Shown: one piece after another, positions 1 through 64,000 of the stretch
Layout of the letters: every line of letters starts with the position of its first letter
Numbering within the stretch: the stretch's first letter is position 1
Assembly (NCBI GenBank): GCA_964016885.1
Contig: OZ024741.1
Coordinates: 322,834,001-322,898,000, forward strand
DNA from: Eledone cirrhosa
Taxonomy: Eukaryota
Direction of reading: 5' to 3'
DNA: 64,000 bases
The notes under the pieces: generated by a model
Told to the model about the DNA's origin: nothing
Databases searched by the model: none
What the model saw: only the letters and a program-made list of their open reading frames with translations
Position numbers and translations under genes: made by a program

Positions 1-290
1 TTACCCGTTTCGCAGTTCTTCTGCTTTTCAAAAGGTGTGTTGAGATGGAGGGTCTGTGGTTTTTCTCACATCTGGTTGAAAAGCCTTCGTGAGCCACCTT
101 TTTTTAAAGTAAAGAAATTCAAACACACACACACACACGCACACACACACACAAGCACACAAATAAACACAGATATCTTTACTTTCTTTATTCAATAGAA
201 AATCTGAATTCTGACACCCCAGCGAACTAACCATATTCACTGAACCAGAACAATTCTCCCATCCCTTTCTCTTGACCATTATCTTTCACT

Positions 291-461
291 TATCGGTAGA
301 GGGTTGGACGCCATGCTTTCCAGCATAGTTACGTCCCTTTACGATCTGAGTTCAAATCCCGCCGAGGTTGACTTTGCCTTTCATCCTTAGGGGGTCGATA
401 AAATAAAGTACCAGTAATGTACTGGATAATTGCTGGCCTTGTGCCTAAAGTAGAAACAATT
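291..461 (+). mobile_element. tRNA-derived SINE (Meta-domain type), 5'-truncated, with TSD
   Basis: B-box-like GAGTTCAAATCC, central GCCTTTCATCCTT..GGGGTCGATAAAATAAAGTACCAG, tail GTAGAAACAATT. Flanking direct repeat ATTATCTTTCACTTATC. About 18 copies in the window. Confidence 0.85.
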
Positions 462-851
462 ATCTTTCACTTATCAAAAAATTCTCTAAAAAGGCTACAG
501 AATGGTTTCCAAATAAGGGCACAAAAAATTAATGAAAATTTGTTCACGTGACAGCCATAATTTCATTTATAACCAACCAAAAAAAAGCCTTCGTGAGCCT
601 CCTTTTTTCAAGTAAAAAGAAATTCAAACACTCATATATGAAAAAACAACCTGCGACAAGCCCCCCCCCCCCTCTTTTTTGAAGCACTATTGTAACGCGA
701 ACTGGCGCGAAATTTATTATAATTATTGACAAACCAATCAAATTACTTCTCGAAAAACCTGGCATTTCGAGCCACTTTTTCCATATAAAACAAGTAACAT
801 TCAGAGACCAACCAGATGTGAGAAAAACCACAGACCCTCCATCTCAACTCA

Positions 852-889
852 CCTTTTGAAAAGCAGAAGAACTGCGAAACCGGTAAAGG
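852..889 (+). ncRNA. Type I hammerhead ribozyme, U3-A8 core variant (family A)
   Basis: CCTT-TTGAAAA-GCAG aagaa CTGC-GAAA-CCGG-TA-AAGG: stem I 4 bp, stem II 4 bp, palindromic stem III. Inverted copy at 1-35. Confidence 0.7.
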
Positions 890-961
890 AACCAAATAAA
901 TATATATATTTAAAAAAAAAAAAATAAGACTCCAGTTGCATTTTCGATTTAATCTCTTTTT

Positions 962-1022
<61 letters not shown>

Positions 1023-1132
1023 TTAAAAAAATGAAAACGAAATTTCATTTCTCACTCTTAGTATGGCACTTACTTAAATGTAAGTATGTATGTATACGTA
1101 CATACATATATGTATACAGACGTACAGTAGCA

Positions 1133-1168
<36 letters not shown>

Positions 1169-1325
1169 TACAGGTACACATACATATATGCACGCATCAG
1201 TTTAGCCGACGTTTATTATAACGTCTGCTTTGTTCGTTTGTTTGTCAACAAATCGAACAGCCTGAATTTATGCCATACGGTGTTAAGGCAACCACGTCAC
1301 CTTTTTGTTCAACACTGACACAGGA

Positions 1326-1368
1326 ACGATGTACAAGTTTCAAGCTTATTAGCTATCATCAGCACCGT
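1326..1368 (-). ncRNA. Type I hammerhead ribozyme (family B)
   Basis: ACGGTG-CTGATGA-TAGCT aata AGCTT-GAAA-CTTG-TA-CATCGT. Confidence 0.85.
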
Positions 1369-1699
1369 TTACCCATCTGCCAGATAGTTGAACGTTCGAA
1401 AGTATATACTTTCCTTATGAAAATTAACGGCTGAGCAGCCTAATTTGCATATTGAGTGAGTTAAATCGGTCAGGCATACCGAAAACGATAAGTTGAAAAA
1501 AATACATACATACTTACATTTAAGTAAGTGCCATACTAAGAGTGAGAAATGAAATTTCGTTTTCATTTTTTTCAACTTATCGTTTTCGGTATGCCTGACC
1601 GATTTAACTCACTCAATATGCAAATTAGGCTGCTCAGCCGTTAATTTTCATAAGGAAAGTACATACTTTCGAACGTTCAACTATCTGGCAGATGGGTAA

Positions 1700-1742
1700 A
1701 CAGTGCTGATGATAGCTAACAAGCTTGAAACTAGTACATCGT
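1700..1742 (+). ncRNA. Type I hammerhead ribozyme (family B)
   Basis: ACAGTG-CTGATGA-TAGCT aaca AGCTT-GAAA-CTAG-TA-CATCGT; palindromic ACTAGT stem III. Confidence 0.85.
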
Positions 1743-1903
1743 TCCTGTGTCAGTGTTGAACAAAAAGGTGACGTGGTTGCCTTAACACCGTATAGCATAA
1801 ATTCAGGCTGTTCGATTTGTTGACAAACAAACGAACAAAGCAGACGTTATAATAAACGTCGGCTAAACTGATGCGTGCATATATGTATGTGTACCTGTAT
1901 GCA

Positions 1904-1979
<76 letters not shown>

Positions 1980-2027
1980 TGCTACTGTACGTCTGTATAC
2001 ATATATGTATGTACGTATACATACATA

Positions 2028-2074
<47 letters not shown>

Positions 2075-2124
2075 ATAACAGATTAAAGTTTAAGCAAAGA
2101 ATCGCTGCTTTCACCCCTAACGGG

Positions 2125-2175
2125 AGTTTCAGAAGATCCCGTTAAGGGTGAAAGCAGCGATTCTTTGCTTAAACT
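2125..2175 (+). ncRNA. Type I hammerhead, U4A variant (family C)
   Basis: AGTTT-CAGAAGA-TCCC gttaa GGGT-GAAA-GCA gcgattctt TGC-TT-AAACT. Lies in a fold-back element ~2071-2290 between (TA)n tracts. Confidence 0.7.
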
Positions 2176-3190
2176 TTAATCTGTTATTTTAATAAATATT
2201 TGCTCTACGGTTCTTATATATTTGATATATATTTATCCTTATCGAGCCCTCTTTGGATTTTAGTCTTCAAATTTATTATTATTACTATATATATATATAT
2301 ATATGTGTATTTTGCACGTAGGAAAACATACTTTATTAATCACCCCTAAGGTCGAGATAACATTTTGGTCGTTTTAACTGCTGCTATTTCTAGTGGCAGG
2401 ACATTGACCTTTCCGCCCTTGCCTTCTATCTTTACACACGGCACTAGACAAGATTGTTTCTTTATCATACACTCTCACCCGGGAACAGTTCTGTGTGGCG
2501 CCAGTTCGTGATTTGAACTCGGGAATTTTATATTCTCCGAGTGAGAAGAACCCTCTGACGAAAGTCTCCTTCTCAATGGGGGTTCGCATGGATTATCCAT
2601 TTATTTTGAGATCTGGAGAGAGTGAGTGAGAAAGAGGGGGGGAGACTAGTGCAAGGTGTGTATATGTGGTCTTTTAAGGAGAGATTTAACTAACACTAAC
2701 TAGAGAAATAATTTCAGGAAATTCTTGTGTAGTGGTCGTGGTAAGGGGGAGATGAACTGAAAATGTGTTCATTGCCTATTGCTGGGTCCATGGGAAGTGT
2801 GTTTTGGGAGCTAAACAACTGCTCTTGTCAGATATACTACGTGTTGAGGCAGTTTTTCTGCGCATGGCTTACTTCGTTCTTTTGTGCCTCAACACGGTTC
2901 TTAATAATAACTAGACTCGGCTCAGTTTTTGCTATAATTAAGAGACACTCCAGTAATGTGGTTCAATTTACATTACGCTATGTTTACTATTGTATTTTCA
3001 CAGTAAAGGCTTTATCTCGGCCACTTATCTCATAATATCGAATCTAAGAGATATTGATATTGTTTATTTTGAGAACAATACCTTAACATCAGTATGAGTG
3101 GCCGGTTACAGCCGGTTTGAACAGAAAGTGGTGAAGGAATTCTGGTTTAAATGCTAAAGGGTTAAACAATCAACACATTACTCTGTAGCT

Positions 3191-3233
3191 GTTTAACTTA
3201 TTGACAAGGATAGGCGAAACACGTGTCTTAAAT
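3191..3233 (+). ncRNA. Degenerate hammerhead remnant
   Basis: GTTTAA...GAAA-CACGTG-TC-TTAAAT: stem I and palindromic stem III are intact, but the CUGANGA box is disrupted. Confidence 0.4.
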
Positions 3234-3633
3234 ACAAAAAATTATTTGTTTGTATTTTCTATCAACGTTGTATCTGCTCATGTCACTTGTTTGGCTGTTA
3301 GAGCGATATTTTGACAGTCATAACGAAGTTTTTGACAGTTATAGTGAAGATCATGATGGGTATTTGGCCGGCCGAAGTACGTGGAATATTTATTACCAAG
3401 CAGCCCGTAACTACTAACAACGGTGAGTTTGTACCAATACATGACATTTATTTACAAATATGTTGATTGAAACATTGAAGGCGTATCTAGTTTCACTGAT
3501 TCGAAATGGAACCTGTAAACATTTATTCAGTAGATCGATACCACCCTATCGAGTCCAGCATTAGTGTTAAATGTAAACTAATACAAAAATGTTTGTAAAC
3601 TTACGTTACGATACTTAATAAATTGAGTTTCCT

Positions 3634-3665
<32 letters not shown>

Positions 3666-4259
3666 CTTTATCTATCTATCTATATCTGTACATTTTACCC
3701 CCTCTCTCTTTCTATCTCTCTTTCTTCCCTCTTTCACCCTCTCCTCTCTCACTCACACTCTATATACATCGCTATCTCTATTCCCTCAATCAGCACACAT
3801 TCTCTACTGTTTGTTCATCCTCATTCTTCTAGTCTCTCTCTCTCTCTCTCTCTGTAACATTCTGCTGCTCTGCCTGTCTTTCTCTGTCTCCCTCTCTTAC
3901 GCTTACTACCTATCTCTCCCACTCTCTTTACTCACCATTTTCTACCATCCACTCTTTGACATTCTATAACTTTTACAGTTTAGTCTTTCTCTAACCCCTC
4001 CATCTATCTCATTTTTTCTCTTTTTTTCTTTTTCCCCTTCTCATACTATTTTAATCGTTCTCTCTTTTACACATCTGGTACACCGCCTCCTTCTCACCCT
4101 TCTCACCCTCTCCCTCTTTCTCGTTCTTTTGTATCATTGTTTCTGTACCACTATTTGTCTCTCACATACTCACCGCTCTCTTTCTCTCTCTCTCTCTCGA
4201 CACACCCACATCATCACACACACACATCATATATATATACATATACATGTGTGTGCTTG

Positions 4260-4337
<78 letters not shown>

Positions 4338-4469
4338 TGTAGAAGTTCTATTTAAATTGTTGGGATGCAAGCAAATATTTTTCTGTTGGAAACTCCCGGA
4401 GCTTCCAACAGAAATGGTCGCATTCTTTAAGGGTATGTCAATATTTATTTATAAAACTGCTCTATATTA

Positions 4470-4534
4470 TATTTTATCTGATGAAAGCACACCATAATTT
4501 AACTTGGTGTCCTTGAAATATGTATAATGAAATA
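4470..4534 (+). ncRNA. Type I hammerhead ribozyme (family D)
   Basis: TATTTTAT-CTGATGA-AAGCACACCA taatttaact TGGTGTCCTT-GAAA-TATGTA-TA-ATGAAATA. Element ~4341-4578 lies between (TA)n tracts. Confidence 0.85.
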
Positions 4535-4575
4535 AATATGGTTTTATAAATATAGTTTCCGTTTGTTAATATATC

Positions 4576-4667
<92 letters not shown>

Positions 4668-4686
4668 CGATTTCATCTTTTTTCCT

Positions 4687-4722
<36 letters not shown>

Positions 4723-4809
4723 AGGAAAAAAGATGAAATCGAAATATATATATATATATCATACATATATACGCTCTGTCTTTTACCATTCCCTGTGCTA
4801 CAGATTGCA

Positions 4810-5130
4810 AGTTTACAACTGTAGTAGTCTGTACAGTTTGAGTAGACCGCCGTATATATAGACTTTAATGTGTGCCGTGTGTATATGATGTATAGTCTAC
4901 CGTGTGAGTAGTCTGTGTAGCCTCCCGCGTGTATAGTCTATATAATCTGTCGTATATGCAGTCCATGTTGTCTACCGTGTATTTAGTCACTATAATGTGC
5001 CGGGTATGTAGTCTATAAATTCAATATAGTCAACCACATGTATTGTCTGTATAGTTTATCGTGTGTATAGTCCGTATTGTCTGCCGTGTATATAGTCGGT
5101 ATTGTCTGTAATCCTTTCACTGTTGTCTGT
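4810..5130. repeat. Degenerate ~22-bp minisatellite
   Basis: Recurring GTGTATAGTC..ATTGTCTGCC-like units. Confidence 0.5.
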
Positions 5131-5261
5131 TCTTTATCTCCTATCACATATGTTCGTAGTCTGCCAATGTCTACATACATACATACATACATACATACAT
5201 ACATACATACATACATACACACTCACATACATGTATGTGTGTGTATATCTATATATATACA

Positions 5262-5610
5262 TGGTGTTGCCCCCTCGTTATCGAGTATGGCTATCGCACG
5301 ATATACCATTATTAATAATTATTAATTAATTCTATCATGCAATGCTTGTGCGTGAATAAATTGTTTAAAGTGAGGAAAGACTGTGCACTGAGCCAATCCC
5401 ACTCTCTGAGCGACAGTAGCTATAACCCGAAAAGAAGAAAAGGTCAACATCATCGGTAACTACTGAGCCGCAGGTTTTATATCGGAGTTATCCCAGTTTC
5501 CTGAGTTGCCTTCTCCAAGAAGAATGCCTTGACAAAGGCTAGGGGTCCTTCACTCCCAGTGGTTTAACCGCGCGATCGGGTGTCCAGCCCGACTATTTCT
5601 ATGTCCCCGC
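5262..5610 (-). mobile_element. RTE-derived non-autonomous element in (TACA)n
   Basis: Reverse complement of 57730-58028. Contains the GGAGAAGGCAACTC motif typical of RTE 5' leaders. Confidence 0.65.
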
Positions 5611-5694
5611 GCATATACATACACATGCACCCATGTATATACACATATACATATACATAAATATGTACATGTGTATATACATATTTACACACTT

Positions 5695-5876
5695 TTGGAT
5701 GGCCGTTGACCATTATGAGTTCTTCCGCCCTTTGTCAGGTTTTGTTTTTTGTCCTGCGGGTATCCAAAATCACCCTCCTCACCAAGTAAACTTGGTGGGG
5801 TTGCCGGTTTAGTCGCCGACGACCCGACCATCCGACAGGTTGTACTGGGTTACATATTACCAGTAGCACTCAAGAG
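5695..5876 (-). mobile_element. 5' leader of RTE-derived element
   Basis: Homologous to 48724-48905, 57180-57350 and 63645-63835. Confidence 0.65.
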
Positions 5877-6009
5877 TACATACATACATACATACATACA
5901 TACATACATACATACATACATACATACATACATACATACATACATACATACATACATACATACATACATACATGCCAGAGATCCTAAATCAGTTTATTGC
6001 CAGAGATCC

Positions 6010-8467
6010 TAAATCAGTTTATCGCAGCTTCGGTGGCAAAAGCTCAATCCCTGTAAATGACACCCCTTCAAAAGAACAGGTTGGGAGCTACTGGAGATCT
6101 GTATGGGAAACGGATGACGGATTCAACAGACAAACTAATTGACTAAAAGAACTGGAACAGGACTACTGCCAACATGTCCAGACAAAACAATATGACATAG
6201 ATGGGTCAATACTGGAAACAGCTCTACAGAAAATGTCGAATAGGAAATCACCAGGCCCAGACCTCATTACAGGATACTGGTTGAAGAATTTCACTTTCTA
6301 TCGACAAGATCTCATACGGCTATTTACAGAAACCATTAAAGGCACACAAGAACTGCCCAGATGGTAATCAACTGCCACTACTGTCCTCATTCTCCAAAAT
6401 AGCCAAACCACCCTTGCTAAAAATTACCGCCCAATAGCCTGCCAAAACATCATGTATAAATTATATACTGGGTGCCTTAACCTGTTCTTACAGGATCACT
6501 GTGCTACCAACAACATCATAACACCTGAGCAAGATGGTGGAAAGAGGGAGGTGTGGGGTTGCATAGATCACCTACTAACTAATAAAATGATTCAAGAAAA
6601 AACAACAAAGAATCGCAGAAACGTGACTGTGGTGTGGCTGGACTATCAAAAAGCATTTGATAGTGTACCTCATGGGTGGATTGTTAAGGCTTTACAGTTA
6701 GCCAAAGTCCCACAACCACTGGTAGCTGCTGTTGAACGTCTGACCAAGAACTGGTACACCAATTTGATCCTTAGAGGTGAGAAGCAGCAAATTAAGACTG
6801 ATAGGATACATTACCAGGAGGGCATCTTTCACGGTGATAGCTTGTCAGTGCTACTCTTCGTTCTCTCACTAAATCCATTATCTTACCTACTCAGGAAACA
6901 AGGTGGACAAAGAAGTGGGTCCAGAAGTATCTCCCATCTTTTCTTTGTTGATGACCTGAAGTTGTATGGGCCAAATATCAATGACATCAAGAAACAATTG
7001 GACCTCATTACACAATTTTCAACAGACATCAAAATGAAATTTGGTGAGTCCAAATGTGCATATTTGGCAGTAAAACGTGGAAGAGCTGTGCCCTCCTCTA
7101 GAAATCTAGAGATGAACGGCCTGACAATACAACCTCTACAGTCAGGTGACAACTACAGATATCTTGGACAGGATGAGAATGTCAGATATGATGGACCCAT
7201 AAATAAGGAGAGAACCAGAACTGAATACCTCAGAAGAGTAAAGAAAATATGGTCATCAGAACTGTCAGCGTACAACAAATACATTGCCCACAATACTTAT
7301 GCTGTGCCAATTCTAACGCCAACATTTGGCCTTCTGAACTGGTCATTGCAAGAACTAAGTGAGATGGATGTTAGAACTCGCAAACTTCTCAGTGTTACTT
7401 TAACATCAATGGTGATGTGAATAGGCTATACTTCTCACGCAAGGAAGGTGGATTGGGTCTAAAGTCCATATTCACATCATATGAGACCCGGATAGTAACA
7501 CTGAAGCAACACCTTCAACAGAGGAAAAAGGTTAGAAACCATCTTGCCAGGTTTTTGAGCATGAAAAAGAATATATCATTAGAAAAGCCACTGATCTGGA
7601 GGAGAGATATGGAATAAAGCTTGATATAAATCTCTCACCCAGAGAAATCGGAAGATCCTATTCAATGTTCAAACAAGGTGAAAAAATTGACCAATTTACA
7701 GAAAAAGTTGTGCATGGATATTTGAGACGTAAAACACAGACCATAGAGAGGATAAACCACTCAAAAGGCCTGGCATGGAGTTCCGACAGGTTTATGACAT
7801 CACACCTTGAGGGATATCTCTATGCAATACAGGAACAAGAACTCCCTACCAAATATCTGCTGCACAAAAGGGGAGGGCCATCAGCTGACAATAAATGTAG
7901 GCTATGTAAAACAAAGATCGAGGATGTAAGCCACATTGTTGCCAGCTGCGAAAGAATGTCATCTCGCTACTACCTCCCATGAGACATGATGGGATAGCTA
8001 GAACCATCTGGAACACACTTCGGAAAACAAAATTAACAGCAAACGAGGAAGAATATATTGAGACAGATGGCACTAAGGAATACTGGTGGAACCTGAAAAT
8101 AAAAACTGCCACCAAATTAAAGCACAACCGGCCTGATATTGTTGTTTGGGACCACACATTGAAAGCGTGTTCTGTTGTGGAGATCAGCTGCCCACTTGAT
8201 GTAAACGTTGTCAGAAAAATACAGAAGAAGGAGGACATCTACGGACCATTGATGAGGAGTTTGCAAATCCAGTATCCAAGATACACCTTTAGCTTCATAC
8301 CCATCATTATTGGAGCTACGGGTTATATACCAACCCGTTTGGACCAAAGTATGACTGAACTTGGATTTGCGGACAAAGAGCGCAGCTCCCCAATTCATAG
8401 TCAACAAATGGCTGCGATAGCCGGTACCTTCAAAATTTGCAAAACATTCTTGCGATTCAAGGGATGA
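6010..8467 (+). pseudogene. Disrupted RT/REL ORF of the R4-like LINE
   Basis: ORF pieces 6452-7420, 7417-7617, 7665-7982 and 7979-8467 are joined by frameshifts. Upstream KSPGPD and NYRPIAC motifs are interrupted by stops. Confidence 0.88.
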
Positions 8468-8509
8468 CAATTTCTTTTCTTTTACAACCTTGCCACCAGG
8501 AAGGTGGCC

Positions 8510-8783
8510 GGTCAAAAAAATATACTCGAAATTAAGAGAAAGAGATAACATACATACATTTATGCAAAACTGATGAGAAATCTGCAGATATTCCACCCTG
8601 ATTACACCTTCAGATTTATGCCTGTGATTATTTGGGCACTGGGATATGTTAGTAACTGCCTCAATACAAATCTTGAGAAGCTGGGCTTCACAGGGACAAA
8701 AAGAACACAACTAGTTAGGAAATTACAAGTACAATCCATTAATGGGACAATATGTAAAACATTCAAAATAGTTTGCATCTAAT
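8510..8783 (+). pseudogene. Second, divergent copy of the REL C-terminus
   Basis: LMRNLQIFHPDYTFRFMPVIIWALGYV..ICKTF aligns to LMRSLQIQYPRYTFSFIPIIIGATGYI..ICKTF. Confidence 0.75.
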
Positions 8784-9345
8784 AACTGCATATACACATA
8801 TACAGATACTAAGCATATACACATGCACACATACAATAACATCCATGCATGCAGAAATGCATACATATCTGCCTAGTTGATGTTGTGTAAATTCCAATGA
8901 GAGAGTCTTGTGTCTATGTTAGAAACCGACTCTCTCTCTATTGGCACAAATTTGTGAAATTATAAAACTAGAACAAACATATACTACATACATACACTAC
9001 ATACACACATACAAAAGACTCACACACCCACACATACAACGACTCCCACACACACAAGATATATATATACACAGTTCAAGAGTAACCAATCTTAAAGAGA
9101 GAGGTTGAGATAGTAGAGGAGATATGAGAGGAAAGATTGGTGAGTTAGTTAGAAGCCAAAGCGTAAAGGCATGTGCTCAATGTGCAATATACAGTAGAAA
9201 GCAGCTAGGTGGCTGGGTTCATGCAGAGGTTAGGTGCGCAGAGCTGTAAATATTCATTAGTTAAGCAAAACAAGACCACAAATTTCACAAGGAAGACATT
9301 ATTAAAATATTGTCAACATATTTAGTTTGATGTAAGGAATGTAGA

Positions 9346-9377
<32 letters not shown>

Positions 9378-9395
9378 TTAATAATAATAATGCCC

Positions 9396-9516
9396 GTTTA
9401 CAATTGTTTCGCTACTCCGTATAATATTTCTGGATCAGATGACTATGTATCATAATTGATCTGGTTCAGTTGAAAATAATTAACATATTTAAAAAAACAG
9501 AGTGGCTCATCGGAAC
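9396..9516 (-). ncRNA. Hammerhead, U4C variant with long stem II (family E)
   Basis: GTT-CCGATGA-GCCACTCTGT..~80 nt..ACGGAGTAGC-GAAA-CAATTG-TA-AAC. Confidence 0.65.
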
Positions 9517-9675
9517 TCAAAGGAATATAAATTAAAATAATGTTACATAATATAATGTTCCATATATTAGTTTTTACTATGGTGCCTTTGTTTCATCAGC
9601 TGTCAGCCATAATCAAGCAGTACTCATCTGTCGAGGCTGCATTATGTAACATTATTTTAATTTATATTCCTTTGA

Positions 9676-9797
9676 GTTCCGATGAGCCACTCTGTTTTTT
9701 TTAAATATGTTAATTATTTTCAACTGAACCAGATCAATTATAATAAATAGTCATCTGATCCAGAAATATTATACGGAGTAGCGAAATAATTGTAAAC
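9676..9797 (+). ncRNA. Hammerhead, U4C variant with long stem II (family E)
   Basis: Inverted partner of 9396-9516 within fold-back 9252-9940. Confidence 0.6.
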
Positions 9798-9812
9798 GTG
9801 CATTATTATTAA

Positions 9813-9847
<35 letters not shown>

Positions 9848-9936
9848 TCTACATTCCTTACATCAAACTAAATATGTTGACAATCTTTTAATAATGTCTT
9901 CCTTGTGAAATTTGTGGTCTTGTTTTGCTTAACTAA

Positions 9937-9998
<62 letters not shown>

Positions 9999-10029
9999 CA
10001 GATAGACAGTCAACAGACAGTCAGACGGT

Positions 10030-10325
10030 TGTGGAATGAACCTCCGTCGGTTTCGATGATGTATGTTCAATGGATTCGATCAATGTAACAGCCTGCTAAT
10101 GAAATTAACGTCTAAGTGGCTGAGTATTCCAAAGACACGTGTGTCTTTAACGCAATTCTCAGGGAGATTCAGCGTGACACAATATATAACAAGGCTGGCT
10201 CTTTTAATTACAGATACAGTTCGTCCGACGGGTTTTTAAACACTTTCCTTCTACCGAACTTTACATGCAAGTCTTGGACCGACCCGAGTCTATGGTAAAT
10301 GACACTTGTCCAAGATGTCACTGAC
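10030..10325 (-). mobile_element. Degenerate SINE-like interspersed repeat
   Basis: GAAATTAACG..AAGTGGCTGAG..GGGAGATTCAGCGTGACAC and GACACTTGTCCAAG blocks resemble cephalopod SINEs (from recall, not verified). Confidence 0.45.
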
Positions 10326-11194
10326 AAACCTCTCAACTCTCGCCATCTGCAACAGCCTTTGGGGTGGTTGAGAGATGTCTTCTCTTCTGAAAATGGGTAT
10401 AGCTTTTATTATGTAAACTTTCCCCATTTTGCCTCATTTCTCCCTTTTGGAGGGCACTTTTTTCATGGTATTCCTTGTTTGGGTCTTTAGAGGTCGGCAG
10501 GTCTACAACACGGTTCCTATTTACAACTAAACTCGGCTCAGTTTTTGCTATATTCAAGAGACACCACTGTGCACTTTTTTTCATTGTACTCCCCGTTCGG
10601 GTTTTTAGAGGTTGTAGGTCTGGTCACGGTTATACAATGTATTGCTACCCACACACACGCACAGCACACACATACACACGCGAACACACACACGCACATA
10701 TATAAGCACAGACAATCATAAAAACATATATACACACGCAGACCCACGCACGGACATACATACAGACACAATGATTCACACACGAACACGCAGACACAGG
10801 GATAGAGAGAAATACGCTCCCGCCTACAGACTCCTGCCTACACGAACTCCGAATTAGATACGCCCACCCACCTACACAGACACCACAGAGCATACCTTTG
10901 GAAGTCTGTAGGCGTACTCTGAGACTGGTACATGTTATGTCCGCCTACACATAGGCACAAACATACATAGATACACACCAACACATACACATACACACAA
11001 ATGCGTACTCATGGGAAAATGACACACAGATACAAACATGGGTATACTCAAACACAGAAGAACATACACACACACGTACATATATAAATATATATACGTA
11101 TATGTGTGTGTGTGTGCGTGTGTATATATATGTATGTATATATATATATTTCGAGAGAGAGAGAGAGAGAGGGAGAGAGAGAGAGAGAGAGAGA

Positions 11195-11260
<66 letters not shown>

Positions 11261-11436
11261 TAATGTGAAACAATGAAAGAATAAGGCAAAGTGAAGTAGT
11301 TAAATAATCCATTGATTTACGATCGTTCCAGAGCGCAAAATTATCGATGTGCAGGCTAATCGATGACAGTCATGCTATTAGTCTCGCAAACCTCATATCT
11401 ATAGTCTGGTGTCTATTCTCAAAAACTATATATATA

Positions 11437-11770
11437 TATGAATGTATGTATAGTATATTTGACAATATACCGCTATCGGTTTTAAAGTTGTGACTATGTC
11501 ACTTACTTCTTTTCGGCGAAAGAAGGGAGAGAAGCTAACAGTCTGTTTCACGCTGTTGGCACTCCCCACCGAAAATTATAGACGTTGGATTCTTATAGAA
11601 TTCCAGTAATCGCCAACAGCGTGAAAGAGACTGTTAGCTTCTCTCTCTTTTTTCGCCGAAAAGAAGTAAGTGACATAGTCACTACTTTAAAACCGATAGC
11701 GTATGGTCTTCTAAATGTTTTTAATTAAACATACGGTATATTGCCAAATATACTATACATACATTCATGT
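11437..11770. repeat. Fold-back element between (TA)n tracts
   Basis: 11437-11560 is inverted at ~11612-11770. Only a 3'-half HHR-like GAAA-GAGA ctgttagct TCTC-TC is present. Confidence 0.75.
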
Positions 11771-11803
11771 ATACATCCCTACTTCAGAGGACCAATCCTA
11801 ATA

Positions 11804-11878
<75 letters not shown>

Positions 11879-12371
11879 TATGATGTGAAACAATGAAGGT
11901 ATAAGACAAAGGGAAGTGGTTAATTAAACTACTGGTTTACGATCGTTCCAGAGGACAAAATTATTGATGTGCAGATCAATCGAAGTCATGCAACTCCGTG
12001 CACGTGTATATGTGAATGGAAAGCTAAAAACCTAAAACATTGAAAAACTGTACACTCACCAGGTGGTACTATTAAGTTAGACATAGCCTGGGCGAATACC
12101 GGCCGAAACCTATCAAAGTTATCAAAGTTATCACCTACTAAGACTTGTTTGCATATATATACCTTTGGTAAATGGAATAATTGTCTTATGTTGTTTATTA
12201 CATAATTAAATAGCTCTGTAGCATACATAGAGCTCTCTCCTTTCCTTTACCCTTTCTACGGAAATACTTTATATATATATATATAATCTTACAATTGGGT
12301 CTGGAAATAGGAAGTGCATAATAGCAAAGTAGAGACTATTACATACGTATATATATTATTATCACCGTTTA

Positions 12372-12518
12372 GGGTGTTGGATTCGCAGTATCGGTAGAGG
12401 GTCGGACGCCATGCTTTGCAGCAAAGAGTTACGGCCCTTTATGGTCTGAGTTCAAATCCCGCCGTGGTCAACTTTGCCTTTCATCCTTACGGAGTCGATA
12501 AAATAAAGTACCAGTAAT
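12372..12518 (+). mobile_element. Meta-type SINE, 3'-truncated
   Basis: Homology to 15665-15850. Confidence 0.8.
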
Positions 12519-12686
12519 ATATATGAGCTCAGCCGTCGGGGTCCTACTCGTTCCTATTACCCACTCTACTACCCTAAGTATTGAGTACTTTGGTGCGTTA
12601 TGGTCCATCTGGTTCCTTATCACATTTCCTTGGTTATATATATATATATATATAGAAGTGGTCACACAACAGTTAGTTCACCATAC

Positions 12687-12724
12687 CGAGAACAATTGTT
12701 TCACCTTAGTGGATCCTCAGCTCG
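12687..12724 (-). ncRNA. Type I hammerhead (family F)
   Basis: CGAG-CTGAGGA-TCC actaa GGT-GAAA-CAATTG-TT-CTCG. Related copies at 43015-43082. Confidence 0.7.
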
Positions 12725-12779
12725 TAGTCCCATGGACTGAGTGCTCTACCACCACGGATATTACCTTCTAGTGTTCTAC

Positions 12780-12834
<55 letters not shown>

Positions 12835-13586
12835 GGTTTGTTGGTTCACCACTGGATAGAATTGGTCATTCCGTATGGTCAATGCTTGGAAAAATAAATT
12901 TTCCCCTCTTTCGGTAAACTACTCGAAGCGGATGATTTTCCCCGGGGCCCGCCGCGCCGCCTGTTTTAACCGCCACATTATACTCATACCTATAAACTCT
13001 AGGCTAGGCATAACTGTTAGCTGCATCATGCCTCCCTCTGCTGGCACGTAAATAAACCCCTCATGTGTGAATTAATAGTATTCGTTTGGTATAGACGATG
13101 GCCTGTAGAAGCTGGTTGACTTCCCACTAGCACACTCGGGGCCTATCGCAGCTATGTTCCTAGAGTACTCGGAAAAATTAATTTCCATTTATTGGGCTAG
13201 ATGATACCACTCGAAACTGGCTGACACGTGGTTAGGAGGTGCTGGCTGGGATTTACAATCGAAGGCTTTTATCTTTACTCTATAACCCACCTTGATAACT
13301 TATTGAGATTCCCTATAATACACTTAAACTTTTTTTATATAAGACTCTCTCTGTAATTTCATTAAATAAATCTCGCAACACAAACCTTTAATTTTCTATT
13401 AATTTTCTAATAATTTAATTTCATCCTATAACTCTTAACATAAGTTAACGTTCCAATTTTCTGTTCACACATTAGACTATACAGACACCCATATATATGC
13501 TTTTGTTAAAATATGGGTTCTTTGGAATAACATTTTTCGCGGCGTCTTCTAGCATGAGTGTAGTGTGACCCTTACGCTGACTTTTC

Positions 13587-13587
13587 T

Positions 13588-13680
<93 letters not shown>

Positions 13681-13682
13681 TC
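13587..13682. repeat. (CTTT)n microsatellite
   Basis: Direct reading. Confidence 0.95.
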
Positions 13683-13875
13683 TTTTTTCTTCTCTGTCGG
13701 GGAGGTGATAGTACATTATAAGCCTTCGCCCCTCACCAGATGGTCATTAGTAGACTGAGTTGTCATCACTTGAGGGCGACTGACCGAGGTGAAAGTAGCT
13801 AGTTGGTCAGTCGTCCTCTCTGTCTCTGATTTCGGACCCATGGATTTTATATATTCCTTTGTTACATTTCGAAGA

Positions 13876-13927
13876 CCTGATGATATCACCGGATTCATAC
13901 GGAACCCGGTCATTGAAATGATCATAG
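13876..13927 (+). ncRNA. Hammerhead core with weak stem I (family G)
   Basis: CTGATGA-TATCACCGG..CCGGTCATT-GAAA-TGATCA-TA; stem I has only 1 bp. Confidence 0.5.
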
Positions 13928-13969
13928 CATAATAAACTTTTCAAGGATTTACACCAGTCCATCCTGCTG

Positions 13970-14042
<73 letters not shown>

Positions 14043-14710
14043 CTTATATATACACACACATAACCACGCAGCACGTTTATTCTCATATTTACACATATTT
14101 TTTACCCCGCTGTGACCCGTCTATTTCGTTCTTACTGCTTCCTCTTTCTCTGTATCTTTACCCTCTCTAACAGTCACTCTCTCTGTTAGCCTCTTCCTCA
14201 CCCTTCACTCACTCACTCTCTGTTACTACCTCTCCTCCTCCTCCTTCTTCCCGTTTGACCTGTGCGTAATTCTTTTCTTTCGCACCCTTGGTCAGGCAGG
14301 TCGCTTTTTTCTCTCTCTCGTCTACGATTTAACAGAACTTACGTTCACCGAATTCACAGACTAGATCCCTTCTTCCTCCCGTTACGGAATTCCTTCCTTG
14401 CTCACATTCCAACCAGGTTTGATGGTCTTTATTCTCTGTCGTTCACGATTACACCGAATTCATATTCCTGGAAATTTGGGACTTGACTCCTTCTTCCTCA
14501 CTTTTCATTGCTTCACCATCTTTGTTTGTTTATACTCTCGTGTCCCCTTTATTTACGTGTCCCAACGACTTTCTTTAGCCGTTGCTCGCACCAACCGGAG
14601 GTATATGGTCTTTAAAGCGATGAAATACCAATGATGGTTGGAAGATCACTGATGAAGGACTAACTTTATTCATATATATATATATATATACTTATAGATA
14701 CACATGTATA

Positions 14711-14790
<80 letters not shown>

Positions 14791-14887
14791 GCATGTATAT
14801 ACATACATGCATACATACATACATACATACATACATACATACATACATACATACATACATACATACATACATACATACATACATACA

Positions 14888-15172
14888 TGGTGGCTGCCAA
14901 CTCGTTTTCGAGTACGGCCACTACTTTATATCAATGTAGGAGAACCCCTACCGATGTGCTGAACGAGTGACTTTTTAGTCCAGCCAGCGACTTGAAAACT
15001 CTGGTACAAACACTACACTTGTGACAATTATTGACACATAGTGCTGGGCCCATGGTACCATGTGATGACAAGTGCAGAGAGATCTCCAGATATAAAGCAA
15101 TGCCTGTGCCGTGAAGCTTTTATAGTGAGCAAAGGCACTGCACAAAGCTAGTCCCACTCTCTTAACCAAGAT
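14888..15172 (-). mobile_element. 3' part of RTE-derived non-autonomous element flanked by (TACA)n
   Basis: Near-identical reverse complement of 49033-49320. Confidence 0.8.
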
Positions 15173-15210
15173 GATACATACATACATACATACATACATA
15201 CATACATACA

Positions 15211-15332
<122 letters not shown>

Positions 15333-15664
15333 CATTTAAAAGGTAAATACATTCATGAATTAAAAAAAGATATAGTATTGCTAAACGTACATATATACAT
15401 ATATAAATACATTTATACGTACACACGTATTAACAGGCATATATGCGTATACATATATCCGCATAAAAATGAATAAAGTAAAATAATTTCTAGATTTATA
15501 CATACATCACACCTAACACACATACACACATAGGTACGCACACAGGCGTACCCACACATTCACACATACACACACATATATATATATATATATTACTAGT
15601 ACAGATTAAAGTTTAAGCGAAACCTTCGGGGTTTGGTCTTCGTAATTATTATTACTATATATGT

Positions 15665-15850
15665 GGGTGGATTGGCAGTATCGGTAGAGGGTCGGACGCC
15701 ATGCTTTCCAGCATAGTTACGTCCCTTTACGATCTGAGTTCAAATCCCGCCGAGGTTGACTTTGCCTTTCATCCTTACGGGGTCGATAAAATAAAGTACC
15801 AGTAATGCACTGGGTAATTGCTGGCCTTGTGCCTAAAGTAGAAACAATTA
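15665..15850 (+). mobile_element. Full-length Meta-type SINE with TSD
   Basis: A-box-like TGGCAGTATCGGTAG, B-box GAGTTCAAATCC; TSD ATTATTACTATATATGT. Confidence 0.9.
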
Positions 15851-16043
15851 TTACTATATATGTATGTGGAGGGAGGGGTATGATGGAGGGGGGGGGGGGG
15901 GGGTATATGTTTTACACATACATATGTAGATTTATACATAGACTAATATAAATACTATAACGGAGCATGTTTGTTGCTATTTGGCATGCTAGAAATAGCA
16001 GCTGAATTCCCGTATACACACGTGTGTGTATGTGTGTGTGCGC

Positions 16044-16074
<31 letters not shown>

Positions 16075-16380
16075 CAAATATAACGAAGGAGGTGTGGTAA
16101 GGAACCAGATGGACCATAACGCACCACACTACTCAATACTTAGAGTAGTAGAGTGGGTAATAGGAAAATGTTTGACCTCGACGGCAGAGCTCAAGCCTTT
16201 TCGACGGCTATTTCTGTATATATATATATAAGCAGATCTCACACAATGCAGCCTCGACAGATTAATACTGCTTGATTATGGCTGACAGCTGATGCAACCA
16301 AGATACCATAGTATAAACCAATATATGGAACATTATATTATGTAACATTATCCCATTATTTTAATTTATACTCCTTTGAA

Positions 16381-16500
16381 GTTCCGATGAGCCACTCTGT
16401 TTTTTAAATATGTTAATTATTTTCAACTGAACCAGATCAATTATGATATATAGTCATCTGATCCAGAAATATTATATGGAGTAGCGAAACAATTGTAAAC
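16381..16500 (+). ncRNA. Hammerhead, U4C variant with long stem II (family E)
   Basis: GTT-CCGATGA-GCCACTCTGT..ATGGAGTAGC-GAAA-CAATTG-TA-AAC. Element ~16232-16590 lies in (TA)n. Confidence 0.65.
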
Positions 16501-16605
16501 GGACATTATTCAAACTAAAATATGTGGACAGTCTTTTAATAATGTCTTCCTTGTGAAGTTTGTGGTCTTGTTTTGCTTAACTAATGAATATATATATATA
16601 TATAG

Positions 16606-16664
<59 letters not shown>

Positions 16665-16990
16665 ATGTAGGTTGCCGAGTGTGGTGTCGGGGGTGACCAA
16701 AGTTAATGAAGGTACTCAATACATTGGTAGAATATAGGAATCTTTATCATATATAGAAATGACTTCTACAGGGAAAATAATACCTTATCGTTGTAACAAA
16801 GGAATGACACATTGTGTGATGTACTCCTAAATACACTTTGACAAGATGATCATAGAGAGAGAGAGCTCCCTTGTCTGCAGGCTTGTTTTATCGGGGCTGA
16901 TTCCAGGCTAAACAACAGCTACAAATACGGAGATGAGATAACAACGCACAAGTATTGTTACACACATAAATATATATTCTATTATAATAT

Positions 16991-17145
<155 letters not shown>

Positions 17146-17265
17146 CCTTATGTTATTGATAGATATGAAAATGAGTATTCAATATTGAAGTAGAGTTTAT
17201 ATATTCTTTATAATGGCTAAGTGATGAGTCTTCTTACTCTGGATTTTCACCTGCGTACTCACACG

Positions 17266-17308
17266 GTCTGATGATGCTGCGAGTACACAGGTGAAACACC
17301 ATAGTAAC
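17266..17308 (+). ncRNA. Type I hammerhead, partly decayed (family H)
   Basis: GT-CTGATGA-TGCTG cgagtaca CAGGT-GAAA-CACCATAG-TA-AC. A relative near 19095 has palindromic CTCCGGAG. Inverted partial copy at ~17200-17260. Confidence 0.55.
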
Positions 17309-17353
17309 AAGACTCATCGCTTAGCGATAATAAAGAATATATATATATTTATA

Positions 17354-17415
<62 letters not shown>

Positions 17416-17418
<3 letters not shown>

Positions 17419-17910
17419 TAACACGTGTCTATAGAATCACAAGATAAAATATATACTATTTCCTCTCCCAATTAGCATAATTAACCATATAAAAAATCGA
17501 ATAGACCAGGCTACAAGAATGAGGATTCTATGAAGAAATCTCCGACAAATTACCGAAACTAGCGCTTCGCGTCGGCCGTAGCGGAATATTTATCGAATAT
17601 TTCGACAGCGTAATCGCCCAGATATAGTCAACTAAACAGAATTAGGTGTAAAATAAACTAGGAGAAAATAGAATACATTTAAATGTATTCTATTTTCTCC
17701 TAGTTTACGCGATTACGCTGTCGAAATATTCGATAAATATTCCGCTACGGCCGACGCGAAGCGCTAGTTTCGGTTATTTGTCGGAGATTTCTTCATAGAA
17801 GCCTCATTCTTATAGCCTGGTCTATTCGATTTTTTATATGGTTAATTATGCTAATTGGGAGAGGAAATAATATATATCTTGTGATTCTATAGACATGTTT
17901 TATGATATAT
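17416..17910. repeat. Fold-back element with ~200-bp arms in (TA)n
   Basis: 17416-17620 is inverted at 17708-17910, with an inner hairpin at 17655-17707. Confidence 0.85.
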
Positions 17911-18144
17911 AGCTCTGATTGTTTAATTTATTAATTTTTCATTGAGCCACAAAGTGACCAGTTGCAAAACACGTATATGTATATGTATGTATATAAATAT
18001 GTAAACTTTTATATATATATATATATATATATTTAAAAGAAGGAAAAGAATGACTTCACTTGTAGTTCTAAACAATTTTATCTAATTTTATAATATTTTC
18101 CTTTTTTTAAATATACCTAACTGTACCAAGGATTTTACACTTTT

Positions 18145-18590
18145 CCAATAGAAAACAGCACAGCTCCCATGACTTTCGTAGACATTTTTTCAGGCTCAGA
18201 GTTGCTGAAGCATGGAACAAACTGCCTGCGTCAATTGTTAGCTGCCGAGACACTGCATCCTTTAAGACACTCATGCTTCCCGAAATACGCCAAAACTACA
18301 CCTGATGTACCCCTTCCATACACATGCACACATGTGTGTATCATGACTCGTGCACTGTTCATTTTACTGATGTTTGTGCATTGCCCTATGTACTGTACAT
18401 GCACTTTTTTGATGAGTTGTGGTGCACCTGGGCCCTGTACACAATATTTCATTATTGTTATTGTTATTATATCATGACTCATACACTGTTCATTTTCCTG
18501 ACACTTTATTATTCTATGTACTATACATGCACCTTTGATGAGTTGTAGTGCACCTGAGCACTGTACACAATAATTTCATTATTATTATTA
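18145..18590 (+). mobile_element. CR1/L2-type LINE 3' end
   Basis: Frame reads HDFRRHFFRLRVAEAWNKLPASIVSCRDTASFK then stop. Tandemly duplicated 3'UTR ends in (ATT)n. Confidence 0.8.
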
Positions 18591-18699
18591 TATATATATA
18601 TAGTTTTTTCGTTGTTTTGGTATTGTATGGCTGGGTTTTGCCTTCCGCAATTTTCAATTTATCAAGCTATCTAAACGTAATGTTATTACTCTGAGGGCC

Positions 18700-18884
18700 T
18701 GTGAATTGGCAGTATCGGTAGAGGGTCGGACGCCATGCTTTGACGTATAGATTTACGGCCCTTGCCATTCTGAGTTCAAATCCCGCCGAGGTTAACTTTG
18801 CCTTTCATCCTTACGGGGTCGATAAAATAAAGTACCAGTAATCTACTGGGTATTTGCTGGCCTTGTGCCAAAACTAGAAACAAT
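18700..18884 (+). mobile_element. Meta-type SINE with TSD
   Basis: TSD ATTACTCTGAGGGCCT. Confidence 0.9.
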
Positions 18885-19262
18885 TACTCTGAGGGCCTCC
18901 CCTTATTGAGTGCTTTGCTACTCATTCCTAATTGTAGGTCGATTTTGCTTGACCGCAGACAAAGCTTCGATTTTACCACTTGTATATATATATATATATA
19001 AGTGTGTGTGAGTGCGTGTGTGTGTTCATTTTATTAAGGCTAAACAGTTTCGCCTATTTATCATAGGATCAGACTGTGATACAAACAGACAAAACTCCGG
19101 AGTAACAAGATTCACTACATAGCCTTAATAAAATGAACACACACAAACCCTACTTCAGTATTGTACTCTTCTCTCTCAGCAGTCGACCATATACGGATAT
19201 ATATATATATATATATATTAAAATACAAATATTAATAAAATAGACGTTCTCTTTATCAATTA

Positions 19263-19317
19263 CATTTTATTATACATATTTCAGATGTACAACAGTACGT
19301 CCTCATCAGACAAAATA
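19263..19317 (-). ncRNA. Type I hammerhead (family I)
   Basis: TATTTTGT-CTGATGA-GGACGTAC tgtt GTACATCT-GAAA-TATGTA-TA-ATAAAATG. Confidence 0.85.
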
Positions 19318-19700
19318 TAATGATACATGACATACCCTGAGATGTTAAATGGTTAAGATTTAATCAAGGTAGTCAAACTCATTCTTTGATATACTCATTG
19401 AATATTGTTTAACTCTTTAATATATATATATATATATATGAGCATATGATCGTATATATAGTTTAGCGCATACAGATACATATACACATGTACAATTACC
19501 ACATATTCATTGACAGAGATACTTAGAATCATGCATGAAATATGCCTTGCTTTCGCATTTATAGAATGCATAAGCATTCCTACATTCTTAAATACACACA
19601 TGCTTCTTACATGTATAAAGGCATATATTCGTGTATACTGCTGCAAAACAGGTATGTTTATGTACATGCATACATGTATGTGTGCATATATGTTTGAACG

Positions 19701-19736
<36 letters not shown>

Positions 19737-19779
19737 AATATATATATAAATATATATATAAATATATATATATATAAAT

Positions 19780-19856
<77 letters not shown>

Positions 19857-19938
19857 ATTTACGTTAGTGGAGTATATGCATCTTTATGATATATAGAAAT
19901 GACTTCTACAGGACTACAACTGTTTCACTCGTATGAAA

Positions 19939-20088
19939 TAATTGTTTCTACTTTTGGCACAAGACCACCAATTACCCAGTGCATTACTGGTACTTTATTT
20001 TATCGACCCCGTAAGGATGAAAGGCAAAGTCAACCTCGGCGGGATTTGAACTCAGATCGTAAAGGGACGTAACTATGCTGGAAAGCAT
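19939..20088 (-). mobile_element. Meta-type SINE, 5'-truncated
   Basis: Homology to 15665-15850. Confidence 0.85.
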
Positions 20089-20170
20089 AGAAGTAATTTC
20101 TATATGTAATAGCTTTATGAGTGTGTGTGTGCGTATATATATGAATATGCATATGTGTGTGTGTGTTATA

Positions 20171-20378
<208 letters not shown>

Positions 20379-22242
20379 CCCTTGATTTCAGTCAAACATT
20401 CCAAACATTTGCAAAAATGTGTATGTACCTACCTACCTACCTACATACATACATACATACACACATACACACATACATACATATGCATAAACACACACAC
20501 ACACACACAGTGGGTCAAGTGTGTGTATTGCGTGCACGTTGAAATGTATGTCAGTGCATACATAGAGGTTTGTTTTGAAACACGTTTCCAAACGTACAGG
20601 CACACAGTTGAGTGGGCGTTCACACATATACACAGTTGCATATACTGACAAACATACGCACACGCAGGTACGTGTGCGAACACACGCTTACACACAGATT
20701 TATACAATTATATTTACACGTTTACATACAATATATACGTAGTGACATATAATATATACATAGTGTCATACAATATATACATAGTAACATACATATATCC
20801 ATCCACCGGTGCAGGGACGCCGTCATGACATACGGTCTGTATACAAACGATTACTCCCAGGGAAAGAGAGAAGAGAGGAAAAGAGATTATGAAGAATCGA
20901 GTTCGGTAATAAGATGGTACTTTATTTATTGATCTAAAAATTTGAACAACAAAGTTGTCCGCGGCGGGATTTGTAATCACAATACCAGATTGAATATCGT
21001 AAATCAATTTATCCGAAGTTCTAACGACTCTACCAATTCGCCGCCGCTGTTTATATTAACATTTAATGCATTCACCCACTGATAAAACACACCGCTTATG
21101 TATGTATGATGTATTTTTAAAAAATTGTTCTTTCATTCCCTTCTGATTACTAATGGCAGATATTGGTAAAGTTACTGTTGCTGTTAATATTATTGTTGTT
21201 GTTGTTAATATTATTGGTGTTTTCGTTGTTGAAATTGCCGCTGCCGAATTTTATTTCGTTCTGTGCAAATGGAATAACAAACAATTTTAAAGAGATTTCA
21301 ACTCTAAGTTAAAAACAAAAACATTCAAATTCTTTAACACTCACAATTTCATTTATTTAAAAAAGTGTTGCTTTGTTTAGATACACCGCGCATGCAATTC
21401 GAATCTGTGACGCTTGAGTGTGTGTTGTAAAAGACAGACAACATCCAACACACACACACACAGTACGGAGAACTTAGAAGAGTTGCTGTTATTTTATTTT
21501 TTTATTTCGCTTCTGTTGTTTTTACTATTATCTATGAAGCCCACCTCTTCCGATTAAGAGTGATATGCGTCTGACCACTTTCACCAGTGGCTACCACCCT
21601 GTTCGTGTATGTGATGATACAGTGTGATACATTTTACAGTAGGATGTAAAATTCTCAACGAAAGCAGATCTGTGATACATTCATAGCATTTATTATATTT
21701 AATTCTCTTGAACAGTGGATAAAATAACAGTGATTTTTGTATTTAATTTTCGTGTTGTATGTTGTTATTACATTTAAGCCATTAGTTGAAGAAACTTTTA
21801 AGCAACACATTTCTATCGAACTACAAATGTACAGAAACTTTAACTAACACATTCCCATTTAAGTACATATGTGGGAAACTTTTAACCAAGGCATTCCAAT
21901 GGTATTTTAATCCAGCTGACAGTTATTGGAATTATTTACTAAAGCAGCCCCGTGGAATTTTGTTGTTTTATTTTTACTTCACCAAAAACAAAGGTAAGAT
22001 TTGTGAAATAACTTTAACAAATGTTTTAACCCTTTCGTGAAAATATTTCTATTGAAATACAATATATTTAAATTAATTAATGAAGAATTTGGAAGGATTT
22101 ACTAAAATTTTTAATTATTTCGTTAAGGTAACATTTGCAACATAACTTTACAAAATATTCTTATATGAAATAATGTTGGAAGGTTTTATTTTAACCCTTT
22201 CGGAACTATATTTCACATGAAATAGACTTTGTTTCAATTAAT

Positions 22243-22428
22243 TAATTGTTTCTACTTTTGGCACAAGACCAGCAATTATCCCAGTGTATTACTGGTACTT
22301 TATTTTATCGACCCCGTAAGGATGAAAGGCAAAGTTAACCTCGGCAGGATTTGAACTCAGTCCGGAAAGGGACGTAACTGTGCTGCAAAGCATGGCGTCC
22401 GATCCTCTACCGATACTGCCAATCCACC
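22243..22428 (-). mobile_element. Full-length Meta-type SINE
   Basis: Homology; TSD TTAATTAAT. Confidence 0.9.
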
Positions 22429-22609
22429 TTAATTAATGAAGAATTTCGAGGGATTTACGAACATTATTAATTAGTTCGTGTGTAATCAGGAGTAATTAAA
22501 ACATTAAAAATGATTAAAGAGATGTAAAATATCTAGCAGGATGGTCACAAATGGAACGTCTTTGATTAAAGTCCTGCTCAGTTCAGGGAAGACATAGGGT
22601 AGTTGATTT

Positions 22610-24176
22610 AATTCGTCGCCTGGTTTAACTCTACCACCACCAGATCGTTGGGTGCCTTTAGGAGTTCATTCATTGTTTAGAGTAAAGTGAACACCACTAC
22701 CACTACGTGGCCCATGGGTGTTTTTAATGGTGTCCACTCTATTGTCCAGTTTAACACTATTACTTGATCCTCGAGTAACTTTAGTAGAGCTCATCCTGTT
22801 GCCTAGTTTAATGCCAACTCCTGGTCCTTGGGTACCGTTAGTAGAGACGACTCTGTAGTCCAGTTTAACACAATAATCTGGTCCTCGGGTACCGTTAGTA
22901 GAGCCCACTCTATTGCCTAGTTTAACATGACCACCTGGTCATTGTGTACATCTAGAAGGGTCCACTATGTTGCCCAGTTTAACATCACTACCTGGTCCTT
23001 GGGTACCACTTTGTTATCCTGTGAAACACTACCACCTGCTCTTTGGGTATCTTCAGTAGAGTCCCCTCTGTTTAGTTTAACACCATCACCTGGCCCTTAG
23101 GTACCTTTAGTAGAGTTGACTCTATTGTCCAGTTTAATACCCTCGCCTGGTTATCGGGTACCTTTAGTAGAACTCACCTAGTTGCCTAGTTTAACACACC
23201 CAACAGGTCCTTGGGTACATTTAGTAGAGCCTACCCAGTTACCTAGTTTAAACACCCCCACCAGGTACTTGGGTACCGTTAGTGGAGTCGATTCTGTTGT
23301 CCAGTTTAACACAATAATCTGGTCCTCGGGTACCTTTTGTAGAGCCCACCCTGTTGCCTAGTTTGACACCACCACATGATCATTCGGTACATCTAGTAGG
23401 GTCCACTCTGTTACCCAGTTTAATACTACCACCAGACCTTGGGGTACTTTTAGTGGAGTCCACTCTGTTGTCCGGTTTAACACCACCACCTGGTACTCGG
23501 GTACCTTTAGTAGAATCCACTCTGTTGTCAGGTTTAACATCACCTGGCCCTAGAGAACCTTTAGTGGAGTCCATTGTGTTGTCTGGTTTAACACCATCAC
23601 CTGGCCCTTGAGAACCTCTGGTGGAGTCCATTGTGTTGTCTGGTTTAACACCATCACCTGGCCCTTGAGAACCTCTGGTGGAGTCCATTGTGTTGTCTGG
23701 TTTAACACCATCACCTGGCCCTTGAGAACCTCTGGTGGAGTCCATTGTGTTGTCTGGTTTAACACCATCACCTGGCCCTTGAGAACCTCTGGTGGAGTCC
23801 ATTGTGTTGTCTGGTTTAACACCATCACCTGGCCCTTGAGAACCTCTGGTGGAGTCCATTGTGTTGTCTGGTTTAACACCACCACCTGGTACTTGGGTAC
23901 CTTTAGTGGAGTCCATTGTGTTGTCAGGTTTAACATCACCTGGCCCTTGAGAACCTTTAGTGGAGTCCATTGTGTTGTCTGGTTTAACACCATCACCTGG
24001 CCCTTGAGAACCTTTAGTGGAGTCCATTGTGTTGTCTGGTTTAACACCATCACCTGGCCCTTGAGAACCTCTGGTGGAGTCCATTGTGTTGTCTGGTTTA
24101 ACACCATCACCTGGCCCTTGAGAACCTCTGGTGGAGTCCATTGTGTTGTCTGGTTTAACACCACCTGGCCCTTGGG
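22610..24176. repeat. 57-bp minisatellite (minus frame reads 19-aa DSTRGSQGPGDGVKPDNTM repeats)
   Basis: Near-identical units at 23560-24176, degenerating leftwards. Confidence 0.95.
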
Positions 24177-24889
24177 CAGGACCGGATTTAGACTTTGGAG
24201 TTCCATGACACTTCAGGTGAGGGGCTCCTCATACAAAAAAAAAATTAGAATACACACAAACCCCCAATTTTACATATCAAAGTCAGCTGGCGCAAGTAAT
24301 TGGAATCGAAAAGTTATACATCCAGGTATTAAATTCAGAAAATCTAACCATCCTCGTTTTATGACTACTTGCCACACTGGCATACGTTGGATGGGTTGTC
24401 GCAGTCCGAGACAAGACATATCATCCTGCTCATACATTACATATTTAGCATGGTTTCTATACCTGGATGCCCTTCCTTACATAACCACTTTAGAGTGTTT
24501 ACTTGGTGAATCTTTTTGCGATACCATCACAACCACTTTACACAGCGACATCAAATACTTTTTAAGAGGCCTAGGCCCAGCTTCAATATGTTAGATTAAT
24601 AATATAATAGCAGTGAAATGATAGAATTAACAAGGCCAGAAGAAAAAATGTTTAACAGCATTTATTTTCACTTTTCTATAATCTCAGTTCAAATTCCATA
24701 TGGGTTAACATTGATTTTCACTCCTTTGGCATTAATAAAAATAAGATCTAATCAGCTATATCCTGATGTAACAATTTGTGGCCTTTTGCTAATGTAAAAG
24801 AGAAAAATTAATATCTAATTGAAAACAACTTGATTTCTCTAAATTCGAGAAAATTTTATTAATTTTGCCCCAGTAAGGACATTAAATAC

Positions 24890-24992
24890 TTCTTTTTCTT
24901 CTTCTTCTTGAGAGGGTCGTGGGGGCAGAGTCCTCAAAGACTCCTTCCAGTGAGTCTTGTCAGAAGCAACCGTCTCCAGCTGATCCGACTGC
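24890..24992 (-). mobile_element. RTE 3' end fragment with (GAA)n tail
   Basis: Reverse complement of ~26190-26295. Confidence 0.7.
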
Positions 24993-25334
24993 TGCGGTGG
25001 GGCGGGGTGCGCCTACGACGGCCGTAGCAATTTATTTGTTCCGTACATGCTTTTTAGTTGTATACCTTTGACAATGAGAATTATATTTTTAACAAAAAGT
25101 ATTTAATGTCTATCAGAACACTTTATTTGCTGATCTAAAATTGGACTCCCGCTTAACTCAAAGGTTTTTCCATGTCTTAACTTTGGACGCCTTTACTATC
25201 TCTGCTGTGATTCTTCGCGCCTACTTGTACCACAAGTGCAAGAAGGAGCACTTATTTCCAAGCCAAGCTTTGTAGGCCTCCTTTTTTCTCGGATGGCATC
25301 TGTAACCTTTTGGTTGAACCAAATGGTCTTCTTG

Positions 25335-26296
25335 CTATGTTGGGATAAATGATTCTTAATCGAAACCATTCAATGTGGGAGTCAGACTTCACCAAGGGTG
25401 CGTACTGTCACCTCACCCGTTCATTCTTTTTATGAGCCCGATTTACACGCGTAGCTGGGTTGAAAGTGGTAGCACAGCTGGCAGGTGTAAAATCAGTCGG
25501 CTGGAATTTGCAGACGGCACGGTGTTACTTAACTCGACAGAAGGTGATCGCTGACTTGTACTTGATAGGTTTGATGCCGAGTGCTGCATGGCTAGAATGA
25601 AAATGAGTGCTGCGGAAACGGAGACACTCGTCTTCTTAAGGAAGCCGGCGTAGTGCACTCTGCATGCGAATGGAGTTCAATTGAAGCAGGTAGAAATGTT
25701 CAAGTATCACGGGGTCGTGTTCACGAGTGATAGGGGACTGAATTAACTGTAAGAATTTCAGGAGTTGTACAATAATGCGCCAACTTCAGCATTCAATAAT
25801 CAGAAGAAGGGGGGGCAGGTGTAAAAGCCAAACTCGCTATTTTCAAATCGGTATTCGTGCCAACTCTTATCTATGGTCATGAATCTTAAAGAATACGATC
25901 ACGAATACAAGCGGTCGAAACTGGATTTCTCCAAAGGGCCTTTGAAGTAACGTTACTTAATAAAGTGCGTAGCTCGGATATCAGTGAGTCACTCCCGATA
26001 GAACTGCTACTTCTCCGAATTGAGAGATCACAGTTCTGATATTACGGGCATGTGGCTAGAATGTCTCAGGAACGAATAGCTGGACAGATTTTACGAGCAA
26101 AAGCAACCGGCAGGACAACCAGGAGTAGAGCCCGACCAAGATGGTTGGGTAATATCTATGAGCTTGGCTTGTCTCGCTTGGGGATCCAGCCGCATCAGCT
26201 GGAGACGGTTGCTTCTGACAGGACTCGCTGGAAGAAATGTTTGAGGACTCTGCCGCCACGACCCTCACAGGAATAGGTGGGCGAAGAAGAAGAAGC
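25335..26296 (+). pseudogene. RTE-clade LINE RT C-terminal remnant
   Basis: LHQGCVLSP, QVEMFKY, VFVPTLIYGHES, YYGHVARM..GRTTRSRARPRW; (GAA)n tail. Confidence 0.85.
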
Positions 26297-26339
26297 TCTA
26301 GCACCACATTAGTCAATGAGTACTTATTTTCTTTCTGGA

Positions 26340-27185
26340 AATATAGAGTGCATGACTATGGAGTACACGGTTGGAGAGTATATGACTGTAGAGTGCATGA
26401 CAGTAGATTACACAGTTGTACGGTACTTGGTTGAAGAGTACTTGAGTGTAGAGTACTTGAGTGTAGAGTACTTGAGTGTAGAGTACTTGAGTGTAGTGTA
26501 CATGCGTGTAGTGTACATGATTGTAGAGAACACAACTGTTGAATACATAGCTGTAGAGTACTGAAAGTAGATTATATGGTTATGGGGTACATTACTGTAG
26601 TGTTCATGCCTGTGAAGTACATGACTGTACAGTAGATGGTTGTACAGTACATGTCTGTGAATTACTTGATTGTGGTGGACATGGCTGTAGATTACATGAC
26701 TGTAGAGTACATTGTTGTACAGTAGATGGCTATGGAAAGACTGGAGTACATGACTGTAGATTACATGATTGTAGAGTACATGGTTGTACAGTACATGGTT
26801 ATGGAAAGACTGTAGAGTACATGACTGTAGAGTACATGACTGTAGAGTACATGATTGTAGAGTACATGGTTGTACAGTACATGGTTGTACAGTACATGGC
26901 TATGGAAAGACTGTGGAGTACATGACTGTAGAGTATAATGGATATAGTTTTCATGGCTGGAGAATACATAGATGTAGAGTACATGGCCAGAAGTTACATG
27001 ACTGTACAGTAGATGACTGCAGAATGCATGACTGTAGAGTGTGTGGCTGTAAATTACATGACCAGGGAGTACATGCTTATAGAGTGCATTACTACAAAAG
27101 ACTTGGTTGCAGAGTATATGACTGGAGAGTACATGACCGGAAAGTACATAGATACAGAATATACGACTGGTGGATACTTTGCAGC
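26340..27185. repeat. 15-bp minisatellite (AGAGTACATGACTGT)n
   Basis: Direct reading; degenerate units. Confidence 0.9.
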
Positions 27186-27307
27186 AGAAGGTGATCAGGA
27201 TTTTTGAGTTTTGGGGTTTCCTGATCAAACCAGATGGTGGTTTCTCACCCGTGTGTGGGTGGGTAGGTTACCCTTATTTTCGTATTATTTGTAGTTTTAC
27301 ATATCTC

Positions 27308-27590
27308 TATGTATGGCTTAGTAGTTGAGATGTTAGGCTCACGATTGTATGGTCGTGAATTTGATTCTCAGACCGAGTGGTACGTTGTAACCTTCAACAG
27401 GGTGCTTTATTTTAAGTTGATCCGGTTCACTCAGATGGACAGGAATTAGTTGCGTCGTCACAGGAACCAAACTGTATCGGCCTCTACCAGTGGTATGGAG
27501 ATTGGAAACGTGCATGAATGGACAACTGCTGTCTTCCACAAAATAACTTGCTCAGGCTTGTGCCTTGGAGACGAACTTTCCAAGAACGAT
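27308..27590 (+). mobile_element. Old tRNA-head SINE (CORE-like)
   Basis: TGGCTTAGTAGTTGAG A-box-like and GAATTTGATTCTC B-box-like motifs, followed by a degenerate body. Confidence 0.45.
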
Positions 27591-27825
27591 TTTAATAATA
27601 ATTGGTTCTACATTTGACACATGGTTAGCTATTTGAAGGGAAGGAAAAGACGAGTAAATCGACCCCAGTGCGTTACTGGTACTTCATTTTATGGACACTA
27701 TATAGACGATAAGCAGAGATAACCTCGGCGGGACTTGAACTCATAACGTATGTAGCAAAGTATGTTCTCTGACGCTCTACCGATATAGCTAATCCATCGG
27801 CCTACTGAAGGTGGTGTTTTAAAAA

Positions 27826-27958
27826 TAATTGTTTCTACTTTAGGCACAAGGCCAGCAATTACCCAGTGCATTACTGGTACTTTATTTTATCGACCCCGTA
27901 AGGATGAAAGGCAAAGTCAACCTCGGCGGGATTTGAACTCAGATCGTAAAGGGACGTA
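27826..27958 (-). mobile_element. Meta-type SINE, 5'-truncated (older copy at ~27600-27800)
   Basis: Homology. Confidence 0.85.
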
Positions 27959-28050
27959 TAGTAATATATATATATATATATATCTCGTTTCTGAATTTGT
28001 TTAGCAAGATTCTTTATCTGAAAACGTGTGTTGAAACCGATATTGTTATA

Positions 28051-28624
28051 CTTTGGGAGGGCCATGTTGCCAATAAGAAACACACGCACCAGTTGCTTCA
28101 CTTCAATTTATTATAATAAATTTATAAATTTAGGAATTTATAAATTTCCGGTTGGTTGGTTGGTTCCACAACCAGAAGATTGTTTATATATTGTCAAAGT
28201 TCTTTCGTCACACATTATGTGACCTCTTCAGTGACTGGGGATTCTTTTCTTTGTTTTTGTGCCTCTCCTTTGTTCTGTCCTACGCCATCTTGTTTTTGTG
28301 TGTGTTGTGTGCTTAGTTTGCGCATGTGTTATATCCGGGTGTCTGTGTGTGTTTATTTATTTGTTTATTTACATGTTACTGGTTGGTTGTTTGTTCTATG
28401 TGCGTGTGTGTTTTCATTTTGTCCTTAATTGTAAGTTGTGATGTTGCTGTTCCATTCATGTTTTCTATTTAATTTTGGTTGGAGTTCATTTATGTTTATT
28501 GCCTCTGTGATTTGTCTAAACATTGCGTCTTTTATAAATTTATAATTTATTGTAATAAATTGAAGTGAAACAACTGGTGCGTGTGTTTCTTATTGGCAAC
28601 ATGACCCTCCCAAAGTATAACAAT
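28051..28624. repeat. Fold-back non-coding element
   Basis: 28051-28150 is inverted at 28532-28624. Homolog at ~54470-54740. Confidence 0.75.
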
Positions 28625-28633
28625 ATATATATA

Positions 28634-31600
28634 TCATTATCTATAAAAGGCAGATTGTTGTTGCGTGTGCATGTTCCATGTTTATACATTTGCACAATTT
28701 CAAACCGATTCGACTTAAAGTCTGTAAGAATGTTGTAAATGGTCAACCTTAGGTCAACGACTATTTATTTCATTCAAACTCACCCACATTTACGGAAATA
28801 ATCGATAAAACTAAATACATGACGCTTATAAACCCACTCCTTAATAATTTCCTTTAGAGAGAGAGAAAAAATAAAGGAGTGAGCTAGAGAGTGAGAGACA
28901 GAGACAAACGTTACCAAACTACAATTATTCAAAAGCAACAGATAAATTTATTCAACAATCTCTTATATACGCTTAAAATCTTTATTTAAAACATCTATCA
29001 TTCAACTCACACACAATTACATTTTGTATATAACATATTTACGCGTTTATTGAGTGAAAAAAAAAACACATAGGGATTTTTAGCCAAACAACTTCAAATT
29101 GCTGACAGAAGCGCGCTTTCAACAAACTGTGAGTTATTTATTTGCCGTTCGTTCTCCCATTTTTCCCCCTGCTGAACGCAGACAGTTTTCAGCCTTATAC
29201 TTTCAAAGGCAATTTTGCTGTAGAAGTAACTTTCATTCTTTCTTTTTCACATAAAATGCCACCTAAAAAGTGAAGTCGCCTCGGTCGCCATACCGCGTCA
29301 GCGGCGGCGCAGAGGGCGATTACAGCAAACGAGTCCCCCGAGGAAACTGCTTTAAGACTTTCACAGAGCGCCTTATGTTCAGCGGAATGCAGAGCTGCTG
29401 AAAGTTTTCAACAACGCACCACACGCCTAGCCAAGATGGCTTCATACGACGCCTCGAGACGTGCTGCGATGTGCGATTCAGAGCGGGCGATACGTCATTC
29501 CACAAACACGCTTCTACTGCTGCTTCCATGTCTTCAGAGGGTCCGGAACAAAGGTTGACTCGCCTGAATAGAAACGCTGCTGCTACTGCTGCTTCCAGGG
29601 CTTCAGAGGGCCCGGAACAAAGGGCGGCTCGACTGACTAGAAACGCTGCGGCTACTGCTGCTTCCAGGGCTTTGGAAGGTTTGCAACGGCGGACGAATCG
29701 CCTTGCTAGGAACGCTGCGGCTATGACTGCTTCCATGGCTTCTGAAGATGCAGACGGGCGCTCCATTAAGATTGCAAGGGTGGCTTCTGCTACTGCTGCG
29801 AGAGCTTCCCACGACCCACAGGAGCAACATTCTACGTTGGAGCGGAACAGTCGACGACAAGAAGCTGCCCGCGGTGTGACGAGCTCCAACAGCCCATACT
29901 GGCACCTACGGGCTTTCAAGTATGAGCCCAACGTTAACTACTCGATGCGTGCCGACATAAATATAGGGGAAAAGCGCTTCAATTGCAAATTCTGCAATGC
30001 TAAAAAGTGGGCTGGGGAGCCACCTGCAATGTGCTGCTTAAACGGTAAGGTCAGCTTGCCCCCTCTTGGGGAACCCTAGAGCCTTTGAAGGAACTACTTA
30101 CTGGTTCTACCTCAAGGTCATCCAAATTCCTTCAACTCATCAGGAAGTACAATTGTGCGTTTCAAATGACTTCTTTCGGGGCTAACGTTGTCAGAGAAAG
30201 TGGTTGGATGCCTACTTTCAAGGTCCAGGGGCAGGTGTACCATCTTATTGGGTCTCTCCAGCCACTACAAAATTGCAAGCCTTCGTTCCTTCAAATTTAC
30301 TTCATGTCTAACTGCAGTAGGCAAGTTGATGCGCTGTTCGGCGTTATTCCAACACCTGCAAACACTGACGCTGACACTTTTGAAAGGGTCATGCTGCTCG
30401 GTCTTCAAAACATGCTTCATGAGCACAACAGTTATATACGCATTGGAAACAAATCCTTCACCAAACTTTACCATTGTCATCGATGCTAACAAAAGACCTT
30501 CTGAGGAGCACGCACGCCGTTATAACGCTCCTTCGTGCAATGAAGTGGCCGTAGTTATCCATGGTGAACAGCACAATAAGCAAGACATAGTTCTTCAAAG
30601 TCGTGACAGTGGTCTTCGACGTATTAATGAGACGCATCGTTCATACGACGCCCTGCAATATCCCCTTCTCTTTGCATACGGAGAAGACGGGTACCATTTC
30701 GGCATTCCTCAGCGCAAACCAAACGAGCCCACTGCTGCGACATCTAAAACTGTTTCATGTATGGCTTTATACTCATACCGCTTCATGACGAGGCCTAACG
30801 ATTTCAGCCCCCTGCACAGGTCACGGGAACTGTTTCACTTTCACCAGTTTGCAGTTGGAGTCGGTGGAGTCGGAGAGACTGTGCTTCATAAAATTGAATC
30901 AGAAGCAGCTGCGCTCAGACTCCTACATCCATTTGCGCGACGGCATCAGGAATGACACTGACCCCCGGAACATCGGCAAAATGTGCATTCTCCCCTCAAG
31001 CTATACGGGGGGGGGGGGGGGGAACATGCACGAGCGAATGCAGGACGCTATGACGTTCGTTCGGCATTATGGGCGCCCCGATTTATTCATCACGTTTACG
31101 TGTAACCCCAAGTGGGTTGAGGTTACGCGGGAACTTATCCCAGGGCAGCAGTACTGCCATCGGCATGATATTATTGCCAGAGTTTTCACGCAGAAGCTGG
31201 CTAAGCTAATTGATCTAATAAAAAAAGGGAAGGTTTTCGGGCCTGTTAGGTGCCACATGTATACTGTTGAGTGGCAGAAGAGAAGGTTGCCACACGCGCA
31301 CATTTTGGTTTGGTTGGTCACCAAAATAGACCCTACAGTTCTAGATGACGTCATCGCAGCGGAAATACCGGACCCGGTTGTTGACCGGCAGCTGTACAAC
31401 ATTGTGAAGGCACACATGGTGCACGGTCCGTGTGGTCCCGGTTTTCAACAGTTCTCTTCATGCCACAAGGATCATGTGTGCACTAAACGATACCCAAAGA
31501 AGTTTGTTGAGGAGACCCAGACCGGTGGCGACGGATACCCACTGTACAGACGAAGGCGGCCTGAGAACGGTGGATTCACTATGGGGTTTCGGGGTCATCA

Positions 31601-34600
31601 AGTTGATAATAGGTGGGTGGTCCCGTACTGTCCATTTCTAATGAAAACTTTCAACGCTCATATAAATGTGGAGTTCTGTCATTCAGTGAAGTCGATAAAG
31701 TACATATGTAAATATGTTAACAAGGGTTCCGACGCTGCCATGTTCGGCCTTCAAAACGACAATAGCAGGGACGAGGTCTCAGAGTACTTGGCAGGTCGAT
31801 ATATCAGCAGTGGTGAAGCTTTTTGGCGGATATTTGGGTTTCCACTTCACCAAAGGCACCCCGCCATCATACAAGTAGTGGTTCATTTGGAAAACGGCCA
31901 GCGGGCTTACTTTACTGAACAGACTGCTGCTCATTTGGCGGCCAATCCAAAGAAACAACTTTGACTGTTTTTTTTACGCTTTGCCAACTTGACACATTTG
32001 CAAAAACACTTTCATATCCTCAGGTCCCGTCCTACTACGTATGGTCAAACAACACTTGGGTGCGTTGGAAGTCAGGTCAGGATGTTGAAGGACATCCTGG
32101 TGTCAAGTTTGACAGTTGTCTAGGAAGAGTGTACACTGTACCTCCCAACCAGCATCAGTGTTTTCACCTGCGCATTCTCCTCCATGAGGTTTTTGGCCCA
32201 CAAAGCTTTCGAGACATAAGAACTGTTGACGGTGAATTATGTGATACTTTCCGGGAAGCCTGCTTTAGGCGTGGCCTTTTGGAGGATGATTCACAATGGG
32301 GCGCCACTATGGCAGAGGGTGTTTTGTTGAAATCTCCTAAAAGACTAAGATCGCTTTTCGCTATTCTACTCCTATGGTGCGACTTGGGTGATCCGGCCTC
32401 TTTATGGCTTAGCTACAAAGATTACATCTCTGAAGATTTCCTGCGTCACGCTCAGTTGCTAAACCCATCGATAGAGGTCGGGTACAGTGACCTCATTTAC
32501 AACAGGGCGCTGCTTGAAAACGAAGATACTGTTCTCGATATGGGCGGTAGTGCGTTGGCGGTGTATGGCCTACCTACAACAAACCGGGAAGGCGCAAACA
32601 CTCTGTCTTCGGATTTGCTGCGTGAGACATCTTATAATGTTGACGAGCTTGCCCAGTACATAGCGGAGAATGAGCCAAAGCTCCTTCCAGAACAGAAATT
32701 CGCTTACAACTCCGTTGTTAATTCTGTCTGGGGCAAAGCTGGCGGGATTTTTTTCCTGGACGCTCCTGGGGGACTGGGAAAACTTTTGTCACCAAATTAA
32801 TATTAGCTGAGATTAGGCGAACAGAAGGCATTGCTTTAGCTGTGGAATCATCTGGAATTGCGGCTACTTTGTTGCCGGGCGGCAGGACAGCTCATTCCTA
32901 TTTCGCTTGACTTAGCGAAGACTGAGACACCCACTTGCAACATCAGTAAGAGCTCCGATCAAAGAGAAGTGTTCAGACGATGCAAGCTTATCGTTTGGGA
33001 CGAATGCACGATGGCCCACAGAGGTGCTCTTGAGGCGCTAGATAGAACTCTGAGAGACATCAAAGACTCTACGGCTCCCATGGGAGGCATAACACTTTTT
33101 CTTTCAGGGGACTTCAGGCAAACGCTTCCCGTTATTCCCAAGGGGACTAGAGCTGATGCAGTACGTGCGTGTCTTAAGTCATCCGCATCGTGGCCCCTGG
33201 TGAAGACTCTGAAACTTCACACTAACATGCGTGCTCATATGCGAGGTGATATCACATCAGCAGCATTTTCTCACACCCTCCTTGCACTTGGCGATGGCAA
33301 AACGCCCGGGGATGAAAAAGGTAATATTGCCATCGACTCACTTTGTACCGTTGTTAGTACGCCTTCTGATCTCAGGGATGCAGTGTTCCCAGATGTCCAA
33401 GCAAATTATCAGAATATGGATTGGCTTGCCCAAAGGGCTATTCTAGCCCCGAGGAATAAAACTGTTAACCATATTAATGATCAAATGCTAAAACTCATTC
33501 CTGGGGATGGCTACGTATATAAGTCTATCGATAGAACTCCTGACCCCGAGGACGTCATCAACTATCCAATAGAGGTACTAAATTCATTTGAGCCCCCCGG
33601 ATTACCCCCACACATTTTGAAACTTAAAGTTGGTGCCCCTATAATGGTCATTCGAAATTTGGTTCCGCCGAAACAATGCAATGGCACACGTTTGGTCGTT
33701 AAGTCCTTAGCTTCCAATCTGATAGAGGCCACGATAATCACAGGGTGCGGTCGGGGCAAGGTTGTGCTCATACCGAGGATGCATCTTTTCCCATCAAGAG
33801 CAGACCTACCTTTCACATTTCGGAGGTCCCAGTTCCCGGTCAGGCCATGCTTCGCAATGTCAATTAACAAAGCGCAGGGACAAACAGTGTCTGTCGCGGG
33901 AATACATTTGGGGGAGCCGTGTTTCTTTCATGGTCAGCTTTACGTTGGCTGCTCGCGTGTCGGCAGCAAGAGTGATGATTTCGCGTTCGTTCCGCAAGGA
34001 AAAATAAAAAATATTGTGTACAAGGAGGTTTTATAGGATTACCTCGATTCCTAATTTTATAACTTTTTAATTTTTTTATTTTTTGCCCTTTCGTGAGTAC
34101 TTTCTAAGTAGGTTAACCTTTACTGCAGTGCACTGGACACTCCCCACCATCTGCCGTACAAAGGCTGATTCTCGCGGCGTTACAAAGCTTCATTGCAACT
34201 CCGACCCTACCCAAATATCAGCTGTTGCTCCTCACCAACCCCCGTTTGGTGGGCCTCGGAGGACCGTGGGCAGGTTAGTATTTCACCTCCGTACGACTCT
34301 CAAAGGGTGAACAATGCTTTAATGACAGGATTTCCATTTGTAGGCGGTTCCCTGCAATTACTTCACACTTTACCAACACCTGGCCTCCGCTCAGCTCTAT
34401 TTCGCTCCCTCTGTCGGCACAGCAGCAGGCTAATCTTCTATGTCCGACGTACATGATGCACCAACCATACAATGACCCCTCTTCCTTTTTGGGGGTTGTC
34501 ATAATTCGACAATATTTTCAGGCCCCTGTTTGCGGTTCCCTCAATCCACCCCCTCCGCCGTTAAAACATGTCATGCAGAACAACTCCATCGCAGTTCTGT

Positions 34601-34856
34601 TGTTCGGCTGGCATCGTCTATGCGCGTGTTGCGCAAGTACTGTGAAACAATAAATTTGAACACTTCTTTGCACAGAGATAATATTAATAGGCGAAACTAC
34701 AATTGTCACTGCTGGTGCAGCTCCTGCTTCGGCAGTACAGGTTTGCAATTCATTCAACCAGTGCCTGGCAGACAAAAAAATGCTGCCATAAAATGGGTGG
34801 TGCAACCTAACTTTGGTAACTTACTGACCCCGAGCAATGCCGGGCTTTAATGCTAG
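28634..34856 (+). mobile_element. Helitron (autonomous-type, decayed)
   Basis: 5' TC start after (TA)n (28634 or 28640). 3' hairpin CCCGAGCAATGCCGGG (34828-34844) followed by CTAG then T. Internal Rep-helicase ORF. Confidence 0.92.
29256..34036 (+). pseudogene. Helitron Rep/helicase (HUH endonuclease plus Pif1-family helicase), frameshifted
   Basis: Zn finger CKFC..CCLNGKV; Rep motifs FITFTCNPKW, VEWQKRRLPHAHIL, KYICKYVNKG; helicase motifs DAPGG.GK, VWDE, GDFRQTLP, AMSINKAQGQT, HGQLYVGCSRV. Several stops and frameshifts. Confidence 0.93.
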
Positions 34857-34880
34857 TATATATATATATATATATATATA

Positions 34881-35488
34881 TAATTCTTTCCATTGGAAAT
34901 TCTCTGTATTTCCAATCTTTTGATTAGTGAAACCGTCGGTAACGGCAATAGAACAGGTAAATATTTAAATCGTTTTTTAATTTAGTTAAAAGATTGTTTG
35001 ATGATTACTTGTTCCGCTCATTTTAATAGTTCTGGTATCTCAAATTAGTACCATCGAACCACGGCTATTATAAACACCATGCATATTTCTGTAGGTACTT
35101 AGTGCCTGTTGGAATATCCATACCCTTTTAAATTTAATTTCCTATATGTAGAGAACAAAACGTTGTATCGCGCTGCTATTTTTAGCGGTATGATCAACAA
35201 GTTTATAATATCCCGCTTTTACTTATGGCCTATTTTTGTGTGTGGGTCACTTTAACGGCTTGACCCCATGCAACGGGTAGGAAGCGATATATTCTGTTAC
35301 TATGAGGCTTTATACCCTTATAGTATGGAAATAGCTGTCTGAAGATCTAATTCTTTCCATTGGAAATTCTCTGAATTTCCAATCTTTTGATTAGTGAAAC
35401 CGTCGGTAACGGCAATAGAACAGGTGAATATTTAAATCGTTTTTTAATTTATTTAAAAGATTGTCTGATGATTACTTGTTCCGGTCAG

Positions 35489-35490
<2 letters not shown>
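34881..35490 (+). mobile_element. Terminally redundant 467-nt HHR unit (family J; retrozyme-like)
   Basis: 34881-35014 is repeated at 35348-35483. No credible ORF. (TA)n on both sides. Confidence 0.8.
35334..35413 (+). ncRNA. Type I hammerhead with extended stem II (family J)
   Basis: GCTGT-CTGAAGA-TCTAAT..ATTGGAAATT ctctg AATTTCCAAT..ATTAGT-GAAA-CCGTCGG-TA-ACGGC. Confidence 0.85.
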
Positions 35491-35523
<33 letters not shown>

Positions 35524-35899
35524 TTTGGGTTGTGCTATTTCGTTTTTCTATATGATATATATTCTTTTCCTTTTCTGGTGTCTTTTGTATTTGAGAATTA
35601 AGTGCAATCAAATATTAAGTTGAGGTGTCCCTAAATATATTTATGAATAGTTTTGTAGCTTCGTTGTATGAATAGAATGTGACTATGAAATAAGAGGGTA
35701 GAGATGAAACAAACCTCTCGTGACCATTTTTGCCATTTTTGTTTGTAAAGATAGCAGACTAAAGTCCAGGCCTTTCTTTATAGGATTTAGTTAAGTTTTC
35801 GGAATACGATTATAACAGGAGAAAAAACAAGAAAAAGAAAGCAAATAGAATGTGGGGAGTGAAATGAGGAAGATAAAAGCTCTACACAATTAGATGTAG

Positions 35900-38130
35900 A
35901 GTATATCAACTATTTTATATATCTCAACTGTATGGTATATCCCAATTGTGTGGTATATCTCTACTGTGTAGTATATCTCAGCTATGTGATATATCTCAGA
36001 TGTGTGGTATATCCCAACTGTGTAATATATCTCTACTGTGTGATATATCTCTACTGTGTGATATATCTCTACTGTGTGATATATCTCAACTGTGTGGTAT
36101 ATCTACTGAGTGGTATATCTCAACTGTCTGATATATCTCAGCTGTGTGATATACCTCAGCTGTGTGGTATATCTCTACTATGTGATATACCTCAACTGTG
36201 TGGTATATCTCAACTGTGTGGTATATCTCAACTGTGTGGTTATATCTCAACTGTGTGGTTATATCTCTACTGTGTGGTATATCTCAACTGTGTGGTATAT
36301 CTCAACTGTGTGGTATATCTCAACTGTGTGGTATATCTCAACTGTGTGGTATATCTCGACTGTGTGGTATATCTCAACTGTGTGGTATATCTCAACTGTG
36401 TGGTATATCTCGACTGTGTGGTATATCTCGACTGTGTGGTATATCTCGACTGTGTGGTATATCTCGACTGTGTGGTATATCTCTACTGTGTAGTATATCT
36501 CTACTGTGTGGTATATCTCTACTGCGTGTTATATCTCAGATGTGTGGTATATCTCAGCTGTGTGATATATCTCAACTGCGTGGTATATCTCAAATGCGTG
36601 GTATATCTCAAATGCGTGGTATATCTCAAATGCGTGGTATATCTCAACTGTGTGGTATATCTCAACTGTGTGGTATATCTCAACTGTGTGGTATATCTCA
36701 ACTGTGTGGTATATCTCTACTGTATGATATATCTCAGCTGTGTGGTATATCTCTACTTTCTGGTATATCTCAGCAGTGTGGTATATATCAACTTTGTAAT
36801 ATATCTCAACTGTGTGATATATCTATTGTGTGGTATATCTCTACTGTGTGGTATATATCTACTGTGTGATATATCTCAGCTGTGTGTATATATCACTGTG
36901 TGATATATCTAACTGTGTGGTATATATCAGCTGTGTGATATATCTCAGCTGTGTGGTATATCTCAACTGTGTAATATATCTCAAATGTGTGGTATATCTC
37001 TACTGTGTGGTATATCTCTACTGTGTGGTATATCTCTGCTGTGTGGTATATCTCTACTGCGTGATATATATTAGCAGTGTGGTATATCTTAGTGGTGTGG
37101 TATATCTCAACTGTGTGGTATATCTCTACTGTGTGGTATATCTCAGCTATGTGATATATCTCAGCTATGTGATATATCTCTACTGTGTGATATATCTCAA
37201 CCGTGTGGTATATTTTAGTAGTGCGGTATATATCAACTGTGTGATATATCTCTACTGTATAATATATCCACTGTGTGGTATATATCTACTATGTGGTATA
37301 TCTCAGCTGTGTGGTATATCTCAGTTGTGTGGTATATCTCAACTGTATAATATATCTACTGTGTGGTATATCTCAGCTGTGTTGTATATCTCAGCTGTAT
37401 GGTATATCTCAGCTATGTGGTATATCTCAGCTATGTGGTATATCTCAGCTATGTGGTATATCTCAGCTATGTGGTATATCTCAGCTATGTGGTATATCTC
37501 AGCTATGTGGTATATCTCAGCTATGTGGTATATCTCAGCTATGTGGTATATCTCAGCTATGTGGTATATCTCAGCTGTATGGTATATCTCAGCTGTATCG
37601 TATATCTCAGCTGTGTGGTATATCTCAGCTGTGTGGTATATCTCAGCTGTGCGATATATCTCAGCTGTGTGGTATATCTCAGCTATGTGGTATATCTCAG
37701 CTATGTGGTATATCTCAGCTGTGTGGTATATCTCAGCTGTGTGGTATATCTCAGCTGTGTGGTATATCTCAGCTGTGTGGTATATCTCAGCTGTGTGGTA
37801 TATCTCAGCTGTGTGGTATATCTCAGCTGTGCGATATATCTCAGCTGTGCGATATATCTCAGCTGTGCGGTATATCTCAGCTGTGCGGTATATCTCAGCT
37901 ATGTGGTATATCTCAGCTGTGTGGTATATCTCAGCTGTGTGGTATATCTCAGCTGTGTGGTATATCTCAGCTGTGTGGTATATCTCAGCTGTGTGGTATA
38001 TCTCTACTGTGTGGTATATCTCAACTGTGTGGTATATCTCAACTGCGTGGTACATATCAGCTGTGTGATATATGTCAGCTGTGCCTTATTTCTCAACTAT
38101 GCGTGGTATCTAAACTGTGTGGTATATCAC
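35900..38130. repeat. 18-bp minisatellite (GTGGTATATCTCAGCTGT)n
   Basis: Over 100 units in variant blocks. Confidence 0.97.
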
Positions 38131-38379
38131 AGGTATGCCCCATGGTCATGATGGTGGAAATATTACCACGAAGAAAAGCCATCCATACTGGTTGCATAAG
38201 CCACTTCACCTCGCGTGGCTCCTTTTACAAGCGGAATGCCTTCTTCCCGATTTAGTGGAGTAAAATGAGGCACCAAGGGTCGAAGATGCCAGAAGTTTCA
38301 ATGACGGCCGACAAAAAAATAAAGGTGATAGTCAGATATATTGATATTACTTAACGTTCTGTGTTTAAACCCCGCTTTT

Positions 38380-38555
38380 AGAGCGTTGGACAAAATACTT
38401 TGTGGTATTTATCACAGCTCTTTACGTTCTGAGTTACCAAGGTTAGCTTTGGCTTTCATCCTTACGGGATTGATAAAATAAAGTACCAGGGTCGATTTAA
38501 TCGTCTTTCTCCCTCTCCCCAAATTGCTGGTTTTGTGCCTAAATAAGAAATCATT
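38380..38555 (+). mobile_element. Degenerate Meta-type SINE
   Basis: GGCTTTCATCCTTACGGGATTGATAAAATAAAGTACCAG. Confidence 0.7.
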
Positions 38556-38579
38556 ATTTTAAAGATGATATATATAATA

Positions 38580-38632
<53 letters not shown>

Positions 38633-38974
38633 AAGCAAAGAAAATTTCAAAGATACGAAAGATTTCCTGGTGGAAGTTCAGGTGCACTCCGGGTTGGTAT
38701 CCAGTTTCGAGGTGAAAATCCAATCAGAAAATCCAACGAATTTTGAATGTATATATATATTTTTTTTTTTCTTTTTTCTTTTCTTTCTTCTTTTTTCTTT
38801 ATTTATCTCTCCCTTTCTTTTCTCCACATTTCTCTCTATCTCTCCGTCTTTTTACTTATCCTTAACACAACAACTTACTAAAATAAACAAACCACTATCC
38901 TGATGTCGTCCAAAAGTAATGGTCGCATTTTGAAAGGATACGTCAATGTTTATTTATAAAACTGGTATACATTG

Positions 38975-39039
38975 TATTTTGTCTGATGAAGGCATACCAT
39001 AATTTAACTTGGTATCCTTGAAATATGTATAATGAAATA
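38975..39039 (+). ncRNA. Type I hammerhead (family D)
   Basis: TATTTTGT-CTGATGA-AGGCATACCA..TGGTATCCTT-GAAA-TATGTA-TA-ATGAAATA. Confidence 0.88.
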
Positions 39040-39078
39040 AATATGGTTTTATAAATATAGTTTCCATTTGTTAATATC

Positions 39079-39146
<68 letters not shown>

Positions 39147-39599
39147 AGAAACCATTATTTTAAAGAGGAACCGGTTTATTTGTTTCTGGCAATGTTAAGT
39201 TTTGCACATACCAATGTTTGTACATTTTATGCATCGAATGCAAAGTACACATTCTCTTTTTAACCTCCGTTGAATAGTAATAATATATATTTTTATATAT
39301 ATTATTTGAGATTTTCTTATGCTGTATTGGTGGTAGTGGTGGTGGTGGGAAATGAATTGATCTGGTGCTGATATTATGTCTTTCCTTAACTTATCACATG
39401 TGGGATCTTATCGCTGGCCAATGTGAACACTTGTAATACATTAATCATGTGAGGTGAAGATCAATAAATTTTATGAGTAAATCAGTGTATATACTTCCTT
39501 CTTTTCTTTTTATTCAGTTTGATTCAATATCATTTAATTGATTTAGATTGATACTTATCAGAGCAGTCACGTAGTGTTTTTTCTTACTAAAGGTTTCCG

Positions 39600-39848
39600 T
39601 TCTTCTTCTTTTTCTTTTTTCTTTTTCTTCTTTTTCTTTTTCTTCTTTTTCTTCTTTTTTTCTTCTTTTTCTTCGATTTCTTTTTCTTTTTTTCTTCTTT
39701 TTTTCTTCTTTTTTTCTTCTTTTTTTCTTCTTTTTTTCTTCTTTTTTTCTTCTTTTTTTCTTCTTTTTTTCTTTTTTTCTTTTTTTCTTCTTTTTTTCTT
39801 TTTTTCTTCTTTTTTTCTTCTTTTTTTTTCTTTTTCTTTTTGTTGTCG

Positions 39849-39884
<36 letters not shown>

Positions 39885-39930
39885 TTCTTTTTCTTTTTCT
39901 TTTTCTTTTTCTTTTTCTTTTTCTTCTTCA
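39600..39930. repeat. T/C-rich low complexity plus (GTT)n
   Basis: Direct reading. Confidence 0.95.
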
Positions 39931-40005
39931 GTAATACGTACAAATACAAACATGTATGTATGTGTAATGCGTGTGAAAGCATTAATGAAATATATATATA
40001 TTTCA

Positions 40006-40092
40006 TACAAGGGTCGACTGAAACCTTCATAAACTGGCCAAGATACTCTCGTGGAATGACCAAATGAGGTTTATTTTGCAACATAGTCCCCA
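40006..40092 (+). mobile_element. Mariner-like terminal fragment
   Basis: TACAAGGGTCGACTGAAACCTTCATA resembles a TA-CGAGGG-type mariner TIR; no partner TIR seen. Confidence 0.4.
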
Positions 40093-40226
40093 GAAAGAAA
40101 CAATGCAGTTATTATCAAGAAGAGTTGAAATTAATGCGTGCAAGATTCCACAGCTCTAGCATCAATCCTTCATTTTCAGCCTTTATATATATATATATAT
40201 ATATAGTATTAAATTAAAAGTCGACT

Positions 40227-40279
<53 letters not shown>

Positions 40280-40797
40280 AACACATCAACAATTACAGGA
40301 GATAATTTGTAAAGAGTGTTAACACACATAGTTACGGAGGTAACATATTCAAAATTAACAAGAACCTTGAATATAGATACCTAGCAATAATGAATAATCT
40401 CCTTTGTATATACTCCATTGAAGAAATATATTTCACCATTAATCGGTGAATTATATATGTCAAATCTTGGATCATCGGCAAAGGAGGAGATTTAACTATC
40501 TATGATTACACGTGAAAAGCAAATGAGGGAATAACGACGAAAAGCACATGTGGCTTTAAAAAAACACATCGTCCTGTCGGCATCAAGCCAGTGTCGTGAA
40601 TAGGGTTATCGACAGCTCGAAATAACAGCCGAGTCCTTTCAATATAAAAAGCTCTAACAGAATACTTATGAGCTGTAAATACTAGAAATCGCACGAACCC
40701 CATTCCAAATGACTTTGTCACGAGGAACAACATGTGTGTGTGTATGTATATATATACAAAGAGGGTGTGGTAAGATACCAGGTGGACCATAACGCAT

Positions 40798-40870
40798 AAC
40801 GCGTGTTGGTGTAATGGCAACACATTGGTCCGATAAACCAAAGATGCGGGTACGTGTCCCATTTGCGTCA
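40798..40870 (+). tRNA. tRNA-like pseudogene or SINE head (anticodon GAT)
   Basis: D arm GTGT aatggca ACAC; anticodon arm TTGGT ccgataa ACCAA; T arm and acceptor stem degenerate. Confidence 0.45.
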
Positions 40871-41149
40871 ATGCTTATCTTTTTTCCATTCATGCGTTTT
40901 TCTAACATACTAATTCTATCTAGTCAAATACGGCGTAAGCACATGTTACTATATATATATATTATGAAAAGATTCAGGACCCGAGGGCTGAGCTCCGGCC
41001 ATTTCGACAGCTAGATCCGATCTAGCTGTCGAAAAGGGAGGTACTCAGCCGTCGGGGTCCTGAGTCTTTCTATATTACCCACTCAACTACCCCAAGTATC
41101 GAGTACTCTAGTGTGTTATGGTCCATCTGGTATCTTACCACACCCTCTT

Positions 41150-41212
<63 letters not shown>

Positions 41213-41879
41213 GTTCCTCATGACAAAGTTATTTGGAATGGGGTTTGTGCGATTTCTAGGTGTTGATTAGCTGTGCTTTTTCAAAATATATGTTATCGGA
41301 AACTTTATAATTTTTAAATTAATTCCTTTTTAAAGGTTCAATTGAATTCATATCTTCTCACATGGGAGAGAAGTCTGTTTTCTACTTTGAAACACTTTAA
41401 CTTACATGGAGTTACTACGTTGCAAAGACCTAAGTAATTTCTAGTTATGTAAATTAGAACGTCCGAGCACTAGTTATTTTATACTGGTGGGCTCATATTC
41501 TGTGTCCATACATATTTCTTATGTATTTCTACATGTTCAATCTAATGTGATTCCGAATTTCTATGTCACATGTGGTTTTCTCGCTCCAGTATAGATGCTT
41601 ATCAATAACAACCGTTTCTGATTTAGTCACAGAGCCAACAATTTTGTGGGAGGAAAGATTCGATTATATACCCACCCACCCACCCCACCCCATCCCCAGT
41701 GTATTACTGGTACTTTACTGACCAGACATGGTAGAATGCATGAAGACACACGCCAGTCGGCATTACCGGGAGACAGACAATTAAAGTGTCACATCTGTGA
41801 ACGTGTCTGCAAATCAAAAGCGTGCACATGATCATGCAATGTTCAATGAAGGAATGGCACTCTTTTGACAAGTAGTAAT

Positions 41880-41957
<78 letters not shown>

Positions 41958-42355
41958 ATGCATTAGAATAACTGATAACTAAATTTTATTTATTAGGAAT
42001 TTAATTCGTATTAATATCTATATGCTTTGCTCTAGCTAAGTGTTAAACTTGGCATATTCTCATATGCTGAATTTACTTTCTTACCCCCATTAGAGATAGT
42101 TGTAAAGATTGTCTCTCCTCACGCCAGACCGGCTTGGCCCCCACAGGTTGGAATGTCATCTTACTCCCTCCTCTTTGGTCTACAGGCCAGTGCAGCCACC
42201 ACCCCCTGCCGCTATGAAGGAATTTAACCATGTACGTGACATCCCAAAATCATTGACCACACTCCGTGAAAGACAAGAAAAAAAAATGTTAGGATTGTTT
42301 GATTTGATACTTCTGCTTTTTTTGTGTTTTGACTGCATGCCCATATATGGACTGT

Positions 42356-42450
42356 ACCCCTTGATGAGTTCAGCTAGGTCCCTGCCGTCCTAATACTGCC
42401 GGATTAGTTCGGATCTAGCTGTCGAAACGGCCGGATCTCAGCTGTCGGGT
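42356..42450 (+). ncRNA. Hammerhead, U3 variant with long stem II and 4-bp stem III (family K)
   Basis: ACCCC-TTGATGA-GTTCAGCTAGGTCC..GGATCTAGCTGTC-GAAA-CGGC cggatctca GCTG-TC-GGGT; GUC triplet. Confidence 0.75.
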
Positions 42451-42697
42451 TCCTGACTCTTTTCCTATATACACCAATATATATATATCCATATATACGT
42501 ATATGTATGTATGATACCATAACTCTTGATAGAGTTGTAGTGCCACCGTATTGACATGCAGCGTTTCTTGGGCATTTTAATCCTGCCGGAGCCCACCCCA
42601 CTCCAGGCCTGTGTACAGCAGATTTCTTCCAGAGAAAGATAGAAAGTGAGAGAGAGGAAATGAGAAAAAGATATAGAGGAAGAATCCACCCAAGAAC

Positions 42698-42840
42698 TAG
42701 ACTGGTACTTTTTTATCGACCTCGGAAGGATGAAAGGCAAAGTTGACCTCGGCAGGAATTGAACTCCGAGAGCAGAGAACCGGAACGAATACCTTAAAGC
42801 ATTCTATCCGACGTTCTAACGACTCTGCCAATTCACCGCC
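42698..42840 (-). mobile_element. Meta-type SINE (older subfamily)
   Basis: Homology. Confidence 0.75.
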
Positions 42841-43109
42841 TATATGCACACACACACACACATCTATCTATCTATCTCTCTCTATCTATCTATCTATATA
42901 TATATATATATATATAGTGGTAGAACACTGGAAGGTAATATCCGTAGTGGTAGAGCACTCAGTCCATGGGACGAGTTAGGTAGAAGTGGTTACACAACAG
43001 TTAGTTCACCATACCGAGAACAATTGTTTCACCTTAGCGGATCCTCATCTCAGGATCTGCTAAGGTGAAACAATTGTTCTCAGTATGGTGAACTAACTGT
43101 TGTGTAACC

Positions 43110-43199
<90 letters not shown>

Positions 43200-43691
43200 C
43201 AGATAGGGTGTGGTAAAATACCAGGTGGACCATAACCCACCAGAGCACTCGATACTTGGGGTAGTAGTGTGGGTAATATGAAAAGATTCAGGACCCCGAC
43301 TGCTGAGCTCCAACCGTTTCAACAGCTAGATCCGAACTCGGATCTAGCTGTCGAAACGGCCGGAGCTCAACCGTCGGGATTCTGGCTCTTTCCCTATATA
43401 TACATATACATAAGGGCTTACGCTTTAGCTAGTTAGAGATTGTATTAGTACATAAATCTAGTCAAAATCATGACATTTCAGGGCAACACTGAATTAATCT
43501 AAACGTTAAAATAGGTAAACCATCTGCAGGTGATTAACTCGATGCCAAGTTATCTATGATTTTCATAGGACACGAGGGGATACTAAAATATTTAGTTTAT
43601 CCAGTAAATAGACGTTCATATTTGTTATTCGACACCTAATCTCACTGTGAGACAAATTGGTGTAATTGGTAAAAGGGCTTATATATATATA

Positions 43692-43790
43692 CAGGGTGTC
43701 CCCAAAAATGTATACACACCTTGATTACCTGTATATGCAATATTTATTAAAATGCTGTTGAAGTGTTTATACATTTTTGGGGGCGCCCTG
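43692..43790. mobile_element. Tc1/mariner-type MITE
   Basis: TIRs CAGGGTGTCCCCAAAAATGTATA / TATACATTTTTGGGGGCGCCCTG, with TA flanks. Confidence 0.8.
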
Positions 43791-43839
43791 TATATATATA
43801 TACATATAAATGTGTGCGTGCGTGTGTGTGTGTGTCTAC

Positions 43840-43874
<35 letters not shown>

Positions 43875-43905
43875 AAAGAATAGAGGTGTAACACACAAGT
43901 TATTA

Positions 43906-44281
43906 TATATTGGTAAACGGAATAGAAAATGCTGACAAATTGTTCACAGTTGAAAAATGGTTTAATTAGGAATAAAAGAGTATTAGTGATTGTATGGGTT
44001 AGTATTCAGTTGTGGTTTTAAGTTTTTAAGTTTTTACCGGTTGCGCATTTCTAAATGCTTTTCAAAAATAATTTTGAGATAGAGTGTCCGTGCTGTTAAC
44101 AGCACGGACACTCTATCTCAAAATTAATTTTGAAAAGCATTTAGAAATGCGCAACCGGTAAAAACTTAAAAACTTAAAACCACAACTGAATACTAACCCA
44201 TACAATCACTAATACTCTTTTATTCCTAATTAAACCATTTTTCAACTGTGAACAATTTGTCAGCATTTTCTATTCCGTTTA

Positions 44282-44289
<8 letters not shown>
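43906..44289. repeat. Spacer-less palindrome with ~190-bp arms
   Basis: Centre GTT|AAC at 44097/44098; one mismatch seen between arms. Confidence 0.95.
44128..44162 (+). ncRNA. Hammerhead-like motif, U3-A8 core with GCAA in place of GAAA (family L)
   Basis: TT-TTGAAAA-GCATT taga AATGC-GCAA-CCGG-TA-AA; mirrored at ~44033-44067. Confidence 0.45.
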
Positions 44290-44349
<60 letters not shown>

Positions 44350-44632
44350 GTGGAACCTGGGTCAACGAACGCTCTTGAGTACGATTAAATCGAGTTACGG
44401 CTAAAATTTCATCAAACTTTTGCCTCTGTTCACGAACCCCGCCTTAAATTAAACTGGTGTTCACCACTACTGCAACTCTATCTCCTCCTTCTCTCTCTCC
44501 CTCTCTCTGTCTGTATATATATATATATATATATATAATCTTCTCTACCCCTCTTCGTCTGTCTATCTAGCTCTATTTCTCACTCTCTATCAATCTATCT
44601 ATCTTCTTTCTCTTTATCTCTCAGCTCTTAAT

Positions 44633-44818
44633 AATTGTTTCTACTTTTGGCACAAGGCCACCAATTATCTTTGTGTATTACTGGTACTTCATTTTATCGA
44701 CTCCGTAAGGATGAAAGGCAAAGTTAACCTCAGTGGGATTTGAATTCAGACCGTAAAGGAGCGTAACTCTATGCTGCAAAGTATGGCGGCCAACCTTCTA
44801 TCGACACTGCCAATCCAC
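44633..44818 (-). mobile_element. Meta-type SINE
   Basis: Homology. Confidence 0.85.
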
Positions 44819-45009
44819 TGCCCTACCTATCACTTCCTTTCAATCCGATTTCTCTTTCTTTGGCGATTAACCACCAGCCTGCTCTTGCCTATGGATACCA
44901 GTTCTATTAATTTAATTCATTCTTCCATTTCGGTTACCTATCTACATTTGTGTTGCTTTCGATTGTAGCAATTTCCGTCCTATATCAATATGTAGATGTT
45001 TCTACTTGT

Positions 45010-45620
45010 GTTTTTTAAAGTGTAAGTGTATGAGGCAGTCGTTCTCACCACTTTGCTTTATGGATCAGAATCCTGGACACCATAGCGGTCACACATAAAC
45101 CAGCTGCATGTGTTCCACAAGGGATATGTGAGATCCATCTGTGGTCATGTACGAGAAGATAAAATCTCCAACGCCGACATCCTAACCAAATGTTATATTG
45201 AGGGAATTGAAACTTTCCTTATGCAATCTCAGCTTTGTTGGGCTGGCCATGTCATCCGCATGAGTGACGAACGAATTCCAAAAGTTCTCATGTATGGTCA
45301 GCTTAGCAGCGGCAACAGGAAAGGTGGTAGACCATGGCTACGATATAAGGATAAGTTGAAATCAAATCTCATTGCTCTTGCAATCCCTTTCCGTGATTGC
45401 GAACAAATTGCTGCTGACAGAAAGGACTGGAGAGAAAGGTGCCGTAGTGCGATCAAGAGCTTTGAATCCAGTCGTATGGAGAAATTGCGTGTTGACTGAA
45501 CAGGGGCGAAGCAACGGGCCTTGATACATGTAAGACTCTCCATAAATTCTTGCGCTTACGACCTATGTGGCTTTGTCTGTGGGTCACTGGCGGGATTGAA
45601 AGGTCACACGAGACACAACC
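45010..45620 (+). pseudogene. RTE/BovB-like LINE C-terminal remnant
   Basis: VYEAVVLTTLLYGSESW, QLCWAGHVIRMSDERIPKVLMYGQL, GGRPWLRYKD. Confidence 0.85.
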
Positions 45621-45684
45621 ATCCAGAGAGCTGAACTTTTGTTGGACACTCATACGTCGGATATGTATTTTATTTTTCATTCTT

Positions 45685-45720
45685 TCTTCTAATGAAGGAC
45701 TAGCATCCGAAACGCTAAGA
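45685..45720 (+). ncRNA. Decayed minimal hammerhead
   Basis: TCTT-CTAATGA-AGGA ctagca TCC-GAAA-CG-CT-AAGA; two core substitutions. Confidence 0.45.
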
Positions 45721-45825
45721 TCCTCTTCCTGCTATATCAAGCGTTAACCTAATATATACCTTCCATATACTGTACCAATTGTGTTGTTATTTCTGTTTTC
45801 CTTTTACATACATATATATATATAT

Positions 45826-46391
45826 AAGTATGTATGTATGTATACGTACATACATATATGTATACAGACGTACAGTAGTATGTATATATATACATACATG
45901 CACATATATATATATATGCACGTATCGGTTTACCGAACATTTATTATAATGCTCGGTTTGTTTGTAAACAAACAAACAGCCCGAATTACGCCGTACAGTG
46001 TTTAGGCAACCACGTCACCTTTTTGTTCAACACTGACACAGGAACGATGTACTAGTTTCAAGCTTATTAGCTATCGTCAGCATCGTATACCTTCCTGCCA
46101 GATGGTTGAACGTCTGAAAGTATATACTTTCCTTATGCATATTAACGGCTGAGCAGCCTAATTTGCATATCGAGTGAGTTCAGTCGGCCGGGCACACCGA
46201 AAACGATAAATGGAATAGAATGAAACGAAATATCATTTCTCACTCTTAGTACGGCACTTACTTAAATGTAAGTATTATGTATGTATACGTACATACATGT
46301 ATGTATACAGACGTACAGTAGTATGTATATATATATATACATACATGCACACATATATATATGCACGTATCGGTTTACCGAACATTTATTA
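45826..46391 (-). mobile_element. Terminally redundant 443-nt HHR unit (family B)
   Basis: GACGTACAGTAG occurs at 45867 and 46310; homologous to 1021-2030. Confidence 0.8.
46044..46086 (-). ncRNA. Type I hammerhead, canonical (family B)
   Basis: ACGATG-CTGACGA-TAGCT aata AGCTT-GAAA-CTAG-TA-CATCGT; perfect 6-bp stem I. Confidence 0.9.
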
Positions 46392-46551
46392 TAGTACTCT
46401 TTATCTTACTTAGAGTGTACATATTGTATATCAGGCTTTCTGTCGTACGGATTCAACTGAAATGGCCTCGGTTGCTGAAACTTATAGTTTCAGCCAGTTT
46501 CGATTCTGGTTGATTGAAATATGCGCCCCCCCCCCCACACACACACACACT

Positions 46552-46595
<44 letters not shown>

Positions 46596-46776
46596 CAAAT
46601 ATATAAATGTGTACCTATATATATGTGTGTGCCACAGACACATACACACAGACACACACATATATATAACAATGTGTGTATGTGTGTGTGTATTTGTATA
46701 TAAGTATACACACGAATATATATATGTATATATTTGTATATATGTATATAAATGTATATATATGTATGTGCATGCT

Positions 46777-46825
<49 letters not shown>

Positions 46826-46984
46826 GTATGTGTATGCATATGTATGTATATATATGGAGAAAGTTATAGTTCACTTGAAGCATTGTGTAATGAGGTATAA
46901 ACGTTTGTATATGTATAATAAAGCCAAAACAATGCAGGTATGGACATAGAATAAAGAATGTAAATGCAAAAGATATATTACTTC

Positions 46985-47019
46985 CCTCCGAAGAAGAGAT
47001 ATTATCTCGAAAATTAAGG
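46985..47019 (+). ncRNA. Minimal hammerhead, U4C variant (family N)
   Basis: CCT-CCGAAGA-A-GAGAT att ATCTC-GAAA-AT-TA-AGG, inside fold-back 46898-47134. Confidence 0.65.
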
Positions 47020-47951
47020 ACATTTAAATAAATCTAAGGTAAAAGACTATTGTCAACAATATCTTTTGCATTTACATTCTTTATTCTATGTCCATACCTG
47101 CATTGTTTTGGCTTTATTATACATATACAAACGTGTATATATATATATGTATATATATATGTATGAATGAAGTAATTCCGTCGGAAAGGTCCAGGAAAAA
47201 AGAGTGCTCTATGTAGGTTACAGAGCTTAATAGTTATGTAATAAATGAAATAAGTGCCTTATGTTGTTTATTACATAACTATATATATATATATATATAT
47301 GTATATATAAATGTATATATATATAATGTGTCTGTACCTATATATATGTATATATATATATATATAAATGTATATATATATAATGTGTCTGTACCTATAT
47401 ATATGTATATATATATATATGTATATATATATATAAATATATATATATATAAATATATATATATGTAAATATATATGTATATATATATATATATAAATTT
47501 ATATATGTATGTATATGTAGATATATACATATATGTATATATGTGTGTATGTATACATATATATGTGTGTGTGTGTATGTGTGTATGTGTTTGAGTGTAT
47601 TTGTATATAAGTATATGGATGAATATACATGAATATATATGTATATAAATGTATATACATATATGTATGTATATACATATATGTATGTATATATAAGTAT
47701 ATATGTATGTAGATATATGTATATATGTATGTAGATATATGTATATATGTATTTAGATATATGTATATATTTATTTAGATATATGTATATATATGTATAT
47801 ATATATATATATATGTGCGCGTACATATATGTATTTGTGTATATCTATATATGTATATATATTTATGTGTGTGTGTGTATATGTATATATATATATGTGT
47901 GTGTGTGTGTATATATGTGTGTGTGTGTATATATGTGTGTGTGTGTATATA

Positions 47952-48004
<53 letters not shown>

Positions 48005-48695
48005 ATGTGTGTGTGTGTGTATATATGTGTGTGTGTATATATAAGTATGTATATATATATATATGTGTGTACATCTATACAGATATATGTATATATATAC
48101 ATATATACATATACATGTGTATATATGTATATATGTTTGTGTTTATATATATGTATATATGTATGTGTGTCTGTGTGTGTATGTGTGCGAACATATAAGC
48201 GTCTGTGTGTGTGTGTAATTTTAATTTCCTGTACGCAGTTATAAAAAAAAGACAACCATATGTTTTTCTCTATGTCTATTGAAACTAAATAAACTAATGT
48301 AGAAGAAATTCAAGTAACTTTGAATTCTCGAAACATCGGCAAGCTAGATACCGGAAGTGAACGCCGCTTCCATCTTTACAGACAAACACAGACGCCATGA
48401 CGATTTAGAGCTATTACTGCTCTTTACTGATCAGTCGAGCAAGATAAACATTGCGTTATAATTACACACATATTTGTTTGTAATATGATGAAAAAGAACT
48501 TCGTAAGATTACGGACAGTATATGATCTTCGCGACTTCGTTTCTACTCACTTTAAAGATATAAAAGAATAAATACCAGTTCTTTGAAACCCACCATTAAA
48601 CCATTCACGTAACCGGCCGTCTGTTCGACGCTATGTATGTATGTATGTATGTATGTATGTATGTATGTATGTATGTATGTATGTATGTATGTATG

Positions 48696-48723
<28 letters not shown>

Positions 48724-48726
<3 letters not shown>

Positions 48727-49320
48727 CATGTATGTATGTAACATGTATCCCAGTACAACCTGTCTCATGGTCGGGTCGTTGGCGACTAAACTGACAACCC
48801 CACCAAGGTTTCTTGGTGAGGAGGGTGACTTTGGACATCCTGCAGGACTAAAAACAAAACCTGTCAAATGGCAAAGGAGCTCTTAAGAGTCAATGGCCAT
48901 CCAAAATCACCGGGAGAGATGACCCCTTAGCCTTTGTCAAGGCAGAATTCTAGGAGAAGGAAAACTCTGATATAACACCTGCAACCCTGATGGTATCCAA
49001 TGATGTTGACTTGTTCTTCTTTTTGGTAAATATCATCTTGGTTAAGAGAGTGGGACTGGCTTTGTGCAGTGCCTTTGCTCACTATAAAAGCTTCACGGCA
49101 CAGGCATTGCTTTATATCTGGAGATCTCTCTGCACTTGTCGTCACATGGTACCATGGTCCCAGCACCATGTGTCAATAATTGTCACAGGTGTAGTGTTTG
49201 TACCAGAGTTTTCAAGTCGCTGGCTAGACTAAAAAGTCACACTCGTTCAGCGCATCGGTAGGGGTTCTCCTACATGGATATAAAGTAGTGGCCGTACTCG
49301 AAAACGAGTTGGCATCTACC
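48724..49320 (+). mobile_element. RTE-derived non-autonomous element flanked by (TATG)n
   Basis: CTAGGAGAAGGAAAACTCTGA RTE-leader motif; near-identical copies at 14888-15172 and 63645-64000. Confidence 0.75.
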
Positions 49321-49528
49321 ATCTACGTATGTACGTATGGGTGGATGGATGGATGCATTCATGCATGGATGTATTTATGTATATATAAGAACGTATTGTT
49401 TTACGTATATATGCATGTATGTGTGTATGTATGTGCGTGCATGTATGCGCATATATATGTGTGTGTGTGTGTGCAGATATGTATGTATGCATGACTTTAT
49501 GTATGTATGTTTGTTTGTTTGTCATCAT

Positions 49529-50700
49529 GTCAGGTCACTCTCGAACGGTACTGGTAACATGTAACTCTGTACAACCTGTTGCATGGTCACGTTGTCGCTG
49601 ACTAAATCGGCAATCTCACCAAGCTTTCTTTGTGAGAAGAGTCATCAAAGCCCGTCAAAGGGCGAAGGTACTCATAAAAGGTAAAGGAAGAAAATTCAAT
49701 TTACAACTTCCATTGAATCACATTACTAAAATCTGTTGGAAAGGTAATATCTCGGCTCATGCTGAATCGGAAAATATATGTCCACTGGTTCTTCCAGAAA
49801 CTCTGTCTAGTTTCATAGCAGGAAGGGGAACAGTGGATATGATCACGGCTAGACAGTTACAGGAAAATGCATTGAATAGTACACGCCTTTGTGTCAAGTT
49901 TTTATCGACTTGACTAAGACTTTTGATAGAGATGACAGATATGACTTATGGATCATTCTTAGGAAATGATGTTGTCCATAAATCTGAAATTTTGCGGATC
50001 TGAAATATTGCGGATCTTCAAACAACTACATCGAGACATGAAAACCAGGGTTGTATGTAACGGAAAGTTCTCGGACAAATTTCTGTGTACAGCAGTGTTA
50101 AGCAGGGGAACATTCCTGCTCCAATACTATTTACAATATACGTTGTCGTTCTTTTTGTTTATAGATTTCACGAAAATAATCGAGGCATAAACCTGCGTTT
50201 CCGAACATCTAGGAAAGTCTTTAATTTAAGGAAATTGAATAATAAATCTGTGACATTCAATGTGTTAATTCAAGAACTGATGATGCAAATGTTGTTGCAC
50301 ACTCAGAAGCAGACATGCAGTACATGATGAATACATTTTCTAAAGTATATACTATTTGGGAGCTGGCTATAACCTTAGCTAAGACTTAGGTGATGTACAT
50401 TCCAGCATCAAGAAAAACTTATACAACTAGGTTGGTTGTGGTAGATGCTTTTATGTATCTGGGTAGTACTCTGTCAAGGGACAGGAGTTTAGATGTAGAT
50501 AATATTCGAGTACATAAGGCAAGAGCTGTTTTGGGGAAAATTAGACAGAGGCATAACATTATGAACAAAATAAATGTGTATGAAGCACGTGTGCTTGCAG
50601 TTTTGTTGTATGGGTATGAAGCATGGATCACTCACCATTTCAAGTTGGTGGAATTAACAAGGACCTTCCAGTCCTACAACGTGTATTGTATAGAGGTGAT
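49529..50700 (+). pseudogene. Decayed RTE LINE: structured 5' leader plus RT remnant
   Basis: PETLSSFIAGRGTVDMITARQLQE, VKQGNIPAPILFTIY, FMYLGSTLS, VLLYGYEAW. Confidence 0.75.
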
Positions 50701-50759
50701 GTCCTCTTCATTCTTAAGAATTTTAATCAGCTAGAAAGCAAAAAAAACTTCTACATAGA

Positions 50760-51245
50760 TTCTTTAAAATGTTAGCCTTAGCATCACTGTTGACTTAAAC
50801 TATAGGGTTAACTTTCTAGATAGTACTTAAGAAATGGACATTGGTTTATACCGACTATATTACAAATCAGGGGAACATCTATGCTATGTACATAATTTAT
50901 CAAATCATCCAAAATCGGTTATTGACACTATTGTCAGTGGCGTATCTTCCAGAATCACTAAGTTGCCGGTAAGTGAGAATATTTTTCACAGCAGCACCTG
51001 GTATTATAATTGTTTCTACTTTTGGCACAAGGCCAGCAATAACCCAGTACATTACTGGTACTTTATTTTATCGACCCCGTAAGGATGAAAGGTAAAGTTA
51101 ACCTCGGCGGGATTTGAACTCAGAATGGAAAGGGCCGTAACTCTATGCGTCAAAGCATGACGTCCGACCCTCTACCGATACTGCCAATCCACCTATAATG
51201 AAGATTTAACCAGATCTGGTTAGAGTGAGGAAATATTTTATCCCT
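50760..51245 (+). pseudogene. Penelope-like element RT C-terminal/thumb remnant, split by a SINE
   Basis: LSITVDLNYRVNFLD..GLYRLYYK..YVHNLSNHPKSVIDTI..SRITKL..IF..YYN[SINE]EDLTRSG matches the PLE pattern VNFLDVT..YVH..SNHP..I..RIS..YN.AL..SGY. Confidence 0.75.
51007..51193 (-). mobile_element. Meta-type SINE with TSD TATAAT
   Basis: Homology; interrupts the PLE RT frame. Confidence 0.9.
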
Positions 51246-51733
51246 CCACCAAAAATTATTATATACCTTATAAGAATAAAAATGTGACTACTGGCAATTC
51301 TGTTAATAAAAATAAAAATAAGAATAAATATAATGAACATAGAAACCAAAAGAATATCTGTAAAAGTCAATCCGTAGTAAAGTAGCTACTTCTGAAAATG
51401 TACCAATTACAAAGAAAAAAATATATTTTATATGCACACACACATATATATGCATGACCATATAAAGGCTTGTGTCTGCGAGTATAATTATACACGTGTG
51501 TGTGGATATATGCATATACGTGTGTATGTATATGGGTATGTAGATACGTGTGTGTGTGTACACATGCCCAAGAGGACAGTTTTTCAAGTGGAACTTCACT
51601 GAATTATCACTGGGGTGAGATACTTTCCAATATCTGGCGAACCAAGCGTCAATAGCAGAAAATTGCTTCGGGAAATTCCGAATACATAAGAAGTTATACG
51701 CCAGTTTGACATGCGTTCTATGTAATACAATAT

Positions 51734-51920
51734 AATTGTTTCTACTTTTTGGCACAAGGCCAGCAATTATCCCAGTGTATTACTGGTACTTTATTTTATC
51801 GACCCCGTAAGGATGAAAGGCAAAGTTAACCTCGGCGGGATTTGAACTCAGTCCGTGAAGGGTAACTGTGCTGCAAAGCATGGCGTCCGACCCTCTACCG
51901 ATTCTGCCAATCCACCGCCC
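51734..51920 (-). mobile_element. Meta-type SINE with TSD
   Basis: TSD CTATGTAATACAATATAAT. Confidence 0.9.
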
Positions 51921-52007
51921 TATGTAATACAATATAATATATTTATTTGTGTCTATATATTACTAGCTCTTGTTTTATTGATTAAAGCCCCACATTCAGA
52001 AAGCGTC

Positions 52008-52044
<37 letters not shown>

Positions 52045-52121
52045 GGAAAAATTTGAACAGGGACAAAACAGAGAGGCAGTACAATAAATGTTTATTAATT
52101 TCACGCTCAGGAGAGTGGGGG

Positions 52122-52153
52122 ACGACGTTTCGGGCATAAGCCCTTCCTCAGGT
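52122..52153 (-). ncRNA. Classic Penelope-type minimal hammerhead (family O)
   Basis: AC-CTGAGGA-A-GGGC ttat GCCC-GAAA-CG-TC-GT, followed by AATAAA and (TA)n. Element ~52043-52957. Confidence 0.8.
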
Positions 52154-52957
52154 GAGAAGTGTGTGGGAACAGAGTTCAAAAGGTGTGTAGGGGAGTGGTG
52201 GAGAGACATATAGCGAAAGGAAACGGTGCGAATGAAAAAATAACAAATAAAGATAAAAAATAAAAATAAAGCATGATCAAAATACAAGGAATGAGAAAAT
52301 TTAAAAATAAAGGCATGATCAAAATAAACTGAAATTAAAAGGGGGGTAAACAGGTGGTGGAAGGGTGTGGGGTGAGTAGGGGTGGTGGCGGGTGGGGAGA
52401 GGGAGACGGGGTGTCCGAGCGGGAGGGCTGAAGGTGGTGTGTGTGTGTGTGTGTGTGGGTGTATGTGAAAGTAAGGGTTGGGGGAAGAACGGGGTTGCAT
52501 GTTCAGGAAGAGGTGTGTGTGGGGGGTGTTTTTGTGGGTCGAAGTGTCTGTGCGTGTGTGGATAGGGGGTGGGGGAGAGGAATCAGGAGGCTGAGGGTGT
52601 AAATATGTGGTGGGAAGCACGTGTATGTGGGGTTTAAGCGTGTTGTGGGTGTGGGTGGCGTGTGGAGAAAAAACATTTTTTGGGGTGTGTGTGTGGGTGA
52701 GTTATATAGGTGATTACGTAAGAGGATGGTTGAAAAGTTGGTAAGTTCCAAGGATGTTTAGTGGATTGGTTGTAAGTCAATTTCTGCGTGTGGGTAATCC
52801 ATGAAGCGGTGGTCGGAAGAGGAGAGATGTGGGGGGCGCGCGCAACAGGAAGTGGTCAGCAGTGGGAGTGCTGTGGTCTGTTAGTGCTGGGAGGTGGTCA
52901 GAGGGCATAGCAGCAGTCGGTGGAATGGTAAGGGGGCGAGGATGGGTAGGTGTGAAA

Positions 52958-52988
<31 letters not shown>

Positions 52989-53255
52989 AATTCCGTTATA
53001 ACGAAATCAAGGCGGTATAAAAAAAATTTGTTGTAACGAAAAATTTTTTATAATGAGATCGACCTACCACATCGAGCATGTGGACGGGAATTGATTATTC
53101 TGCATAGTTAACCATGATCTAAGTGTAAGAAAAGCACTCGACGTTACGCAACTCATCCATCTTTGATGTTGAATCCTGTTGGTGGTGCGGGAAGGGAGTT
53201 AATGACAGGAGGCCGGACTGGTGAAATTTCCATCAATTTTTTTATTTCCGCAATA

Positions 53256-53291
<36 letters not shown>

Positions 53292-53314
53292 TGAGTAAGG
53301 AGCATATATTGCAA

Positions 53315-53485
53315 TAAGCTGGGGTTCAAAGCTGCCGAGAAAATTGAGAGATCTGCATGTTGTTAACGTGGGCGTTTTTAAGAAACGTCTTGACACTCTG
53401 CTATCCAGGAACCCAGACGAACTCACAGCACGGAATGAAGGTAACCTAAGGGCAGCAGCATCGAACTCCCTCAAAAGTCAATGGC
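53315..53485 (+). pseudogene. CR1-type LINE C-terminal fragment
   Basis: KLPRKLRDLHVVNVGVFKKRLDTLLSRNPDE..RAAASNSL. Confidence 0.7.
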
Positions 53486-53675
53486 CAGCCAACGCAGGCT
53501 GGATATAGAAAGCTGTAATATTATGACAGCTTTAAACATACATAATGAGGCTCTCGTATGTTTACCATGCGTAAACATATCGTATACTATTTACACCGTT
53601 ATTACACACACACACATATACACACACATATATACACACATACGTACACACACACACACAAACACACACACACGC

Positions 53676-53706
<31 letters not shown>

Positions 53707-54848
53707 ACACACACATATATATGATTATGCCAATGAATGAATCTAAATAAATATTCTCTCCAACTAGTGTATCCTTCCTGCTTGTCTATGAAATAAAAAC
53801 TTAGCAGACGGACAAATAAATATTATTCCTTGAGCTGAATTTCACGATTTCTTTCATACCTAACTGGATGCTGATGGTTTGGAATGAGAAACATCTGAGA
53901 TCAATTTCGTATTGTTGCGATATTGAACTCTTAATTTCCTCCCTGGAACGTATATATATATATATATATAGTATTTTCGTAACAGATTCCTCTAACCATA
54001 TGCGCGTATGCACACGCCCATATATGTATGCTTATATATAAAAATATGAATGAGTCAGGTCCCCGACGGCTGAGTTCTTATCGTTTCAACAGCTAGTTCC
54101 TGACGGATATATATATATATATATATAGATAGATATATATATATAGGTTAGGTTGTTTACCAATGTGTAGGACTAGAGGTTCGGATTGGTAAACGATGAT
54201 GTAATAAATTAATTAAGGCAATAAGCGTTATGCGAATCCTCCATTGTAGATGTGGTATGCCGTGGCTGGTGCAGGAATGGAGTAAAGTATTCACTTAATA
54301 ACAGAAGGCCAGACTGGAAAATGTACTTTAGAGTTTTAATTCTGCGAAAGCACTATACATATTTCGATAACCCATCCCTATCATCCGATGATGCAAGACA
54401 AGGCGATTTCATCAGGTGTTATTTGCTGAATTATATAACAGGATTACGTTGAACCCAAACAGAGAATAGAAGATAGACAAAAGGTAAATAGAAAATAGAG
54501 GACCGATTGGTCAACACACAAAAACAAGATGGTGTAGGGCAGAACAAAGGAGAGACACAAAATAAAAACCCAATCAATTAGGGGGTCACAGAATGTGTGA
54601 CGTAAGAGCTTTGACAATATATAAACAAGCATCCGATTGCCGAACCAACCGACCGGAAACAAGAAATTTATAATGAATTGAAGTGAAACCAACAGGTGCG
54701 TGTGTTCTTATTGGCAGCATGGCCCTCCCAAAATATAACTATATATATATATGTAAAGTTCTATTTAAATTGTTGGGCTACAACAAGCAAATATTTTTAT
54801 AACTGATATAAAGCACTCAACAAATATTTGGAGTAAAAATACGATATT

Positions 54849-55030
54849 AATTGTTTCTACTTTTGGCACAAGGCCATCAATAACCCAGTACATTACTGGT
54901 ACTTTATTTTATCGACCCCGTAAGGATGAAAGGCAAAGTTAACCTCGGCGGGATTTGAACTCAGACCGTAAAGGGACGTAACTATGCTGGAAAGCATGGC
55001 GTCCGACTCTCTACCGATACTCCCAATCCA
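54849..55030 (-). mobile_element. Meta-type SINE inserted in a family D element
   Basis: Homology; family D sequence resumes on both sides. Confidence 0.88.
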
Positions 55031-55059
55031 AATGGAAACTATATTTATAAAACCATATT

Positions 55060-55124
55060 TATTTCACTATACATATTTCAAGGACACCAAGTTAAATTAT
55101 GGTGTGCTTTCATCAGATAAAATA
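55060..55124 (-). ncRNA. Type I hammerhead (family D)
   Basis: Reverse complement of 55264-55328. Confidence 0.85.
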
Positions 55125-55263
55125 TAATATAGAACAGTTTTATAAATAAATATTGACATACAGAATGCAACCATTACTGTTGGAAGCTCCCGGAGCTTCC
55201 AACAGTAATGGTTGCATTCTTTAAGGGTATGTCAATATTTATTTATAAAACTGTTCTATATTA

Positions 55264-55328
55264 TATTTTATCTGATGAAAGCACACCATAATTTAACTTG
55301 GTGTCCTTGAAATATGTATAGTGAAATT
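55264..55328 (+). ncRNA. Type I hammerhead (family D)
   Basis: TATTTTAT-CTGATGA-AAGCACACCA..TGGTGTCCTT-GAAA-TATGTA-TA-GTGAAAT. Confidence 0.85.
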
Positions 55329-55466
55329 AATATGGTTTTATAAATATAGTTTCCATTTATTAATATCGTATATATATATATTATATATATATATATAACA
55401 AATAGTTTTATCGCTCTACATGGCTGAATACAAGAAATGTAAATCTGAGTTTTTTCGAATATTAAT

Positions 55467-55647
55467 AATTGTTTCTACTTTTGGCACAAGGCCAGCAATT
55501 ATCCCAGTTTATTACTGGTGCTTTATTTTATCTACCCCATAAGGATGAAAGGCAAAGTTAACCTCGGCGGGATTTGAACACAGAATGGCAAGGGCCGTAA
55601 CTCTTTGCTGCAAAGCATGGCATCAAACCCTCTACCGATACTGCCAG
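55467..55647 (-). mobile_element. Meta-type SINE inserted in a family P element
   Basis: Homology. Confidence 0.85.
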
Positions 55648-55703
55648 CAAACAGCCTCTTTAACCATGTCAGTAGAATGACCATGTGTTGACATAAAAAC
55701 GGA

Positions 55704-55750
55704 ACGGCTAACACTACTGTTTCTGGGTTATTACCCTTCATCGGTGCCGT
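55704..55750 (-). ncRNA. Type I hammerhead (family P)
   Basis: ACGGCA-CCGATGA-AGGG taataa CCCA-GAAA-CAGTAGTG-TT-AGCCGT. Confidence 0.65.
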
Positions 55751-55796
55751 ATACTGTTTACCTGCCAACTGTCAGAACTAGTGAAAATATATTATA

Positions 55797-56307
55797 CTAG
55801 CAGTGGTACCCGACGTTGCACGGGATAATGTGTTGTGAAATATATAACCGTCTTAGCTAAGCTTAGTATTGCCACAATCACAGCTGGCAAAGAAGTAAGG
55901 GTCTGGTGGTATGTAAGTAAGCAACACTGTGGCTTAAAACGGGAGGAAGAAGTTGTGTGCACTTACCAACTGTTTGTGGAATAAGTGTGAGATTTGTCTT
56001 GAGCAAGGGTGGCAGAATAACCGGATGCAGCAGACAGCCAGACATACTGACAGATATTATAAGGACGCGACGTTATATGTATGTATCTATCTAAAAAGAG
56101 AAAGACTAAGAATTATAGAGCGAGATCGCTAAATCACCTAATGCGGTCCCTAGGGCATTGAAAATTTGAAATTCCTTTTGCTCAGAACACTCCCTGAAAC
56201 ATAAGTATTACATGTGTAAAGTTTTAAAACAGTCGGTTTGGTGGTTCTCTAGTTTTAGGGATTCAAACTCACAAACAGACGGACATCCTCAGTCTTATAT
56301 ATAGAGA
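55797..56307 (-). mobile_element. Non-autonomous Helitron
   Basis: 5' TCTCTATATATAAG; 3' hairpin CCCGTGCAACGTCGGG then CTAG. Absent from the paralogous site near 62190. Confidence 0.85.
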
Positions 56308-56590
56308 TTTTCTGGAATATACAGTGACTGATCAGCCTGATTTGCATATTACCAGACCTATTGATCAGCCAGACTTGCATATCAGGCCAGTCAGTTTTCT
56401 GTATACGAGCGACTAATGACCGGCTTTGCCATAGTCAAATAACTATATGTATACATACATATGTGTATATGTGTATACAGACATACATATATGTGTGTGA
56501 ATATATATATATATATATAACGTCAACCTAATACGTCATCATTGCAAGTGTTTTGTTCTTCTGTGTTATTTTTCTTGATTGACTCATTTA

Positions 56591-56629
<39 letters not shown>

Positions 56630-56736
56630 ATAATAATAAATTTGAAGACTAAAATCCAAAGAGGGCTCGATAAGGATAAATATATATCAAATATATAAGA
56701 ACCGTAGAGCAAATATTTATTAAAATAACAGATTAA

Positions 56737-56787
56737 AGTTTAAGCAAAGAATCGGTGCTTTCACCCTTAACGGGATCTTCTGAAACT
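56737..56787 (-). ncRNA. Type I hammerhead, U4A variant (family C)
   Basis: AGTTT-CAGAAGA-TCCC gttaa GGGT-GAAA-GCA ccgattctt TGC-TT-AAACT. Confidence 0.7.
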
Positions 56788-57179
56788 AACAAAGTCAATC
56801 TTTGTTTAAACTTTAATCTGTTATTTAAAAAAAAAAATATATATATATATATTATGTACTGCAAATGCTTACATACATATATAGATACATACATGTTTAT
56901 GTATTATGTTGTGTTTGAGTGTGGAGTTATTATTGTTCTGGCTGTTGTCTTTGCTGGATGTTACAGCGGAAAAACATATCTTTCAATAGCCAACATTTTG
57001 TTTTTGTTAAAATATTTGTTTTCTCTGACGTAATTCGGATGGGCAGGGATTCTGTTTATTCTGTGACTTATTAAAAAAATAAAAGGATGATGATGTGAAG
57101 GATGGTAGTCAAAGTGTGTATATATCTTCACCATGCGTATATATATGTGTGTGTGTGTGTATGTATATATGTAAGTTTA

Positions 57180-58028
57180 TGTCAGGTTGCTTTTCAGCAC
57201 TACTGATAACATTTAAACCAGTACAACCTGAGCATGGTCGGGTCGTCGGTGACTAAATCGGCAACGCCACCAAGTTTGCTTGGTGAGGAGGGTGATTTTG
57301 GACACCCTGCAAAACCCGTCAAAGGGCAAAGGAACTCAACAGCCATCCAATAAAGTCTTTTTTTTATTTTGTGAGCTAGAGTCTATCTTCATTAAGACAT
57401 CTCTCTAGGAGAAGGTCTCTCTGATATAAAACCTACGACTTTGTTTGCATCTAATGATGTAGACCAGTTTTACTTTTTTGGTAAATGCATTCTGTGCCAA
57501 GCTTTTCCTCACTTAAAAAAGCTTCAAGCACAGGCATCACATTTTTTGTGATACATGGCATTGCTGGCCATAGGCAAGTTCCTAGCAGGATTAAAAGTCA
57601 CGTCCATGCTTAAGTATCAAACAATGGCATTACTCGAAATTGAATTGCCGTCATCGTGTATGTATGCATATGTGTATGCGTGTATGTATGTCTATGTATG
57701 TGTGTGTGTGTGTATGTGTGTATGTATGTATGGGAGTGAAGGACGCCTCGTCTTTGTCAGGGCATTCTTCTAGGAGAAGGCAACTCAGGAAACTGGGATA
57801 ACTCTGACATAAAACCTGTGGTTCAGTAGTTATCGATGATGTTGATCTTTTCTTCTTTTCGGGTTATAGCTACTGTCGCTCAGAGAGTGGGATTGGCTCA
57901 GTGCACAGTCTTTCCTCAGTTTAAAAAATATCTTCACGCACAGGCATTGCACGATAGAATTAATTAATAATTATTAATAATGTTATATCATGCAATGGCT
58001 ATATTCGATAACGAGGGGGCCGCCATCA
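57180..58028 (+). mobile_element. Two RTE-derived non-autonomous elements (57180-57655, 57730-58028) in (TATG)n
   Basis: Homology to 48724-49320 and 5262-5610. Confidence 0.7.
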
Positions 58029-58497
58029 TGTATGTATGTATGTATGTATGTATGTATGTATGCATGTATGTATGCATTCATATATGTATGTATTTGTCAT
58101 GTAGCATGGCCTTTCTTTAATGAATGAATCCACTAAAAGGAGGCCGCAGGTGGTGTTGGGATTCGGAGAAAACCGAGATTTCCTTCCTGGGTCTGTTATT
58201 TTTTTGTTTTTTGTTATATCGGTTGCATTAAAGTTAAGTGTGGTTTGCGCATGTGCTAGTCAACACGTGCAGTCAATGTATATAAGTATCGGTGTTAGCG
58301 TCTATGAAAGAGTGTGTGCCTGTGTGTATATGACATATGTGCGTGAGTGAATGTAAGCGTGTGTATATTTGTAAATATGTGTGTAAATATAAATGCGTAT
58401 GTAAGTAAAATGAATTGACATGTAAGAACGTGTGTGTGTGTGAGCATGCATATGCAGTGAGAGTGTTTACGTAAATGTATCTGTAGATATGTATATA

Positions 58498-59375
58498 CTA
58501 ATTGTTTAACCCGGTTTTACCCGGGAGATTTGGTTCACTGATAAGAATTCAACTTCTTTTCTCCACCAAGAAACCAACAAAAATCACAAAAAGGGAACAC
58601 GACAAACAAAAGACATTAAGAATAACAAACCGAAATCCTAATAAATTTACTGTCAAATAAGGTTGAAAACAGAAATATGAAACCCCCCCCCCCCCCCAAA
58701 AAAAAAAAGAAAAAAATTGAAATCCAAAAAGACAAAACACAAACAAAGACAAACATAAAAAACAACAAAATTAATAATCACAAACTTATGTGCATTTATT
58801 TGCCTTGCAATTAAAATGGGACTGGCACAGAAGCTGGCACATGAAGTCGAACCGTGCATGGCACGGAAAAGAGGCTGGCAATGAAGAGCGTTATCATTGT
58901 AGAGCCTCTTGGTAGACAACATTCTTAACTTCTCTTTTTGTTGAGTAAATGAAGAGTCCCCGCGGACTTCCTACTCGGAAACATCCAACGTACAGTTGGC
59001 CATGTGAGAATACCTGTTCACTCAGATTCAGTCCAACCACTTGCATCGATTGTCCCTGTGCCTTGTTGATGGTCATGACAAAGCTGAGTTTGAGGAGATA
59101 TTGGAACCGCGTAAATTCGTTGACGACGTCAGATGGACTGAGTTGTACTGGAGGAATTAGAACGTCTGTGCCAGCAGCTGGTCCGTTCAAGATTGACGCA
59201 ACCAGAATTTTGGACTTTAACGATTTGATGATAATTCGTGTTCTGTTGCACATTGTTGGAGCGTCCAAGTTCCTTAGCATCATAACCGGCGAACCAACTT
59301 TTAGCTGCAGGTCGTGAGGCGGAAGTCCAGGAGGTGTTTGACTGTTGAGGAATTCAATGGTAAACATTGTGGCAT
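58498..59375 (-). mobile_element. Helitron 3' remnant with Pif1 helicase C-terminus (58894-59367)
   Basis: EFLNS..PPGLPPHDLQLKVGSPVMMLRNL, MTINKAQGQS, FSHGQLYVG; terminal hairpin CCCGGGTAAAACCGGG then TTAG (decayed CTAG). Confidence 0.85.
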
Positions 59376-59944
59376 CCTCAGCATTTTTGAATGTGTTGTT
59401 TATGCAGTAGAAGTCTGCTTAGAACGCGCAAAACATCAAATCTCGTAATCGAGCGTTCACGATACTGACGTGACGTTGAAAGTCGGCCTTCCCTTTGGCT
59501 AGCCGTTTCATGGGAAATTCCTATTTCATCGATTTTCTCCGTAACCATGGAAGCTTGTAGCTTGAAAGTCGACCCAACGCCTCCTCGGGCATTCTGCATA
59601 ACTGTGTAAATTTTTGCTGCATTCCACCAAGCCGTTTCGACGTTTATCCGACTACACCTACACATACAACGCCCGACCACTTCAAATTTATATAGTAGAT
59701 GTATAAATATGTGTGTAGATATGTAATAGCGATATGTCTAACTATAAGAGCATACTTACACGTGTAAATGTAATAATATATGTGTGTGTACATAAATGTG
59801 TATGCACATAAATATACATAAGAGATCGTGCTGGTAATCGGGTGTAAACGCAATCATATATATGTGTGTACGTACATGTCTGTATGTGTGTCTGTATTAT
59901 GTGTGAGTGAAAATGTGTGTGTGTGTATGTGCAGCTATGTATGT

Positions 59945-60162
59945 ATGTAGGCTCTCGTGAATGTATGTGTAAATATGCATGTATGTAGGATCTCGTGAAT
60001 GTATGTGTAAATATGCATGTATGTAGGATCTCGCGAATGTATGTGTAAATATGCATGTATGGAGGATCTCGCGAATGTATGTGTAAATATGCATGTATGG
60101 AGGATCTCGCGAATGTATGTGTAGATATGCATGTATGGAGGATCTCGCGAATGTATGTGTAG
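59945..60162. repeat. 38-bp minisatellite
   Basis: ATCTCGCGAATGTATGTGTAAATATGCATGTATGGAGG, about 5-6 units. Confidence 0.9.
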
Positions 60163-60169
60163 AACGGAT

Positions 60170-60500
60170 CAAGATAGATCAGCCTCTGTATCTCATTTCT
60201 TTCCATTCTATTATTAATGGGGCGCTCAAATCGTTTAATAAAGAGGACTTCTGTGCTTCTCAGGGTGTCTATACTGCGTTCAGTAGCCAAGGTGTTGGTG
60301 GTTATTGTTTTGCATTTGAGCATATGTTTGTGGAACGATGATGTGATGTGTTCTTTTATTCAGAGGTGTCAAATAGTCAAATAGTGCTGCTGCTGTAGAA
60401 TTGGCTGCACTTGCCACATTCCAACCTGTACACCACGTAGGCACACAAGCAATAATTAGTGCTGTGGGAAGGGGCAATTAGTTAGAGTGCATGTGTTCTT
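60170..60500 (-). pseudogene. Penelope-like GIY-YIG endonuclease remnant
   Basis: Across frameshifts: CTLTNCP..NYCLCAYVVYRLECGKCSQFY..ST..IKEH..FHKH..LATE..LRSTEVLFIKRFERPINNRME. Confidence 0.75.
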
Positions 60501-60774
60501 CTCGTTGATTATTAGCTGAGTTGTGGCATCCTAAAGAAGCAACTGTCGTCTGGGCTGGTCCATCTTCTGGGTTTTGAGTCCCACCGTGGGATGGAGAAAG
60601 AGCGTGGGTAGCCACTGGTTTTTAACACCCAGCGGTACTGTTTGATGAAGCGTCACAGCATCTGTCGCGTATGGGCGCAGTTTCACTGTTTATGTACTCA
60701 CTTATCGAGTTGTACTCACTTATCGAGGAGAGCAGATTTGTAGTGGATGAAAAGGTCTCTGCAGTAGAAATAGG

Positions 60775-60925
60775 AGGGGAAAATCGATTAAATCGACTCC
60801 AGTTTGTCACTGGTACTTTATTTTATCGACCCCATAAGAATGAAAGGCAAAGCTAACCTTGGCGGGATTTGAATACAAACGTAAAGACCCATAACTTAAT
60901 GCCGCAAAGCATGTTCTCCGATACT
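60775..60925 (-). mobile_element. Degenerate Meta-type SINE
   Basis: Homology. Confidence 0.7.
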
Positions 60926-61900
60926 ACAACAACAACAACTACAACTGCAACGGCGATAACAGCAGTAGCAACAACAACAAAAGAAATAAGGACAACAATA
61001 TCATCATCATTAACTATAACAACACCAGCATCAACATGACCAAAAATAGCTACAACTGAAACAGCAACAACGCCGTCAAAATTAACAGCAAGAACTGCAT
61101 TATCATCATCAACAACTATGTTTAAAGCATAAAGTCGTGGTGGGAATTCCGTGTTTAAACTTGAGGCAATTAATGGCAGAACTTAAAATGTGAACGTAAG
61201 GATGGCTTGCTGAGTGGTTAAGAGGTTCGCTTCGCAAATATTCATTGTCGAAACTGACAGAGGTCCAAGACATGTTTCTTACAATCAGAGGATTGGATTC
61301 AAGTTTCTAATTAATATAGCTATTTGATTAGAGTCCACTTACCTCCGTTTGTTTGGAATATTATCAATTTGCCAAAATGGAATATGTCATTTCATCCTTC
61401 ATTTTGAGAAAACTTCACACAAATGTGTGCAATGACATTTTTGCTGGATCAAAGAATGCCTTGACATTTTGTCTTTAAAAATTAAACTGTTGTTTGAATT
61501 TTTCACCACAACATTCTTCATTTTTTAAATTGATAACACTCTGTCTTTGTTCACATGTACATCCACACACATACATGCATACGTACATATATGAATCTGT
61601 AAGAGGGATAGTGGAAATATGCAAACTGTTCTAAAGTTCAACCTATGGCACTCACCATTTCAACAATTGATAATTTTTCTTTGTTAGAAATCAGCTTCTA
61701 GTTTTCCGGAGAAATTCAATAAAGGAAAAAGAAATAAAATTACATGTACGTGTATATATAAATATGAGTCCCAGATTCAGCCGGAGTGATCAGACTAAGT
61801 AAGGTACTCAATACATTAAGTGTATACATCAAATTTAATATAGAAATAGCTTCTACAGGGCTAGAAATGTTTTATTCGAAGGAAATCAGCAGGAAAGCCA

Positions 61901-61935
61901 CTGATGATTTACTTCGAATGAAACAGTTCTAATCC
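61901..61935 (+). ncRNA. Decayed hammerhead core in a small fold-back
   Basis: CTGATGA-TTT acttcg AAT-GAAA-CAGTT; a relative near 19915 reads GAAA-CAGTTG-TA. Stem I not formed. Confidence 0.4.
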
Positions 61936-61969
61936 TGTAGAAGCCGTTTCTATAAATTTGTTATATATT

Positions 61970-62444
61970 CAGATTTACATTTCTTTTATTCAGCCATGTA
62001 GAGCGATACAACTATTTGTTAGTCATTTGACTATACCAAAGCCGGCCATTAATCTCTCGTGTACTTACTGACCTATCCGCTGATATGCAAATCTGGCTAA
62101 TCAGTGGGTCTGCTAATATGCAGATCTGACTAATCAAACAGTCTACTAATATGCAAATCAGGCCGATCAGTCACTGTATATTCCAGAAAATATATTTTTT
62201 CACTAGCTCTGACAGTTGGCAGGTAAACAATATAGAGTATTGATGAAGGGTAATACCCAGAAACATTAGTGTCTGTCGTTCTGTTTCTATGCCAACCCAA
62301 CAGCTAGAATGGTGGGATCATTCTACTCACATTACTTAAGAGGCTGTTTGCATAATTGCTAACGAAACGAATATTATTATTAATATTCGAACAAGTCAGA
62401 TTTACATTTCTTGTATTCAGCCATGTAGAGCGATAAAACTATTT

Positions 62445-62445
<1 letters not shown>
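61970..62445 (+). mobile_element. Terminally redundant 427-nt HHR unit (family P)
   Basis: 61970-62018 is repeated at 62397-62445; homologous to 55398-56445. Confidence 0.8.
62234..62279 (+). ncRNA. Type I hammerhead (family P), partly decayed
   Basis: AGAGTA-TTGATGA-AGGG taata CCCA-GAAA-CATTAGTG-TC-TGTCGT. Confidence 0.6.
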
Positions 62446-62515
<70 letters not shown>

Positions 62516-62863
62516 AGTTTCCCTTTCGAGGGTGGGGGATCCCTAGTCTGGGATACGACGTGCAGCGACTCGTTTTCTGCCTCTAACCGGACTCGGTTGC
62601 CCACAATGCAGAAGAGAGTAGAATAATAAGATAATCAATACTGAGATCTGACCAACCGCTTCTCTTTATACCGAACTTCAACGAAACGGCTGTCATCCTT
62701 AATATTATGTATATATATATGTATATATATATATATATGTATGTATAGAATAAGGAAAAGCGAAGTAGTTTCAGTTGTTCAAGTCCTTTAATAATAATGC
62801 TGTGATATATATTTCAATGGCGACACTGTCGCCATTGAAATATATATCACAGCATTATTATTA

Positions 62864-63030
62864 TAGAGGGTCGGACGCCATGCTTTCCAGCGTAGTTACG
62901 TCCCTTTACGATCTAAGTTCAAATCCCGCCGAGGTTGACTTTGCCTTTCATCCTTACGGGGTCGATAAAATAAAGTACCAGTAATGCACTGGGTAATTGC
63001 TGGCCTTGTGCCTAAAGTAGAAACAATTAT
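62864..63030 (+). mobile_element. Meta-type SINE inside fold-back 62748-63120
   Basis: Homology; tail duplicated at ~63044-63075. Confidence 0.88.
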
Positions 63031-63248
63031 TATTAAAGGACATCTGGCCTTGTGCCAAATGTAGGAACAATTATTATTAAAGGACTTGAACATCTGAAAC
63101 TACTTCGCTTTTCCTTATTCGATATTTACTCCGTCACTCCTATGTGGAAAAAGTACGTTGAGTGCTTGATTTGAATTGCATCAACGTTTACCCTAATATA
63201 TGTATGTATATATATATGTATGTATATATGTATGTATATATATATATG

Positions 63249-63325
<77 letters not shown>

Positions 63326-63376
63326 GTATATATGTATATGTATATATATATATGTATGTATATATATATATGTATG

Positions 63377-63421
<45 letters not shown>

Positions 63422-63440
63422 ATATATATATGTATATATG

Positions 63441-63489
<49 letters not shown>

Positions 63490-63604
63490 GTATGTATATA
63501 TATATATATGTATATATGTATGTATATATATATATATGTATATATGTATATATATATATATGTATATATATATATGTATGTATATGTATATATATATATG
63601 TATG

Positions 63605-63635
<31 letters not shown>

Positions 63636-63644
63636 ATATATATG

Positions 63645-64000
63645 TCAGGTCACCACTTGGTGCTACTGATAACATGTATCCCAGTACAACCTGTCTCATG
63701 GTCGGGTCGTTGGCGACTAAACTGGCAACCCCCACCAAGGTTTCTTGGTGAGGAGGGTGACTTTGGACATCCTGCAGGACTAAAAACAAAACCTGTCAAA
63801 GGGCAAAGGAGCTCTTAAGAGTCAATGGCCATCCAAAATCACTGGGAGAGATGACCCCTTAGCCTTTGTCAAAGCAGAATTCTAGGAGAAGGAAAACTCT
63901 GATATAACACCTGCAACCCTGATGGTATCCAATGATGTTGACTTGTTCTTTTTTTTTTGGTAAATATCATCTTGGTTAAGAGAGTGGGACTGGCTTTGTG
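63645..64000 (+). mobile_element. RTE-derived non-autonomous element (runs off the window)
   Basis: Near-identical to 48724-49070. Confidence 0.8.

Follow-up and report, generated by a model that had tools for sequence, protein, structure and literature searches.

Organization of the Hammerhead Element in the Window

The window, i.e., the whole 64,000-nt stretch of Eledone cirrhosa contig OZ024741.1 analyzed here, contains two equivalent GUA sites (A17 at 34941 and 35408) spaced by 467 nt, as the earlier note had stated. They lie within a 143-nt repeat (34881–35023 versus 35348–35490; 137 of 143 nt identical). The features of the element and its borders are as follows:

34857..34882, no strand: upstream (TA)13 target tract, bordering on a Helitron at its CTAG 3' end
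34881..34946, + strand: 5'-truncated hammerhead half, with most of helix II, GAAA, helix III, GUA at 34941 and the helix I 3' strand
34942..35408, + strand: unit from cleavage site to cleavage site, 467 nt, non-coding, GC 35%
34951..35015, + strand: post-cleavage-site hairpin, first copy, immediately 5' of start site A
35018..35023, + strand: site A, internal copy (fixed end, putative reverse-transcription start), 82 nt past the cleavage site
35121..35130, + strand: site B (fixed end, putative reverse-transcription start), ~107 nt past site A
35334..35413, + strand: whole type I hammerhead, with 5-bp helix I, CUGAAGA, extended helix II and GUA at 35408
35418..35482, + strand: post-cleavage-site hairpin, second copy
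35485..35490, + strand: 3' terminus of the inserted copy, at site A
35490..35519, no strand: downstream (TA)15 target tract

Most of the initial description was borne out. The upstream hammerhead begins within helix II and is devoid of the helix I 5' strand and of CUGAAGA, the (TA)n flanks were confirmed ((TA)13 before and (TA)15 after the element), and the hairpin noted 3' of the cleavage site is present in the predicted fold. A credible ORF is absent, the longest ATG ORF on both strands of the circularized 467-nt unit being 24 aa. The copy was also proposed to be a 1.3-mer cDNA of a self-cleaving monomer; its identity as a retrozyme and a more-than-unit cDNA are well supported, but it may be a collapsed longer array instead of an original 1.3-mer. 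Release of a 467-nt RNA from it would need the downstream core to act on the upstream half-site via helix III. The rating of this unit as the best candidate does not hold for the window copy, which is one-armed, ~2% diverged and carries a single whole ribozyme; the young 457-nt arrays described below are better ones. The window copy is an ordinary, older member of an abundant repeat. Three contig sets of one sample are available at the locus, in which family variants and tandem joints are visible, possibly not independently of the assembly; an empty-site allele was not found in these three sets, the depth of which is unusable as copy number.

Other elements are scattered over the window. A Helitron (28634–34856) with a TC start, a hairpin, a CTAG end and broken Rep/PIF1 frames (Pfam) lies within a TA tract, with its 3' end (34856) next to the upstream (TA)n of the hammerhead element. 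An 18-bp minisatellite of ~123 copies occupies positions 35918–38128, LINE-type RT and zf-RVT pieces 6368–7982, a tRNA-like Rfam match 40800–40870, and ORF fragments of Penelope-like elements (PLEs) 60195–60763 on the minus strand. Hammerhead-like motifs of unrelated repeat families are found at 1366(-), 1706, 4478, 13877, 38983, 46084(-), 55116(-), and 55272.

Abundance and Diversity of the Clan

Searches were run genome-wide over the 3.0-Gb assembly. A DNA search returned 2,626 first-look candidates, 40 of which were scored. The exact whole core of the window-copy subfamily gave 124 matches, the core of a sister subfamily with G-C at the base of helix II 143 and the clan cleavage-site motif 1,553, versus 0 for the reversed control in each case. 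The ribozyme core is kept across subfamilies that are ~70% alike. A short-helix-II pattern had 17 matches, mostly deletion variants of the clan, and a DNA query spanning site A to site B had 42, all near-identical and of the family type. In sister subfamilies L247–L249, L242, and L243, the cleavage triplet GUC replaces GUA. The copies end at sites inside the tandem unit and show no LTR layout. The clan is a new family within the known class of non-LTR retrozymes, and the identification made by the earlier note holds.

Predicted Fold of the Hammerhead

The type I hammerhead core (CUGANGA, GAAA, UH) and the three helices are all present, in the order CUGAAGA...GAAA...GUA in the downstream hammerhead, where helix I is GCUGU/ACGGC (5 bp), helix II consists of 6 bp, an internal loop and 11 bp, and helix III, ACC-GUC-GGU, is only 3 bp long and self-complementary. 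Position 10.1-11.1 is U·U throughout the window-copy subfamily, in contrast to the usual G-C. The downstream ribozyme had been called complete and canonical: its core and helices are complete, but the U·U opens helix II and Rfam found no hammerhead in the window at the gathering score, its only match there being the tRNA-like one at 40800. The pairing probability predicted for helix III is 0.02 and that for helix I falls to ~0.01 in longer context; thus, the active fold of the monomer is not the predicted ground state. The circular fold of the 467-nt unit has z = -6.7 against 100 shuffles. In an alignment of 27 chosen sequences, 91% of cells are paired, and two-sided changes across subfamilies amount to 29 cells versus 9.2 in shuffled data, mainly in helices I and II, a test inflated by relatedness. 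In the same sequences, the post-cleavage-site hairpin varies mostly via G-U.

A U·U at the base of helix II is reported to weaken cleavage in axolotl, where HHR_Amex2 has U·U at the same place and its cleavage is weak in the monomer and good in the dimer (PMC7229834). In the study of Li et al. (2026; 10.64898/2026.07.22.740005), cleavage is described for only one of nine dimers. Back-junction reads, which the earlier note had proposed as a check, would be no proof of a circle, since a re-ligated junction is identical to the genomic tandem junction.

Insertion Ends, Target and Copy Length

We mapped 108 loci (30 best matches, 77 more from the 100 core matches listed and one from the DNA search), a sample biased toward ribozyme-bearing copies, from which L108 was left out as it occupies the same place as L027. 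Fixed 3' ends were found in 103 of the 108 loci: site A (window 35023/35490) accounts for 82 and site B (~35130) for 21. Site A is located 82 nt and site B ~189 nt past the cleavage site, which means that synthesis of the ribozyme-bearing copies passed through an intact site. Site B serves 21/108 forward arms and most inverted arms. A (TA)4 or longer tract lies at most 40 nt downstream in 99/108 loci. The 5' ends are scattered. These ends suggest that two start sites of reverse transcription, and not the ribozyme, fix the limits of the insertions, a feature missed by the earlier note. Target-site duplications are unreadable inside (TA)n.

Cleavage-defined 5' ends were considered as the main class and rejected, as there is no spike at the cleavage site and, among TA-joined ends only, 2–3 of ~10 are compatible with it. 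In 11/108 loci, the 5' ends cluster at the TATTATAAA motif (unit positions 42–49, the equivalent of window 35065–35072), alike in first and second rounds; microhomology with (TA)n is likely involved.

The genome search for multimers suggested at the outset was positive, counter to the refuting case that copies never exceed one unit: 52/108 copies exceed 1.05 units, and arrays of up to 19 units occur in a sister subfamily. At least two whole cores in tandem are present in 10/108 loci, and the longest copy of the window subfamily has 3.07 units. The pairs L016/L019 and L024/L027 are segmental duplicates with flanks in common; one whole unit distinguishes L024 from L027, which shows that unit number changes in arrays after insertion, by gain or loss. 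A SINE-like repeat of ~180 nt occurs in L032 (oriented 3616–3803) and L104 (oriented 3700–3877), i.e., in two different subfamilies at the same unit position (~window 35209), which hints at a preferred target.

Two-Armed Insertions and Shared Variants

An inverted 5' arm was detected in 41/108 loci. For arm and allele comparisons, the duplicates L108, L019, and L024 were left out, leaving 39 two-armed loci, in 10 of which an end lies at neither site A nor site B. Where both ends are at a fixed site, the arms by our own tally combine A and B in 27/29 loci (binomial p 7e-7) and A and A in the other two. Fifteen loci have an inverted arm that ends at a fixed site, and in none of them is one arm nested within the other; a simple fold-back is thereby excluded. 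Inspection lent no support to the idea that the B arm stalls at site A.

The repeats within a locus share variants. At polymorphic sites, they disagree in 10% of comparisons when in tandem (65/649) and in 9% when inverted (61/679), versus 43–44% expected. Outside these sites, they differ by 5–5.6%, twice the median private divergence (2.7%). Shared rare alleles per kb number 2.8 for tandem repeats (without L092) and 2.5 for inverted ones versus 0.53 and 0.45 in controls, i.e., ~5x the level of the nearest same-subfamily controls, a figure that leaves out the outlier L092 (30/52 shared alleles). Directional differences between tandem repeats were too few to read. Gene conversion, or a pair of transcripts made from a single source locus, can alternatively give rise to the shared variants.

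Young 457-nt Sister Subfamily

The 457-nt sister subfamily is 77% identical to the window subfamily and has 312 exact motif matches. At C1:156.43 Mb, it forms a 13-kb insertion flanked by TA tracts, in which 19 units ending at site A and nine ending at site B are arranged head to head, with six non-recurrent changes in ~12.9 kb. Variants 121T and 413G are fixed in all 28 units of both arms. The 121T pattern has 31 matches genome-wide, 29 in this array and two single ones elsewhere; it was not found in any other assembled array. By contrast with the fixed variants, 194G occurs in 6/28 units, on both arms and with no period, and among the 26 fetched loci it is seen only here. Repeated copying of a single circular template would be expected to produce such a scatter. 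Possible alternatives are linear source arrays that the assembly lacks, jumps between templates, conversion, or errors in assembly.

Other arrays of the subfamily behave similarly. L260 has at least 19 units in the part of the array fetched; L260, L252, L246, L250, and L253 each possess an array-wide variant of their own, and L254, L255, and L259 are of the common type. In the 19+9 array, L246, L250, and L252, variants are fixed over both opposite arms. Among the 26 loci examined, all 13 two-armed ones combine sites A and B. The strongest evidence for rolling-circle copying comes from a subfamily 77% identical to that of the window, not from the window subfamily itself, the longest copy of which is the 3.07-unit one.

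Search for a Penelope-Like Partner

An ORF encoding RT and GIY-YIG domains, the mark of an autonomous EN+ PLE, is absent from the unit, and comparison with eight PLE proteins revealed no ORF remnant in it. Constant attachment of the unit to a PLE ORF, named in the earlier note as a finding that would refute it, was not seen: the unit runs into one in 0/109 fetched loci, and PLE ORF pieces, none continuous with the unit, are found nearby in 7/109. The genome contains 10,595 GIY-YIG candidates, of which 150 were scored; in 50 GIY-YIG loci, no homology to the 467-nt unit was found, a pLTR homologue included, nor an autonomous element with its sequence, for which the earlier note had proposed a search. 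A search for the partner via common flanks was discarded, as the shared flanks of 30 loci proved to be other abundant repeats among the matches listed. The Neptune ORF at L183 was likewise rejected as a carrier of the unit, for it is equipped with a separate pLTR, a TA tract precedes the unit, and the two are neighboring insertions in one shared TA tract.

Judging by the CxxC linker, following PMC8557442, the PLEs examined appear to be mostly of the Neptune type. One of them, L182, represents a Neptune-like family with a 938-aa frame and matches to RVT_1 and GIY-YIG. The hammerhead of this family is degenerate; its copies end in (TA)n at either of two sites, spaced by 63 nt, and the two are combined in 4/4 two-armed loci. 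At L193 (oriented 5420–6100), a tandem hammerhead repeat of ~450 nt lies in a TA tract after a Neptune-like element.

Proposed Model of Retrozyme Movement and Alternative Explanations

The patterns observed in the genome are the dispersal of the copies, their targeting of TA tracts, the use of two fixed ends with one for each arm, and more-than-unit copies with common variants. On sequence grounds, we consider it probable that the window repeat is a non-LTR retrozyme moved in trans by a PLE RT/GIY-YIG protein, likely via a unit-length RNA circle; the identity of the protein as well as cleavage, ligation, the circular template and a dimer are what we infer from these patterns. Transcripts of multi-unit copies would be cut at each GUA, probably by ribozymes paired through the self-complementary helix III, and the cleaved monomer would be ligated into a circle. 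As suggested by the insertion ends, the protein would nick both strands of the palindromic (TA)n tract and reverse transcription would be primed at the fixed sites A and B by TTT/TA microhomology. The genomic pattern shows copying past the intact cleavage site for less than one to at least 19 rounds and, where both primers are extended, a head-to-head junction of two cDNAs, of which one terminates at A and its counterpart at B. On this model, the window copy is a one-armed, site-A product of 1.3 units, or a remnant.

A further and more tentative proposal, which we hold to have slightly less than an even chance, is that a protein dimer holds one circle at two sites and runs two rolling-circle reverse transcriptions from both (TA)n nicks, so that the insertions would record the full retrozyme/PLE mechanism. 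On this reading, 194G would be a repeated misreading of a single nucleotide, and, if it is true, PLE tails, inversions and tandems are explained by one model. The purified protein of an anole PLE, a predicted dimer, nicks both strands, extends them, and starts at two internal sites, which define the tail (PMC11167929). Circles as templates have been proposed (PMC4209133, PMC7229834). Head-to-head inversions have been ascribed to self-priming on an antisense template (PMC3846280); for the arms described here, we favor two separate primings.

The template could instead be linear, in the form of uncut read-through transcripts or RT jumps between identical RNAs, with a slow or vestigial ribozyme. 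For the anole PLE in vitro, insertion has no need of ribozyme cleavage and uncut RNA is the main template (PMC11167929); moreover, the active fold is weak in prediction and most copies of the window subfamily have fewer than two units. Against this, the 121T of the 19+9 array is in no other assembled array, the multimers (this one, L260, L252, L246, L250, and L253) each have a fixed variant of their own, the scattered 194G is by inspection not in register between the arms, as copying of a linear array requires, and the core is retained across subfamilies ~70% alike. We regard a linear template as rather unlikely. Still less probable is that short pLTR-derived copies insert and then expand by unequal crossing-over and gene conversion, a satellite model discussed in Li et al. 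(2026; 10.64898/2026.07.22.740005). Units 17–18 of the 19+9 array have a deletion in common and units 7–8 share 194G, and conversion could account for the shared rare alleles; however, the arrays are dispersed and very young (the six changes in ~12.9 kb), terminate exactly at site A or B within (TA)n, and in four loci (the 19+9 array, L246, L250, and L252) have variants fixed over opposite arms.

The unit might also be the terminal repeat of an autonomous PLE yet to be found, its copies being truncated pieces. Its anatomy matches PLE ends, and the survey of PLEs was partial (150 scored of 10,595). Yet, the unit closes head to tail with neither an ORF nor an ORF remnant, PLE ORF pieces are near 7/109 loci with none continuous with the unit, and at L183 the Neptune ORF comes with a separate pLTR and a TA tract precedes the unit. 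We regard this explanation as very improbable. A local duplication or chance motif, for which the missing Rfam match in the window could be cited, is already refuted by the 1,553 exact clan motifs versus 0 in the control and by the dispersal of the copies among unrelated flanks. Overall, we retain as the preferred reading a retrozyme moved in trans, probably through RNA circles.

Comparison With Known Systems

The movement of animal retrozymes and the tandem and inverted insertion of PLEs are presented as open questions, and rolling-circle copying as proposed but not demonstrated, in the literature consulted (PMC7229834, 10.64898/2026.07.22.740005, PMC8557442). Mobilization of retrozymes by PLEs from circles has been put forward (PMC7229834, 10.64898/2026.07.22.740005), and circular RNA has reportedly been demonstrated for the retrozymes of coral, mussel and axolotl (PMC7229834). 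A report of footprints of the clan type was not found in openly accessible main texts. The exact start sites, the target and the one-site-per-arm rule shared with an RT-encoding element, together with the very young arrays, make the model directly testable. The value of the finding lies in these footprints of the clan, the window copy itself being unremarkable.

Like the metazoan non-LTR retrozymes described so far, the clan has a tandem unit that is non-coding, low in GC, and provided with a single type I hammerhead (PMC7229834, 10.64898/2026.07.22.740005), ranges from monomers to multimers, and shares its genome with PLEs. The U·U at the base of helix II is likewise found in axolotl HHR_Amex2 (PMC7229834). 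The 467-nt unit is slightly above the 150–450 bp given in PMC7229834 and within the 51–972 bp of Li et al. (10.64898/2026.07.22.740005). Two or more successive units carrying whole ribozymes, which Li et al. take as the sign of an active element, are present in the family, but not in the window copy. Unlike those retrozymes, the clan has a very long helix II, and its (TA)n targeting, fixed start sites and two-armed insertions are absent from the main-text retrozyme descriptions.

The features of PLE-type insertion, i.e., 5' truncation, partial tandem, inverted 5' arm, one-end tail and microsatellite target, are all present in the clan. Chlamys PLEs (MRC1) are similarly non-autonomous and multicopy, but their group is reported to have no canonical hammerheads (PMC8557442, PMC3846280, PMC4209133). 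The closest parallels are with EN+ Neptune/Poseidon PLEs, for which 5' truncation, partial tandems, an inverted 5' arm and a microsatellite bias are described (PMC8557442, PMC3846280, PMC4209133), as well as an optional one-end tail, two internal RT start sites and a near-end hammerhead (PMC8557442, PMC3846280, PMC4209133, PMC11167929). One-end tails of inverted repeats have long been known among these elements (PMC3846280, PMC8557442); unlike the EN+ PLEs, as they are described there, the clan unit carries no ORF, and its tail measures ~107 nt versus 30–40 in PLEs.

Follow-up and report, generated by a model that had tools for sequence, protein, structure and literature searches.

The window analysed here, by which we mean the whole 64-kb stretch of DNA, is repeat- and microsatellite-rich DNA of animal type. 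At positions 61969-62445 (plus strand) it contains copy 1 of a repeat that we call family P. This copy consists of one full non-coding unit of 427 nt (62019-62445, 37% GC), preceded by a repeat of its 3'-terminal 50 nt (61969-62018), that is, an overrun or partial tandem, which is identical to 62396-62445 at 48 of 50 positions. The preliminary description had given a terminal repeat of 49 nt at a distance of 427 nt; the period was correct, and the length is amended to 50 nt (48/50 identical). Altogether, copy 1 measures 1.12 units and carries a single hammerhead. On the left it is flanked by a short (TA)3 run, and its 3' end directly abuts a (GT)33.5 microsatellite (62446-62512), the presumed insertion target. 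A 145-nt palindrome of another repeat family (61823-61967; relatives at 19889-19942 and 16749-16772) lies directly upstream, and family P is inserted into the short TA tail of this palindrome. The CTGATGA..GAAA at ~61902, considered as a second hammerhead, failed the descriptors and belongs to this palindrome.

Several elements can be distinguished within the unit. A 5-bp hairpin (62020-62033), seen in predicted folds and pairable in copy 2 too with one G-U, would adjoin the presumed reverse-transcription start on its 3' side if the RNA were tandem or circular, and may have a role there. Three 33-nt subrepeats follow (62076-62174), of which copy 2 has two, with the exact octamer ATGCAAAT at 62085 and 62151; internal subrepeats had thus been noted correctly, as had the lack of an ORF, since the longest stop-to-stop frame wholly within copy 1 spans 57 codons. 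The core of the unit (62146-62392) is collinear with another repeat of the window, family B, in the order octamer box, hammerhead and downstream hairpin (138/208 and 157/225 aligned columns identical). The 3'-terminal 50 nt (62396-62445) form the fixed 3' end of the family and have the same sequence in both copies. Folding of the circular 427-nt monomer, which had been proposed as a check, left 62% of it paired and gave a structure more stable than shuffled sequences (z -3.7 for the sense strand, 40 shuffles, versus -1.7 for the antisense strand), to which the 33-nt subrepeats may contribute. The corresponding values for families B and C were -6.2 and -6.5. As background, 22 windows were retained after filtering for complexity; one of them contained family B itself, and the other 21 had z values of -2.9 to +2.3 (12 shuffles each).

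BLAST of the element against the 64-kb window found only one further copy and no shorter fragment. Copy 2 (55396-56445, minus strand) comprises one unit plus 2 nt, with its 3' end in (TA)n, and is interrupted by two nested insertions on the same strand. One, of 511 nt (55797-56307), begins with TC, ends with a hairpin and CTAG, and lies between A and T; we take it to be Helitron-like from such hallmarks and not from a library comparison. The other, of 176 nt (55471-55646), replaces 23 nt of the unit and is presumably a SINE-like repeat. The unit is therefore ~384 nt long (1050 - 511 - 176 + 23 - 2), with two subrepeats in place of three and another 15 nt missing. The low-complexity 5' flank of copy 2 (56446-56500) is similar to the 3' end of family B, which is rich in TA/CA; this may be a coincidence.

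The two P copies were identical at 294 of 329 positions over eight ungapped blocks. Copy 2 begins at the unit junction of copy 1 and has a self-overlap of 2 nt, a TA that may be derived from the target, and its 3' end lies at most 3 nt from the position of the 3' end of copy 1. The upstream repeat is absent from it, so that the refuting possibility raised in the preliminary description, namely that the terminal repeat is a one-off duplication missing elsewhere, is borne out in part. Over the 3' 50 nt the copies agreed at 50 of 50 positions, versus 244 of 279 for the rest (35 differences; Fisher p 0.005, or 0.012 without CpG sites), which hints, from n=2 copies only, at a constrained cis-element.

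Copy 1 contains a degenerate type I hammerhead (62234-62279, plus strand) with a predicted cut after 62273. Stem I (62234-62239/62274-62279) retains 4 of 6 pairs, the core (62240-62246) reads TTGATGA, so that C3 is U, stem II (62248-62251/62255-62258) has A.A at 10.1/11.1, and the GAAA lies at 62260-62263. The hammerhead of copy 2 (55704-55750, minus strand) has CCGATGA (U4 is C) and a GUU site, and keeps five of the six pairs of stem I. The central hammerhead described earlier is upheld as a motif by its covariation with family B, and its supposedly intact core is not, both P copies being mutated; the CACTAGTG given for it occurs in neither copy, which have CATTAGTG and CAGTAGTG instead, and the central C is found in family B only. 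In predicted folds, copy 2 formed a three-way junction (stem I pair probabilities of 0.89-0.98 for five pairs), and copy 1 misfolded, with a pair probability of 0 for stems I and III. Rfam models at the gathering score gave no hammerhead in the 64-kb window and one tRNA-like match, and at E<=10 no hammerhead over either P copy. Bacterial and archaeal genomes, scanned with an exact pattern, contained no match.

A relaxed hammerhead descriptor, written with the family P motif already seen, gave a match in 18 of 3000 dinucleotide-shuffled versions of the element. Across the whole window the strict descriptor matched 4 times (shuffle mean 0.07) and the relaxed one 9 times (shuffle mean 0.9; 30 shuffles in each case), and one or two of these nine are probably chance matches. 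When the five natural P and B hammerheads were aligned, 93.4% of 61 cells were paired, compared with 28-42% in slid-register controls, and 4 of 13 pairs had changed on both sides. The structure was drawn from the same five sequences, which form only two lineages, and a pair-count shuffle for the covariation was not significant (53/500). The compensatory changes in stems I and II relative to family B thus lend support to the putative family P hammerhead and do not amount to proof. At 10.1/11.1, families B and C have U.U and both P copies have A.A. U-U at this position is described as a working hammerhead variant (PMC3088659), and A.A is expected to be poorer; since both copies carry A.A, family P may never have cleaved well. 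Copy 1 has a single hammerhead, whose core is mutated and whose stem I is broken, so that it cannot release a monomer, and the locus is almost certainly inert.

Family B has a period of 444 nt and is represented by a minus-strand copy of ~1.3 units (45819-46399, intact hammerhead core at 46080) and by a head-to-head inverted pair (1021-2031, intact cores at 1362 on the minus and 1706 on the plus strand), each arm of which exceeds one unit by 15-16 nt. On the unit, the 3' ends of the pair are 63 nt apart. All three copies can be drawn as the same closed 444-nt circle in differing registers, that is, with circular permutation. Local alignment of P with B scored 89, against a shuffle maximum of 43 (0/200 reached the observed score), and was collinear from the octamer box to ~62390, with a core identity of 66-70%. 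Family C (34878-35490, plus strand) has a period of 467 nt, measures 1.31 units and has an intact core at 35339; the stem II region of its hammerhead (35339-35408) is unusually long (~50 nt). Neither family C nor family A, a set of shorter repeats, showed similarity to P above shuffles.

These relationships alter the reading of unit size. The three families had been called unrelated, yet P and B are homologous and collinear, and only C stands apart. A shared size constraint at 427-467 nt had been proposed; the other P copy is ~384 nt, so that unit lengths of ~384, 427, 444 and 467 nt come from two independent lineages that span ~384-467 nt. Nor does 427 nt exceed the usual range, as had been suspected. 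Published sizes are 150-450 bp for animal retrozymes and 350-390 bp in mussel (PMC7229834), 51-972 bp for retrozyme family consensuses (bioRxiv 10.64898/2026.07.22.740005) and 415-428 bp for the hammerhead-bearing W25.2 of schistosomes, where three of five candidates from W25.2 and W36.2 are reported to cleave in vitro (PMC8490949). The size is ordinary, and a non-coding unit of 427 nt with 37% GC lies within the 150-450 bp and <50% GC used to recognise retrozymes. A two-hammerhead tandem of P, B or C was not found in the 64-kb window.

The octamer box is the longest exact run common to P and B. Six of the seven occurrences of the exact octamer in the window fall in P or B copies, which are homologs, so that the counts are not independent; the last one stands 88-89 nt before the core. 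The octamer-bearing subrepeats are a candidate internal promoter element of family P. The promoter of newt satellite 2 probably uses the same octamer. In the literature on that promoter we found no direct confirmation of octamer use; newt satellite 2 itself is cited with an snRNA-type promoter (PMC2220036, PMC6765202).

Other repeats crowd the window. Family A comprises short 3' remnants (4380-4580, 38909-39085, 55029-55372 and 19189-19326) that carry a hammerhead and end in (TA)n, and includes one inverted pair whose two 3' ends are ~15 nt apart; this pair lies tail to tail with P copy 2, with a common (TA)n run. Hammerhead-like motifs of other families at 12655-12785, 42914-43114, 28231 (minus) and 19309 (minus) are typical of the terminal repeats of Penelope-like elements (PLEs), and one of them is a palindrome across stem II. 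Long head-to-head palindromes at 9247-9946, 43841-44349, 17410-17911, 11471-11701 and 62786-62866 are possibly PLE-type inversions; the first of these, when read through, contained no clear hammerhead. A SINE-like repeat of ~175 nt occurs in many copies (291-463, 15679-15851, 18713-18886, 19938-20088, 22243-22415, 27821-27958, 44631-44804, 51006-51180, 51729-51902, 54848-55019, 55465-55640 and 62864-63030), several of which directly adjoin hammerhead repeats or palindromes. We take it to resemble octopus SINEs, and the literature gave no direct confirmation of its SINE family. The weak tRNA-like Rfam match (35 bits, 40800-40870) lies inside a repeat and is possibly a SINE head. A degraded autonomous Helitron (29400-34860, Helitron_like_N and PIF1 domains) ends immediately ahead of family C; another helicase fragment lies at 58897-59418. 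A non-LTR retrotransposon at 6368-8464 is frameshifted and has RT and zinc-binding domains; the best relatives of the LINE-type RT are 53-59% identical among the matches listed (120 of 732).

The terminal redundancy in the six copies of P, B and C is 50, 2, ~138, 15, 15-16 and 146 nt. A length that varies from 2 to 146 nt does not fit a fixed, LTR-like part and is as expected of overrun by a reverse transcriptase. All six copies measure 1.00-1.31 units and none is shorter; three were needed to define the families, and the other three (1.00, 1.03 and 1.03 units) represent two independent events, as two of them arose together. No junction was seen in family A (4 copies) or family D (3 pieces), and the unit-length pattern is therefore not general for the window. 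Both P copies have a fixed 3' end and a variable 5' end (n=2), and both 3' ends lie in microsatellites, (GT)n or (TA)n. When the 3' ends of hammerhead repeats in the window were placed by hand, 11 of the 12 continued into (TA)n or (GT)n; the edges of such runs make up 4% of the window. The end of the P insert lies 172 nt beyond the predicted cleavage site. Neither a poly(A) tail nor a target duplication was found at either P copy. An inverted copy and two 3' ends are present in family B and in neither P copy. A Pfam scan of window frames of at least 75 aa, from which low-complexity frames had been removed by an entropy filter, found GIY-YIG in none of 79 frames, and only one LINE-type RT and the Helitron domains were present. 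We rejected an LTR reading of the 50-nt repeat, as it is absent in copy 2, and also a TA-duplicating DNA transposon, since no terminal inverted repeats were seen when the ends were read.

Partial tandems, adjacent inversions, an optional tail and a bias towards microsatellites are described as PLE traits (PMC8557442), and a PLE origin has been put forward for animal retrozymes (bioRxiv 10.64898/2026.07.22.740005). The PLE protein of the anole is reported to nick AT-rich DNA and extend both strands, with two internal start sites on the RNA, and uncleaved RNA was its main substrate in vitro (PMC11167929). More-than-unit cDNA made from circles has also been proposed (PMC4209133, PMC7761336). Since the insert of copy 1 contains an uncut hammerhead and extends beyond its own start, the template must have held the junction; a circle and an uncleaved multimer are about equally likely as that template.

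Metazoan non-LTR retrozymes of coral, mussel and axolotl are described as having features that recur in family P, namely non-coding units of 150-450 bp with <50% GC, a single type I hammerhead in each unit, a self-paired circular fold and no LTR (PMC7229834), and solo monomers such as copy 1 are a described retrozyme class (bioRxiv 10.64898/2026.07.22.740005). Unlike them, copy 1 lacks an array, has a mutated core and carries A.A at 10.1/11.1, and family P has a conserved octamer box whereas retrozymes seem, from the account in PMC7761336, to be promoterless. With PLEs and their pLTRs (PMC8557442, PMC4209133, PMC11167929) the family shares the partial tandem, a fixed internal 3' start, microsatellite targets and a type I hammerhead with a near-palindromic stem III, to which the relative B adds inversion and two 3' ends. 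It differs in that family P has no RT/GIY-YIG ORF and a period of 427 nt versus ~3 kb, and the ends of family B are 63 nt apart versus a reported tail of 30-40 bp.

The W25.2, W26.2, W27.2 and SMalpha elements of Schistosoma mansoni, likened here by description and not by sequence, have hammerhead units of 333-428 bp and many dispersed full-length or partial copies (PMC8490949), but SMalpha-type elements are reported as Pol III transcripts (PMC2220036, PMC6765202). Newt satellite 2, compared by features and not by homology, is likewise a hammerhead repeat, of ~330 bp, and is cited as having an internal snRNA-type Pol II promoter (PMC2220036); the newt repeat is vertebrate and forms tandem arrays. 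Plant LTR retrozymes are likewise non-autonomous, hammerhead-bearing and terminally repeated, but are described as having type III hammerheads within ~350-bp LTRs, PBS and PPT, and 4-bp target duplications (bioRxiv 10.64898/2026.07.22.740005, PMC6765202). In family P a single type I motif lies outside the 50-nt repeat, the repeat itself is missing from copy 2, and the family did not pass as a plant-type element. Among cephalopods, 235 Rfam hammerheads are counted in the giant squid genome (PMC6962438); beyond this count, we found no description of a cephalopod retrozyme in the literature searched.

Taken together, we consider it likely that copy 1 is a dead-on-arrival insertion, 1.12 units long, of a non-autonomous, PLE-mobilised non-LTR retrozyme, which sustains the retrozyme-like hammerhead unit of the preliminary description. 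A second P copy with a common 3' end but a different 5' end favours this reading, as do the intact cores of family B, homologous to P, the hammerhead covariation, the stable circular fold and the 3' ends in microsatellites, and the circular permutation, head-to-head inversion and two 3' ends of family B are PLE hallmarks that favour mobilisation by such an element. Counting against it are the lack of a two-hammerhead tandem of P, B or C and of a PLE ORF in the window and of an Rfam call, the A.A at 10.1/11.1 and the small number of P copies (two), and the main use of uncleaved RNA by the anole PLE counts against the need for a circle. An active retrozyme is recognised by two or more tandem units with complete hammerheads, and copy 1, with 1.12 units and one mutated hammerhead, is accordingly filed as a solo, dead copy.

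Copy 1 could instead be a remnant of an autonomous PLE, in which a 427-nt 5'-truncated 3' end (pLTR) lies after a second copy truncated to 50 nt, with no dedicated mini-replicon. Partial tandems of 5'-truncated copies are described as a standard PLE product (PMC8557442), hammerheads sit in pLTRs (PMC4209133), and families A and D look like such short 3' remnants. Random truncation, however, would not have put the 5' end of copy 2 at the junction of copy 1, family B closes into a 444-nt circle in three copies of different registers, and an ORF remnant is absent from the P unit; we judge this origin unlikely. An origin at the DNA level, either as a satellite fragment produced through recombination or circular DNA or as a one-off 50-nt duplication, with the hammerhead a passenger, would agree with the absence of the 50-nt repeat from copy 2 and with the true hammerhead satellites reported in other animals (bioRxiv 10.64898/2026.07.22.740005, PMC8490949). 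Excision of DNA would not be expected to give a 3' end common within 3 nt, a fixed 3' and variable 5' polarity, microsatellite-flush ends or inverted head-to-head relatives, which makes this origin highly unlikely.

We see very little chance that a SINE-like element carrying a hammerhead by accident was moved by an ordinary LINE. A LINE-type RT is encoded at 6368-7417 and schistosome hammerhead repeats have been called SINE-like (PMC6765202), but poly(A) tail and target duplication are missing from both P copies, and the sources describe internal initiation, overrun and inversion for PLEs and not for LINEs (PMC11167929, PMC8557442). That the hammerhead itself is a chance motif in an unrelated repeat might be argued from the mutated cores, the lack of an Rfam match and the misfolding of copy 1. 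The position-for-position alignment with three intact family B cores, the compensatory changes in stems I and II, the rate of 18/3000 in shuffles and the 4 strict matches against a mean of 0.07 leave that notion already close to refuted, and its probability is negligible.

For a PLE-mobilised retrozyme, the following cycle can be proposed. Master loci elsewhere, with two or more tandem units, would be transcribed, perhaps from an internal octamer-containing promoter, and the type I hammerhead, judged by its covariation, would cut the multimer into monomers that could be circularised. A PLE reverse transcriptase/GIY-YIG protein would nick an alternating purine-pyrimidine microsatellite; the pattern of targets is observed, and we infer the mechanism. 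Synthesis of cDNA would begin 172 nt 3' of the cleavage site, at an internal position that does not vary, and would traverse the intact hammerhead and overrun its own start by 50 nt in copy 1 and ~2 nt in copy 2. The 50-nt repeat would then be a by-product and not a functional terminal repeat.

A bolder and doubtful extension is that insertion lengths record the retrozyme cycle itself. On a circular RNA, the PLE reverse transcriptase would have one or two fixed starting points and would usually halt on coming round to its own start. Families P and B would represent a single old lineage that has an octamer-driven promoter of its own inside the unit and in which the non-paired 10.1/11.1 variant changed from U.U to A.A. 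A unit-length peak could also be explained by a protein roadblock on a linear multimer. If this extension were true, a genome-wide histogram of insertion lengths would directly test the long-proposed circular-template model.

Family P adds one family to a known and widespread class and removes a proposed anomaly of size. Candidate cis-elements in it are the conserved 3' 50 nt, for the partner protein, and the octamer box, for transcription. The copying of animal retrozymes into DNA is still a model, and dispersed copies that have a fixed 3' end and a measurable overrun offer a cheap way of telling circular from linear templates from the genome alone.
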